A DNA stretch of 64,000 nucleotides from a phage, in the sequence record PX421306.1; one strand, written 5' to 3'. Made by a program: the position numbers and the translations under genes. The notes beneath the pieces are model-generated. The model saw only the letters and a program-made list of their open reading frames with translations. It made no database searches and was not told the origin of the DNA. Positions 1 to 64,000 of the stretch are shown one piece after another. Position 1 is the first letter of the stretch; every line of letters starts with the position of its first letter.

Positions 1-2409
<2,409 letters not shown>

Positions 2410-2437
2410 TATTAAAGCATATTAAAGAGGATTAAAA

Positions 2438-4417
2438 ATGACTTTATTATCTCCGGGCATTGAGCTCAAAGAAACTACGGTTCAAAGCACCGTGGTTAAT
2501 AACTCTACTGGTACAGCAGCTTTGGCCGGTAAATTCCAGTGGGGTCCTGCTTTTCAAATTAAACAGGTTACAAATGAAGTAGATTTAGTTAATACTTTTG
2601 GTCAACCTACAGCTGAAACTGCTGACTATTTTATGTCTGCAATGAATTTCTTACAATACGGAAATGATTTGCGAGTTGTGCGTGCTGTCGATAGAGATAC
2701 CGCTAAAAACTCATCTCCAATTGCCGGTAATATTGAATACACTATTTCTACCCCAGGTAGTAACTACGCGGTTGGAGATAAAATCACGGTTAAGTATGTT
2801 TCAGAAGACATTGAAACAGAATGTAAAGTTACCGAAGTAGATGCTGATGGAAAAATTAAGAAAATTAATATTCCTACCGCAAAAATTATCGCTAAAGCGA
2901 AAGAAGTAGGCGAATATCCAGAATTAGGTTCTAACTGGACCGCGGAAATTTCTTCGTCTTCCTCTGGTTTAGCTGCAGTAATAACTCTTGGAAAAATTAT
3001 TACTGATTCTGGTATTTTATTAGCTGAAATTGAAAATGCCGAAGCTGCTATGACAGCGGTTGAATTTCAAGCAAATCTCGAAAAATATGGAATTCCAGGA
3101 GTAGTAGCTCTTTATCCAGGCGAGTTGGGCGATAAAATCGAAATCGAAATCGTATCTAAAGCTGACTACGCAAAAGGGGCTTCTGCATTACTCCCAATTT
3201 ATCCAGGTGGCGGAACACGCGCATCTACTGCCAAAGCAGTGTTTGGATATGGACCACAAACTGATTCACAATACGCTATTATAGTTCGTCGCAATGATGC
3301 TATTGTTCAAAGCGTTGTTCTTTCAACGAAGCGTGGTGAAAAAGATATTTACGATAGTAACATTTATATTGATGACTTTTTCGCAAAAGGTGGTTCAGAA
3401 TATATTTTCGCAACTGCACAAAATTGGCCAGAAGGCTTCTCTGGAATTTTAACTCTGTCTGGTGGATTATCGTCAAATGCTGAAGTAACAGCAGGAGATT
3501 TGATGGAAGCCTGGGACTTCTTTGCTGACCGTGAATCTGTTGACGTTCAGTTGTTTATTGCGGGTTCTTGCGCCGGCGAATCTTTAGAAACAGCATCTAC
3601 TGTCCAAAAACACGTCGTTTCAATTGGTGATGCTCGCCAAGATTGCTTAGTATTGTGCTCACCGCCGCGCGAAACTGTAGTTGGAATTCCTGTAACTCGT
3701 GCTGTTGATAACTTAGTCAATTGGAGAACTGCAGCAGGTTCATACACTGATAATAACTTTAATATCAGTTCAACCTACGCAGCAATTGATGGTAACTACA
3801 AGTATCAGTATGACAAATATAATGATGTGAATCGTTGGGTTCCATTAGCAGCTGATATTGCTGGTTTGTGTGCAAGAACTGATAACGTTTCTCAGACTTG
3901 GATGTCTCCAGCTGGTTATAATCGTGGTCAGATTCTTAACGTTATTAAACTTGCTATTGAAACTCGCCAGGCGCAGCGCGACCGTTTATACCAAGAAGCT
4001 ATCAACCCGGTAACCGGTACAGGTGGTGATGGTTACGTATTGTATGGTGATAAAACAGCTACTTCTGTTCCTTCTCCATTTGATCGTATTAACGTTCGTC
4101 GTCTGTTTAATATGTTAAAAACGAATATCGGACGTAGTTCAAAATATCGTTTGTTCGAATTAAACAACGCGTTTACTCGTTCATCGTTCCGCACAGAAAC
4201 TTCCCAGTACTTACAGGGAATTAAAGCTCTCGGTGGAATTTATGAATATCGTGTAGTTTGCGATACAACAAATAACACTCCGTCAGTAATTGATAGAAAT
4301 GAGTTTGTTGCAACATTCTACATTCAACCGGCTAGAAGCATTAACTACATTACCTTAAACTTCGTAGCAACTGCTACTGGTGCAGATTTCGATGAGTTAA
4401 CTGGTCTTGCAGGTTAA
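2438..4417 (+). CDS. 18: Tail sheath protein gp18 (659 aa)
   Basis: 659 aa, late promoter TATAAATA just upstream; T4 order 17-18-19. Confidence 0.96.
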   Translation: MTLLSPGIELKETTVQSTVVNNSTGTAALAGKFQWGPAFQIKQVTNEVDLVNTFGQPTAETADYFMSAMNFLQYGNDLRVVRAVDRDTAKNSSPIAGNIEYTISTPGSNYAVGDKITVKYVSEDIETECKVTEVDADGKIKKINIPTAKIIAKAKEVGEYPELGSNWTAEISSSSSGLAAVITLGKIITDSGILLAEIENAEAAMTAVEFQANLEKYGIPGVVALYPGELGDKIEIEIVSKADYAKGASALLPIYPGGGTRASTAKAVFGYGPQTDSQYAIIVRRNDAIVQSVVLSTKRGEKDIYDSNIYIDDFFAKGGSEYIFATAQNWPEGFSGILTLSGGLSSNAEVTAGDLMEAWDFFADRESVDVQLFIAGSCAGESLETASTVQKHVVSIGDARQDCLVLCSPPRETVVGIPVTRAVDNLVNWRTAAGSYTDNNFNISSTYAAIDGNYKYQYDKYNDVNRWVPLAADIAGLCARTDNVSQTWMSPAGYNRGQILNVIKLAIETRQAQRDRLYQEAINPVTGTGGDGYVLYGDKTATSVPSPFDRINVRRLFNMLKTNIGRSSKYRLFELNNAFTRSSFRTETSQYLQGIKALGGIYEYRVVCDTTNNTPSVIDRNEFVATFYIQPARSINYITLNFVATATGADFDELTGLAG

Positions 4418-4452
4418 TACGGTGCATTCTAAAGGCCTGTTTCGGCAGGCCA

Positions 4453-4460
4453 TATAAATA
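4453..4460 (+). promoter_or_regulatory. Late promoter TATAAATA (upstream of gene 19, distal)
   Basis: Exact octamer. Confidence 0.55.
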
Positions 4461-4511
4461 CACTATATCCTTAATTCTTTAATTCTATATGCCCTAGGTT
4501 AAACATAGGGA

Positions 4512-4519
4512 TATAAATA
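4512..4519 (+). promoter_or_regulatory. Late promoter TATAAATA (gene 19, proximal)
   Basis: Exact octamer 15 nt upstream of ATG. Confidence 0.7.
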
Positions 4520-4533
4520 CTACAGAGGCTAAT

Positions 4534-5025
4534 ATGTTTGTAGATGATGTAACACGAGCGTTTGAATCTGGTGATTTTGCTCGACCTAACTTATTCCAAG
4601 TAGAAATTTCTTATCTTGGACAAAATTTTACGTTTCAATGTAAAGCCACTGCTTTACCAGCTGGTATTGTAGAAAAAATTCCAGTCGGATTCATGAACCG
4701 TAAAATTAACGTAGCAGGCGATCGTACATTCGATGACTGGACTGTTACAGTAATGAACGATGAGGCACATGATGCTCGCCAGAAGTTTGTTGATTGGCAA
4801 AGCATTGCTGCTGGGCAAGGGAACGAAATTACTGGTGGAAAACCAGCAGAGTATAAAAAGAGCGCTGTTGTTCGCCAATATGCTCGTGACGCTAAAACTG
4901 TAACAAAAGAAGTCGAAATTAAAGGCTTGTGGCCTACCAACGTGGGTGAACTTCAATTAGATTGGGATTCAAACAATGAAATCCAAACCTTTGAAGTAAC
5001 TCTCGCTCTCGATTATTGGGAATAA
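4534..5025 (+). CDS. 19: Tail tube protein gp19 (163 aa)
   Basis: 163 aa, two TATAAATA motifs upstream. Confidence 0.95.
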   Translation: MFVDDVTRAFESGDFARPNLFQVEISYLGQNFTFQCKATALPAGIVEKIPVGFMNRKINVAGDRTFDDWTVTVMNDEAHDARQKFVDWQSIAAGQGNEITGGKPAEYKKSAVVRQYARDAKTVTKEVEIKGLWPTNVGELQLDWDSNNEIQTFEVTLALDYWE

Positions 5026-5057
5026 AATGAATGGGGAGAAATCCCCATCCTGCTTAA

Positions 5058-6682
<1,625 letters not shown>

Positions 6683-6683
<1 letters not shown>

Positions 6684-6928
6684 TGGAAGGTTTAATTGAA
6701 GCTATTAAATCAAACGACCTCGTAGCCGCTCGTAAATTATTTGCTGAAGCCATGGCTGCAAGAACGATTGATTTAATTAAAGAAGAAAAAATCGCTATCG
6801 CTCGTAATTTCTTAATCGAAGGTGAAGAACCTGAAGACGAGGATGATGAAGACGAAGATAGTGATGATAAAGACGACAAAAAAGACAAAGACTCTGACGA
6901 AGATGACGAAGACGAGGATGATGAATAA
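6683..6928 (+). CDS. 67: Prohead core protein gp67 with polyacidic C-terminal tail
   Basis: 81 aa, Asp/Glu-rich tail, between portal and gp68. Confidence 0.85.
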
Positions 6929-7353
6929 TGCTTCTGATCCCTGAAACTCATGAATTAGTTCTCGAGAATGTCGAAGCACTTATTCCTGAAGCACAGGGTC
7001 GCTTTGACGAATTGTCTTCTGCTTTAAATAAAGACGATATAAATACAATTATCGAGAATATGCTTGATGATGAAACTGATTTAGCAGTTGCATTAGCTTC
7101 TATTAATGAAAATATGCCGTTAAATGAATTCATTGTTAAGCATGTTTCAGCTCGTGGTGAAATTACACGTACTAAAGACCGCAAAACGCGCGAACGTAAT
7201 GCATTTCAAACCACTGGGCTGTCTAAAGCAAAACGTAGACAAATTGCTCGCAAAGCTACCAAAACGAAGATTGCCAATCCAGCAGGTCAATCTCGTGCTC
7301 AGCGTAAGCGTAAAAAAGCTCTTAAACGCCGTAAAGCATTAGGATTAAGCTAA
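6928..7353 (+). CDS. 68: Prohead core protein gp68 (141 aa)
   Basis: Length and position; basic C-terminus. Confidence 0.85.
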
Positions 7354-7991
7354 TGAATGAACCCCAATTACTAATTGAAACTTGGGGTCAACCTGGCGAA
7401 ATTATTGATGGCGTGCCAATGCTTGAATCTCATGATGGAAAAGACTTAGGTTTAAAACCTGGTTTATACATCGAAGGAATATTCATGCAAGCGGAAGTCG
7501 TCAATAGAAATAAACGTCTTTATCCAAAACGCATATTAGAAAAAGCGGTAAAAGACTATATTAATGAGCAAGTTTTAACTAAACAAGCTCTCGGAGAATT
7601 AAATCATCCTCCACGCGCTAATGTTGACCCGATGCAAGCCGCTATCATTATAGAAGATATGTGGTGGAAAGGAAATGACGTATACGGACGAGCTCGTGTT
7701 ATTGAAGGTGACCACGGTCCTGGAGATAAATTAGCAGCTAATATTCGTGCCGGATGGATTCCAGGAGTTTCTTCTCGTGGATTAGGTTCATTGACTGACA
7801 CAAATAAAGGTTATCGTATCGTAAACGAAGGATTCAAATTAACTGTAGGTGTTGATGCAGTATGGGGTCCAAGTGCTCCAGATGCATGGGTAACTCCTAA
7901 GGAAATTACCGAATCACAGACGGCGGAAGCCGATACAAGTGCCGATGACGCCTATATGGCTCTCGCAGAGGCCATGAAAAAAGCGTTATAA
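7353..7991 (+). CDS. 21: Prohead protease gp21 (212 aa)
   Basis: 212 aa between gp68 and scaffold gp22, T4 order. Confidence 0.94.
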   Translation: MNEPQLLIETWGQPGEIIDGVPMLESHDGKDLGLKPGLYIEGIFMQAEVVNRNKRLYPKRILEKAVKDYINEQVLTKQALGELNHPPRANVDPMQAAIIIEDMWWKGNDVYGRARVIEGDHGPGDKLAANIRAGWIPGVSSRGLGSLTDTNKGYRIVNEGFKLTVGVDAVWGPSAPDAWVTPKEITESQTAEADTSADDAYMALAEAMKKAL

Positions 7992-7994
7992 ATA
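7987..7994 (+). promoter_or_regulatory. Late promoter TATAAATA (gene 22)
   Basis: Exact octamer. Confidence 0.7.
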
Positions 7995-8021
7995 TTATTA
8001 TCTAAACAACAGGACTACAAA

Positions 8022-8831
8022 ATGCTTAAAGAACAACTGATTGCTGAAGCGCAAAAAATTGATGCTTCCGTTGCTCTTGATAGTATTTTCGAATCAGTTA
8101 ATATTTCTCCGGAAGCAAAAGAAACTTTCGGCACTGTATTCGAAGCTACCGTCAAGCAGCACGCCGTTAAATTAGCTGAATCTCATATCGCTAAAATTGC
8201 TGAAAAAGCAGAAGAAGAAGTAGAAAAAAATAAAGAAGAAGCCGAAGAAAAAGCTGAGAAGAAAATCGCTGAGCAAGCTTCTAAATTCATCGACCATCTT
8301 GCGAAAGAATGGCTCGCCGAAAATAAATTAGCAGTTGATAAAGGCATCAAAGCCGAACTGTTTGAATCCATGCTTGGTGGATTAAAAGAGCTCTTTGTTG
8401 AACACAACGTTGTTGTTCCAGAAGAATCAGTTGATGTTGTGGCTGAAATGGAAGAAGAGCTGCAAGAACATAAAGAAGAATCAGCTCGTCTGTTCGAAGA
8501 ACTCAATATGCGCGACGCATATATCAATTATGTGCAGCGTGAAGTGGCATTGAGCGAAAGTACTAAAGATCTGACTGAGTCTCAAAAAGAAAAAGTCTCT
8601 GCTCTGGTCGAAGGTATGGATTATTCAGATGAATTCTCAAATAAATTGAGTGCCATCGTAGAAATGGTGAAGAAGTCTAATAAAGATGAAAGCACTATTA
8701 CTGAGAGTATAAATACTCCTGATACTGAAGCAGCCGGACTGAATTTCGTCACTGAAGCTGTAGAAGATAAAGCTGCACCTGGTGCAGAAGATATTGTAAG
8801 TGTATATGCGAAAGTCGCATCTCGTTTCTAA
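8022..8831 (+). CDS. 22: Prohead scaffold/core protein gp22 (269 aa)
   Basis: Coiled-coil, Glu/Lys-rich 269 aa; TATAAATA at 7987-7994. Confidence 0.93.
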   Translation: MLKEQLIAEAQKIDASVALDSIFESVNISPEAKETFGTVFEATVKQHAVKLAESHIAKIAEKAEEEVEKNKEEAEEKAEKKIAEQASKFIDHLAKEWLAENKLAVDKGIKAELFESMLGGLKELFVEHNVVVPEESVDVVAEMEEELQEHKEESARLFEELNMRDAYINYVQREVALSESTKDLTESQKEKVSALVEGMDYSDEFSNKLSAIVEMVKKSNKDESTITESINTPDTEAAGLNFVTEAVEDKAAPGAEDIVSVYAKVASRF

Positions 8832-8849
8832 TTTTAAAGGTTAACACAA

Positions 8850-10415
8850 ATGACTATCAAAACTAAAGCTGAACTTTTGAACAAATGGAAGCCATTACTG
8901 GAAGGTGAAGGTTTACCGGAAATTGCTAATAGCAAACAAGCGATTATCGCTAAAATCTTTGAAAACCAGGAAAAAGATTTCCAGACAGCTCCAGAGTACA
9001 AAGACGAAAAAATCGCTCAGGCGTTCGGTTCTTTCTTAACAGAAGCTGAAATCGGTGGTGACCACGGTTACAATGCTACTAACATCGCTGCTGGTCAGAC
9101 TTCTGGCGCAGTAACTCAGATTGGCCCAGCTGTTATGGGTATGGTACGTCGTGCTATTCCTAACCTGATTGCTTTCGATATTTGCGGTGTTCAGCCGATG
9201 AACAGCCCGACTGGCCAGGTATTCGCACTGCGCGCAGTATATGGTAAAGACCCAATCGCTTCCGGTGCTAAAGAAGCATTCCACCCAATGTATGGCCCAG
9301 ATGCAATGTTCTCTGGTCAGGGTGCTGCTAAGAAATTCCCGGCTCTGGCTGCTAGCACAGAAACCACAGTAGGTGATATCTATACTCACTTCTTCCAGGA
9401 CACTGGTACTGTGTATCTGCAGGCTTCTGCTCAAGTAACAATTAGTGCAAGCGCAACTGATGCAGCTAAATTAGATGCTGAAATTAAGAAACAAATGGAA
9501 GCTGGTGCATTGGTAGAAATCGCTGAAGGTATGGCTACTTCTATCGCTGAACTCCAGGAAGGTTTCAACGGTTCTACCGATAACCCATGGAATGAAATGG
9601 GCTTCCGTATCGATAAACAAGTTATCGAAGCTAAATCTCGCCAGCTGAAAGCTGCTTACTCTATCGAATTAGCACAAGACCTCCGCGCTGTTCACGGTAT
9701 GGATGCTGATGCCGAACTGTCTGGTATTCTGGCTACCGAAATCATGCTGGAAATCAACCGTGAAGTTGTTGATTGGATTAACTACTCGGCTCAGGTTGGT
9801 AAATCTGGTATGACCCTGACTCCAGGTTCTAAAGCTGGTGTATTTGACTTCCAGGATCCGATTGATATTCGTGGTGCTCGCTGGGCGGGTGAATCCTTTA
9901 AAGCTCTGTTGTTCCAGATTGACAAAGAAGCAGTTGAAATTGCTCGTCAGACCGGTCGTGGTGAAGGTAACTTCATTATCGCTTCCCGTAACGTAGTTAA
10001 CGTTCTGGCTTCAGTTGATACTGGCATTTCTTATGCTGCACAGGGTCTGGCTACCGGCTTTAACACTGATACTACCAAGTCAGTATTTGCTGGTGTTCTG
10101 GGTGGTAAATACCGTGTATATATCGACCAGTATGCTAAACAGGATTATTTCACTGTAGGTTATAAAGGTCCGAACGAAATGGATGCTGGTATTTACTATG
10201 CTCCATATGTAGCTCTGACTCCGCTGCGTGGTTCCGATCCGAAGAACTTCCAACCAGTAATGGGATTCAAAACTCGTTACGGTATCGGTATCAACCCATT
10301 TGCAGAATCCGCTGCTCAGGCTCCGGCTTCTCGCATCCAGAGCGGTATGCCTTCTATTCTGAATAGCCTTGGTAAAAACGCTTACTTCCGCCGTGTATAT
10401 GTTAAAGGTATCTAA
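8850..10415 (+). CDS. 23: Major capsid protein gp23 (521 aa)
   Basis: N-terminus MTIKTKAELLNKWKPLLEGEGLPEIANSKQ... is the T4 gp23 signature; 521 aa. Confidence 0.98.
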   Translation: MTIKTKAELLNKWKPLLEGEGLPEIANSKQAIIAKIFENQEKDFQTAPEYKDEKIAQAFGSFLTEAEIGGDHGYNATNIAAGQTSGAVTQIGPAVMGMVRRAIPNLIAFDICGVQPMNSPTGQVFALRAVYGKDPIASGAKEAFHPMYGPDAMFSGQGAAKKFPALAASTETTVGDIYTHFFQDTGTVYLQASAQVTISASATDAAKLDAEIKKQMEAGALVEIAEGMATSIAELQEGFNGSTDNPWNEMGFRIDKQVIEAKSRQLKAAYSIELAQDLRAVHGMDADAELSGILATEIMLEINREVVDWINYSAQVGKSGMTLTPGSKAGVFDFQDPIDIRGARWAGESFKALLFQIDKEAVEIARQTGRGEGNFIIASRNVVNVLASVDTGISYAAQGLATGFNTDTTKSVFAGVLGGKYRVYIDQYAKQDYFTVGYKGPNEMDAGIYYAPYVALTPLRGSDPKNFQPVMGFKTRYGIGINPFAESAAQAPASRIQSGMPSILNSLGKNAYFRRVYVKGI

Positions 10416-10428
10416 TCTTTGACGATTT

Positions 10429-10456
10429 AAGGGACCTTCGGGTCCCTTTAGTTGTT
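10429..10456 (+). terminator. Intrinsic terminator after gene 23 (GGGACC-TTCG-GGTCCC + T-run)
   Basis: GC stem, UUCG tetraloop, U-run. Confidence 0.8.
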
Positions 10457-10463
10457 TTTATGG

Positions 10464-10471
10464 TATAAATA
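10464..10471 (+). promoter_or_regulatory. Late promoter TATAAATA (gene 24)
   Basis: Exact octamer after the gene 23 terminator. Confidence 0.7.
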
Positions 10472-10498
10472 AATCATATAAACCAAAAGGAAAGCGCA

Positions 10499-11782
10499 AT
10501 GGCTAAAATCAACGAACTTCTGCGCGAATCAACCACAACGAATAGCAACTCAATCGGTCGCCCAAATCTCGTTGCTTTGACTCGCGCTACCACTAAATTA
10601 ATATATTCTGACATTGTAGCAACGCAAAGAACTAATCAACCTGTTGCTGCTTTTTATGGTATCAAATACCTTAACCCAGATAACGAATTTACATTTAAAA
10701 CTGGTGCTACTTACGCTGGCGAAGCTGGGTACGTAGACCGAGAACAAATCACAGAATTAACAGAAGAGTCTAAATTAACTCTCAATAAAGGCGATTTATT
10801 CAAATATAATAATATCGTTTATAAAGTATTAGAAGATACACCATTTGCTGATATTGAAGAAAGCGATTTAGAATTAGCTCTTCAGATTGCAATTGTTCTT
10901 TTAAAGGTTCGTCTATTTTCTGATGCAGCATCAACAAGCAAATTTGAAAGCTCTGATAGCGAAATTGCGGATGCTAGATTCCAGATTAATAAATGGCAAA
11001 CCGCAGTTAAATCTCGTAAACTTAAAACTGGCATCACAGTTGAATTAGCACAAGATTTAGAAGCAAATGGATTCGATGCTCCTAATTTCTTGGAAGATTT
11101 GCTTGCAACTGAAATGGCGGATGAAATCAATAAAGATATTCTGCAGTCTTTGATTACAGTGTCAAAACGCTATAAAGTTACAGGAATTACTGATACTGGA
11201 TTCATTGATTTGAGTTATGCATCTGCACCTGAAGCTGGTCGTTCATTATACCGAATGGTGTGTGAAATGGTTTCGCATATCCAAAAAGAATCAACTTATA
11301 CTGCAACGTTCTGTGTTGCTTCAGCTCGTGCCGCTGCGATTCTTGCTGCATCAGGTTGGTTAAAACATAAACCAGAAGATGATAAATATCTTTCACAAAA
11401 TGCCTATGGGTTCTTAGCTAATGGTTTACCGCTTTATTGCGATACTAACAGCCCATTAGATTATGTAATCGTTGGCGTAGTAGAAAATATTGGTGAAAAA
11501 GAAATTGTCGGATCAATTTTCTATGCTCCGTATACAGAAGGTCTTGACTTAGATGACCCTGAACATGTAGGTGCATTTAAAGTTGTAGTTGATCCAGAAA
11601 GCTTACAACCATCTATCGGTTTATTGGTTAGATATGCTTTATCTGCAAATCCTTACACTGTAGCAAAAGATGAAAAAGAAGCAAGAATAATTGATGGTGG
11701 AGACATGGATAAAATGGCGGGTCGTTCAGATTTGTCTGTTTTATTAGGTGTTAAATTACCAAAAATTATCGTTGATGAATAA
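10499..11782 (+). CDS. 24: Capsid vertex protein gp24 (427 aa)
   Basis: 427 aa gp23 paralog position; TATAAATA at 10464-10471. Confidence 0.95.
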   Translation: MAKINELLRESTTTNSNSIGRPNLVALTRATTKLIYSDIVATQRTNQPVAAFYGIKYLNPDNEFTFKTGATYAGEAGYVDREQITELTEESKLTLNKGDLFKYNNIVYKVLEDTPFADIEESDLELALQIAIVLLKVRLFSDAASTSKFESSDSEIADARFQINKWQTAVKSRKLKTGITVELAQDLEANGFDAPNFLEDLLATEMADEINKDILQSLITVSKRYKVTGITDTGFIDLSYASAPEAGRSLYRMVCEMVSHIQKESTYTATFCVASARAAAILAASGWLKHKPEDDKYLSQNAYGFLANGLPLYCDTNSPLDYVIVGVVENIGEKEIVGSIFYAPYTEGLDLDDPEHVGAFKVVVDPESLQPSIGLLVRYALSANPYTVAKDEKEARIIDGGDMDKMAGRSDLSVLLGVKLPKIIVDE

Positions 11783-11785
11783 AAC

Positions 11786-11811
11786 AAAGGGACCAAAAGG
11801 TCCCTTTTATT
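11786..11811. terminator. Bidirectional hairpin terminator between gene 24 and rnlB
   Basis: AGGGACC-AAAA-GGTCCCT flanked by A/T runs on both sides. Confidence 0.75.
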
Positions 11812-12815
11812 TAACTTACCAATTCAATCCAAGCCGGACGAAGTACATCTTGTACCATTTTAACTAATTCCTTTTTAATCAAAGAAGGATTATCCGCTTG
11901 AGTTAGAGTAATACCTTCACGAGAAGTTTCTTCCAAAATATCTTGAACAGTTAGCCCCATCACCTTTCCAAAATCTTTTGGACCAATTTCGCCAATTTTA
12001 GAAATAACATTATTTACTCGGTTCAGTGTAACGTAGCAAGCTAAAATTCCCAGCAATTTATTATCAGCTTCTGACAACTCAACTTTAGCTTTAATAGGCT
12101 TATCAGACTTTTTCTTTTCGCTAAATTTAGAGTTCTTGCATTTAATAGCGACACGATTGCCATTAGGCATCCAAGAAGGATAACAAGGTTTCAATACATA
12201 TCCTTCAGCAGTAAATACTTCGCCTTTTGCTTCGGCATTCCAAACGCATTTATTTGCATCAACTAATCCAGCATGGTCTACTGTAAAATTATAATCCTGG
12301 ACGACAGAATCTAAATCATTTGGCAATTTAATAAGTTCTTCAAATTTACCACGACCCAAAAGTGGAGCCATTTTAAATTTGAATGTATTACAGAATGATT
12401 CCATCATATAATCATCGACATAAGTCACATCACCACTTTCTGTAGTAACAATAATGTCAAATACATAAAAATCTTTATCACCATAATCGACATTCTTCTG
12501 AATGCCAGGTCCAGCGAATTCGCCGAAGACTTGATAAGATACAACTGCCGAAGTTTCCATAATATCTTGTACTGCTTTAATGGAATCAGCGTAATTCTTT
12601 AGAATAATTTCATACCCAAAGAAATCTTCAGCAGGAAGAATCGGTCCAGTACGTTTAGCACAAGTTGCTTTATCGCGTTCAATAATCAGTGAGAAATTTG
12701 TGCCATGAATCTTTTCACGAGCTACCCATTCGCCGCCAGTCAATCTTAAACTGTAAAGTTTTTCAATGAACTTAGAATTGTAATGATTTTCAAGACTGCT
12801 ATACTTTTTAAACAT
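11811..12815 (-). CDS. rnlB: RNA ligase 2 (334 aa)
   Basis: 334 aa with ligase lysine motif (REKIHGTNF); T4 position after gene 24. Confidence 0.9.
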
Positions 12816-12824
12816 AATTAATCC

Positions 12825-13103
12825 TCAAAATGTAATTTCTAACCAATCACCATCACGCTGATCACTATTGACTTTAAAGCTAAATCCTTCTTTTCTCAGC
12901 CAATCACCAATTTCTTCAGTAATCAATTTATCGCGAGCAGTACAATAATAACTAAAATATGTTTTACCTTGTTCAGCTGCTTTATTAGCAAGTTCCGAAA
13001 AATCTTTAATAAAACACTCTAGTTTAAACTGTTTACTTTTAAGTGCTTTTTCGCGTAATTGATTAGCAAAAGATTCATTTTCATAAAGATCATACTGTTC
13101 CAT
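12825..13103 (-). CDS. 24.2: Hypothetical protein (24.2-like)
   Basis: 92-aa ORF in T4 24.2 position. Confidence 0.55.
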   Translation of the reverse strand: MEQYDLYENESFANQLREKALKSKQFKLECFIKDFSELANKAAEQGKTYFSYYCTARDKLITEEIGDWLRKEGFSFKVNSDQRDGDWLEITF

Positions 13104-13305
13104 TTTTCACCTTTTTATTAATATGTCTTTTTCTATAGACAACTTTTTCTCGAGTCTCAAATTTATTCTTAGCAGTCATAGCTCGAGCCCATAATATAGC
13201 CACTTCTTTCGCCTGTAAGTTCAATTCACGAGCAATTTCAATGAATGACTTTCCAGACTCATGGAGTGTAAACACCACAACCTCAGTTCTCATAATCAAT
13301 CTCAT
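13090..13305 (-). CDS. 24.3: Hypothetical small protein (24.3-like), possible HTH
   Basis: 71-aa ORF in T4 24.3 position. Confidence 0.5.
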   Translation of the reverse strand: MRLIMRTEVVVFTLHESGKSFIEIARELNLQAKEVAILWARAMTAKNKFETREKVVYRKRHINKKVKNGTV

Positions 13306-13360
13306 GTTATCGAGTTGGTGCCATTATATACATCATTTTCTGAGTGTGTTTTATTTGCTT

Positions 13361-13390
13361 TCAAAATGAAGAAAGGGGCCGAAGCCCCTA
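13361..13390 (-). terminator. Terminator after hoc
   Basis: GGGGC-UUCG-GCCCC followed by U-rich tract on minus strand. Confidence 0.65.
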
Positions 13391-13393
13391 AGA

Positions 13394-14524
13394 TTATGGA
13401 TAGGTATAGATGATACCAGTTTCTAAAGCAGTTTTATGAATGATGTATCCATTGCGTGATTCTTGAACATCAACTTCTGGATAGTCTTTCATCATCTTCT
13501 GAAGAGTGTAACGATGCAAGTAGTACTTACTATCTGGGTCGTCAGTTTTCCAATCTTTACCTTCTTCAGTCATTTTTTGGATTTCATCCATAACCCACCA
13601 ACCGCACCAGATATAAGCTGAAGTACGATGTGGAAGAGGATGAACATAAGGTAATTCACCTTCTGGTTCCGGAGCAACTTTATCAGTTACCTGAACTTGA
13701 CCTTCTGCTGTGATAGTTTTGCTATCATAGTCAGTAGCGGTAACAGTTGCAGTAACTTCAATAGTTTGACTTCCAATAGATGATGTATCAACAGTGTATA
13801 CATTAGTTGACCCTTCTACTGGAGAAGAATCTTTCTTCCATGAATACGCAATTTGTGCTTCTTCCGGAGCATCCGTAACGTTAGCAGTAAATGTAGCCGA
13901 AGCATCTTGCTGAACGTTAATAGAAGGAGGAGTCAATGTAACCTGTGGATTCATTGTCTTCTTATTAACAGTCAGTGATACTTCATTAGAAGTAACTTCC
14001 TTTGCATCATAATCTGCCGCAGTTACTTGAGCTACACACTTAATTGTTTTAACTCCGCTTGTGGAAGGAGTGTAATTGAATGTAGCAGAAGTTGCTTCGC
14101 CCACAGGAGAACCGTCAACGTACCATTGATACGTAGCAGATGCGCCTGATGGTTGAGAAGCTAAAGCAGCAGTAAATTCAACAGGAGTTCCAATCACTCC
14201 AGCAGCAGGACTATCAGGAGTTACAGCTAAGGTAGTTGTTTGTGTCTTATTTTGAACTGTGATAGTTGTACTAATTTCAGCTGTTTCGGGACTACTATCG
14301 GCAACTTGATTGGTTGCAACTACTTTAATAGTCTTTTGACCGGCAGGTCCTTTTAGTACATAACTAAAAGTTGCTTCAGTTCCATCTTGTGGAACATCGT
14401 CTACAGTCCAAGCATATGTAATAGGTCCATCTCCAGTTTGACCACTGGGTGTAGCAGTAAACTGCTGAGTCTGATCTATAACTCCAGTAGGTGTTTTAGG
14501 AGTTATATCAACTGTAAAAGCCAT
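13394..14524 (-). CDS. hoc: Hoc, highly immunogenic outer capsid protein (376 aa, Ig-like repeats)
   Basis: 376 aa, repeated Thr/Val-rich Ig-like segments, T4 position. Confidence 0.9.
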   Translation of the reverse strand: MAFTVDITPKTPTGVIDQTQQFTATPSGQTGDGPITYAWTVDDVPQDGTEATFSYVLKGPAGQKTIKVVATNQVADSSPETAEISTTITVQNKTQTTTLAVTPDSPAAGVIGTPVEFTAALASQPSGASATYQWYVDGSPVGEATSATFNYTPSTSGVKTIKCVAQVTAADYDAKEVTSNEVSLTVNKKTMNPQVTLTPPSINVQQDASATFTANVTDAPEEAQIAYSWKKDSSPVEGSTNVYTVDTSSIGSQTIEVTATVTATDYDSKTITAEGQVQVTDKVAPEPEGELPYVHPLPHRTSAYIWCGWWVMDEIQKMTEEGKDWKTDDPDSKYYLHRYTLQKMMKDYPEVDVQESRNGYIIHKTALETGIIYTYP

Positions 14525-14533
14525 AAGTTATCC

Positions 14534-15214
14534 TTATTTTAATGTTACGAAAGAAGAATTACGTGTTTCACGAATTAGAACTGATCCGTCACGATTAATG
14601 TAGTAAATTAAGCTAAATAAAGTTTGGTGTGCCGACGCATGTTCAAAACTAGTTGGGTGAGATTTCCAATCCGGAGTTTCAGCAATCCACTGGTAAATCC
14701 ACCAAGGAACAGTACAGAATCCTGGATTTTTTCCAATCAGCTGAAGATTCGGACTAAAGTTTTCCGGAAGAGTAAATACAGACGGCTTTTCAGATTCAAT
14801 AATCTCAGCTACAGCCTGCTCGAATTTTTCTTCAACAAAAGGAGTATCTTCAATCAAAACATCGGTATTTTCAGGAATTTTATCCATTTCTACTACTTCA
14901 ATTTTAATGTCAGATTTAACCGGAGAATCAATCAGAAGTGCTGCCTCTGGATTGACTTCTTCATCGTCATATTTTAATCCCTCTGCGGCATCAGCAGCAT
15001 TGATTAAGTCTTTAATAGATAACCCATCAGTCTCTGGCATAGGTTCACTAGCGAGCTTCTGGAGGGCTTCTTCAATATCATTAACGATATTATCAAAAGA
15101 TTTATTCTTTTTAACCTTTATACCAAACTGTTCAGCATATTCAGCTAATTTAGCTTTAGCTTCTTTATTATCATCAAGAGCCTTCAGCTCTGCAATATAA
15201 TCTTTATCTATCAT
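14534..15214 (-). CDS. inh: Inh, prohead protease inhibitor-like protein (226 aa)
   Basis: Acidic 226-aa ORF between hoc and uvsW as in T4. Confidence 0.7.
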   Translation of the reverse strand: MIDKDYIAELKALDDNKEAKAKLAEYAEQFGIKVKKNKSFDNIVNDIEEALQKLASEPMPETDGLSIKDLINAADAAEGLKYDDEEVNPEAALLIDSPVKSDIKIEVVEMDKIPENTDVLIEDTPFVEEKFEQAVAEIIESEKPSVFTLPENFSPNLQLIGKNPGFCTVPWWIYQWIAETPDWKSHPTSFEHASAHQTLFSLIYYINRDGSVLIRETRNSSFVTLK

Positions 15215-15227
15215 AATATTTCCTCAG

Positions 15228-15235
15228 TATAAATA
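15228..15235 (+). promoter_or_regulatory. Late promoter TATAAATA (uvsW)
   Basis: Exact octamer 30 nt upstream of uvsW ATG. Confidence 0.6.
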
Positions 15236-15264
15236 TAGATATATTTATTACATGGTATTTAGAC

Positions 15265-16776
15265 ATGACTGACATTAAAGTACATTTTTATGATTTTAGT
15301 CACGTGAGAATTGATTGTGAAGAAAGTACATTTCATGAACTCCGTGATTTCTTTAGCTTTGAAGCTGATGGGTATCGTTTTAATCCGAAGTACAAATATG
15401 GCCATTGGGATGGACGAATCCGTCTTTTAGATTATAATCGCCTTCTTCCGTTTGGCTTAGTCGGGCAAATTAAAAAGTTCTGTGATAACTTTGGCTATAA
15501 AGCTTGGATTGACCCACAGATTAACGAAAAAGAAGAATTATCAAGAAAAGATTTTGATGAATGGCTTTCTAAGTTAGAAATCTATTCAGGAAATAAAAGA
15601 ATTGAACCACACTGGTATCAAAAAGATGCAGTGTTCGAAGGATTAGTTAATCGTCGTAGAATTCTTAATCTTCCAACATCCGCAGGTAAATCTTTAATTC
15701 AAGCTTTGCTTGCTCGATATTATTTGGAAAATTATGAAGGTAAAATTCTTATCATTGTTCCAACAACTGCTTTAACAACTCAGATGGCTGATGACTTTGT
15801 TGACTATCGTTTATTCAGTCATGCAATGATAAAGAAAATCGGTGGTGGAGCATCAAAAGATGATAAATATAAAAATGATGCACCAGTCGTTGTTGGTACA
15901 TGGCAAACTGTAGTAAAACAACCGAAAGAATGGTTCTCACAGTTTGGAATGATGATGAATGATGAATGCCATCTTGCTACAGGAAAAAGTATTTCATCTA
16001 TCATATCAGGTTTAAATAACTGCATGTTTAAATTTGGTTTGTCCGGTTCATTGCGTGATGGCAAAGCTAATATCATGCAGTATGTTGGAATGTTTGGTGA
16101 AATATTTAAGCCAGTAACGACTTCTAAATTAATGGAAGATGGACAAGTAACTGAGTTAAAAATTAATAGTATTTTTCTTCGCTATCCTGATGAGTTCACT
16201 ACTAAATTAAAGGGAAAAACTTACCAAGAAGAAATAAAAATTATTACTGGGCTCAGTAAAAGAAATAAATGGATCGCTAAATTAGCTATTAAACTTGCAC
16301 AAAAAGATGAAAACGCTTTTGTCATGTTTAAACACGTATCGCACGGTAAAGCTATTTTCGATTTAATTAAAAATGAATACGATAAAGTTTATTACGTATC
16401 AGGGGAAGTTGATACCGAAACACGCAACGTAATGAAAACCCTAGCTGAAAACGGTAAAGGAATAATTATAGTAGCTAGTTATGGTGTATTTTCTACTGGT
16501 ATTTCAGTTAAAAATCTGCATCACGTTATTTTAGCACACGGTGTTAAATCTAAAATTATTGTATTGCAAACAATAGGTCGCGTATTACGTAAGCATGGTT
16601 CTAAAACAATCGCAACGGTCTGGGACCTCATTGATGATTGCGGTGTTAAGCCAAAATCTGCTAATACGAAAAAGAAATACGTTCATTTGAACTATCTTTT
16701 AAAACACGGCATTGATCGTATTCAGCGCTACGCAGATGAAAAATTTAATTACGTAATGAAAACAGTTAATTTATAA
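15265..16776 (+). CDS. uvsW: UvsW DNA helicase (503 aa)
   Basis: SF2 helicase motifs (PTSAGKS, DECH); T4 position. Confidence 0.93.
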   Translation: MTDIKVHFYDFSHVRIDCEESTFHELRDFFSFEADGYRFNPKYKYGHWDGRIRLLDYNRLLPFGLVGQIKKFCDNFGYKAWIDPQINEKEELSRKDFDEWLSKLEIYSGNKRIEPHWYQKDAVFEGLVNRRRILNLPTSAGKSLIQALLARYYLENYEGKILIIVPTTALTTQMADDFVDYRLFSHAMIKKIGGGASKDDKYKNDAPVVVGTWQTVVKQPKEWFSQFGMMMNDECHLATGKSISSIISGLNNCMFKFGLSGSLRDGKANIMQYVGMFGEIFKPVTTSKLMEDGQVTELKINSIFLRYPDEFTTKLKGKTYQEEIKIITGLSKRNKWIAKLAIKLAQKDENAFVMFKHVSHGKAIFDLIKNEYDKVYYVSGEVDTETRNVMKTLAENGKGIIIVASYGVFSTGISVKNLHHVILAHGVKSKIIVLQTIGRVLRKHGSKTIATVWDLIDDCGVKPKSANTKKKYVHLNYLLKHGIDRIQRYADEKFNYVMKTVNL

Positions 16777-16790
16777 GGGCTTCGGCCCTT
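16775..16790 (+). terminator. Hairpin after uvsW (GGGC-TTCG-GCCC)
   Basis: Stem-loop overlapping uvsW stop; weak U-tract. Confidence 0.5.
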
Positions 16791-16801
16791 TGGAGAAAAA
16801 G

Positions 16802-17032
16802 ATGTTACTAGAATTTAAACAATTTCTTTATGAAGCTTCTATTGATGAATTTATGGGTAAAATTGCATCATGTCAAACATTAGAAGGTCTAGAAGAACTT
16901 GAAGCTTATTACAAGAAAAGAGTTAAAGAAACTGAATTAAAAGACACTGATGACATCTCTGTGAGAGATGCTTTGGCAGGAAAAAGAGCTGAATTAGAAG
17001 ATTCAGACGATGAAGTAGAAGAAAGCTTTTAA
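16802..17032 (+). CDS. uvsW.1: UvsW.1 (76 aa from ATG 16802; track ORF starts at TTG 16790)
   Basis: SD GGAGAAAAAG before ATG; acidic small protein after uvsW. Confidence 0.7.
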   Translation: MLLEFKQFLYEASIDEFMGKIASCQTLEGLEELEAYYKKRVKETELKDTDDISVRDALAGKRAELEDSDDEVEESF

Positions 17033-17087
17033 ATTAAAAAAGGCCCAACCAAAAAGGAAGGGCCAAAACTATAGACTAAAGGTCACA

Positions 17088-17255
17088 CTATAGCAAAAGT
17101 TGTGTTTCATTTAATTGTTCTTCCGAACTTTCTGAAACTGGTAGTTCTTTAATGTAATTATAGCAAGGCCCAGGATGTACAGGACCTTTGTCTGTTTCAA
17201 CAACCAATGCAGAATCGATTGGAGTTTTACAGACAACACAAATCTTATCTGACAT
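17088..17255 (-). CDS. uvsY.-2: UvsY.-2-like small Cys-containing protein (55 aa), below the ORF-track cutoff
   Basis: Hand-translated: MSDKICVVCKTPIDSALVVETDKGPVHPGPCYNYIKELPVSESSEEQLNETQLLL*; CxxC...C. Confidence 0.6.
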   Translation of the reverse strand: MSDKICVVCKTPIDSALVVETDKGPVHPGPCYNYIKELPVSESSEEQLNETQLLL

Positions 17256-17285
17256 GATTGTCTCCTCTAAATTATATATATCTAT

Positions 17286-17510
17286 TTATATAACTCTCAT
17301 ATGCATATCAATGCCCATATCTTTAGAATAAAAATATTCATCAAGATATCCGGCAAATTTTCCTTTAATATAAAGTACATCTTCACCGCATGGGTGGTCG
17401 GCCAGGATACGAATATCCTGACGTTTGAGATTATACTTTTTCATTAAGAATTGAATTTCCGTTTCGAATTCTTCTTCATAATTAAAAGCATCATCAATGC
17501 TATATCTCAT
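17286..17510 (-). CDS. uvsY.-1: Hypothetical protein (uvsY.-1-like)
   Basis: 74-aa ORF abutting uvsY stop. Confidence 0.6.
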   Translation of the reverse strand: MRYSIDDAFNYEEEFETEIQFLMKKYNLKRQDIRILADHPCGEDVLYIKGKFAGYLDEYFYSKDMGIDMHMRVI

Positions 17511-17923
17511 TATTTTCCAGCCTCAAATGCTCGCATGTCTTGAATATGCTTAATAGCAAATCCACGTGATTTAATAGCATCAAGAGCTCCGCTACAGAAA
17601 TCCAATAAAATTCCCCAATATTGTAATGAAGTATCAACTTTTAAAACATCCTTATCAGCTGATAGAACTGTCTTCATTTCTGATTTCTCATAACGGTCCA
17701 TACTAAATTCATCACCATCTCCTCGTCCCGAGTAGTAGTCTAATTTAGCTTTAAGAGCAACTTTTTTCTGTGCGTCAATTCTAAGCATTTCCTTTTTAAT
17801 ACTTGAATGCTTATTGAGCCATTTACTATATAACATCACATTATTAGCTGCTTCATACTGTAATTTAGTCGAATCTATAAACACATCTTTCTTCAATTCT
17901 TCTTGAAGATCTTCTAATTTCAT
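17510..17923 (-). CDS. uvsY: UvsY recombination mediator (137 aa)
   Basis: 137 aa, T4 position upstream of gene 25. Confidence 0.9.
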   Translation of the reverse strand: MKLEDLQEELKKDVFIDSTKLQYEAANNVMLYSKWLNKHSSIKKEMLRIDAQKKVALKAKLDYYSGRGDGDEFSMDRYEKSEMKTVLSADKDVLKVDTSLQYWGILLDFCSGALDAIKSRGFAIKHIQDMRAFEAGK

Positions 17924-17989
17924 ATTGTTCTCTATTCAATTGTTATTGGATGGACTTAGATTCATTATACCACGTTTATACGTGAAGCA

Positions 17990-18388
17990 TTATACTCTGT
18001 TACTGGAAGCCAGTTGTAGTTTTATCTGCTCAATATCATCAGGATTATCGATGACCGAAAAGCGTATTTCTACTATCAGAGTATAATCATCATAAACTGG
18101 TATTACATTAACTGCTAATTTATCAATACGTGGCTCGTAGTTTCTTACTGCGCTTTCAATGTTACGCTCAACAGTATCAGCAGTAAGAGGAGTCATATTC
18201 TCAAAAAGCTGATCAGATAAATCGCATCCAAATTCTGGGTCAAATGGCCTTGACCCTTTCCTGGTTGTAATAATTCCTAAAAGACTATTTTTAATTGACC
18301 TTAATCCAAGAGATCTGGAAACGTCTTTGTCCCAATCCATTTTCATTTCTGGGTCAATGTCAGAATAAAGCTTATTAATATTTGCCAT
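17990..18388 (-). CDS. 25: Baseplate wedge protein gp25 (132 aa)
   Basis: 132 aa; T4 order uvsY-25-26. Confidence 0.92.
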   Translation of the reverse strand: MANINKLYSDIDPEMKMDWDKDVSRSLGLRSIKNSLLGIITTRKGSRPFDPEFGCDLSDQLFENMTPLTADTVERNIESAVRNYEPRIDKLAVNVIPVYDDYTLIVEIRFSVIDNPDDIEQIKLQLASSNRV

Positions 18389-19014
18389 TACAATAGCTCA
18401 AAGAATTCTTTGAGTCCTCTTATTACATGAGCGTGAGATTTTCCACACTCTGGACATTTAATTGGAACAGCCAAATAAACAGTAGGCTTTAAAAGCATAT
18501 CTTTTATAGCTACAATATCTGACTCTGTGATGATAGAATATAAATCTTCCAACTCTTTTTCATTCAAGTCTTCAATTGGAATGCTTTCACCGTTAGCATG
18601 AATTGTTTCTATACATGATACTATCATGTGGGCTATGTTTTTATCATCAAAAATTTTAGGGTAATGGAACTTAATTTTAATGTCGCCCAGTGTATACCAG
18701 AGGTCTTCTGGTGCATCTATTTGTGTATGTAATAGATTTATATGGGTTGGTATTTCAGTTCCACAGGTGCACTTCCAGGAGTTTTCGTGATTAACTTCTC
18801 CAAGAGAATGTGCCCATAAATGAATCAGCAGTAGTTCTGATTCTTGACGGTTTAAATCTTTTGCATTTGTACAGTCTTTAATTAGCTTTTTAACGATCTC
18901 TTCTACTGAACCGTTCTTTTTAGCAGTAATAAGTTCTAGATATTCTTTAAGAGTAAATGCGCGACAGTTGATTATTTTAGAACCAACTCTCACATCAAAT
19001 TTGTATTCATACAT
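18388..19014 (-). CDS. 26: Baseplate hub protein gp26 (208 aa)
   Basis: 208 aa, divergent from gene 51. Confidence 0.9.
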
Positions 19015-19035
19015 ATTTAGCTCCTTTATTTATCA

Positions 19036-19047
19036 TATTTATAAATA
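19036..19047. promoter_or_regulatory. Overlapping divergent late promoters: TATAAATA on + (19040-19047, gene 51) and on - (19036-19043, gene 26)
   Basis: tatttataaata contains the octamer on both strands. Confidence 0.65.
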
Positions 19048-19064
19048 GAATAAAAGGAGCATCT

Positions 19065-19814
19065 ATGGCAAACATTATTCGTTGTAAATTACCAGATGGT
19101 GTTCATCGTTTTAAACCATTTACGGTAGAAGATTATCGAGATTTTTTGTTAGTTCGAAACGATATAGAACATCGGTCACCACAAGAACAAAAAGAAATAA
19201 TTGCTGATTTAATTGCCGATTATTTTGGAGACTATCCGAAGACTTGGCAACCATTTATATTTTTGCAGGTATTTGTAGGGTCAATAGGTAAAACTAAAGT
19301 ACCGGTCACATTTGTATGTCCAAAATGTAAAAAAGAAAAGACAGTTCCATTTGAAATATATCAAAAAGAATTAAAGGAACCTGTTTTTGATGTAGCTAAT
19401 GTTAAAATTAAATTAAAGTTTCCTTCTGAGTTTTATGAAAATAAAGCAAAGATGATTACTGAAAATATTCATTCTGTTCAAGTAGATGAAATGTGGTATG
19501 ATTGGAATGAAATTAGCGAATCAAGTCAAATAGAACTTGTTGATGCCATCGAGATAGAAACATTAGAAAAAATTCTCGATGCAATGAATCCTATTAATTT
19601 AACATTGCATATGTCATGTTGTAATAAGTATGTAAAAAAATACACTGATATAGTAGATGTGTTTAAGCTATTAGTTAACCCAGATGAAATATTTACTTTT
19701 TATCAAATCAATCACACGCTCGTAAAAAGTAATTATAGCTTAAATTCAATAATGAAAATGATTCCTGCTGAGCGCGGATTCGTATTAAAACTGATTGAGA
19801 AGGATAAACAATAA
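19065..19814 (+). CDS. 51: Baseplate hub assembly catalyst gp51 (249 aa)
   Basis: 249 aa, TATAAATA at 19040-19047. Confidence 0.9.
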
Positions 19815-20989
19815 TGAGTATGTTGCAACGCCCAGGATATCCAAATCTCAGCGTTAAATTATTTGATAGCTACGACGCTTGGAGTAATAATAGATTTGTT
19901 GAATTAGCTGCTACTATTACCACATTAACTATGCGGGATTCTCTTTATGGCCGAAATGAAGGAATGCTGCAGTTTTATGATTCTAAAAACATCCATACAA
20001 AAATGGATGGAAATGAAATAATTCAGATTTCTGTAGCTAATGCAAACGATATTAATAATGTTAAAACACGAATTTATGGATGTAAGCATTTTTCTGTATC
20101 TGTAGATTCAAAGGGTGATAACATCATTGCTATTGAATTGGGAACTATTCATTCTATAGAAAATCTTAAATTTGGCAGACCGTTTTTCTCTGATGCAGGT
20201 GAATCTATAAAGGAAATGCTTGGTGTCATTTATCAGGATCGCACGTTATTAACTCCAGCAATAAATGCTATAAATGCTTATGTTCCTGATATTCCATGGA
20301 CTAGCACATTTGAAAACTATTTGTCGTATGTTAGAGAAGTTGCTCTAGCTGTAGGAAGTGACAAATTTGTATTTGTGTGGCAAGACATCATGGGAGTTAA
20401 CATGATGGACTATGATATGATGATAAATCAAGAACCATATCCAATGATTGTCGGTGAGCCATCTTTAATAGGTCAATTCATCCAAGAATTAAAATATCCA
20501 TTAGCATATGATTTCGTTTGGTTGACTAAATCGAATCCTCACAAACGTGACCCAATGAAAAACGCTACTATCTATGCGCATTCATTTTTAGATTCTTCAT
20601 TGCCAATGATTACTACAGGAAAGGGCGAAAACTCTATTGTAGTATCAAGGTCAGGTGCTTATTCTGAAATGACTTATAGGAATGGATATGAAGAAGCTAT
20701 TCGTCTTCAAACTATGGCACAATACGATGGCTATGCTAAATGTTCTACTGTCGGTAATTTTAACTTGACTCCTGGCGTTAAAATTATTTTTAATGATAGT
20801 AAAAACCAATTTAAAACAGAATTTTACGTTGATGAAGTTATCCATGAATTATCAAATAATAATTCAGTAACACATCTATATATGTTCACTAATGCAACGA
20901 AACTGGAAACAATAGACCCAGTTAAGGTTAAAAATGAATTTAAATCTGATACTACCACTGAAGAAAGTAGTTCTTCCAATAAGCAATAA
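19814..20989 (+). CDS. 27: Baseplate hub protein gp27 (391 aa)
   Basis: 391 aa, T4 order 51-27-28-29. Confidence 0.93.
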
Positions 20990-21467
20990 AGAAGTTTCTA
21001 TTCCTAAAATGGGTCTTAAACACTATAACATTTTAAAAGATGTTAAAGGTCCTGATGAAAATTTAAAACTTCTTATTGATTCTATTTGTCCGAATTTATC
21101 ACCGGCAGAAGTTGATTTCGTTTCTATTCATTTATTGGAATTTAATGGAAAGATTAAATCTCGTAAAGAAATAGATGGTTATACTTATGACATTAATGAT
21201 GTTTATGTATGCCAAAGATTGGAATTTCAATACCAAGGAAATACATTTTATTTTAGACCGCCTGGAAAATTTGAACAATTTTTAACTGTGAGCGATATGT
21301 TATCCAAATGCTTGCTTAAGGTCAATGATGAAGTTAAAGAAATTAATTTTCTTGAGATGCCAGCATTCGTTTTAAAATGGGCAAATGATATTTTTACAAC
21401 TTTAGCAATTCCTGGCCCTAATGGTCCAATAATCGGAATTGGCAATATTATTGGATTATTTGAATGA
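20934..21467 (+). CDS. 28: Baseplate hub distal subunit gp28 (177 aa)
   Basis: 177 aa overlapping gp27 3' end. Confidence 0.88.
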
Positions 21468-23236
21468 AAAAGCCACAAGAAATGCAAACGATGCGTAGAA
21501 AAGTTATTTCAGATAATAAACCAACACAGGAAGCGGCTAAATCCGCTTCTAACACTTTATCTGGACTTAACGATATATCTACGAAATTGGATGATGCTCA
21601 AGCTGCTTCTGAATTAATTGCTCAAACTGTCGAAGAAAAATCGAATGAAATAATTGGAGCAATTGACAACGTAGAAAGCGCAGTGAGTGATACTACTGCC
21701 GGTTCTGAGTTAATTGCTGAAACTGTCGAAATTGGCAATAATATTAATAAAGAAATCGGTGAATCACTCGGGAGCAAATTAGATAAATTAACAAGTTTAC
21801 TAGAACAAAAAATTCAGACAGCTGGAATTCAACAGACGGGAACTAGTTTAGCTACGGTTGAAAGCGCTATTCCTGTTAAAGTTGTTGAGGATGATACAGC
21901 TGAATCTGTGGGTCCTTTATTACCGGCTCCTGAAGCAGTTAATAATGATCCTGATGCTGATTTTTTCCCTACCCCTCAGCCAGTTGAACCCAAACAAGAA
22001 TCGCCAGAAGAAAAACAGAAAAAAGACGCATTTAACTTAAAATTATCTCAAGCTTTAGATAAATTAACAAAGACTGTTGATTTTGGATTTAAGAAATCCA
22101 TTTCAATTACTGATAAAATATCGAGCATGTTATTTAAGTATACTGTCAGTGCTGCTATTGAAGCCGCTAAAATGACTGCAATGATATTGGCTGTTGTTGT
22201 TGGAATAGATCTGCTGATGGTTCACTTTAAATATTGGTCAGATAAATTTTCACAGGCATGGGATTTATTTAGTACAGACTTTACTAAATTCTCTAGTGAA
22301 ACAGGAACATGGGGTCCTTTATTACAGAGCATCTTTAGTTCTATTGATGAAATTAAAAAATTCTGGGAAGAGGGAGATTGGGGCGGTTTGACGGTAGCTA
22401 TTGTAGAAGGGCTTGGAAAGGTTCTTTATAATTTAGGAGAACTTATTCAGCTTGGAATGGCTAAATTATCTGCTGCAATTCTTCGAGTCATTCCTGGCAT
22501 GAAGGATACCGCTGATGAAGTAGAAGGAAGAGCACTAGAAAATTTCCAAAATTCTACTGGAGCATCTCTCAATAAAGAAGACCAGGAAAAAGTTGCAAAT
22601 TATCAAGATAAACGAATGAACGGAGACCTTGGTCCGATAGCAAAAGGATTAGATAAAATTGCTAATTGGAAAACTCGTGCATCTAACTGGATTCGTGGCG
22701 TTGATAATAAAGAAGCACTAACTACCGACGAAGAACGTGCAGCAGAAGAAGAAAAATTAAAGCAACTTTCACCAGAAGAAAGAAAAAATGCTTTAATGAA
22801 GGCTAATGAAGCCCGTGCCGCGATGATTCGTTTTGAAAAATACGCTGATTCGGCTGATATGAGTAAAGACTCAACGGTTAAATCAGTTGAAGCTGCCTAT
22901 GAAGACCTTAAAAAACGGATGGATGACCCAGATTTAAATAATTCACCGGCAGTTAAAAAAGAACTTGCTGCTAGATTTTCTAAAATTGATGCTACTTATC
23001 AAGAGCTCAAGAAAAATCAGCCTAATGCCAAACCTGAAACTTCTGCTAAATCGCCAGAAGCAAAACAAGTCCAGGTAATAGAAAAGAACAAAGCACAGCA
23101 AGCTCCTGTTCAACAAGCATCTCCTTCGATCAATAATACTAATAATGTTGTTAAGAAAAATACTGTCGTTCATAATATGACACCCGTAACGAGCACGACT
23201 GCTCCTGGTGTATTTGATGCGACTGGAGTTAATTAA
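21464..23236 (+). CDS. 29: Tape measure / tail length determinator gp29 (590 aa)
   Basis: 590 aa, internal hydrophobic segment. Confidence 0.92.
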   Translation: MKKPQEMQTMRRKVISDNKPTQEAAKSASNTLSGLNDISTKLDDAQAASELIAQTVEEKSNEIIGAIDNVESAVSDTTAGSELIAETVEIGNNINKEIGESLGSKLDKLTSLLEQKIQTAGIQQTGTSLATVESAIPVKVVEDDTAESVGPLLPAPEAVNNDPDADFFPTPQPVEPKQESPEEKQKKDAFNLKLSQALDKLTKTVDFGFKKSISITDKISSMLFKYTVSAAIEAAKMTAMILAVVVGIDLLMVHFKYWSDKFSQAWDLFSTDFTKFSSETGTWGPLLQSIFSSIDEIKKFWEEGDWGGLTVAIVEGLGKVLYNLGELIQLGMAKLSAAILRVIPGMKDTADEVEGRALENFQNSTGASLNKEDQEKVANYQDKRMNGDLGPIAKGLDKIANWKTRASNWIRGVDNKEALTTDEERAAEEEKLKQLSPEERKNALMKANEARAAMIRFEKYADSADMSKDSTVKSVEAAYEDLKKRMDDPDLNNSPAVKKELAARFSKIDATYQELKKNQPNAKPETSAKSPEAKQVQVIEKNKAQQAPVQQASPSINNTNNVVKKNTVVHNMTPVTSTTAPGVFDATGVN

Positions 23237-23244
23237 GGAATAAT

Positions 23245-24339
23245 ATGGCAATTGTTAAAGAAATAACTGCTGATTTAATTAAAAAGTCCGGTGAGAAAAT
23301 TTCAGCCGGACAGAGTACTAAATCAGAAGTAGTAACTAAAACATACACTGCCCAGTTTCCAACTGGGCGTGCTAGTGGTAATGACACTACAGGGGACTTC
23401 CAGGTAACAGATCTATATAAGAATGGATTATTATTTACTGCATACAATATGTCATCTAGGGATTCTGGAAGTCTTAGATCGATGAGATCTAACTACTCTT
23501 CTTCATCTTCGAGTATTTTAAGTACAGCTAGAAACACTATTAGTAGTACAGTATCAAAACTATCAAATGGATTAATATCAAACAATAATTCAGGAACAAT
23601 AAGTAAAGCTCCTGTGGCAAATATTCTTTTACCGAGATCTAAATCTGATGTTGATACATCATCACACAGATTTAATGATGTTCAAGAAAGTCTTATCAGC
23701 AGAGGCGGAGGTACTGCTACTGGCGTGTTAAGTAATATTGCTTCAACTGCAGTATTTGGGGCACTGGAAAGTATAACGCAAGGTATAATGGCTGATAATA
23801 ATGAACAGATTTATACGACAGCCAGAAGTATGTATGGCGGTGCTGAGAATAGAACTAAAGTGTTTACATGGGATTTGACGCCACGTTCAACAGAAGATTT
23901 AATGGCTATTATTAATATCTATCAATATTTTAACTATTTTTCTTATGGTGAAACGGGTAAATCTCAATATGCTGCTGAAATAAAGGGGTATTTAGATGAT
24001 TGGTATCGTTCTACGTTAATTGAACCTTTATCTCCGGAAGACGCAGCTAAAAATAAAACACTATTTGAGAAAATGACATCGAGTTTAACTAACGTTCTAG
24101 TAGTTTCAAACCCGACAATTTGGATGGTGAAAAACTTTGGCGCAACATCTAAGTTTGATGGAAAAACGGAAATATTTGGCCCATGCCAAATACAGAGCAT
24201 CAGATTTGATAAAACACCTAATGGTAACTTTAACGGATTAGCTATTGCTCCAAACCTCCCTAGTACATTTACTCTTGAGATTACTATGAGAGAAATTATC
24301 ACGTTAAACCGTGCTTCTTTATATGCGGGGACTTTTTAA
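23245..24339 (+). CDS. 48: Baseplate-tail tube initiator gp48 (364 aa)
   Basis: 364 aa. Confidence 0.92.
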   Translation: MAIVKEITADLIKKSGEKISAGQSTKSEVVTKTYTAQFPTGRASGNDTTGDFQVTDLYKNGLLFTAYNMSSRDSGSLRSMRSNYSSSSSSILSTARNTISSTVSKLSNGLISNNNSGTISKAPVANILLPRSKSDVDTSSHRFNDVQESLISRGGGTATGVLSNIASTAVFGALESITQGIMADNNEQIYTTARSMYGGAENRTKVFTWDLTPRSTEDLMAIINIYQYFNYFSYGETGKSQYAAEIKGYLDDWYRSTLIEPLSPEDAAKNKTLFEKMTSSLTNVLVVSNPTIWMVKNFGATSKFDGKTEIFGPCQIQSIRFDKTPNGNFNGLAIAPNLPSTFTLEITMREIITLNRASLYAGTF

Positions 24340-25304
24340 TGTATTCTTTAGAGGAATTTAATAATCAAGCAATAAACGCAGATTTCCAACGTAATAATAT
24401 GTTTAGCTGCGTTTTTGCGACAACTCCATCAACTAAAAGCTCTTCGTTGATAAGTTCAATTAGCAACTTTTCTTATAATAACTTGGGTCTAAATTCAGAT
24501 TGGTTAGGATTGACTCAAGGCGATATTAATCAGGGAATTACCACGCTAATTACTGCTGGCACACAAAAACTGATAAGAAAATCAGGGGTTAGTAAATATC
24601 TTATTGGTGCCATGAGTCAACGTACAGTTCAAAGTTTATTGGGCTCATTTACAGTTGGTACATATTTAATTGACTTCTTTAACATGGCATATAACTCATC
24701 TGGATTGATGATATATTCCGTAAAAATGCCAGAGAATAGATTATCCTATGAAACTGACTGGAACTATAATTCTCCTAATATTCGTATAACTGGGAGAGAA
24801 TTAGACCCTTTGGTTATTTCATTTAGGATGGATTCAGAAGCTTGTAACTATCGTGCAATGCAAGACTGGGTTAATGCTGTTCAAGACCCAGTAACTGGAC
24901 TGCGTGCTTTGCCGCAAGATGTCGAGGCAGATATTCAGGTTAATCTTCATGCTCGTAATGGATTACCTCATACTGCGGTGATGTTCACCGGATGCATTCC
25001 AGTGTCAGTGAGCGCTCCTGAGTTATCATATGATGGAGATAACCAAATAACTACATTTGATGTTACTTTTGCGTATAGAGTCATGCAGGCTGGAGCAGTT
25101 GATAGACAAGCTGCGCTTGAATGGCTTGAATCCGCTGCTATAAACGGTATTCAAAGCGTTCTCGGAAATAGCGGAGGCGTTACTGGACTATCTAATTCGC
25201 TTTCACGACTTAGTAGATTAGGAGGAACTGCTGGAAGCATTTCAAACATTAATACTATGACGGGAATTGTCAACTCGCAAAGTAAAATATTAGGAGCAAT
25301 ATAA
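24339..25304 (+). CDS. 54: Baseplate-tail tube initiator gp54 (321 aa)
   Basis: 321 aa; strong hairpin terminator follows. Confidence 0.92.
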   Translation: MYSLEEFNNQAINADFQRNNMFSCVFATTPSTKSSSLISSISNFSYNNLGLNSDWLGLTQGDINQGITTLITAGTQKLIRKSGVSKYLIGAMSQRTVQSLLGSFTVGTYLIDFFNMAYNSSGLMIYSVKMPENRLSYETDWNYNSPNIRITGRELDPLVISFRMDSEACNYRAMQDWVNAVQDPVTGLRALPQDVEADIQVNLHARNGLPHTAVMFTGCIPVSVSAPELSYDGDNQITTFDVTFAYRVMQAGAVDRQAALEWLESAAINGIQSVLGNSGGVTGLSNSLSRLSRLGGTAGSISNINTMTGIVNSQSKILGAI

Positions 25305-25307
25305 CAA

Positions 25308-25338
25308 TGGGGACCTTTCGGTCCCCATGTTTTTATTT
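25308..25338 (+). terminator. Intrinsic terminator after gene 54 (TGGGGACC-TTTC-GGTCCCCA + TGTTTTTATTT)
   Basis: 8-bp GC stem and U-run. Confidence 0.85.
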
Positions 25339-25623
25339 ACGGAATGAAATAAAAGCAGAAACTGAAGCAACTAAACTGTCTTCAATATAAACTTCAATTT
25401 TTACTGGAGCTTCTGATTCAAATTTACCTGTTACTACACCTTGGAAAATGCTTTCAGTCTGTTCTGGCTTTGAAAAATTTTCAGAAGGAAAAATTCCGAA
25501 CTTTTTATCTGTTCCAAAAATTTTGATAAATTCATCATAAACTGCTTCATTAAAAGCGTTATCAGCAGGAATAACGCCTTCAACTACAAGTTCTTGACCT
25601 AAAAAGCGTAAAGAAGATTTCAT
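25333..25623 (-). CDS. Hypothetical protein (96 aa) downstream of the alt genes
   Basis: ORF with SD GAGGAACA; driven by early-promoter cassette copy A. Confidence 0.5.
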   Translation of the reverse strand: MKSSLRFLGQELVVEGVIPADNAFNEAVYDEFIKIFGTDKKFGIFPSENFSKPEQTESIFQGVVTGKFESEAPVKIEVYIEDSLVASVSAFISFRK

Positions 25624-25631
25624 TTTGTGTT

Positions 25632-25686
25632 CCTCATGTTATGTCAGTAAGATTATTATAACACAATACGAGGGACTTGTAAACTA
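25632..25686 (-). promoter_or_regulatory. Early promoter/leader cassette copy A (stop codon + TTTACA-17-TATAAT + conserved leader + SD)
   Basis: Minus strand: TAG-TTTACAAGTCCCTCGTATTGTGTTATAATAATCTTACTGACATAACATGAGGAACACAAAATG. Confidence 0.65.
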
Positions 25687-27741
25687 CATCTTGAACTTTT
25701 TAGACATTCCATTGATGTTAACCAAAGAAGCCAAGATTTGAGAAACTTCGTTTTCCTCTTCTTTTGATTCTTCTACAAGGAATTGATTAAACCCAGCCAT
25801 TGGACGAACTTCACCAGTTTCCATCAGATGGTCGCCATCATATACCGATTCTTCTAATTGTTCAGAAGGAGGAACGATTGTGCCTTCGATTAGATACTTG
25901 TTATAAGCAGTTTCTTTCATCATGTACGTACTCACTTTATTAATCTTCAGCAAAATTCCACGTGGTAAAATAACTTCAGCTTCTGATGGAAATCCTGATA
26001 AATGTCCTGGAACGATAACTTTGATTCGCTCAGCTCCTTTAATTACCATACCCACGCTAGTTTCAGCATCTTCATTAGCATATGCAGAATGACTGCCCAT
26101 ATGCATTAAATCTTCAGCATCAACAGAACCTTCTCCTTCACCAGAAAATACTGCACCGGAATCATCTAGAGCCATATAGTTTTTACCATACTCACCGAAG
26201 ATATTTGGTTTAAGCGATGTGGATACGAAGTTCTTGAAATAAAACATTTTATTTTCAATATTATGACGTAAAGTTTTAAAGGTAACTTCTTGTCCACGAT
26301 AAAGTGTAGTTCCTGGAGGAAGAACTGATCCTTTGGCAAAGGCAGAATCCATTGTCTCGATGTGTTTAATAGCTCGTTCCATGTATTCTTCACGGGTAGA
26401 ATCTGGTTTACCCAAGAGGAACGAGTTCATTTCAACATATGAATCTGCACAATAATCTTCAATTACATCAGACTCAGCCTGAGTTAATCCTTTTGGGGGT
26501 ACTTCAGTACTTGCGTATTCATATGCCTGAGCAGCAGATTCATTAATCAATTTATAAATGCCATTCATGACAAATTGAATAATAGCTACTTTTTCGTCTG
26601 GCGTGGCTTTAGAACCTTTAACTAAATCATTGATAATTTTCTTAATAACATCAAAGCTATTAGAAATATTAATGTCAGCGAGATCGCTTAAAATTTTATC
26701 GGTTTTATAATCAAAGAATTCTTTATTCTTTAAATATTCTTGAGAACCTTGATATGTTATATCGCTCTGTAACTTGATAGATGGATCACGTAAACGTGCA
26801 TGAGCCAATGCAATATGATTTCGGAAGCTTTCTAGTTCATAATCGTTAGATTTAAAACGAGAAGCACTCCTCATACCACTGATAGCTCCTTTGCTGAAGT
26901 TTGAACCGACCTGAATAACGCCAGAGTTCATTGGTCCTTCTGCTTTATATACCGGAACTTTAGATTCAAACTCTTGATATTTCTTAGCAGCGAAGCTATC
27001 GCCCTGAAGTGAAGCATCGACAGTAGAGTATTGAGCTTGTGCTGCTAATCGACGACTAATTTTAGTTTTCTGAATAACAGCTTGATCCGTGCGCTTATCA
27101 TTTTCTAAGGCAATAGAAGCAGCGACAGCAACAGCTTTAGGAACAGCATTACCTGTTTTAACATCTACATAAACATCACCAACCTTTGATTCAACTTTTG
27201 TGAATAACTCAGTTGAAATAGGAGGTACACCTGGAATGTCTTCTAAATTAGCATTTTTACGGTAAACCATAATATATGCATATTTCTTATCATAGTCCCA
27301 GATTTCCTTTAAAAGAACATATCGACCTGCTCCTTTAGTACGTACTAAACGGTCAGCAATAACTTGCATTTGACGAGCAGCGCCATTTGTTTTACTTTTT
27401 AGTACGCGGAATAGGCATGCATCAATTTTATACTGTTTCATTGTTTGAAGAGCAGTATCAAAAACCGCATTAATGACACCAATTGGATTTCCACCTAAGT
27501 TTTTAAGTTTAACTAATGATAGCTTTTCATTGACACCTATCATTACGATATGCATCATTTTATCGCCTGGCTTAACGTTTTTATTCGTATCACCGCCAGA
27601 GGTGTATGTACAAAATCTAAATCCAGGAAGCACGCTTTCTTCACCCGCTTGAATAGCAAAAATTTGAGGTATTTTATGCTTAGGATTTAAGTTAACAACC
27701 GGCGCCGAAGCGCCGTCAAATAATTCTGTAATAAGTTCCAT
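25684..27741 (-). CDS. alt: Alt-family mono-ADP-ribosyltransferase (685 aa), R-S-E class motifs, probable capsid-packaged
   Basis: YRGQ...FVSTSL...EAEVILP (Arg / STS / ExE); N-terminal MELITE|LFD resembles a prohead-protease-cleaved targeting leader; which paralog is canonical alt is uncertain. Confidence 0.8.
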   Translation of the reverse strand: MELITELFDGASAPVVNLNPKHKIPQIFAIQAGEESVLPGFRFCTYTSGGDTNKNVKPGDKMMHIVMIGVNEKLSLVKLKNLGGNPIGVINAVFDTALQTMKQYKIDACLFRVLKSKTNGAARQMQVIADRLVRTKGAGRYVLLKEIWDYDKKYAYIMVYRKNANLEDIPGVPPISTELFTKVESKVGDVYVDVKTGNAVPKAVAVAASIALENDKRTDQAVIQKTKISRRLAAQAQYSTVDASLQGDSFAAKKYQEFESKVPVYKAEGPMNSGVIQVGSNFSKGAISGMRSASRFKSNDYELESFRNHIALAHARLRDPSIKLQSDITYQGSQEYLKNKEFFDYKTDKILSDLADINISNSFDVIKKIINDLVKGSKATPDEKVAIIQFVMNGIYKLINESAAQAYEYASTEVPPKGLTQAESDVIEDYCADSYVEMNSFLLGKPDSTREEYMERAIKHIETMDSAFAKGSVLPPGTTLYRGQEVTFKTLRHNIENKMFYFKNFVSTSLKPNIFGEYGKNYMALDDSGAVFSGEGEGSVDAEDLMHMGSHSAYANEDAETSVGMVIKGAERIKVIVPGHLSGFPSEAEVILPRGILLKINKVSTYMMKETAYNKYLIEGTIVPPSEQLEESVYDGDHLMETGEVRPMAGFNQFLVEESKEEENEVSQILASLVNINGMSKKFKM

Positions 27742-27744
27742 GAT

Positions 27745-29841
27745 TTATCCTTGAACGAACTTGTAAGGCATGTTTGTAATATCTATGCAAGACGCAATAA
27801 TTCCAAGAGATGATTCTACTTTCTGTTTAACGTTTGATGAAACAAATGATGCAAAGTCAACTCTGTCTTCTACTTCAATATCACCTGTCATTGCAACTAC
27901 TTCGCCGGTTTCCATTAGACGGTCACCGTCATAAATGACTGATTCGGTGAGTTCTTCCGTAGTCATAACTTCAGCTTGAATGAGTTTTGTGTTATTAGAT
28001 GTTGTTCCGTCATTATTAGAAGCATCAGTTATTTTATTAACTTTGACCATCAATCCGCGTGGTAGAATAACTTCAGCTTCTGTTGCTATTCCGAGACTTC
28101 CTGGATATACAACATTAACTTTATGAGCTCCATCAATTGCCCATCCTATTTGAACTTTAACGTATTCAGGATTTTCTTTATACGCTCTTATTTCGCTTGG
28201 ATTAATAGTTATTCCTTCTTCATTTTTATCAACTGTTAATTCATTGCGAACTTCTGGTTCTAAAAGACCAATACCAGCATGTGTAATTCCAAAACGTCCA
28301 AAAATGATAGGAGTTAAAGAAGTAGATACAAAATTTCTGAAATAGAACACTTTATTTTTAACTAGTGCTTCGTATATAGGAGCAGTCATACTTTGAGCAC
28401 GATAAACTGTAATGCCTTCTGGTATACGGTCACCGTTTTCAAAAGCTGAATCTAAGTTATTTATAGCAGATTCAATTTCTTTTTCACTCATTACATCATA
28501 TCGTTCTGGATTGTAACGACCCAAAAGAAGATTATTGATGTCAGTATATCCTGAACCACAATACTCTCTAATGCCGCGCTTTTGTGATGGAGTATATTTA
28601 GAACCATCACGGGCAATAGTAATATCAATCATTGGACCTGCACCAATTCCAGAAAAGCTATAAATCATTCTTTTAAGGAATTTAGTTTTTGCTGCGTTCC
28701 AGGAATTTTTAGTTATTTCTTCCCAGACTTCATCTGGCTGTCCTTTACGGGTTTTATTATGTTTATCAAGCCAATTATCTTTATATTCTTCAAAGAATTG
28801 ATTAACAGCTGCTGCGTATTTCTCTAAACATTTTATTGAAGTGGTTGGTTCATTTTTAATCGCATTAAGAATTACATCTTTAATTTTTTCAGAAACTTCA
28901 TTAACCTCACTTTTTGAAAAGAATTTATAGTCATAGTGAAGTTCATCTGCGGTTCCTTCGGCAATGATTTTTGCTGCCTTAGTTTTAGAAGCTAATGAAT
29001 TAATTCCAAGCTTCATTTCTTCTGCTTCGGGAATTAAAGGAGCTGTAGCAGGTTTATTGAAATTAGCTGCGGTAGATTCATATTTCTGGAATAATTCACT
29101 TTCAAATCTAGAAGATTCCAATGACTGACTTTGCGCAATTGCTCTACGGGAAATTTTAACTTTAACGATTACAGCTTGGTCAGAACGTTTATCGTTTTCT
29201 TGCGCAATAGATGCCGCAATTGCCTCATTTTTAGTTACTTGAGCTCCAGTATCTTTATTGATATAAACATCGCCGACTTTCGATTCAACTTTAGTAAAGA
29301 GCTCGGTACTAATTTCCGGAACTCCTGGAATGTCTTCTAGTGATACATTTTTGCGATGTATAAGAATATATGCATACTTTTTATCGTAATCCCAGAGTTC
29401 CTTAAGAAGGACGTATCTGCCACCTGAACGACTGCGGATAAGTCTATCAGCAATAACTTGAATTTGTCGAGCTTGACCAGCAGTTTTAGACTTAAGAATA
29501 CGAAGCATACAGGCATCAATTTTATACTGACGCATCGTTTGCATCGCAACAGTAAAAACTGAATTGATGTAATTAATTGGGCTTGGACCGAGACCTTTCA
29601 ATTTAGCAATTGAACCTTTAGCAGTTAATGTAAAAGGAACAATGTGCATCATTTTATCGCCCATCTTTAGATCACGGTTAGTATCACCTCCAGATGTATA
29701 GGTACATAAACGAAAGCCTGGTTGTTCAATTGCGTCATCAACATGAACTGAAAAAATTTGTGGTATTTTCTTCTTTGGATTTAAGTTTGTAATCGGAAGA
29801 GTAGTATCTTCGTCAAATAATTCTGTAATGAGTTCCATCAT
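27745..29841 (-). CDS. Alt-family mono-ADP-ribosyltransferase paralog (698 aa)
   Basis: Same N-terminal leader MELITELFD, YRAQ...FVSTSL...EAEVILP; tandem to the 685-aa paralog. Confidence 0.8.
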   Translation of the reverse strand: MMELITELFDEDTTLPITNLNPKKKIPQIFSVHVDDAIEQPGFRLCTYTSGGDTNRDLKMGDKMMHIVPFTLTAKGSIAKLKGLGPSPINYINSVFTVAMQTMRQYKIDACMLRILKSKTAGQARQIQVIADRLIRSRSGGRYVLLKELWDYDKKYAYILIHRKNVSLEDIPGVPEISTELFTKVESKVGDVYINKDTGAQVTKNEAIAASIAQENDKRSDQAVIVKVKISRRAIAQSQSLESSRFESELFQKYESTAANFNKPATAPLIPEAEEMKLGINSLASKTKAAKIIAEGTADELHYDYKFFSKSEVNEVSEKIKDVILNAIKNEPTTSIKCLEKYAAAVNQFFEEYKDNWLDKHNKTRKGQPDEVWEEITKNSWNAAKTKFLKRMIYSFSGIGAGPMIDITIARDGSKYTPSQKRGIREYCGSGYTDINNLLLGRYNPERYDVMSEKEIESAINNLDSAFENGDRIPEGITVYRAQSMTAPIYEALVKNKVFYFRNFVSTSLTPIIFGRFGITHAGIGLLEPEVRNELTVDKNEEGITINPSEIRAYKENPEYVKVQIGWAIDGAHKVNVVYPGSLGIATEAEVILPRGLMVKVNKITDASNNDGTTSNNTKLIQAEVMTTEELTESVIYDGDRLMETGEVVAMTGDIEVEDRVDFASFVSSNVKQKVESSLGIIASCIDITNMPYKFVQG

Positions 29842-29874
29842 ATCCTCTCTAGTGTTTATTCTATTTATAAAATT

Positions 29875-29892
29875 AAAGGCCCGAAGGCCTTT
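29875..29892 (-). terminator. Hairpin between the 62-aa ORF and the alt paralog
   Basis: AAAGGCC-CGAA-GGCCTTT. Confidence 0.5.
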
Positions 29893-30079
29893 AATAATCT
29901 AGTGGTAAGAGAGTACGATATATTTCAAACTTTGGACCTTTTTCGTAGGCATCAAATGTTTCTGTAAATTTATTATAAGCATATGCATCTACAAATTCGA
30001 GAACGATTTGTGATACAGAAGTAGAAACATCTCCACCTTCTTTTTGAGCAACGACAATTGTTTCTAAGTAAGCTTTCAT
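29891..30079 (-). CDS. Hypothetical protein (62 aa), translationally coupled to gene 30 (ATGA overlap)
   Basis: SD GAGGTAA; start overlaps ligase stop. Confidence 0.5.
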   Translation of the reverse strand: MKAYLETIVVAQKEGGDVSTSVSQIVLEFVDAYAYNKFTETFDAYEKGPKFEIYRTLLPLDY

Positions 30080-31539
30080 AGACCAGTTACCTCATGAAAA
30101 TCACCAAATACATCCTCGAATGTATTAGCTTTAGTTTTATCTTCACGTAAACGAATCGCAATTGGAAGAAATAATTTTACGTAATCAGTGCGGCCATCAG
30201 ATTTTAACCAACCGTTGCATTCGCACTCTAGAATTTTTCCAATATAATAATTTTGGTTTTCCATAATGCGAGTACGGTCAAGTTCATGCGATTTTACACC
30301 GGCTTTATCTTTTAAACCTGAACCAGCATTTACTTTAATTTTTCCACACTCTGATTCAAGAATAAATCCACCTGCTTTAGTAGGGTCTTTACGGTGAGGA
30401 TAAATTCCTACAATTTTTAAATCAACATCAATTACTTCTTTAAATTTATAGAGATTTTTTGAACGAGCATTTTCCCACAATCCATCGGTATTTTTGAGAA
30501 TAATACCTTCAAGACCTTGGTCAATATACTTTTTATAAATTACCTTAGCTTCATCTAGGTTATTTACTACCTGGTTTTCAATTAAAATTACTTTATCATA
30601 TCCTGATGTCATTTGTTCTAGTTTAGAAAAACGTACATCATATTTTAAACGAAACGCCGGAAGACCGTATATTTCTACCAACGGGACATAATCCCAGACC
30701 TGAAACTTCATGCATTGAGCTTCTTTTTCAGAAATGGTTCCTTTTAAGGATTTATTGGCGATTCCATTAGAAGTAGTACGAGATTCCGCTACTTCGGCGA
30801 ATTCTTTAGCTTTACTAATTTCAGGATAAGCATCAAAAAGAAAATCTAGGCCTTCTGGTTCCTTTTTAACTTGCTCATGGTATACCAATTCGCCATCAAT
30901 TAACACACCTTCTGGATGAATCTGGCGGGCTTCAGCAGTCATTTTGATTAACTCTTCCTTAAGAAGATCTAATCCTAGATATTCATTACCAGCTCGTGAT
31001 AAAAGACGAACATCATCTAATTCATCGCCTCGGACTTCAGCAAAACACCGAGCTCCATCTGCTTTTAACTGTGCAAAGGCTGGAAATTTGATATTCTTAC
31101 TAATGCCTTTTTCATCATAAGAACTTGCCAGCATTTGAGGTTGTTCAGGAATTAAACCTGGCCAAACTTTGTTTGCAATAGATACTGAAGCACCGCATTC
31201 AAGGTCTCGCATCATAACTCGACGCAAAACTTCAACATCATCCTTTTTACCATCGGTGATATATCCAGTCAATTCCTCAATTGCAGCATTTCCGGTCAAT
31301 TTCCGAGTAGCTAACGTGAATTCAATGAAGTCAAGCATATCGGTAATAGTCAGCATTCCAAAACTCTGGGTAGCAATACCAGGTTTAGGCCATTTCTTGA
31401 TATAATACTGTAACCCACGAGAATAAGTCAGACGATATACCCGTTTAAGCAATTCATTATCTTTATTCTTTTCAAGAATTGCTTGCTTCTGCTTAGTTGA
31501 TCCAATAGATGCTATTTCATTCAGAATTTTAAGAATCAT
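30076..31539 (-). CDS. 30: ATP-dependent DNA ligase gp30 (487 aa)
   Basis: Adenylation motif AQLKADGARC; 487 aa as T4 ligase. Confidence 0.96.
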   Translation of the reverse strand: MILKILNEIASIGSTKQKQAILEKNKDNELLKRVYRLTYSRGLQYYIKKWPKPGIATQSFGMLTITDMLDFIEFTLATRKLTGNAAIEELTGYITDGKKDDVEVLRRVMMRDLECGASVSIANKVWPGLIPEQPQMLASSYDEKGISKNIKFPAFAQLKADGARCFAEVRGDELDDVRLLSRAGNEYLGLDLLKEELIKMTAEARQIHPEGVLIDGELVYHEQVKKEPEGLDFLFDAYPEISKAKEFAEVAESRTTSNGIANKSLKGTISEKEAQCMKFQVWDYVPLVEIYGLPAFRLKYDVRFSKLEQMTSGYDKVILIENQVVNNLDEAKVIYKKYIDQGLEGIILKNTDGLWENARSKNLYKFKEVIDVDLKIVGIYPHRKDPTKAGGFILESECGKIKVNAGSGLKDKAGVKSHELDRTRIMENQNYYIGKILECECNGWLKSDGRTDYVKLFLPIAIRLREDKTKANTFEDVFGDFHEVTGL

Positions 31540-31805
31540 TGCTCATCCTTCAAAGTTTGATTTACAGCTCTATTATAAATCAATTCATCATTAAGCTCAG
31601 TCAAAGACCTATGATATGTAGTTCTAACTTTATTTCCTTGCATCCAATGCTTGATATAAATGAAACCTTGCTCTACACATTTTTTAAAAATTCGTTCGTC
31701 TTTTTGAGCTCGGAATTCTGGATTGCATCTAAAGAATTGATTTACGTGACCGTAATCACGTGTAGTATTACCTTCATTTTCATAAATAGTGTGAACGACA
31801 AACAT
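31536..31805 (-). CDS. 30.1: Hypothetical protein (30.1-like)
   Basis: 89-aa ORF in 30.1 position. Confidence 0.55.
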   Translation of the reverse strand: MFVVHTIYENEGNTTRDYGHVNQFFRCNPEFRAQKDERIFKKCVEQGFIYIKHWMQGNKVRTTYHRSLTELNDELIYNRAVNQTLKDEQ

Positions 31806-32668
31806 TAGAATGCTCCTTGGAAAATATTATCACCACTAGTAAATCTATTAAAATACCCTGCATCACCAGGCTTAGTATAACTCCACGTATGGAATGGATT
31901 CATATGATACGGGTGTGTATAATATGGATTATATTGATGTGTATAATATGGATTATACGGATTAAATCCAGGAGTTCTCCAGGTAGTGTTCCAACGAAAA
32001 GAATCGTTTTTAACCATCTTCTCAATTACATCTTTTATAGCTTTTTCACTATCAAAACTTTCTTTATTTTCCTTCGGTGAAAAAAGCTTATTTTCTACAT
32101 CATTCCATGTATAAACTCGCTGCGCAGTTTTTGGAATATTGTCACGCTCTCCTCGAGCCATCCAATAAACAGGAACATTTAATATTTCACTCGCGTGGTC
32201 ACAGTGGTGAGCGAGATCGTCAATATAACAAATTACGTTATATTTCTCTTTTGCCTTTTTAAACAACTCTTCTTTTGAAGAATCATGACCACACATCATT
32301 ACTTCTGAGAAGGCACCAGGAAAAAGAGCATTCAAATTAAATTGACGATTCAACAGAGCGTCAATAGAATCACCCAATGCTGTAACAGCTACAAAATTAT
32401 AATCTTCTTTTAATTTGTTAATTACACACAGGGCATCTTTATATGGAGACAAGTAACGAATAAAATCTGAACGATTGTATTTTTCAATTAACTTGACGCC
32501 AAGTTCTTCATCACAATTAAAGAGTTTACCTGGAGAAATAAATTTCTCATCTTGGATCATTTTTAAAATATGTTCTAACGGAAGATTATATTTCTGAGCA
32601 AAATAAGGAAGGCCTGATTGCCAGCTTAAACATACTCCATCAATATCAGTCAAAATAGTTGGCTTCAT
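31805..32668 (-). CDS. 30.2: HAD-like phosphatase/nucleotidase-fold protein (30.2-like) with Tyr/Pro/His-rich repetitive C-terminus
   Basis: N-terminal TDIDGV (HAD motif I-like); 287 aa. Confidence 0.65.
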   Translation of the reverse strand: MKPTILTDIDGVCLSWQSGLPYFAQKYNLPLEHILKMIQDEKFISPGKLFNCDEELGVKLIEKYNRSDFIRYLSPYKDALCVINKLKEDYNFVAVTALGDSIDALLNRQFNLNALFPGAFSEVMMCGHDSSKEELFKKAKEKYNVICYIDDLAHHCDHASEILNVPVYWMARGERDNIPKTAQRVYTWNDVENKLFSPKENKESFDSEKAIKDVIEKMVKNDSFRWNTTWRTPGFNPYNPYYTHQYNPYYTHPYHMNPFHTWSYTKPGDAGYFNRFTSGDNIFQGAF

Positions 32669-33123
32669 AGAGAGTCTCTTAATAGGTTTAACACATCAAT
32701 AAATTCAGCTTCGGTTAGTATTGTATCATCTTTTGTTAGACCACTAGCCATGCTGTGCTTCAAAACTTTTCCTTTCGAGGCTTGTAATGCATCACGAAAG
32801 CCCCTGTTTTGGATCGCTGCTTCAAAATATGCATTTGTGTATAATTCTTTCCACGCCGGGGAGTATCTTGAAAACGGAACTCCAAGCCAGAAGAGGGTCC
32901 CACGGTCCTGAGCTCTAGCATAAGACCTTCCAGCTTGTTGGGCGGCAAGCCCGGATAACCCAAATATACGTCTTTGCTGTTCAACATTTTTCACCTTACA
33001 TCCTTGGAGGAATCCTTCGAGACCTCCAAATTGGATACCATCCATAACGAAAGGCCATTGGGCGAAATTGCTTAATGCACATGATGGCCATCTAAAATTG
33101 CTTCTAATCTCTAATTCAGACAT
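32665..33123 (-). CDS. 30.3: NADAR (YbiA-like, DUF1768) domain protein
   Basis: LSNFAQWPFVMDG motif typical of the YbiA/NADAR family; 152 aa. Confidence 0.75.
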   Translation of the reverse strand: MSELEIRSNFRWPSCALSNFAQWPFVMDGIQFGGLEGFLQGCKVKNVEQQRRIFGLSGLAAQQAGRSYARAQDRGTLFWLGVPFSRYSPAWKELYTNAYFEAAIQNRGFRDALQASKGKVLKHSMASGLTKDDTILTEAEFIDVLNLLRDSL

Positions 33124-33331
33124 CTTTAATACTTATAATTTCAACATCAGCCCAATAACCGTAACCCGGTAAACGGTCTTCAATAGATAATCTGCCATCA
33201 TATTTAAGCATTTTAATTGTCATAATATATGGCTCTAAATGGTCTTCTGTGAGAGGAGAAACGTCAGTCACACGATAAGTAACTTCGACCATTTCCGTGC
33301 CCAGTAATTTCTGGATTAATTTCTTAAACAT
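33116..33331 (-). CDS. Hypothetical protein (71 aa)
   Basis: ORF in 30.x cluster. Confidence 0.5.
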   Translation of the reverse strand: MFKKLIQKLLGTEMVEVTYRVTDVSPLTEDHLEPYIMTIKMLKYDGRLSIEDRLPGYGYWADVEIISIKDV

Positions 33332-33335
33332 TTTA

Positions 33336-33623
33336 TTAAAATCTCATCTGAAAACCGTGTGATTTAACATTACCGCCGCCGATATCAGAAATGTTAATTT
33401 CACGCGCAATTGAAGGGTCAATATCAATTTCACGATTGAGTTTAGTGATAGCTAAAGTATCACGCCCATTTACAGTACGGAACTCTAAAGGGCAGACTAC
33501 ATTAACGTAGTTTTTAATTGATTCACTGGTAGGTTGCAAATGAGCAGGAAGGTCTTTAGGTGCCTTAGAGAAAACCACTTCACAGAAATTTTTGCGGGTA
33601 TCAAAATAAGTAGTCATAAACAT
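33336..33623 (-). CDS. Hypothetical protein (95 aa)
   Basis: ORF in 30.x cluster. Confidence 0.5.
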   Translation of the reverse strand: MFMTTYFDTRKNFCEVVFSKAPKDLPAHLQPTSESIKNYVNVVCPLEFRTVNGRDTLAITKLNREIDIDPSIAREINISDIGGGNVKSHGFQMRF

Positions 33624-33664
33624 AGTATTTTCCTCAGTAAGGGGCCGAAGCCCCTCATTTTATT

Positions 33665-34030
33665 TTAAATATCAAATTCGTTAAGAACTACATCAAAGAT
33701 CGCTTCAAGATGCTCAGGTTTAGCTCTGTTACTCAGAATATGACGAATCCAAGTTTTAACCAGAAGCTTACGATTGACGCCATTCCAGCAAGGATGAGTA
33801 CCTAAATCGCGTTGACGGAAATCATCATCTAATGCGATTTTAAAAGAAGAACCTTCTTTCGTGATTGAAACCGTGATGCCATTTTCAAATCGCATATAAA
33901 CGTAGTTAGGAGTCATATACTGTTCAATTTCGCATACTGATCCATTTTGATGTTTCCAAAGGCAGATAGTATCAATAGAACCTGCAATACCATTAGAAAC
34001 ATATTTACGTTCAAAGTTGATGTAGTTCAT
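33665..34030 (-). CDS. Hypothetical protein (121 aa)
   Basis: ORF with SD GGAGAA and upstream early promoter. Confidence 0.5.
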   Translation of the reverse strand: MNYINFERKYVSNGIAGSIDTICLWKHQNGSVCEIEQYMTPNYVYMRFENGITVSITKEGSSFKIALDDDFRQRDLGTHPCWNGVNRKLLVKTWIRHILSNRAKPEHLEAIFDVVLNEFDI

Positions 34031-34098
34031 TTTTATTCTCCGAGATGTTTAATTGCGGTACAGGTATATAATATCATATCCTGTACCAAAGTAAACAA

Positions 34099-34431
34099 TT
34101 ATTTTACTACTTTCCAATGTTGCATGTCAAGTTTACCAACTTTTTTCATCTTCTCAATTAAGCGTTCGGCACGTTGGCGGGCTGTAACATAATACCATTC
34201 ACCCAATTCATTTTGTTCAATTTTTCCAACGATTACTGTATTCAATTCATAAATCCAACCAGTAAAGAAATTATGAACTTGGATTGTAAAGGTGAAATCT
34301 GTTCCCATACCTTCTGTTGTTTCTACTTCAATAATATCACCTTCAACTGCCATTAAGAACCACATAGTTTCATCATATTTACCATTGAAGCATTTAGTTT
34401 TAACTGTAGCGTTCAGATTAATCGTTTTCAT
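34099..34431 (-). CDS. Hypothetical protein (110 aa)
   Basis: ORF with SD AAGGAG and upstream GTTTAC promoter. Confidence 0.5.
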   Translation of the reverse strand: MKTINLNATVKTKCFNGKYDETMWFLMAVEGDIIEVETTEGMGTDFTFTIQVHNFFTGWIYELNTVIVGKIEQNELGEWYYVTARQRAERLIEKMKKVGKLDMQHWKVVK

Positions 34432-34504
34432 TTTATTCTCCTTTGTTTGTGTAAGATAATACTATCACAAAGGAGCCATACTGTAAACAACTTTATGCAA
34501 TCTT

Positions 34505-34537
34505 TGGAAAATAAAAAAGGACTCCCGAAGGAGTCCT
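34505..34537 (-). terminator. Intrinsic terminator after the small basic ORF
   Basis: AGGACTCC-UUCG-GGAGUCCU followed by UUUUUUAUUUU on minus strand. Confidence 0.8.
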
Positions 34538-34541
34538 CAAC

Positions 34542-34718
34542 TTATGCTTTCTGCTTACCAAAACGAGAAGCATCATCTCGAAGAACCGCACGTGCTCGGC
34601 GCATGATCTTCTCAACAGTTTGATTGATACGAGAGTTCGACCCACGCTTGTAACCAGCGCGTTTAGAATCACCAACTTTCTTTTCAACTGCTTTCTTTGC
34701 TTTAGCTTGTTTTGCCAT
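34542..34718 (-). CDS. Small highly basic protein (58 aa from MAKQAKAKK...; track ORF has a longer start)
   Basis: Lys/Arg-rich; followed by a hairpin plus U-run terminator. Confidence 0.45.
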   Translation of the reverse strand: MAKQAKAKKAVEKKVGDSKRAGYKRGSNSRINQTVEKIMRRARAVLRDDASRFGKQKA

Positions 34719-34912
34719 TATAAATTCTCTTTTAAATGAAAATGCAGGACTTATTGGCATTGCCTGCGCAAGCCCTCAAGGGGAACATAGGTTTTATATA
34801 TTTACCGACAGGATAACCATAAACCTCGTCAACATTCAAGAGGTACACCGTAAAACAAAGTTCGACGGCTCCTCGTTTTAACTTCACACTAAGGCAGTGA
34901 CTCTCCAATAAA

Positions 34913-35161
34913 TTACTTCAGTGTTACCACAAAGTGACGAACTGCTTTTCGTGCGGCAGAAGCCAGAGGCTTAGCATATTTAAGTTCATCTTTTTCCTGA
35001 AGCTCAGCAGCTAATGCAGTTTGAGCAGGATTCAGATGTTTGAAATAACGCAGGATTTCAAGTGCTTCGGCTTCAACATCAATAGATGCGCCATAGTTTT
35101 CGTGACCATTATTCCATGCGTTTCGTTGCAGTTCAAGAGCGTGTTGTAATTGTTTAATCAT
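34913..35161 (-). CDS. rIII: rIII lysis-inhibition accessory protein (82 aa)
   Basis: 82 aa, position between 30.x cluster and gene 31. Confidence 0.88.
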   Translation of the reverse strand: MIKQLQHALELQRNAWNNGHENYGASIDVEAEALEILRYFKHLNPAQTALAAELQEKDELKYAKPLASAARKAVRHFVVTLK

Positions 35162-35308
35162 TTAAAAATTCTCGTTAGAGATTAAAACTCGGTAGTCACG
35201 TTCTTCTGAATTTCATCTTCTTTCGACAGATCTCTCAGTTGTAGACTACCACATAGAATTGTTCGGTTAACTTATTATTCCGACACCCAATTCATATTAT
35301 TATTTATA

Positions 35309-35644
35309 TCACTTATAAAGACACGGAATAGCTTTATAGTGACAGGTAACGAATTTTTGTTTAATTTCTTTTGGCTGCTTAAGACCCAGAGCTACAAAAG
35401 GATGAGGAACGTTTCGAATTTGACCAACTGGAAGAGAAGTCAAATCACCAACTTCGCAGAAACCTTCAGGAACATCAGGACCAACAGAGTGAACTACACA
35501 CAGTTCAGGAACTTCACCTTGGACACGTTTACCGATAATAAGTCCTGATTCTGTAACTTCTTCATCACCAGCTTGTGCAGGTTCAGAAACTAAAATAACA
35601 TATTCACCGACAGCACGAATTGGTAGCTGTTGTACTTCAAACAT
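35309..35644 (-). CDS. 31: Co-chaperonin gp31 (GroES analogue, 111 aa)
   Basis: 111 aa, [26 protein letters not shown]... Confidence 0.94.
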
Positions 35645-35700
35645 CGTTTTTCCTTTTTGTTAACAGATGAATTAATAATAACAAATAATTCTTAAAGCAT

Positions 35701-36009
35701 TTATTTACCAATAAATTGAAGCAAATGCTCAACTTTCATACCATTAACGGAAATCAATTTGTCAATAGAAAAACCTCGCCATGCACCAAGCTCAACATCA
35801 AATACTGGAATCATATCAGTAGATTCTTTCCGAGTAGATTCAGTCAATTTACCGGTTTGCATGGTTGGCATAAAGTCTGCATCACGAGTACCTTTCATAG
35901 TACGAATAGTACCATCAGACTTTTCAAAAACCACGTTTGAAATACCCATGGACAATTTAGTTTTCAAAATTTCACGAATTGCTACTTTCTGTTCAGTTGT
36001 CAGTTTCAT
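35701..36009 (-). CDS. 31.1: Hypothetical protein (31.1-like)
   Basis: 102-aa ORF. Confidence 0.55.
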   Translation of the reverse strand: MKLTTEQKVAIREILKTKLSMGISNVVFEKSDGTIRTMKGTRDADFMPTMQTGKLTESTRKESTDMIPVFDVELGAWRGFSIDKLISVNGMKVEHLLQFIGK

Positions 36010-36246
36010 TTATTTACCTATTACAGTTTTAATATGGGTTGTTCCACGTTCTTTAAGAGTGGAAAGCAATTTTTGGCATTTTTCTAAATCAGATTTCCAA
36101 CTATACGGCCTATCAATACAAACCCATTCTGACTTATAATACTGTTTCCATTTAGAGAAAAAATACTTCTTATACTCTACAGCAAATGAAATGTTCTCGT
36201 TAGAATAAGAACTAATTGCTGTGAGCTGTACCAAACGAAATTTCAT
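36010..36246 (-). CDS. 31.2: Hypothetical protein (31.2-like)
   Basis: 78-aa ORF. Confidence 0.5.
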   Translation of the reverse strand: MKFRLVQLTAISSYSNENISFAVEYKKYFFSKWKQYYKSEWVCIDRPYSWKSDLEKCQKLLSTLKERGTTHIKTVIGK

Positions 36247-36827
36247 TATTCACCACAGAATTCGTTGATATTTTCCCAGTTTAACTTATTCAAGTTTTTC
36301 TTAGGAACATTAAACACTTCAATACCTGCATTTCGCAGAATATCATCCCAGCCAGGTTTATTCTTATCGTATGTTTCGCAATAAACCAGCTTTTTAATAC
36401 CAGATTGAGCTATCGCTTTTGCACAATCTGGGCAAGGAGAAAGTGTTACATACATAGTAGCACCTTCAATTGAAGAACCATTTCGCGCAGCAAACAAAAT
36501 CGCATTTAGTTCAGCATGAATTTCATTTTTAGACGACCACTCAGAGTGAGCACTACGATGTTCTTTCGCCAAGACAAAACGATCAGTTGAACCAAATGAT
36601 ACACATTCAGGCTTATGACCTTGAATGATAGTATGTTTAGGCTTATTTAGCAACCAACCTTGCTCAACAGCATAATCGCAGCAATTCACACCACCTGCAG
36701 GTGAACCATTATATCCGGTAGAAATAATACGTCCATTCTTTTCAATTACCGCTCCTACCTTCCAGGAGCAACATTTTGATTCTTGTGATACTAAATATGC
36801 AATTTGAAGTACTGTACTCGCTTTCAT
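36246..36827 (-). CDS. cd: dCMP deaminase (193 aa)
   Basis: Zinc-binding HAELNAI...PCPDCAKAI motifs. Confidence 0.95.
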   Translation of the reverse strand: MKASTVLQIAYLVSQESKCCSWKVGAVIEKNGRIISTGYNGSPAGGVNCCDYAVEQGWLLNKPKHTIIQGHKPECVSFGSTDRFVLAKEHRSAHSEWSSKNEIHAELNAILFAARNGSSIEGATMYVTLSPCPDCAKAIAQSGIKKLVYCETYDKNKPGWDDILRNAGIEVFNVPKKNLNKLNWENINEFCGE

Positions 36828-37162
36828 TTCATAATCACCAGATAAGCAGATTTAGCAGTTTCAACACGATAAATTTCGTGACGAAGTTTAGTTATACTTT
36901 TAATAACAGAACTAATTATATTCTGCCCGTCTTTAAAGCGGTTTTTCTTATCAATAAAAATTGCGCCAACCATCTTTTTGTGAAGCTCAACTGGATACTT
37001 CGTCACAATAATAGCATCATACACAGAAGGATGAATACTGTTCACCAGAGTATCATTCATTAAAGTTATTCTAATGAACTGTGCTGTTTCAGAGTCAAGC
37101 GCTCTATGATCGCCAGTATCATTTTCAAGACAATTATCAATTATATCAGTTAAATTCATCAT
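36824..37162 (-). CDS. cd.1: Hypothetical protein (cd.1-like)
   Basis: 112-aa ORF. Confidence 0.5.
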   Translation of the reverse strand: MMNLTDIIDNCLENDTGDHRALDSETAQFIRITLMNDTLVNSIHPSVYDAIIVTKYPVELHKKMVGAIFIDKKNRFKDGQNIISSVIKSITKLRHEIYRVETAKSAYLVIMK

Positions 37163-37395
37163 AGTACGCCATACACCCTTTGTGCTTCAACTAATCCATC
37201 AAAATCCAATTTGAGATGTGTTATTTGGTCACCATCACCTGGATTCACAATTACTAATACTGAACGAGGAGTTTCGGTAATAACACGAACCGATGTTTCA
37301 GGAAATCGTTCAGAAACCTTATTTACCAATTCCTGAGCAAATAGTTTAACTTTTTCTTGGAATTCTTTAGTAGTAATTGGTTTTTCACTTAGCAT
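37159..37395 (-). CDS. cd.2: Hypothetical protein (cd.2-like)
   Basis: 78-aa ORF. Confidence 0.5.
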   Translation of the reverse strand: MLSEKPITTKEFQEKVKLFAQELVNKVSERFPETSVRVITETPRSVLVIVNPGDGDQITHLKLDFDGLVEAQRVYGVL

Positions 37396-37916
37396 GTTGA
37401 TCCCAGCTCCTTACTTTCAACGTTTTTAACTAATTTGACAGAAACTAATTCGGCATCTTGGGTAATCATTACCGGGCCTTCTTCATACTCTTCAAGATAT
37501 TCTAGAGCTTTCTTTTTAGCTTCTTCCTTCGTATCAGTTTGAGCATAGATATAAAACATACAACCAGTAATACCTACTACTTTCCACTTAATTTCTTTAT
37601 CAGTTTTAATTTCAAATTTACTTGTAGAATCATCTTTTTGAACTTCTTCGAAAAAAGAATATTCTAACATATAAGCAATTGAAAATAACGGGCTAACTTT
37701 ATAGGATTCGCCCATTACATCAACAGCTTTATACCAGCAATCATCAATTTCACGTTTAATGCTAATAACATTTTTCGCAGGATCTATTTTTACTTTAAAT
37801 GAATTTTCCCCAATAAACTGGGCAATTCGTTTATTAGCCCCGCAGGTTTCATTAAAAATATCTTTATACCCAGCTTTAAAGCGATAAACCTTATCTTCTT
37901 CAAACCATTCGCTCAT
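37389..37916 (-). CDS. cd.3: Hypothetical protein (cd.3-like)
   Basis: 175-aa ORF. Confidence 0.5.
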   Translation of the reverse strand: MSEWFEEDKVYRFKAGYKDIFNETCGANKRIAQFIGENSFKVKIDPAKNVISIKREIDDCWYKAVDVMGESYKVSPLFSIAYMLEYSFFEEVQKDDSTSKFEIKTDKEIKWKVVGITGCMFYIYAQTDTKEEAKKKALEYLEEYEEGPVMITQDAELVSVKLVKNVESKELGSTC

Positions 37917-37978
37917 TTCAATTTCCTCATTTGTTTTGGTAGAGCTATAATATCACAACTCTACCTTAAAGTAAACTA

Positions 37979-38254
37979 TTAAATTGCTTTGAATTCTGAT
38001 GTCTGTGATTCAAAGCGAATATCGCCTTTGATGACTAGCTCAGCATCAAAACCGAATACGACAATGATATGCGCGGAACCTGGATACAGCGTAATTGCAA
38101 TAGAATCCACTTGGTCTGGAAGCAAAGCGTTCAATACATGAGTCACCTGAGCATGAATTCGAAGCTCAGCTGCGTTATCAAGCTTTTCAAACATATTATT
38201 AGCAATAATTTGGCTAAACACTACTTCTACGATTTTAGAATAAGTCGGAAACAT
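37979..38254 (-). CDS. cd.4: Hypothetical protein (cd.4-like)
   Basis: 91-aa ORF. Confidence 0.5.
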   Translation of the reverse strand: MFPTYSKIVEVVFSQIIANNMFEKLDNAAELRIHAQVTHVLNALLPDQVDSIAITLYPGSAHIIVVFGFDAELVIKGDIRFESQTSEFKAI

Positions 38255-38256
38255 AT

Positions 38257-38449
38257 TTACCTCACATAATTTTCTTCAAGCCAATCAATAACATCCAACG
38301 CATTATCAAAAGTTGAACCATCTACTTTGTCTTCTGTTTCATAATCAAGAACATCTAAGCCTACTCTTCCATCAACAATAGGCCATAAACAAAATAGATA
38401 TTTCTTTTCTTTTTCAATTTTATCACAAAGCCGATAAATCTTTTCTATG

Positions 38450-38457
<8 letters not shown>
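38257..38457 (-). CDS. cd.5: Hypothetical protein (cd.5-like)
   Basis: 66-aa ORF. Confidence 0.5.
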
Positions 38458-39850
<1,393 letters not shown>

Positions 39851-39854
<4 letters not shown>

Positions 39855-40087
39855 TTATTTTTCTCAACTAATGATTGAATATAATCATGCAGGTCTTTAG
39901 ATGCTTTACCCCACTTATTTTGATATTCATTTTTAAGATTAGCACGTGATTGAGCTAATAAAACATCATTGGTTGGAGGTAAAGATTCTAATCGTTGAAT
40001 CTGGCGTCCATAAATCATTGCAGCCATCTCGGATTCATAAATCAATCCTTTGAGATGTTCAAATTGATGCCATGAAATCATTTGCAT
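39851..40087 (-). CDS. Hypothetical protein (78 aa)
   Basis: ORF between pseT.1 and spanins. Confidence 0.5.
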
Positions 40088-40377
40088 TTATCCTCTTTTA
40101 ACTCTTGGCGATAATAACATATCATAGTTTTTTGGTCATGTACATATCGTTTTACATCATTAAGCCAAATACGAAATTCCTGGGAATCTTCGAATGGCAT
40201 ACCGACCCAAGCTTTACCATCAATAACTTTAACTTGCCAGGATAGTTTAGCTTCATCATATGACTTTATCTGCACAGGCCAATTAGGATGAACTGTTTCT
40301 TTCTTTACTTCTAGAGGCTTTGTCGAACAACCAACTAGAAGACCAATAGATAATATTACTGCTGATAGTTTAATCAT
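40078..40377 (-). CDS. pseT.2: Outer-membrane spanin (o-spanin, lipoprotein; lipobox LLVGC)
   Basis: Signal peptide plus lipobox Cys; 99 aa; follows i-spanin. Confidence 0.75.
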   Translation of the reverse strand: MIKLSAVILSIGLLVGCSTKPLEVKKETVHPNWPVQIKSYDEAKLSWQVKVIDGKAWVGMPFEDSQEFRIWLNDVKRYVHDQKTMICYYRQELKEDKCK

Positions 40378-40727
40378 TTAGAAAGGTCCTGGATGTCTTC
40401 TGCGAACTTGTTGAAGGAGTTGTTGATTTGTTTTTCAACCAATCCTGGCTTATGAGCCACCACATCCGCCTTCTTTGCGTCTTTGCGCAGTTTTTCATTT
40501 TCACGCTCAATAGCAGCAATTGCCTCACGATTTTTATTATTCATCGCATCAATATAATTATACTGAATTCGCAAATTATCTAATGCTAAAGCGTTTTCAT
40601 TGGCCGTTTTTGTAATTTCTACAACAGACGTTTCTAATCTTTCAATTTTACTTTTTAAAATTAAAGAAGTTCCGCCCAATGCAATTACAATTAATAGCAA
40701 GCCTGCTGTCGTATTATTTAATTGCAT
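40374..40727 (-). CDS. pseT.3: Inner-membrane spanin (i-spanin; N-terminal TM plus coiled coil)
   Basis: N-terminal hydrophobic helix GLLLIVIALGG and coiled-coil periplasmic domain; 117 aa. Confidence 0.75.
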   Translation of the reverse strand: MQLNNTTAGLLLIVIALGGTSLILKSKIERLETSVVEITKTANENALALDNLRIQYNYIDAMNNKNREAIAAIERENEKLRKDAKKADVVAHKPGLVEKQINNSFNKFAEDIQDLSK

Positions 40728-41221
40728 AAAGTTTTAATAACCTCTATAATATCGTCTTGAGAAAGACCGTTAATTAAAATATGATGTTCAGCAGGAGATT
40801 TAGAAATTTTAAAGCATGCCTCAACATCTTCTGCCATATCTGATGCGCTACGATTTGGATTACTAATTCCAAGACGATGTTTTCCCGTTAAAGGATTAAC
40901 GATGATATAACATTTACAGTTGTTAATATGAACATTAGGTTGAGTCTGATTAATGAACACATCACAATCATATTTCGCAAGCTGATTTTCTAAAAAGACT
41001 TTCATCTCCTCAACTGCGTCAGGAAGCATATCACGGGCTTGCTCAAGACGACGATTTCGATATTCTTTAATGGTCGTTTTCCGCTTGACTTGCTTAGCTA
41101 AATCTTTCTTAAGATCGGTGATATATCCAACTCGACGATTTCCTTTAAATACAGAAATCCCATCTGTAGTATCACCGTATGCTTCAACGACCATCTCAGT
41201 AGTAATAAGCTGCAAATCCAT
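40718..41221 (-). CDS. alc: Alc, host transcription unfolding/termination protein (167 aa)
   Basis: 167 aa at T4 alc position. Confidence 0.8.
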   Translation of the reverse strand: MDLQLITTEMVVEAYGDTTDGISVFKGNRRVGYITDLKKDLAKQVKRKTTIKEYRNRRLEQARDMLPDAVEEMKVFLENQLAKYDCDVFINQTQPNVHINNCKCYIIVNPLTGKHRLGISNPNRSASDMAEDVEACFKISKSPAEHHILINGLSQDDIIEVIKTLCN

Positions 41222-41229
41222 CATAAAGT

Positions 41230-41285
41230 CCTCATGTTATGTCAGTAAGACTACTGTAACACATCACGAGGGACTTGTAAACAGC

Positions 41286-41288
<3 letters not shown>
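41230..41288 (-). promoter_or_regulatory. Early promoter/leader cassette copy B (near-identical to copy A) upstream of alc
   Basis: Minus strand: TAA-GCTGTTTACAAGTCCCTCGTGATGTGTTACAGTAGTCTTACTGACATAACATGAGGAC; about 90% identical to copy A over 53 nt. Confidence 0.65.
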
Positions 41289-42873
<1,585 letters not shown>

Positions 42874-42900
42874 AATAAAATGGGCCTTGCGGCCCACTCC
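42874..42900 (-). promoter_or_regulatory. Structured translation initiation region of denA: SD GGAG separated from AUG by an 18-nt hairpin (UGGGCC-GCAA-GGCCCA)
   Basis: Minus strand TAA-GGAGTGGGCCGCAAGGCCCATTTTATT-ATG; GNRA-type loop. Confidence 0.5.
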
Positions 42901-44070
42901 TTAAAAATATTTTTTAAAACTCATCATAACTTTATCATCAACATCATTATCAATCTGTGCAACAAGGTAAGATGACAGTTCTACTTCTTGTGGCGCTGAT
43001 TGAACATTATCAGAATTAAGATATTCACGAATCCAAGGATACGGATGTTTAACCGGAGCATCAGTAATTGGGCATGGAAGACCGCACTGTTTCATACGAG
43101 ATACAGTTAAGTAATCAATAAAGCTCCACATGCTATTTGTATTTAATCCAGGAACATCGCCATCTTTAAATAAATGAACTGCCCAGTCTTTTTCTTGACG
43201 GTTAACTTCCATGAAAATATCAACTGCTTCTTGTTCACACTCTTGGGCGATTTTAACCCATTCATCACCATCAGTGCCAAGCTGAAGTTGACGAATAATA
43301 TATTGGGTGCCTTTAAGGTGTAGCTGTTCATCACGAGCAATGAACTTCATAATCTTGGCATTACCTTCCATGATTTCCATGTTTTTGTGGAAGTTAAATG
43401 TACACGCGAAAGATACGTAAAAACGAATAGCTTCCAGAGCGTTGATTACATGAAGGCAAAGATAAAGAGATTTCATTAATGCTCGTTTAGTACATTCAAC
43501 AACTTTGCCTAACTCTTCTTTACGAAATCCTTCTGATAAAATTCCTTCATAATCTTCAACCGCATTCTGATATTCACGAGTCTTAACTAGAACGTCATCA
43601 TAATAACGACCAATAGATTCAGCACGTTTCATGATAGCTTTATCTAATACAATCTCATCAAATACCTTTGACGGATCAGTATAAAGATTTCGCATAATAT
43701 GAGTATATGAACGGCTGTGAATAGTTTCACTAAAAGTCCATGTAGCAACCCATGTATCAAGGCTTGGGTCTGAAATTAATGACATAAGTACAGCAGACGG
43801 TGCACGACCCTGAATGCTATCTAGAAGTGATTGATACTTCAGGTTATTAGTAAAAATATCCTGCTGATATTGAGGAAGCTTATTAAATTGTGCAGCATCC
43901 ATCATCAAGTTTACTTCTTCAGGACGCCAGAAAAATGACAACTGCTTTTCGGTTAAATCTTCAAAAACTTTATGACGTTGAATATCATAACGCGCAATAC
44001 CAAGACCTGAACCGAAGAACATAGGTTCTTTTAAAACATCAACTGGATTTGTATTAAAAACTGTGCTCAT
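42901..44070 (-). CDS. nrdB: Ribonucleotide reductase beta subunit NrdB (389 aa), uninterrupted
   Basis: Di-iron/tyrosyl radical family, continuous ORF. Confidence 0.96.
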   Translation of the reverse strand: MSTVFNTNPVDVLKEPMFFGSGLGIARYDIQRHKVFEDLTEKQLSFFWRPEEVNLMMDAAQFNKLPQYQQDIFTNNLKYQSLLDSIQGRAPSAVLMSLISDPSLDTWVATWTFSETIHSRSYTHIMRNLYTDPSKVFDEIVLDKAIMKRAESIGRYYDDVLVKTREYQNAVEDYEGILSEGFRKEELGKVVECTKRALMKSLYLCLHVINALEAIRFYVSFACTFNFHKNMEIMEGNAKIMKFIARDEQLHLKGTQYIIRQLQLGTDGDEWVKIAQECEQEAVDIFMEVNRQEKDWAVHLFKDGDVPGLNTNSMWSFIDYLTVSRMKQCGLPCPITDAPVKHPYPWIREYLNSDNVQSAPQEVELSSYLVAQIDNDVDDKVMMSFKKYF

Positions 44071-44121
44071 AAATTTTCCGCTTAGTTAATAGATAGTGAC
44101 TCGTCCGTGAGTCAAATTATA

Positions 44122-45111
44122 TCATAATTTACAGGATGAACAATCTTCAGCTTTTGGAGTTTCTATTTCATAATCATCAGTACCAGAACCGTCGCGGGTA
44201 TTATGATAATAGAAATTTTTTCCGCCAAAATACCAAAAGTACAAAAGGTCATCAATCATTACAGACATTGGAACCTTTCCTTTTGGAAAAATCTGCGGGT
44301 CATAATATGTATTCGCTGAAGCTGATTGACATACCCATTTCAGCATAATAGCTACCTGCGTAAGATAAGGTTTATTACCTTTCTTAGCCAATTTCCACGT
44401 ATAATCATAGAGGTCTATGTTATGTTCAATATTGGGCACGACTTGATTAAAGGAACCCTCTTTTGACTCTTTAACAGAGACTGGTCCACGTGGAGGCTCG
44501 ATACCGTTTGTACTGTTAGAAACTTGGGAAGATGACTCACATGGCATAAGTGCTGATAATGTGCTATTACGAATGCCAAAGAGCTTAAGGTCTTCCCGCA
44601 GCGACGACCAGTCACAAACGTATTTTGGAGCTGCGATTTGGTCAATCTTTTTATTGTACCAGTCGATAGGTAATTCGCCTCGAGACCAACGAGTGTCTGA
44701 ATAATATTCGCAAGGTCCTTTTTCTTTGGCGAGCTTAATGGATGCTTTAATGAGTCCATACTGTAATCTCTCAAATAGTTCATGTGTTAAATCGTTAGCA
44801 TCTTCATAAGAAGCAAAGTTACTTGCCAACCAAGCTGCATAGTTAGTAACACCTACACCAAGATTTCGACGCTTTTTAGCCTTTTCTGCTTCAGGAACTG
44901 GATATCCTTGGTAATCCAAAAGATTATCAAGAGCACGAACTTGGACTTCTGCTAATTCATTAATTTTATCTTGGTCTTGCCAATCGAAGTTATCTAACAC
45001 AAATGCGCTAAGGGTACAAAGCCCCACTTCTCCCTTGTTTTCAATAACTTCTATTGTAGTATACTCATCATCTTCGTAAAATTCATCTACAAATTCATAA
45101 TCAATATTCAT
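44122..45111 (-). CDS. nrdA: Ribonucleotide reductase alpha subunit, C-terminal fragment (329 aa)
   Basis: Begins with 19-27 non-native residues then EVGLCTLSAF...; C-terminal CxxC tail (CSSCKL); start overlaps HNH stop. Confidence 0.9.
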   Translation of the reverse strand: MNIDYEFVDEFYEDDEYTTIEVIENKGEVGLCTLSAFVLDNFDWQDQDKINELAEVQVRALDNLLDYQGYPVPEAEKAKKRRNLGVGVTNYAAWLASNFASYEDANDLTHELFERLQYGLIKASIKLAKEKGPCEYYSDTRWSRGELPIDWYNKKIDQIAAPKYVCDWSSLREDLKLFGIRNSTLSALMPCESSSQVSNSTNGIEPPRGPVSVKESKEGSFNQVVPNIEHNIDLYDYTWKLAKKGNKPYLTQVAIMLKWVCQSASANTYYDPQIFPKGKVPMSVMIDDLLYFWYFGGKNFYYHNTRDGSGTDDYEIETPKAEDCSSCKL

Positions 45112-45943
45112 TTAATTCTTCTACCTTTTTTCTAGTAATTCCTAAAGCTTTAGATGCTCGATGTATTGATTGATATTCTATACCGTTTATTTTTACAGCA
45201 ATTAAGTTATGGGGTTTTAATCCCTTTGGATGAGGTTTACTGACGAAAACTAAATTATCAAGCTCTGAAATCTTATCCAATTTCTTACACTTAAATCCTT
45301 TGTGATGCGCCCGTTTACCTTTACAAACGGCTGACATCGCAGATGGATTTAAATTATGCTCTTTACAAAATTCGTTAAGACCTCGATGAATTTCCTCATG
45401 ACCATCTGGAAATGTAAACACCCAAGACGTTTGAAGTCGAGATTTAACTTCTGGAGACATAGGAATACCTTTGTTCCAGGCCGGTTTGCCTTTATTATTT
45501 TCAGATACAGAAATAGCCAATTTTCTTCTAAGCCACCCATGTCGTTTATTGGTGTTCTTTCGTTCAATATTATCTTCAGAATAAACACACATCATATTAG
45601 CGGCAAATATCAATTTATGATTATCTGGATATATCTTTACTAATAATTGATGAGCTATGTAATGCTCTTCTGGTGTCAAATCTACCAGGTTTTCCTTTGT
45701 ATCAGAACCACCAATACACAGAGGTATAATATGATGTGATTCGGTATAGCAATCTAATTTTCTGTTCTTAGCTTTAGAAATAAGGTTATTGTAAATTTTA
45801 GAATAATCCATAACTTTTCCTCTTGTTATGGATTATTTATTAACGGTCTGTGTACTTTATTTGCTTTGAATTATACCGCCAGGATTAGCTTCATAAAACT
45901 TAGCTACATCCGACTTCTTAATTTTAATTAAACGGGTTTGTTG
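45050..45943 (-). mobile_element. Approximate extent of the homing-endonuclease insertion interrupting nrdA
   Basis: Region between the last native NrdA-N codons (NDVNS, ~45944) and resumption of native NrdA-C sequence; boundaries approximate. Confidence 0.5.
45101..45811 (-). CDS. mobE: mobE-like HNH homing endonuclease (236 aa) inserted within nrdA
   Basis: Mob-family HNH signature ESHHIIPLCIGGSDTKENLVDLTPEEHYIAHQ, NUMOD-like C-terminal motifs, SD AAGAGGA. Confidence 0.85.
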   Translation of the reverse strand: MDYSKIYNNLISKAKNRKLDCYTESHHIIPLCIGGSDTKENLVDLTPEEHYIAHQLLVKIYPDNHKLIFAANMMCVYSEDNIERKNTNKRHGWLRRKLAISVSENNKGKPAWNKGIPMSPEVKSRLQTSWVFTFPDGHEEIHRGLNEFCKEHNLNPSAMSAVCKGKRAHHKGFKCKKLDKISELDNLVFVSKPHPKGLKPHNLIAVKINGIEYQSIHRASKALGITRKKVEELNEY

Positions 45944-47290
45944 ACTATTCACGTCATTTGTTGGAATAGCAATTTCACAACACAAGTTACTCTGACGAAT
46001 AGGTGCCTTTTCACGAATAAATGGAGTATAGTTATTCGTATTATCAATGAACTGTACATAAATCCTTGCTGTTCCTGAGCGTTCAGTCATAAGTAATTCA
46101 AATAGTTCACGGGCTTTAATACGCTTTTTGCGAATATTAGGGTCTTTTTCTGCTGCTTCGTATAATTCGCGGAAACGGTCTTGGTCTTTAAAATAAGAAT
46201 AATAAAGCTCGCCACCCATTTCATGCGGACTGAATAAAGTAATGTAATCGTTCTTTCCGAATCGTTCCATCATCAAATCATTCAGCTGAACACCATAATC
46301 CATATGACGGATACGGTTTTCTTCTACACCTTTATTATTTTTCAAAACGAGAAGATTTTCAACTTCCAAATGCCAAATAGGATAATAAGCAGTAGCAGCG
46401 CCGCCACGAATTCCGCCTTGTGAACATGATTTAACAGCAGTCTGAAAATGTTTCCAAAAAGGAATAACGCCAGTATGACGCACTTCACCTGTGCCAATCT
46501 TAGAACCTTCAGCACGAATCATACCAACGTTAATGCCAATTCCAGCTCGTTTAGAAATATACTCAACAATTGAAGCAGAAGCCTTATTGATAGACTTCAG
46601 CGAATCACCTGCTTCAATAACAACGCATGAACTAAACTGTCGAGTTGGAGTACGACAACCAGCCATAATAGGAGTTGGCAATGAAATCTGTCGAGTAGAT
46701 ACTGCTTCATAAAAACGGATAACGTGTTTTAATCTATCAACAGGTTCATCTTGATGCAATGCCATTCCAATAGTCATAAATGCAAACTGTGGAGTTTCAT
46801 AAATTTGACCAGTGGTTTTATCTTTAACTAGATATTTTTCTTTTAATTGCATCGCCCCGGAATAAGTAAATTCCATATCCCGCTCATGCTTAATTTTTGA
46901 TTCTAAAAATGTAATTTCTTCGGCAGAATATTTTGACAACAATTCAGGGTCGTATTTACCTTCATTTACACAGTAAGAAATTTGATCAATAAATGAACGT
47001 GGTTCATACTGCCCATAAACATGCTTACGAAGAGCGAACATTAAACAGCGTGCAGCTACATATTGATAATCAGGCTCTTCAACTGAAATAGAATTCGCAG
47101 CAGCCTTAATGACAATAGTCTGAATGTCATCAGTTGTCATTCCATCACGGAGATATGATTTAATATTTTCATATAATTCATAAGGATCTACAGATGTTCC
47201 TTCAGCTGCCCAAGATAAAACTTTAATAATTTTTTGCGGGTCAAAGCTCTGAGAAACACCACTACTTTTGATAACATTAATTAATTGCAT
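45857..47290 (-). CDS. nrdA: Ribonucleotide reductase alpha subunit, N-terminal fragment (477 aa)
   Basis: MQLINVIKSSGVSQSFDPQKII... through active-site SNLCCEIAIPTNDVNS, then 28 unrelated residues and stop. Confidence 0.92.
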   Translation of the reverse strand: MQLINVIKSSGVSQSFDPQKIIKVLSWAAEGTSVDPYELYENIKSYLRDGMTTDDIQTIVIKAAANSISVEEPDYQYVAARCLMFALRKHVYGQYEPRSFIDQISYCVNEGKYDPELLSKYSAEEITFLESKIKHERDMEFTYSGAMQLKEKYLVKDKTTGQIYETPQFAFMTIGMALHQDEPVDRLKHVIRFYEAVSTRQISLPTPIMAGCRTPTRQFSSCVVIEAGDSLKSINKASASIVEYISKRAGIGINVGMIRAEGSKIGTGEVRHTGVIPFWKHFQTAVKSCSQGGIRGGAATAYYPIWHLEVENLLVLKNNKGVEENRIRHMDYGVQLNDLMMERFGKNDYITLFSPHEMGGELYYSYFKDQDRFRELYEAAEKDPNIRKKRIKARELFELLMTERSGTARIYVQFIDNTNNYTPFIREKAPIRQSNLCCEIAIPTNDVNSQQTRLIKIKKSDVAKFYEANPGGIIQSK

Positions 47291-47517
47291 AAGTCCTCAA
47301 CTTGAAAATCGTCTTTAAACAATCGGTTAACTATATGAGCTATTATATCACCATGACACGGCTTTGGTTTACATGTGCATCCTAGCCTCATTCCACGTAA
47401 AGGCTCTAAATGTGCTTTAGTTATTTCTCCGGATTTAATTCGACGTATAAAATCTTTTTTGAATAATTCAATGGCAGCCTCCCGGCTGCCAGCATCTTTA
47501 CCGACGTAATTTCCCAA
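47281..47517 (-). CDS. nrdA.1: Small protein with GCxC...PCHGD motif (DUF4326-like), nrdA.1 position
   Basis: 78 aa, motif LGCTCKPKPCHGD. Confidence 0.55.
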   Translation of the reverse strand: MGNYVGKDAGSREAAIELFKKDFIRRIKSGEITKAHLEPLRGMRLGCTCKPKPCHGDIIAHIVNRLFKDDFQVEDLCN

Positions 47518-47559
47518 AATGTACCACGGTGAATATTAACATCAAAGTCGGATTTATAT

Positions 47560-47835
47560 TTATTCACTACCCGGCATAGACGGCCCGCGTGGTAATAGTT
47601 CGTCATATTGTTTTTCCGTTAAAACAGTAATATCATAATAACAATCAGAAGAAGTTTTAACTGTAGAAATTTTATTATCAAAATACTCACGAGTCATTTT
47701 ATGAGTATAATATTTTTTGCCATAAATGATAATAGGCTGTTCTGGCCCTGGAACTTCCAGTTCACTTGGATTAGGAAGTGTAAAAAGAACGACACCAGAA
47801 GTATCCTTAAATCGTAAAATCATATATCCTCTCAA
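47560..47835 (-). CDS. nrdA.2: Hypothetical protein (nrdA.2 position)
   Basis: 91-aa ORF. Confidence 0.5.
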
Positions 47836-47846
47836 TTAAATTAAAA

Positions 47847-48706
47847 TTACACCGCCATCTTTCCTTTAATTGGCGGATGAGATACATAGTTGTTAAGAAC
47901 AAAATTATGTGGCTTTGCGAATTGACTCAACCAAAATACCTGAGATTCTGTGCCCCATTCATCAAATTCATCTGGAAATTTTAATTGTAATTCACATAAA
48001 TCCATAGGTTCACGACGTAAAATTTCTTTACATTGTTCTACGTGATTCATATAGATATGAGTATTACCACCAGAAAATATCAAATCTCCTGGAATAAGAT
48101 TACACATCTTAGCTACAATATGAACTAACGTAGCATATGATGCAATATTAAATGGAAGACCGAGGAAAACATCTACCGAACGTTGATACCACTGCAAATC
48201 CAAATAGCCATTACGCACATTAAACTGATAGAACATATGACAAGGTGGCAATGCCATCTGCTTGAGTTCTGCCGGATTCCATGCTGAAACAATTTGACGT
48301 CTATCATTTGGCAGTTTTTTAATACGATCAACAACTTCTACAATTTGGTCTACACCGCCAAAATCACGCCACTGTTTTCCATAAATTGGACCAAGTTCAC
48401 CGCTATGATATCCTAAATCTTTTGCTTGATTTTCGTAATTTTCATCCCAGACTGTTTTGCCTTGAATTAATGAATCGTGTTGAATTAATCGTAAATCATT
48501 AACATTTGTGCTTCCTGATAAAAACCAAAGGAGCTCAGCAATGCAAGCTTTCCAGGCAAGCTTCTTAGTCGTTACTGCAGGAAAACCTTTAGTTAAATCC
48601 CAGCGTAATTTAGTACCGAACAAAGCAATTGTTCCTGTGCCTGTTCGGTCATCGGTTTCATAACCGTTTTCCAGGATATCTTTAATTAAAAATTGGTATT
48701 GTTTCA

Positions 48707-48707
<1 letters not shown>
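47847..48707 (-). CDS. td: Thymidylate synthase (286 aa), uninterrupted (no intron)
   Basis: Continuous ORF MKQYQ...; catalytic PPCH motif; track ORF starts at upstream TTG. Confidence 0.95.
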
Positions 48708-49739
<1,032 letters not shown>

Positions 49740-49747
49740 ATTATCTC

Positions 49748-50083
49748 CTAATATAAAGGATCGGGAACATATCCACTGGCTTTAATCATTTTGATTAACG
49801 TTAGCAGTCCTTTATTAACTGCTTGTGAGATTTCATTAAAAACTTCATCACTAAAAAGTTCTAACACTCCCTTCTGAACTTTTAATTTACAACCAACAAT
49901 TTCGTCATCGCCTATAGTAAATTCGTTTCCGCCAATTCCACCGAAAAACTTAATTACACCAGTTAACTGTGTTCCACGAGAATATGGGTCGTGTGATAAA
50001 GTAATATGAGTCACCCCAGGTACAGTTTTAAATTGGCAGCGAATGTTTACTTGGGAAATTCCAGTTACATGAATGTCAGACAT
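49748..50083 (-). CDS. Hypothetical protein (111 aa)
   Basis: SD GAGGAAA. Confidence 0.5.
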   Translation of the reverse strand: MSDIHVTGISQVNIRCQFKTVPGVTHITLSHDPYSRGTQLTGVIKFFGGIGGNEFTIGDDEIVGCKLKVQKGVLELFSDEVFNEISQAVNKGLLTLIKMIKASGYVPDPLY

Positions 50084-50093
50084 AATATTTTCC

Positions 50094-50336
50094 TCAAACA
50101 GACTTTTTCACAATTTTCCAATCAGCTTTAAACTGATCAACGTCAGAATGGTAAATCCAGAATCCTGCGCTTTCTCCATCCTCATAAAGAGGGCATCCAT
50201 CGCATTCATCTTCCCATCCCATATCACGCAAAAGACGTTCAGCTTTTTCAACGAGTTCAGAATCTTTACCGATGATATTAAAATACCATTTACCTCTAAC
50301 TTCTGAATCTTTGATGCTCTGGCGCTGTAATCTCAT
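50094..50336 (-). CDS. Hypothetical protein (80 aa)
   Basis: SD AAGGAGA. Confidence 0.5.
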   Translation of the reverse strand: MRLQRQSIKDSEVRGKWYFNIIGKDSELVEKAERLLRDMGWEDECDGCPLYEDGESAGFWIYHSDVDQFKADWKIVKKSV

Positions 50337-50390
50337 TTTATTCTCCTTAGTTGATAGGGTAATAGTATCACACTACTACCCTTCTGTAAA

Positions 50391-50756
50391 CTACTTTTTG
50401 AAAGTTTTTCGCAAAAGTTCAATGATTTCATCTACATTGTTTTCGTCAACAATGCAGTGAATTTTTGTTACGCCAGAAACCTTGTCTTCTATTTCATCTT
50501 CTTCAGAAGTCGGTTCTTTATACTCACGAAAACAATGAAATTCGTCTTCGCAAACGTTAAAGTAAAAATGCTTTCCATTTGCACATTCAATGTGTTTTAT
50601 TACTCTAAATCCATCAGCAAAGAAAGCTTCTTTAACTTCAAACCATCCGCCATTTTCTTGAATAATTTTAACTATTGATGAATTAGAACGTGGGCGATAA
50701 TTAATAAATGTATCAATAAGTCTTGGAACAAGTTCATACTTTTTGCCAATATACAT
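50391..50756 (-). CDS. Hypothetical protein (121 aa)
   Basis: SD GAGGAAA. Confidence 0.5.
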   Translation of the reverse strand: MYIGKKYELVPRLIDTFINYRPRSNSSIVKIIQENGGWFEVKEAFFADGFRVIKHIECANGKHFYFNVCEDEFHCFREYKEPTSEEDEIEDKVSGVTKIHCIVDENNVDEIIELLRKTFKK

Positions 50757-50800
50757 TACGTTTTCCTCATTTTAACGGGGCTGTAATAGCCCCTTGATAA

Positions 50801-51028
50801 TTACTGCTCAATAAATCCTGTGTAAAATTCTACATCTTCAGCATCCATACCGTCACAATATTCATTAATCATAAATTGTTTAAGACGATTTAAAGGACCT
50901 TCAATAACAACTGAAACATTGCAATTGGGGTCATTTAGTGCGCTTGTAATACGGAGTTCAGGATAACGATTACGAATAATTTCTTCAATATATTCAAAAT
51001 CAACAACATCAATATCAATTTTAGCCAT
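50801..51028 (-). CDS. Hypothetical protein (75 aa from MAKIDID...)
   Basis: Strong SD AAGAGGAAA before internal ATG; longer track ORF would begin inside the gene 32 terminator. Confidence 0.5.
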
Positions 51029-51136
51029 GTTATTTTCCTCTTTAATCATCATCAGCAGTATTGCCGATAGTTGTATAGTACCATAAAGCTTTATGCTTGT
51101 AAACAGTTTTGTGAAAAAATTTTTGAAATAAAAAAA

Positions 51137-51155
51137 GGGGACCTCTAGGGTCCCC
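51137..51155 (-). terminator. Gene 32 terminator
   Basis: GGGGACCC-UAGA-GGUCCCC followed by U-run on minus strand. Confidence 0.85.
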
Positions 51156-51177
51156 AATTAATTAGTAATATAATCTA

Positions 51178-52086
51178 TTAAAGGTCATTCAAAAGGTCAT
51201 CCAGGTCCGTGTCATCAGCACTAGATGAACTGCCAGAGCTTGAGCTCATAAAATCATCTTCAGTTTTTGTTTTGAAGTCATCAACATTGAATGCATCCAA
51301 ATCATCAGCAACTTTATCAGCTTTCTTAGCGGCAGTCGCTGCGGCACCACCCATAGCAGCAGTTCCCATAACTTGACTGAACTTAGTGCTCAGTTCTTCA
51401 AACGATTTGAATTTATCTTTAGAAGTCATTTCAGAAAGGTCAACCATTTGTTCGAACAATTCTTTCTGGAAAGATTCATCATCAATGTTTGGAATCGCAG
51501 ATTGATTCAGGAATTTAGATTCGTCGTAGTTACTAAAACCAGAAACTTGTTTAACTTTCAGTACAAAGTTAGCACCTTCCCACGGACAAGTTACATCAAC
51601 CGGAGTTTCACCCATTTCAACATCAACTGCAATCATTGCATTGATTTTATCCCAGATTTTCTTACCGAAACGATATTTAAATACTTTACCTTCATTTTCT
51701 GGAGCAGCTGGGTCTTTTACAACAAGAATGTTAGCCCAGTAAGAAGTTTTACGTTTAACAAGACCGTACTCTTTATTGTCAGTGTTATACAAATCATTTT
51801 TACTGATGTACTGACATACTGGACAAGAATCGTAATCACCGTAGGTAGATGAGCATGTTTCAATATACCATTTACCATTTTTCTTGAAACCGTGATTTAC
51901 AAGAAGTGCGAATGGTGCTTGTTCATCATTTTTAGACGGAAGAAAACGAATTACTGCTTGACCGTTACCCGCATTGTCGAGTTTCAGTTTCCACTCGCCT
52001 TTATCTTCAGAAGAAAAACCACCTTTATTTCCAGCCAGTTTAGCCATTTGTGCAGCGAGTTCAGCAGTAGATTTACGTTTAAACAT
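51178..52086 (-). CDS. 32: Single-stranded DNA-binding protein gp32 (302 aa)
   Basis: [17 protein letters not shown]..., acidic Ser-rich C-terminus; matches T4 gp32. Confidence 0.97.
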
Positions 52087-52185
52087 TTTTATTTCCTTTT
52101 TAATTTAATTAACAGTTGGTGCTATGACGATGTATGACCTCATAGCTGGTCAGTGAGATAATTATAATCTATTTATAATAAGCAA
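52087..52185 (-). promoter_or_regulatory. Gene 32 control region: MotA-box middle promoter (TTGCTTA, 52179-52185) with -10 TATAAT (52161-52166), late promoter TATAAATA (52170-52177) and AU-rich translational operator (UUAAUUAAAUUAAAAAGGAAAUAAAA-AUG)
   Basis: Motifs read on the minus strand; unstructured A/U repeat leader matches the known gp32 autoregulatory site. Confidence 0.65.
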
Positions 52186-52839
52186 TTAATACTTGCAAGA
52201 TTTCACAGTTTCAATGAAAACACTTTTAGCTTTCTGTGAATCAATATTTAAAATTTTTCTATAAGCCTTTAACTTTATAGAATAATTATTCCAGACTAAA
52301 TTATCAGTCTGTTCATCATGTTTATCAATTATATTTAAAAACGAATCAAGCAAGATAAACGTCTCAAACGAAATTATATTCGATTGAAGTAGTTTAAAAA
52401 TATAACTTGATTGAACTTTTGGATTATACTCAAAGATTTCTTTAAAAGCAGAAACTTCAACTTTTTTACTAAAATAATAAATGTTGCGAATATCTTCTTC
52501 AAACTTAAATTTAATTTGCTTTAAGCGTCCGATATATTCACGATAAAACACAAGTGCATCAGCGTCAGAGATGTCACCAATCCAAGCATCTTGGTTAGCA
52601 ACCAAATTACTTATAAAAATTAAAGCAAGTTCCTTTAATTTATATTTTTCTGATAACTTCTGGAAAAAATACTTATCCCTTCGCTTTTGATAAGCGGCAT
52701 CAGACACCCGCATGCACCAATTATACTTAATTACATCATACTTTCCATTCATATGTTGTTTTATCATTAAGTATAATTTATAAACTGATTTACCATCAAT
52801 GTATCTTTCACCACCAGCAGGCATGCGGAGTTTAATCAT
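52186..52839 (-). CDS. 59: Helicase loader gp59 (217 aa)
   Basis: 217 aa, position upstream of gene 32. Confidence 0.92.
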   Translation of the reverse strand: MIKLRMPAGGERYIDGKSVYKLYLMIKQHMNGKYDVIKYNWCMRVSDAAYQKRRDKYFFQKLSEKYKLKELALIFISNLVANQDAWIGDISDADALVFYREYIGRLKQIKFKFEEDIRNIYYFSKKVEVSAFKEIFEYNPKVQSSYIFKLLQSNIISFETFILLDSFLNIIDKHDEQTDNLVWNNYSIKLKAYRKILNIDSQKAKSVFIETVKSCKY

Positions 52840-53174
52840 AGTAGAAAATCTAATGTATTAGTTTTTTCACAACGAACAACAGAAGGACGTAAAAGATTTT
52901 CGTCAATAGCTTCTGACTGAATTTTTTCAATTATACCCGAAGGAATAAATTTAGCAAATTGAGTTTCAGGAATAGAATTTTCTTCCAAGAATGCTGTTGT
53001 AGCTTCAAGATAACTCATTCCAAACTCTTCTACCATTTTTTCAATAATAAATCCATTTTCTTGGCGGTCAAGAAGCTTTGCTATTTCATCCTTTTCTTTC
53101 TTAATTGAAAGTTCTTTTTCTGAAAGACCGGTCTCATCGACCGGACGAATATCATTTAGAGAAAACTGTGTCAT
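52836..53174 (-). CDS. 33: Late transcription co-activator gp33 (112 aa)
   Basis: MTQFSLNDIRPVDETG... Confidence 0.9.
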   Translation of the reverse strand: MTQFSLNDIRPVDETGLSEKELSIKKEKDEIAKLLDRQENGFIIEKMVEEFGMSYLEATTAFLEENSIPETQFAKFIPSGIIEKIQSEAIDENLLRPSVVRCEKTNTLDFLL

Positions 53175-53421
53175 AAAGTTCAACTACCTCTTCAGTTTCA
53201 GCTTCAAACACATCACGGTTATCTTTATGATACAAAGCTAATAGACGATTAAACATCTTGCCATCAACACCGAGTTCATCTTTGGCGCGAATTCGAATGT
53301 CTTTAATCAATTCATTATAACCGGAAATTTTCAGTTTATGGTCAGATGCTTCTTTAATAAATTTAGCTAAGTCTTCGCCATGGATAGCTTCATCAAATTC
53401 AACCATTTCTTTTTTAGCCAT
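53152..53421 (-). CDS. dsbA: dsDNA-binding protein DsbA (89 aa)
   Basis: 89 aa between rnh and 33. Confidence 0.85.
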   Translation of the reverse strand: MAKKEMVEFDEAIHGEDLAKFIKEASDHKLKISGYNELIKDIRIRAKDELGVDGKMFNRLLALYHKDNRDVFEAETEEVVELYDTVFSK

Positions 53422-53429
53422 TATTCACC

Positions 53430-54347
53430 TCAAAATTCATTAATGCTATTAGTTAATTTAGAAAGACCCGCTTTTACAAAATATGAATAAATTTTGCCAC
53501 GCGGTGGTAATTTATATGAATTATAGTAATTCACAATATTTGAAGCAATATTATCAGGAATATAATCAAAATCAATTAGAACTAAATTTTCTTTATACCG
53601 ATTATATTCAGATTCAGTGAGAAGCACCTTAGCTTGCTCGCGGTCATTAGCAATAGCTTCAACAATAGAGGTTTTCATTGAAGGAGTTCGTTCACCTTCA
53701 ACTCTGGTAAACCAAAAGTCAGATCGTACTTTAACTGAAGCAACGTTATCCTTTTTGTCGCCTTTAAGGATTTTAGTCATACAGTCAATTTCAGCAGAAC
53801 CGCTTTTAATTTTAACCCATTTCTTGTGCATCGGTGACCATTGCTTAACATTTGGGTATTTGTGAAGTTGAGTAAAGTCACCATCCGATGAAATGATTAA
53901 AATCTTATGCCCTTCTAAAGAGAACTTTTTAACAAGAACAGCAATATGGTCATCTGCTTCATACTTATCAATATCCATAACGATGTATGGCATATAAGCT
54001 TTCAATTCATCTATAACTTTATGACTGGATTCAAAATAACCTTCCCAATCCCAAGTAGATTCTTCTCGTGCTTTTCCACGGTTTTTCTTATAATAATAAG
54101 CAAAATCACGACGCCAGTATCCAGATTTCGCGTTATCAATACACAATACAATTTTAGTGTATCCAAGAGTTTTTGCTTTTTTGACATTAAACTTAATTGA
54201 GTTCAATATCAAATGACGAACCATTGATAAATTAATTTTTTCTTTATCTGGGAAGTTTACTAGAGCAGTTGAAAGCGCAATTTGACTAAAGTCAATTAAG
54301 CAGATTCCTTCTTTGTAATCTTCATCCAACATCATTTCTAAATCCAT
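53430..54347 (-). CDS. rnh: RNase H / 5'-3' exonuclease (305 aa)
   Basis: FEN-family; MDLEMMLDEDYKEGICLIDF... Confidence 0.93.
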   Translation of the reverse strand: MDLEMMLDEDYKEGICLIDFSQIALSTALVNFPDKEKINLSMVRHLILNSIKFNVKKAKTLGYTKIVLCIDNAKSGYWRRDFAYYYKKNRGKAREESTWDWEGYFESSHKVIDELKAYMPYIVMDIDKYEADDHIAVLVKKFSLEGHKILIISSDGDFTQLHKYPNVKQWSPMHKKWVKIKSGSAEIDCMTKILKGDKKDNVASVKVRSDFWFTRVEGERTPSMKTSIVEAIANDREQAKVLLTESEYNRYKENLVLIDFDYIPDNIASNIVNYYNSYKLPPRGKIYSYFVKAGLSKLTNSINEF

Positions 54348-54409
54348 ATGAACCTCGTTCAATTAGTGAGATTTCTATTATATACTATCCAAATCTTAAA
54401 GTAAACAAG

Positions 54410-54417
54410 TATAAATA
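54410..54417 (+). promoter_or_regulatory. Late promoter TATAAATA (gene 34)
   Basis: Exact octamer. Confidence 0.7.
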
Positions 54418-54451
54418 CTTATTATTGAAAACACAATAGGAGCCCGGGAGA

Positions 54452-57400
54452 ATGGCCGAGATTAAAAGAAAGTTCAGAGCAGAAGACGGTCTGGACGCAG
54501 GTGGCGATAAAATAATCAACGTAGCTTTAGCTGATCGTACCGTAGGAACTGACGGTGTTAACGTTGATTACCTAATTCAAGAAAACACAGTTCAACAATA
54601 TGATCCAACTCGTGGATATTTAAAAGATTTTGTAATCATTTATGATAACCGCTTTTGGGCTGCTATAAATGATATTCCAAAACCAGCGGGAACTTTTAAT
54701 AGTGGACGCTGGAGAGCATTGCGTACTGATGCTAACTGGATTACAGTTTCATCTGGTTCATATCAATTAAAATCCGGTGAAGCTATTTCGGTTAACACTG
54801 CAGCTGGTAATGATATCACATTTACTTTACCATCTACTCCAATTGACGGTGATACTATCGTTCTCCAAGACATTGGAGGAAAACCTGGGGTTAACCAAGT
54901 TTTAATTGTAGCTCCAGTGCAAAGTATTGTAAACTTCAGAGGTGAACAAGTACGTTCAGTACTAATGACTCATCCAAAGTCACAGTTAGTTTTAATTTTT
55001 AGTAATCGCCTGTGGCAAATGTATGTGGCTGATTATAGTAGAGAAGCTGTAGTTGTAACACCAGCGAATACTTATCAAGCGCAATCCAACGATTTTATCG
55101 TACGTAGATTTACTTCTGCTGCACCGATTAATATTAAACTTCCGAGATTTGCTAATCACGGCGATATTATTAATTTCGTCGATTTGGATAAATTAAATCC
55201 ACTTTATCATACAATTGTTACTACATACGATGAAACTACATCAGTACAAGAAGATGGAACTCATTCTATTGAAGGCCGTACATCTATTGACGGTTTCTTG
55301 ATGTATGATGATAATGAAAAATTGTGGAGATTGTTTGACGGAGACAGCAAAGCACGTTTACGTATCATAACGACTAATTCAAACATTCGTCCAAATGAAG
55401 AAGTTATGGTATTTGGTGCGAATAATGGAATAACTCAAACAATTGAACTCCAGCTTCCAACTAATATTTCTGTTGGTGATACTGTTAAAATTTCCATGAA
55501 TTACATGAGAAAAGGACAAACAGTTAAAATCAAAGCTGCCGGTGAAGATAAAATTGCTTCTTCAGTTCAATTGCTGCAGTTCCCAAAACGTTCAGAATAT
55601 CCGCCTGAAGCTGAATGGGTAACTGTTCAAGAATTAGTTTTTAACGGTGAAACTAATTATGTTCCAGTTTTACAACTTGCTTATATAGAAGATTCTGACG
55701 GAAAATACTGGGTTGTACAGCAAAACGTTCCAACTGTAGAAAGAGTTGATTCTTTAAATGATTCTACTAGAGCAAGATTAGGCGTAATTGCTTTAGCTAC
55801 ACAAGCTCAAGCTAATGCTGATTTAGAAAATTCTCCACAAAAAGAATTAGCAATTACTCCAGAAACATTAGCTAACCGTACTGCTACAGAAACTCGTAGA
55901 GGTATCGCAAGAATAGCAACTACTGCTCAAGTGAATCAGAACACTACATTCTCTTTTGCTGACGATATTATCATCACTCCTAAAAAGCTGAATGAAAGAA
56001 CTGCTACAGAAACTCGTAGAGGTGTTGCTGAAATTGCTACGCAGCAGGAAACTAATGCAGGTACTGATGATACTACAATCATCACTCCTAAAAAGCTTCA
56101 AGCTCGACAAGGTTCTGAGTCATTATCTGGTATTGTAACTTTTGTATCTACTACAGGAGCTACTCCAGCTTCTAGTCGTGAATTAAATGGTACAAACGTT
56201 TATAATAAAAACACTAATAATTTAGTCGTTTCGCCTAAAGCTTTGGATCAGTATAAAGCTACTCCAACGCAACAAGGTGCAGTAATTTTAGCAGTTGAAA
56301 GTGAAGTAATTGCTGGACAGAGTCAAGAAGGATGGGCAAATGCTGTTGTAACGCCAGAAACGTTACATAAAAAGACATCAACTGATGCAAGAATTGGTTT
56401 AATTGAAATTGCTACACAAAGTGAAGTTAATACAGGAACTGATTATACTCGTGCAGTCACTCCTAAAACTTTAAATGACCGTATAGCAACTGAAAGTTTA
56501 AGTGGTATAGCTGAAATTGCTACACAAGTTGAATTCGACGCAGGCGTCGACGATACTCGTATCTCTACACCATTAAAAATTAAAACCAGATTTAATAGTA
56601 CTGATCGTACTTCTGTTGTTGCTCTATCTGGATTAGTTGAATCAGGAACTCTCTGGGACCATTATACCCTTAATATTCTTGAAGCAAATGAGACACAGCG
56701 TGGTACACTTCGTGTAGCTACACAAGTTGAAGCTGCTGCAGGAACATTGGATAATGTTTTAATAACTCCTAAAAAGCTTTTAGGTACTAAATCTACCGAA
56801 TCGCAAGAAGGTGTTATTAAAGTTGCAACTCAGACTGAAACTGTGGCTGGAACGTCAGCAAATACTGCTGTATCTCCAAAAAATTTAAAATGGATTGTGC
56901 AGAGTGAACCTACTTGGGCAGCTACTACTGCAATAAGAGGCTTTGTTAAAACTTCATCTGGTTCAATTACATTCGTTGGTAATGATACAGTTGGTTCTAC
57001 ACAGAGCTTAGAGCTATACGAGAAAAATAGCTATGCAGTATCACCATATGAATTAAACCGTGTATTAGCAAATTATTTGCCGTTAAAAGCAAAAGCTGCT
57101 GACGCGAATTTATTAGATGGTCTAGATTCATCTCAGTTCATTCGTAGGGATATTGCACAGACGGTTAATGGTTCACTAACCTTAACCCAACAAACGAATC
57201 TGAATGCCCCTCTTGTATCATCTAGTACTGCTACGTTTGGTGGCTCGTTGGCTGCTAACTCCACATTTACTATACGTAACACAGGAACTCCGACCCGCAT
57301 CGTTTTCGAAAAAGGTCCTGCATCCGGTGCAAACCCGGTTCAGTCAATGAGCATCCGTGTATGGGGTAACCAGTATGGTGGCGGTTCAGATACAACACGT

Positions 57401-58321
57401 TCTACTGTATTTGAAGTTGGCGATGAAACATCTCATCACTTTTATTCTCAGCGTAATAAAGACGGTACTATAGCGTTTATCATTAATGGTACTGTAATGC
57501 CAATAAACATTAATGCTTCCGGTTTGATGAATGTGAATGGCACTGCAACATTTGGTAGTTCAGTTACAGCCAATGGTGAATTCATCAGCAAGTCTGCAAA
57601 TGCTTTTAGAGCAATAAGTGGTAATTATGGATTCTTTATTCGCAATGATGCTACTAACACCTATTTTATGCTTACTGCATCGGGTGATCAGACTGGCGGA
57701 TTTAATGGATTACGTCCTTTAGCTATTAACAATGCATCTGGTCAAGTAACGATTGGTGAAAGCTTAATCATTGCCAAAGGTGCTACTATAAATTCAGGTG
57801 GTTTAACTGTTAACTCGAGAATTCGTTCTCAGGGCACTAAAACATCTGACTTATATACCCGTGCACCGACATCTGATACTGTAGGATTCTGGTCAATCGA
57901 TATTAACGATTCAGCCACTTATAACCAGTTCCCAGGTTATTTTAAAATGGTTGAAAAAACTAATGAAGTGACTGGACTTCCATACTTAGAACGTGGTGAA
58001 GAAGTTAAATCTCCTGGTACATTGACTCAGTTTGGTAACACACTTGATTCACTTTACCAAGATTGGATTACTTATCCAACAACTCCAGAAGCACGTACAA
58101 CCCGTTGGACACGTACATGGCAGAAAACTAAAAATTCTTGGTCGAGTTTTGTTCAGGTATTTGATGGTGGAAACCCTCCTCAACCGTCTGATATCGGTGC
58201 TTTACCATCTGATAATGCTACAATGGGGAATCTTACTATTCGTGATTTCTTACGAATTGGTAATGTTCGCATTATTCCTGACCCAGTGAATAAAACGGTT
58301 AAATTTGAATGGGTTGAATAA
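54452..58321 (+). CDS. 34: Long tail fibre proximal subunit gp34 (1289 aa)
   Basis: 1289 aa, internal repeated motifs (TATETRRG.A.IAT); TATAAATA at 54410-54417. Confidence 0.96.
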   Translation: MAEIKRKFRAEDGLDAGGDKIINVALADRTVGTDGVNVDYLIQENTVQQYDPTRGYLKDFVIIYDNRFWAAINDIPKPAGTFNSGRWRALRTDANWITVSSGSYQLKSGEAISVNTAAGNDITFTLPSTPIDGDTIVLQDIGGKPGVNQVLIVAPVQSIVNFRGEQVRSVLMTHPKSQLVLIFSNRLWQMYVADYSREAVVVTPANTYQAQSNDFIVRRFTSAAPINIKLPRFANHGDIINFVDLDKLNPLYHTIVTTYDETTSVQEDGTHSIEGRTSIDGFLMYDDNEKLWRLFDGDSKARLRIITTNSNIRPNEEVMVFGANNGITQTIELQLPTNISVGDTVKISMNYMRKGQTVKIKAAGEDKIASSVQLLQFPKRSEYPPEAEWVTVQELVFNGETNYVPVLQLAYIEDSDGKYWVVQQNVPTVERVDSLNDSTRARLGVIALATQAQANADLENSPQKELAITPETLANRTATETRRGIARIATTAQVNQNTTFSFADDIIITPKKLNERTATETRRGVAEIATQQETNAGTDDTTIITPKKLQARQGSESLSGIVTFVSTTGATPASSRELNGTNVYNKNTNNLVVSPKALDQYKATPTQQGAVILAVESEVIAGQSQEGWANAVVTPETLHKKTSTDARIGLIEIATQSEVNTGTDYTRAVTPKTLNDRIATESLSGIAEIATQVEFDAGVDDTRISTPLKIKTRFNSTDRTSVVALSGLVESGTLWDHYTLNILEANETQRGTLRVATQVEAAAGTLDNVLITPKKLLGTKSTESQEGVIKVATQTETVAGTSANTAVSPKNLKWIVQSEPTWAATTAIRGFVKTSSGSITFVGNDTVGSTQSLELYEKNSYAVSPYELNRVLANYLPLKAKAADANLLDGLDSSQFIRRDIAQTVNGSLTLTQQTNLNAPLVSSSTATFGGSLAANSTFTIRNTGTPTRIVFEKGPASGANPVQSMSIRVWGNQYGGGSDTTRSTVFEVGDETSHHFYSQRNKDGTIAFIINGTVMPININASGLMNVNGTATFGSSVTANGEFISKSANAFRAISGNYGFFIRNDATNTYFMLTASGDQTGGFNGLRPLAINNASGQVTIGESLIIAKGATINSGGLTVNSRIRSQGTKTSDLYTRAPTSDTVGFWSIDINDSATYNQFPGYFKMVEKTNEVTGLPYLERGEEVKSPGTLTQFGNTLDSLYQDWITYPTTPEARTTRWTRTWQKTKNSWSSFVQVFDGGNPPQPSDIGALPSDNATMGNLTIRDFLRIGNVRIIPDPVNKTVKFEWVE

Positions 58322-58329
58322 GAGGTATT

Positions 58330-59445
58330 ATGGAAAAATTTATGGCAGAGTTTGGACAAGGATATGTCCAAACGCCATTTTTATCGGAAAGTAATTCAGT
58401 AAGATATAAAATAAGCATAGCGGGTTCTTGCCCGCTTTCTACTGCAGGACCATACGTTAAATTTCAGGATAATCCTGTTGGAAGTCAAACATTTAGCGCA
58501 GGACTTCATTTAAGAGTTTTTGACCCTTCTACAGGAGCATTAGTTGATAGTAAGTCATATGCTTTTTCTACTTCAAATGATACTACATCAGCGGCTTTTG
58601 TTAGTTTCATGAATTCTTTGACGAATAATAGACTTGTTGCTATATTAACTAGTGGAAAGGTTAATTTTCCTCCTGAAGTGGTGTCTTGGTTAAGAACCGC
58701 AGGAACGTCTGCTTTTCCATCTGATTCTATATTGTCAAGATTCGACGTATCATATGCTGCTTTTTACACTTCTTCTAAAAGAGCTATTGCATTAGAGCAT
58801 GTTAAACTAAGTAATAGAAAAAGCACAGATGATTATCAAACTATTTTAGATGTTGTATTTGACAGTTTAGAAGACGTTGGAGCTACCGGATTTCCAAGAA
58901 GAACGTATGAAAGCGTTGATCAATTTATGTCGGCAGTTGGCGGAACTAATAATGAAATTGCGCGATTGCCAACTTCAGCTGCCATAAGTAAATTATCTGA
59001 CTATAATTTAATTCCTGGCGATGTTCTTTATCTTAAAGCTCAGTTATATGCTGATGCCGATTTACTTGCGCTTGGAACTACAAATATATCTATCCGTTTT
59101 TATAATTCATCAAATGGATATATTTCTTCAACACAAGCTGAGTTCACCGGACAAGCTGGGTCTTGGGAATTAAAGGAAGATTATGTAGTTGTTCCAGAAA
59201 ACGCTGTGGGATTTACGATATACGCGCAAAGAACTGCACAAGCCGGTCAAGGTGGCATGAGAAATTTAAGCTTTTCTGAAGTGTCAAGAAATGGAGGTAT
59301 TTCGAAACCCGCTGAATTTGGCGTCAATGGCATTCGTGTTAATTATATCTGTGAATCTGCTTCACCTCCGGATATAATGGTACTTCCTACACAAGCATCG
59401 TCTAAAACTGGTAAAGTGTTTGGGCAAGAATTTAGAGAAGTATAA
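58330..59445 (+). CDS. 35: Long tail fibre hinge connector gp35 (371 aa)
   Basis: 371 aa. Confidence 0.92.
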   Translation: MEKFMAEFGQGYVQTPFLSESNSVRYKISIAGSCPLSTAGPYVKFQDNPVGSQTFSAGLHLRVFDPSTGALVDSKSYAFSTSNDTTSAAFVSFMNSLTNNRLVAILTSGKVNFPPEVVSWLRTAGTSAFPSDSILSRFDVSYAAFYTSSKRAIALEHVKLSNRKSTDDYQTILDVVFDSLEDVGATGFPRRTYESVDQFMSAVGGTNNEIARLPTSAAISKLSDYNLIPGDVLYLKAQLYADADLLALGTTNISIRFYNSSNGYISSTQAEFTGQAGSWELKEDYVVVPENAVGFTIYAQRTAQAGQGGMRNLSFSEVSRNGGISKPAEFGVNGIRVNYICESASPPDIMVLPTQASSKTGKVFGQEFREV

Positions 59446-59448
59446 ATT

Positions 59449-59474
59449 GAGGGAGCCTTCGGGTTCCCTTTTTC
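59449..59474 (+). terminator. Terminator after gene 35
   Basis: GGGAGCC-TTCG-GGTTCCC + TTTTTC. Confidence 0.75.
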
Positions 59475-59476
59475 TT

Positions 59477-59484
59477 TATAAATA
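59477..59484 (+). promoter_or_regulatory. Late promoter TATAAATA (gene 36)
   Basis: Exact octamer after the gp35 terminator. Confidence 0.7.
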
Positions 59485-59507
59485 CTATTAAAATAAAGGG
59501 GCATACA

Positions 59508-60173
59508 ATGGCTGATTTAAAAGTAGGTTCAACAACTGGAGGCTCTGTCATTTGGCATCAAGGAAATTTTCCATTGAATCCAGCCGGTGACGATGTACTC
59601 TATAAATCATTTAAAATATATTCAGAATACAATAAACCACAAGCTGCTGATAACGATTTCGTTTCTAAAGCTAATGGTGGTACTTATGCGTCAAAGGTAA
59701 CATTTAACAGTGGCGTGCAAATACCATATGCTATAAACAATACAAACCAAAGCGGTATTTATCCTGGCAATGGTGATGCAGCTACTTTTGCTACAGCAAA
59801 TATTGATATTGTTTCATGGTATGGTATTGGTTTTAAATCATCACAGGGTTCAGCAGCCAGAACTGTTGTAATTAATACGCGTAATGGTGATATTAGTACA
59901 AAAGGTGTCGTGTCGGCAACTGGTCAAGTAAGAAGTGATGCGACTGCTCCTATAGCAGCGAATGACCTTACTAGAAAAGACTATGTTGACGGAGCAATAA
60001 ATACTGTTACGGCAAATGCAGATTCTAGAGTTTTCCGTAAAGGAGACACTATGACTGGAAACTTAACCGCACCAAACTTTTTCTCGCAGAATCCTGCATC
60101 TCAACCTTCACATGTTCCACGATTTGACCAAATCGTAATTAAGGATTCTGTTCAAGATTTCGGCTATTATTAA
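59508..60173 (+). CDS. 36: Long tail fibre distal connector gp36 (221 aa)
   Basis: 221 aa; TATAAATA at 59477-59484. Confidence 0.93.
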   Translation: MADLKVGSTTGGSVIWHQGNFPLNPAGDDVLYKSFKIYSEYNKPQAADNDFVSKANGGTYASKVTFNSGVQIPYAINNTNQSGIYPGNGDAATFATANIDIVSWYGIGFKSSQGSAARTVVINTRNGDISTKGVVSATGQVRSDATAPIAANDLTRKDYVDGAINTVTANADSRVFRKGDTMTGNLTAPNFFSQNPASQPSHVPRFDQIVIKDSVQDFGYY

Positions 60174-60181
60174 GAGGACTT

Positions 60182-63100
60182 ATGGCTACTTTAAAACAAA
60201 TACAATTTAAAAGAAGCAAAACCGCAGGTGCACGTCCTGCTGCTTCAGTATTAGCCGAAGGTGAATTGGCTATAAACTTAAAAGATAGAACAATTTTTAC
60301 TAAAGACGATTCAGGAAATATCATTGACTTAAGCATTTCTGCTGGCGGTAGTATCAGTGGAAATATCACTCAAACTGGCGATTATTTACAAAATGGAACA
60401 TATAATCTTAATGGAAACCAGTTTGTTTATGCAGGAAAATATATTGAATTTTTACCTAAAACTGCTGGTAATGGTGCTTGGGCAAATCAACATAAAAATA
60501 AAGCTCCTATCTTTACCGATTTGAGTTCAACGACTTCTACTTCAGAATACCATCCGCTAATTAAACAACGCTATAAAGATGGAACTTTTTCTGTTGGTAC
60601 GTTAGTAAACGAAGGTAGTTTTAAAATTCAATATATCAATGAATCTGGTGATTCAAAATATTGGACTTTTAATCGTAACGGTAGTTTTATTGTAGATAAT
60701 GGCAGTATTGAAGTCCGTGCAGGTAATATTTCTGCATCAGGCAATATTAACTCGGCAACTGGATTTGTTTCTGCACCGCGCGTCAATACAAAAAATATTA
60801 ACCTGAGTTCTAAAACCTTTATACCGAATAATGACACGGGTTATGACATTGTTTCTTTACCTACTTGGATTTATAATCCACCAGCAGATGGTTCTGACCG
60901 TGATACAAACGGATTGAACTACATGCGTAAAATGCGGGCTTCAAATACTTCTAGCATTTTCCATGAAATAGTTGACTGTCGTTCAGGAAAGCCACAAGAA
61001 ATTTCTTGGTGGACCGGCGTAGGACCTTCGTCTTTCCAGTGGGCATTTGATACCACTGGACGTATTACCGCAGGTAAATCTATTTCAGTAGGTCTTCCTG
61101 ATAGTGGTACAAATGGCCGTTATCCACTTGATTCTGCAATTTCTATTGGTATTGCGATTGGCGATAATGATACCGGTATTAAATGGGTCCGCGATGGCGT
61201 TTATGACCTGATGGCTAACGGTATTTCATCCGCTACCATTTTGAACAACGGTATTAATAGTACTAAAAAATTGATGGTTGGTTATAGCCGTGATTCCGGC
61301 TCTACTTGGGATTTCCCAAATAACAACCAAGCAATGTTTACTGCGCGTACCGATATTGATGGTAATAATAACGGCGATGGTCAGACTCATATTGGTTATA
61401 GCAGCAATTCTAAAATGTATCACTATTTCCGTGGCACGGGTCGTATGGCTGTCGGAATGGCTGAAGGTTTAATTGTTGAGCCGGGTATTTTAGATATTAA
61501 AACTGGGTCCAATAGAGTTGCTATTAGAGCAGATGGTACATTTGACTCAACCCAACGTATTTCAATGCGTACTGGATTATTTTTATCAGGTGATGATAAT
61601 ACCAATGCTTTGTCATTTAAAGCGCCTACAGGTGTTGACGGGACAAAAACCATTAACTGGGATGCAGGCACTCGTAATGGTCAGAATAAAAATACTGTAA
61701 CCATTAAAGCGTGGGGTAACTCATTTAACTCAACTCCAGGTAATAGAGAAACTGTATTCGAAGTTTCAGATTCACAAGGTTATTATTTCTACGCTCAACG
61801 TACTAATCCTGCGTCAGGTCAAACAGTAGGTCCTATTAATTTTAAATTTAATGGTACTGTAGAAACTGGACATATTGTTGGGCTCGGAAATATAAGTGCC
61901 TCTGGTACAGGTTCTTTTGGTGGCAATGTTACCATGTCTAATGGTTTGTTTGTCCAAGGTGGTTCTTCTATTACTGGGCAAGTTAAAATCGGCGGAACAT
62001 CAGATGCATTAAGAATTTGGAATGCTGAATATGGCGCAATTTTCCGTCGTTCTGAAGATAAGTTTTATATTATTCCAACTCCGCAGAATGCCGGTGAATC
62101 AGGTGGTATTTCTAATTTACGTCCGTTCTATATTACATTAAGTAATGGTAAAGTTTCCATGGATCATGATGTAGATATCGGCGGCGGTAGATTTAAAGTA
62201 GAAGTGGCTGGAACTACGGCTGGTCAACGTATTACAGTTAATGCAAGTAGCGATGCTATTAGAATAAATGCTCCAACACAAGAGTCTTCTAACTTCATTC
62301 AAGGACGTAAGGCTGATGTGCCTAAATGGTATTTGGGTATTGGTGATGGCGGCAATGTCGTTCGTATGCACAGCTACACACATTCACATGGTATTGCATT
62401 AAATTCTGATTCTGTCGATATTACTAAGCCTCTTAAAGTCGGCAATGCCCAACTAGGAACTGACGGTAATATTACCAATGGTTCAGGAAACTTTGCCAAC
62501 TTAAATACCACGTTAAATCGTAAAGTTAATTCTGGATTTATTACTTATGGAGCAACCTCTGGATGGTATAAGTTTGCAACTGTAACAATGCCACAATCCA
62601 CTTCAACAGTCTTCTTTAAAATAGTTGGAGGTTCTGGATTTAATAGCGGATTATTCACCCAATGTAATATTGCTGAAATTGTTTTACGTACTGGTAATGA
62701 AAGACCTTCTGACTTAAATGCTGTATTATACACAAGAACAACTGGAATGTATAGCGCAGCATTTAGAAATATTGCAGTTAACAATGTCTCTGGAAATACA
62801 TATGACATTTATGTTTATGCTGGAACATATTGTAATCAACTAGTTTGTGAATGGTCATGTACCGAAAATGCTACTGTTAGCGTTATTGGTATTAACTCAT
62901 CTACCCAATCACCTGTGGATGCTCTTCCAGATACAGCAGTTGATGGGCAAGTTGCTAATGTTCTTAATAACTTGGTTGATCGCGGTAAAGTTAAGCGTTA
63001 TGAAGCCGATTCTGAAATAGCTATTAATAGCCCAACCGGTATTCGTATCAGAAGCAATGGCGATAAAACTGGTTCTGTTGCTACAATGCTACGAAATGAT

Positions 63101-63970
63101 GGCGGCAGTTTTTATATTCTGTTTACAGATAAAAATGCCACCGATGGCGCAGCAACTGTTAATGGTGATTGGAATAGTAAACGTCCTTTCGCAATTAACT
63201 TAACAACCGGCGAAGTGATGATGAATAATGGCATAGCTGTTCGCAGCGCTGCTTTATTCTATAATAGCATAAACGTCAAAGATAATGGTTCTATTAACTT
63301 TGATAAATCAGGTGCTAACCCGAGAAATATGAGAATATTTCATGCTGGCGATGCTTCTCGCGGTAACCGCATTGAAATTGCAGATGAAACTAACTATATT
63401 GCTTACTTTGAAAAGACTCCAGGTGGAGCTAACCGCTTTGTAGTAAATAATGCTACTGTAGCTGGTGTTAACCAAATGAATTCATTTGGTATTAATATCA
63501 ATAACGCACTTGGTGGAAATAGTATAGCATTTGGTGATAATGACACTGGAATTAAACAATCCGGTGACGGACTTCTTGATATTATTACTAACGCCGCACG
63601 CCGAATGAGATTCCAGACAGGTGACACCTATTCTGACATGAATATAAACGCTCCAAACGTTTATATTCGTTCTGATATTCGTTTGAAATCTAATTTCAGA
63701 CCTATTGAAAATGCTCTTGAAAAGGTTGAACAGCTTGATGGTTTAATCTATGATAAAGCTGACTATATAGGTGGTGAAATTGTTCAGACTGAAGCGGGTA
63801 TTGTGGCTCAAACACTGCAAGATGTTTTACCAGAAGCAGTTCGTGAAGTTGAAGATATTAAAGGTAATAAAATACTCACTGTTTCTTCTCAATCCCAGAT
63901 TGCTCTTCTAGTTGAAGCTGTGAAAACACTTTCTGCTCGTGTAAAAGAACTTGAATCTAAACTTATGTAA
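60182..63970 (+). CDS. 37: Long tail fibre distal subunit gp37 (1262 aa), T2-type with C-terminal intramolecular chaperone domain
   Basis: N-terminus MATLKQIQFKRSK...; C-terminal ...IRSDIRLKSNF... chaperone/S74-like domain. Confidence 0.93.
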   Translation: MATLKQIQFKRSKTAGARPAASVLAEGELAINLKDRTIFTKDDSGNIIDLSISAGGSISGNITQTGDYLQNGTYNLNGNQFVYAGKYIEFLPKTAGNGAWANQHKNKAPIFTDLSSTTSTSEYHPLIKQRYKDGTFSVGTLVNEGSFKIQYINESGDSKYWTFNRNGSFIVDNGSIEVRAGNISASGNINSATGFVSAPRVNTKNINLSSKTFIPNNDTGYDIVSLPTWIYNPPADGSDRDTNGLNYMRKMRASNTSSIFHEIVDCRSGKPQEISWWTGVGPSSFQWAFDTTGRITAGKSISVGLPDSGTNGRYPLDSAISIGIAIGDNDTGIKWVRDGVYDLMANGISSATILNNGINSTKKLMVGYSRDSGSTWDFPNNNQAMFTARTDIDGNNNGDGQTHIGYSSNSKMYHYFRGTGRMAVGMAEGLIVEPGILDIKTGSNRVAIRADGTFDSTQRISMRTGLFLSGDDNTNALSFKAPTGVDGTKTINWDAGTRNGQNKNTVTIKAWGNSFNSTPGNRETVFEVSDSQGYYFYAQRTNPASGQTVGPINFKFNGTVETGHIVGLGNISASGTGSFGGNVTMSNGLFVQGGSSITGQVKIGGTSDALRIWNAEYGAIFRRSEDKFYIIPTPQNAGESGGISNLRPFYITLSNGKVSMDHDVDIGGGRFKVEVAGTTAGQRITVNASSDAIRINAPTQESSNFIQGRKADVPKWYLGIGDGGNVVRMHSYTHSHGIALNSDSVDITKPLKVGNAQLGTDGNITNGSGNFANLNTTLNRKVNSGFITYGATSGWYKFATVTMPQSTSTVFFKIVGGSGFNSGLFTQCNIAEIVLRTGNERPSDLNAVLYTRTTGMYSAAFRNIAVNNVSGNTYDIYVYAGTYCNQLVCEWSCTENATVSVIGINSSTQSPVDALPDTAVDGQVANVLNNLVDRGKVKRYEADSEIAINSPTGIRIRSNGDKTGSVATMLRNDGGSFYILFTDKNATDGAATVNGDWNSKRPFAINLTTGEVMMNNGIAVRSAALFYNSINVKDNGSINFDKSGANPRNMRIFHAGDASRGNRIEIADETNYIAYFEKTPGGANRFVVNNATVAGVNQMNSFGININNALGGNSIAFGDNDTGIKQSGDGLLDIITNAARRMRFQTGDTYSDMNINAPNVYIRSDIRLKSNFRPIENALEKVEQLDGLIYDKADYIGGEIVQTEAGIVAQTLQDVLPEAVREVEDIKGNKILTVSSQSQIALLVEAVKTLSARVKELESKLM

Positions 63971-63971
63971 A

Positions 63972-63989
63972 AGAGGGCTTCGGCCCTCT
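63972..63989 (+). terminator. Hairpin after gene 37 (AGAGGGC-TTCG-GCCCTCT)
   Basis: Perfect 7-bp stem with UUCG loop directly after stop codon. Confidence 0.65.
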
Positions 63990-64000
63990 AAGGATTTTTA

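Follow-up and report, generated by a model that had tools for sequence, protein, structure and literature searches.

A report of 1986 (Drexler et al., cited in PMC3157838) described the proteolytic processing of the long tail fibre protein gp37 of phage T2, and in many T-even phages the C terminus of gp37 undergoes cleavage and carries a gp38 adhesin of about 260 aa as a cap (PMC3157838). The gp38-adhesin form is predominant among T4-type phages, the T4 version being a replacement by lambda-derived sequence (PMC3157838). In S16, gp37 autocleaves its last 113 residues, so exposing a docking surface for gp38, and it is for S16 and the fPS phages that the assignment of an intramolecular chaperone (IMC) in T-even gp37 is explicit (PMC7917993). 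In K1F, T5 and S16, three C-terminal domains trimerise and template the tip, with a Lys-activated Ser cutting the bond on its own N-terminal side (PMC4690869, PMC7917993); in T5 and K1F an upstream Arg/Asp of the neighbouring chain acts as a 'folding sensor', which ties cleavage to a correct trimer (PMC4690869).

The window, i.e. the whole 64,000-nucleotide stretch of phage DNA analysed here (PX421306.1), closes with the long-tail-fibre genes in the T4 order, 34-35-36-37 (Table 1). Positions 63671-63967, at the end of gene 37, very probably encode the C-terminal intramolecular chaperone (MEROPS/Pfam Peptidase_S74) of a T2-type gp37, with the cleavage and gp38 capping proposed below. Direct support comes from the identity of the domain, its catalytic residues and its fold, from homology with T2, K3 and S16, from the absence of the domain in T4, and from the gp38 gene of a near-identical genome.

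Table 1. Tail-fibre genes at the end of the window, with the features of gp37 and of the spacer that follows its gene
Feature	Positions	Strand	Size or description	Basis
gp34	54452..58321		1289 aa; tail-fibre block at window end	
gp35	58330..59445		371 aa; tail-fibre block at window end	
gp36	59508..60173		221 aa; tail-fibre block at window end	
Gene 37, long tail fibre distal subunit precursor	60182..63970	+	1262 aa, 135.6 kDa	ORF list and translation
Mature gp37 distal tip, aa 1100-1163	63479..63670	+	Ends NAPNVYIR; predicted gp38 adhesin docking surface	
Predicted scissile bond, Arg1163^Ser1164	63668..63673	+	Codons CGT TCT	S16 and T5 precedent
Whole intramolecular chaperone (predicted to be released), aa 1164-1262	63671..63967	+	99 aa, 10.9 kDa	
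Pfam Peptidase_S74 (PF13884) match, aa 1164-1221	63671..63844	+	Profile positions 1-58 of 58	E 8.4e-14, 52 bits
Catalytic motif S-D-I-R-L-K	63671..63688	+	Ser1164 nucleophile and Lys1169 general base (i, i+5)	Invariance, T5 spacing, S16 alignment
Long C-terminal helix, aa 1236-1261	63887..63964	+	Model residues 137-162	DSSP helix
UUCG-tetraloop hairpin, gene 37 stop to gene 38 start	63972..63989	+	-13.4 kcal/mol	Terminator-like scan

The C terminus of gp37 is a Peptidase_S74 domain

The product of gene 37 matches PHROG 1699, 'long tail fiber protein distal subunit' (E 1.5e-297). Its translation reads ...NAPNVYIRSDIRLKSNFRPIENALEKVEQLDGLIYDK...KELESKLM before the stop, the end also being written ...DMNINAPNVYIRSDIRLKSNFRPIENALEKVEQLDGLIYDK...SARVKELESKLM and stop. 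The C-terminal sequence quoted in the initial annotation, and the interval 63671-63970 given for it, are present as described: the Ser1164 codon (TCT) begins at base 63671, the stop codon ends with base 63970, and the interval thus comprises 99 codons plus the stop. The length of about 98 residues given there is the count from Asp1165; from Ser1164 it is 99.

That annotation had proposed, from the motif pattern, a Peptidase_S74 or C-terminal intramolecular chaperone domain (CIMCD), and suggested a profile search, which bears the proposal out. The match to PF13884, named 'Chaperone of endosialidase' in Pfam, scores 52 bits against a curated gathering cut-off of 22 bits and is far above chance. 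The domain extends to the final residue of gp37 and directly follows beta-structure, for which strands are predicted at aa 1103-1145 in a monomer model. When aa 1100-1262 were searched against 5.8 billion proteins, 72 matches were obtained, and PF13884 is present in nearly all of those spanning the C-terminal part. When 54 of these 72 homologues are aligned, the invariant columns are Ser1164, Asp1165, Lys1169, one Ala-Gln pair and one Pro-Glu pair; the spacing of the Ser and Lys is that of the T5 pb1 dyad, Ser1264/Lys1269 (PMC4690869). By tblastn the 99-aa segment is found in 1401 phage records from many genera, including gp36, gp12, baseplate and L-shaped fibre proteins as well as gp37 of K3, the classic gp38-adhesin (OmpA-binding) phage. 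K3 gp37 (X04747, 1243 aa) is close in length to the 1262 aa of the window's gp37, and in the comparison, which covered the C-terminal 99 aa, the domain is 87.9% identical.

An AlphaFold2 model of aa 1100-1262, built as a monomer from the 54-sequence alignment, has a mean pLDDT of 80, rising to about 90-96 across most of the IMC, which is modelled as strands and short helices with a terminal helix of 26 residues. By comparison with the structures of T5 and K1F, this last helix (aa 1236-1261) is expected to contribute to a trimeric coiled coil of the chaperone. The tip preceding the IMC is beta-rich, with monomer pLDDT values of 43-73 overall and 55-73 in its beta-rich part, and those for aa 1148-1161, the 14 residues before the cleavage site, fall below 50; such low values are expected there because the model is a monomer of what would be an intertwined trimer.

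The only PDB entries to reach a Foldseek probability of at least 0.97 are three members of one family, all intramolecular chaperones. The top match is the ICA domain of the eukaryotic protein MYRF (7dc3; E 8.9e-6, TM 0.50-0.58, 26% identity), which has the AQ..(L/V)LPEAV motif in common with gp37. MYRF is a membrane-bound transcription factor, however, in which cleavage frees a nuclear fragment and is not a step of fibre maturation. The others are the CIMCD of K1F endosialidase (3gw6, E 7.4e-4) and the IMC of the GA-1 neck appendage (3gud, E 0.23, probability 0.98), which have the same fold as the gp37 IMC (probability 0.97-0.99) at 15-17% identity. K1F, GA-1 and T5 pb1 are also like gp37 in having a Ser...Lys(+5) dyad and in the C-terminal position of the domain on a trimeric fibre or spike (PMC4690869). 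By contrast, theirs are larger domains (133 aa in T5) that include long beta-hairpin 'tentacles', and the mature proteins themselves act on the receptor, by binding or degrading it, with no separate adhesin.

At the level of sequence the best PDB match is the S16 gp37 tip and IMC (6f45, E 2.2e-10), and the MyRF ICA domain gives a weak match. The tip motif GDNDTG aligns, as does the site S-D-x-R-[IL]-K (SDRRIK in S16, SDIRLK here). S16 is only distantly related, its tip showing low identity and several indels, and it releases 113 residues as against a predicted 99 here. Entry 6f45 was expected as a fold match also, but is absent from the Foldseek matches, perhaps because the cleaved IMC is absent from the deposited coordinates.

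Predicted cleavage site and proposed maturation of gp37

Precedent for the position of the cut comes from S16, where it lies at DLNVS^SDRRIKK, with the aligned fPS phages having DVYIR^SDGRLKI (PMC7917993), and from T5, where the bond cut is Thr1263-Ser1264 and the serine leaves with the chaperone; K1F is cited as a further precedent for a cut before the Ser, and the phi29 cut was modelled otherwise, on weak density (PMC4690869). Of the initial annotation's account of the cleavage, the Ser as predicted nucleophile is supported, but its placement of the cut, IRS|DIRLK, is probably one residue off, as the S16 and T5 precedents give IR^SDIRLK. Cleavage before the Ser would remove 99 aa of 10.9 kDa, and gp37 in virions should then be a protein of about 124.7 kDa and not 135.6 kDa, about 11 kDa below the value for the ORF.

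The residues directly before Ser1164, NVYIR, are the same in T2 and match those of the fPS phages (DVYIR^S). They appear to form the conserved terminal strand (xVYIR) onto which gp38 would dock, and, from S16 (PMC7917993), aa 1100-1163 as a whole are predicted to be the docking surface for the gp38 adhesin.

By analogy with S16, T5 and K1F, trimer-dependent cleavage at this bond and gp38 docking may be envisaged for the window's gp37 as follows. The C-terminal domains would bring three gp37 chains into register, their terminal helices forming a coiled coil, and the chaperone trimer would nucleate folding of the fibre tip, itself trimeric and beta-structured. When this tip has reached its correct fold, Lys1169 would activate Ser1164 for attack on the Arg1163-Ser1164 bond in each chain; R1140, R1141, R1143, D1148, D1152 and R1163 are candidates for the upstream 'folding sensor' Arg/Asp. 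The 99-residue domain would then leave, and the exposed ...NAPNVYIR end would be capped by the glycine-rich gp38 adhesin encoded by the next gene, the reader of the host outer-membrane receptor.

That the C-terminal domain serves permanently for trimerisation, as a module of a foldon-like or P22 caudal fin-like kind kept uncleaved on the virion, is most improbable. The long terminal helix alone would suffice for trimerisation, the C-terminal fin of P22 is an uncleaved auto-chaperone (PMC4690869), and cleavage of the gp37 studied here is a step that we infer. Against such a module, however, the Ser/Lys dyad is invariant in the 54 homologues, the cleavage-site sequence is that of T2 gp37, which is known to be processed, and an uncleaved domain would block the surface that gp38 uses in S16. 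About equally improbable are two variations on the proposed scheme, i.e. that the freed 99-residue trimer has a second role, e.g. in passing the fresh gp37 tip to gp38, or that gp37 is in part left uncleaved, giving mixed fibres.

The tip of gp37 is of the T2 and not the T4 type

The T2-like tip predicted in the initial annotation is evident on comparison with T2 gp37 (1341 aa, AP018813), which has a Peptidase_S74 match at aa 1243-1300. Over the last 165 aa the two proteins are 80% identical; in the IMC, the part predicted to be released, 87 of the 99 residues are the same, as are 44 of the 64 in the tip (aa 1100-1163), including the final nine. The 17-residue cleavage-site sequence, NAPNVYIRSDIRLKSNF (NAPNVYIR^SDIRLKSNF), is identical in both, and the spacer between genes 37 and 38, with its hairpin, is likewise identical. 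The shafts, by contrast, are mosaic, with large indels and an overall identity of 48%: T2 gp37 includes about 130 aa of T4-like sequence missing from the window's gp37, of which aa 1026-1097 are, in turn, without a T2 counterpart in the alignment.

T4 differs in the manner that the initial annotation had described. In the Pfam profile search T4 gp37 (1026 aa) gives Collar, Phage_fiber repeats and Gp34_trimer, and no S74 domain, and T4 gp38 (183 aa) is an unrelated protein with a sub-threshold Caudo_TAP match only. A T4-type tip, in which gp37 would carry its own needle-like receptor-binding domain and require a separate gp38 chaperone, might be thought likely from the shared 34-35-36-37 gene order and from the approximately 94% identity to T4 of the rest of the window. 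The window's gp37, however, has neither Collar nor the His-rich Phage_fiber repeats by Pfam search, both of which T4 gp37 has towards its C terminus; the end-to-end BLASTP alignment with T4 gp37 covers only aa 1-663, at 45% identity, with short, weak local matches beyond; and nucleotide similarity to T4 stops 146 nt into gene 37, except for an island at 61634-62079, with no T4 match past 62079. A T4-type tip, to which almost no probability can be attached, is refuted by this domain content and by the point at which the T4 gp37 alignment ends.

Several other segments of gp37 have relatives elsewhere. In the mid-shaft, aa 700-766 (62279-62479) match Pfam gp37_trimer (E 1.6e-10) and also the structures of the phage T7 tail fibre gp17 (4a0t/4a0u, E about 5e-5), a module common to T-even and T7 fibres. 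The tip motif GDNDTGIK..DG..D occurs twice, at about 61154-61210 (aa 325-343) and at 63530-63586 (aa 1117-1135); the T2 tip module aligns with the internal copy at about 31% identity, an alignment suggesting that a tip-like unit has been duplicated internally, within the gp37 shaft. Nearer the N terminus, aa 92-170 (60455-60691) are 36% identical to T4 gp37 aa 683-770 and not to the collinear T4 part, an off-register match that is a further sign of module shuffling in gene 37.

The gene downstream of gene 37

The initial annotation had also expected the next gene, outside the window, to encode a gp38 adhesin, and by proxy this appears to be so. From 60182 to 64000 the window differs from Escherichia phage REP4 (OQ174503), a Tequatrovirus from river water in the USA, by 2 mismatches in 3819 nt, with one amino-acid change (T292S), such that the gp37 proteins are 99.9% identical. 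In REP4 the next CDS starts at the very next base after the window end and encodes a 263-aa glycine-rich protein that matches Pfam GP38 (E 5.5e-69), Gp38_N (E 7.3e-18) and PHROG 2056, 'tail fiber protein; host specificity'; it is followed by holin t, as is gene 38 in T2 and T4. In all nine phage records present in both the gene 37 search and the gp38 search (REP4, UFV13, RB18, G50, SA20RB, KIT06, TB004, slur07 and JoYop) the gp38 match begins at the base adjoining the end of the gene 37 match. A GP38-family adhesin gene thus probably follows gene 37 directly in the window phage, and the DNA past 64000 is predicted to start ATGGCAATTGTAGGT... and to encode a protein with Gp38_N and GP38 domains.

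The 30-nt spacer between the two genes, TAAAAGAGGGCTTCGGCCCTCTAAGGATTTTTA, is the same in the window, up to its last base, as in REP4 and T2, and has an AAGGA ribosome-binding site at 63990-63994; the ATG of gene 38 would start at 64001, just past the window. The hairpin in the spacer is GC-rich, has a similar counterpart in T4, and carries the annotation 'terminator' in two related records. Instead, it may serve to stabilise RNA, a role considered because gene 38 starts 11 nt later.

A further possibility is that the chaperone is cleaved but that mature gp37 itself binds the receptor, as do T5 pb1 and the endosialidases, without a gp38 cap. The S74 domains of T5 and K1F serve fibres that bind their receptors directly (PMC4690869), and the gp38 gene of the window phage lies beyond the window end. 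REP4, however, only 2 nt different in gene 37, has a GP38-family adhesin gene directly downstream, the spacer with its AAGGA site is that of both T2 and REP4, and the terminal NAPNVYIR strand is that of T2; receptor binding by uncapped gp37 is therefore very unlikely, and capping by a gp38 adhesin is the preferred reading.

By BLASTP, REP4 gp38 and T2 gp38 share 75% identity over aa 1-148, but the C-terminal, receptor-binding half gives no alignment, so the receptor specificity of T2 need not apply here. [quoted passage not shown] REP4 gp38 is 97% identical to gp38 of the BASEL phage TadeuszReichstein and of several AV phages, and 90% identical to that of FL37/FL38; under those phage names, the text of the Gp38-receptor paper gives none of OmpA, Tsx, OmpF or OmpC as receptor for gp38 of the REP4 type. 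In the BASEL-completion paper, IMC domains come up only in connection with T5-like and T7-like fibres, so it does not bear on gp37.

The assignment of an S74 end to this T2-type gp37 is correct but ordinary, and already known. Processing and gp38 capping of T2/T6 gp37 are textbook matters, and the finding is counted as ordinary because the processing is published, the IMC is explicit for S16 and the fPS phages, and the REP4 sequence is already public and annotated. With the domain in so many phage records and an essentially identical genome available in REP4, there is nothing new here on tail-fibre assembly. The use of the result is in annotation and in host-range prediction, as receptor specificity would reside in the small downstream gp38 adhesin and not in gp37.

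Other features of the window

The initial annotation had described the remainder of the window as near T4-like, with which the comparison agrees: about 49 kb compared with fetched T4 segments has a mean nucleotide identity of 94.4%, in a comparison that excludes T4 coordinates 140000-148999, such that window positions 44071-52642 are to be regarded as uncompared, not divergent. Two ORFs, at 37389-37916 (-; 175 aa) and 39552-39854 (-; 100 aa), have no nucleotide match to the T4 segments compared, and neither has a Pfam match. At the junctions 10426-10487, 15251-15271 and 43403-43404, mobile elements of T4 are missing, i.e. the homing endonuclease genes segD and segE and the nrdB group I intron with I-TevIII. 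At 25684-27741 (-) and 27745-29841 (-) there are tandem full-length genes for Alt-like ADP-ribosyltransferases of 685 and 698 aa, both of which match Pfam ADPrib_exo_Tox and which are 41% identical to each other; at this locus T4 has one alt gene together with the remnants alt.-1 and alt.-2.
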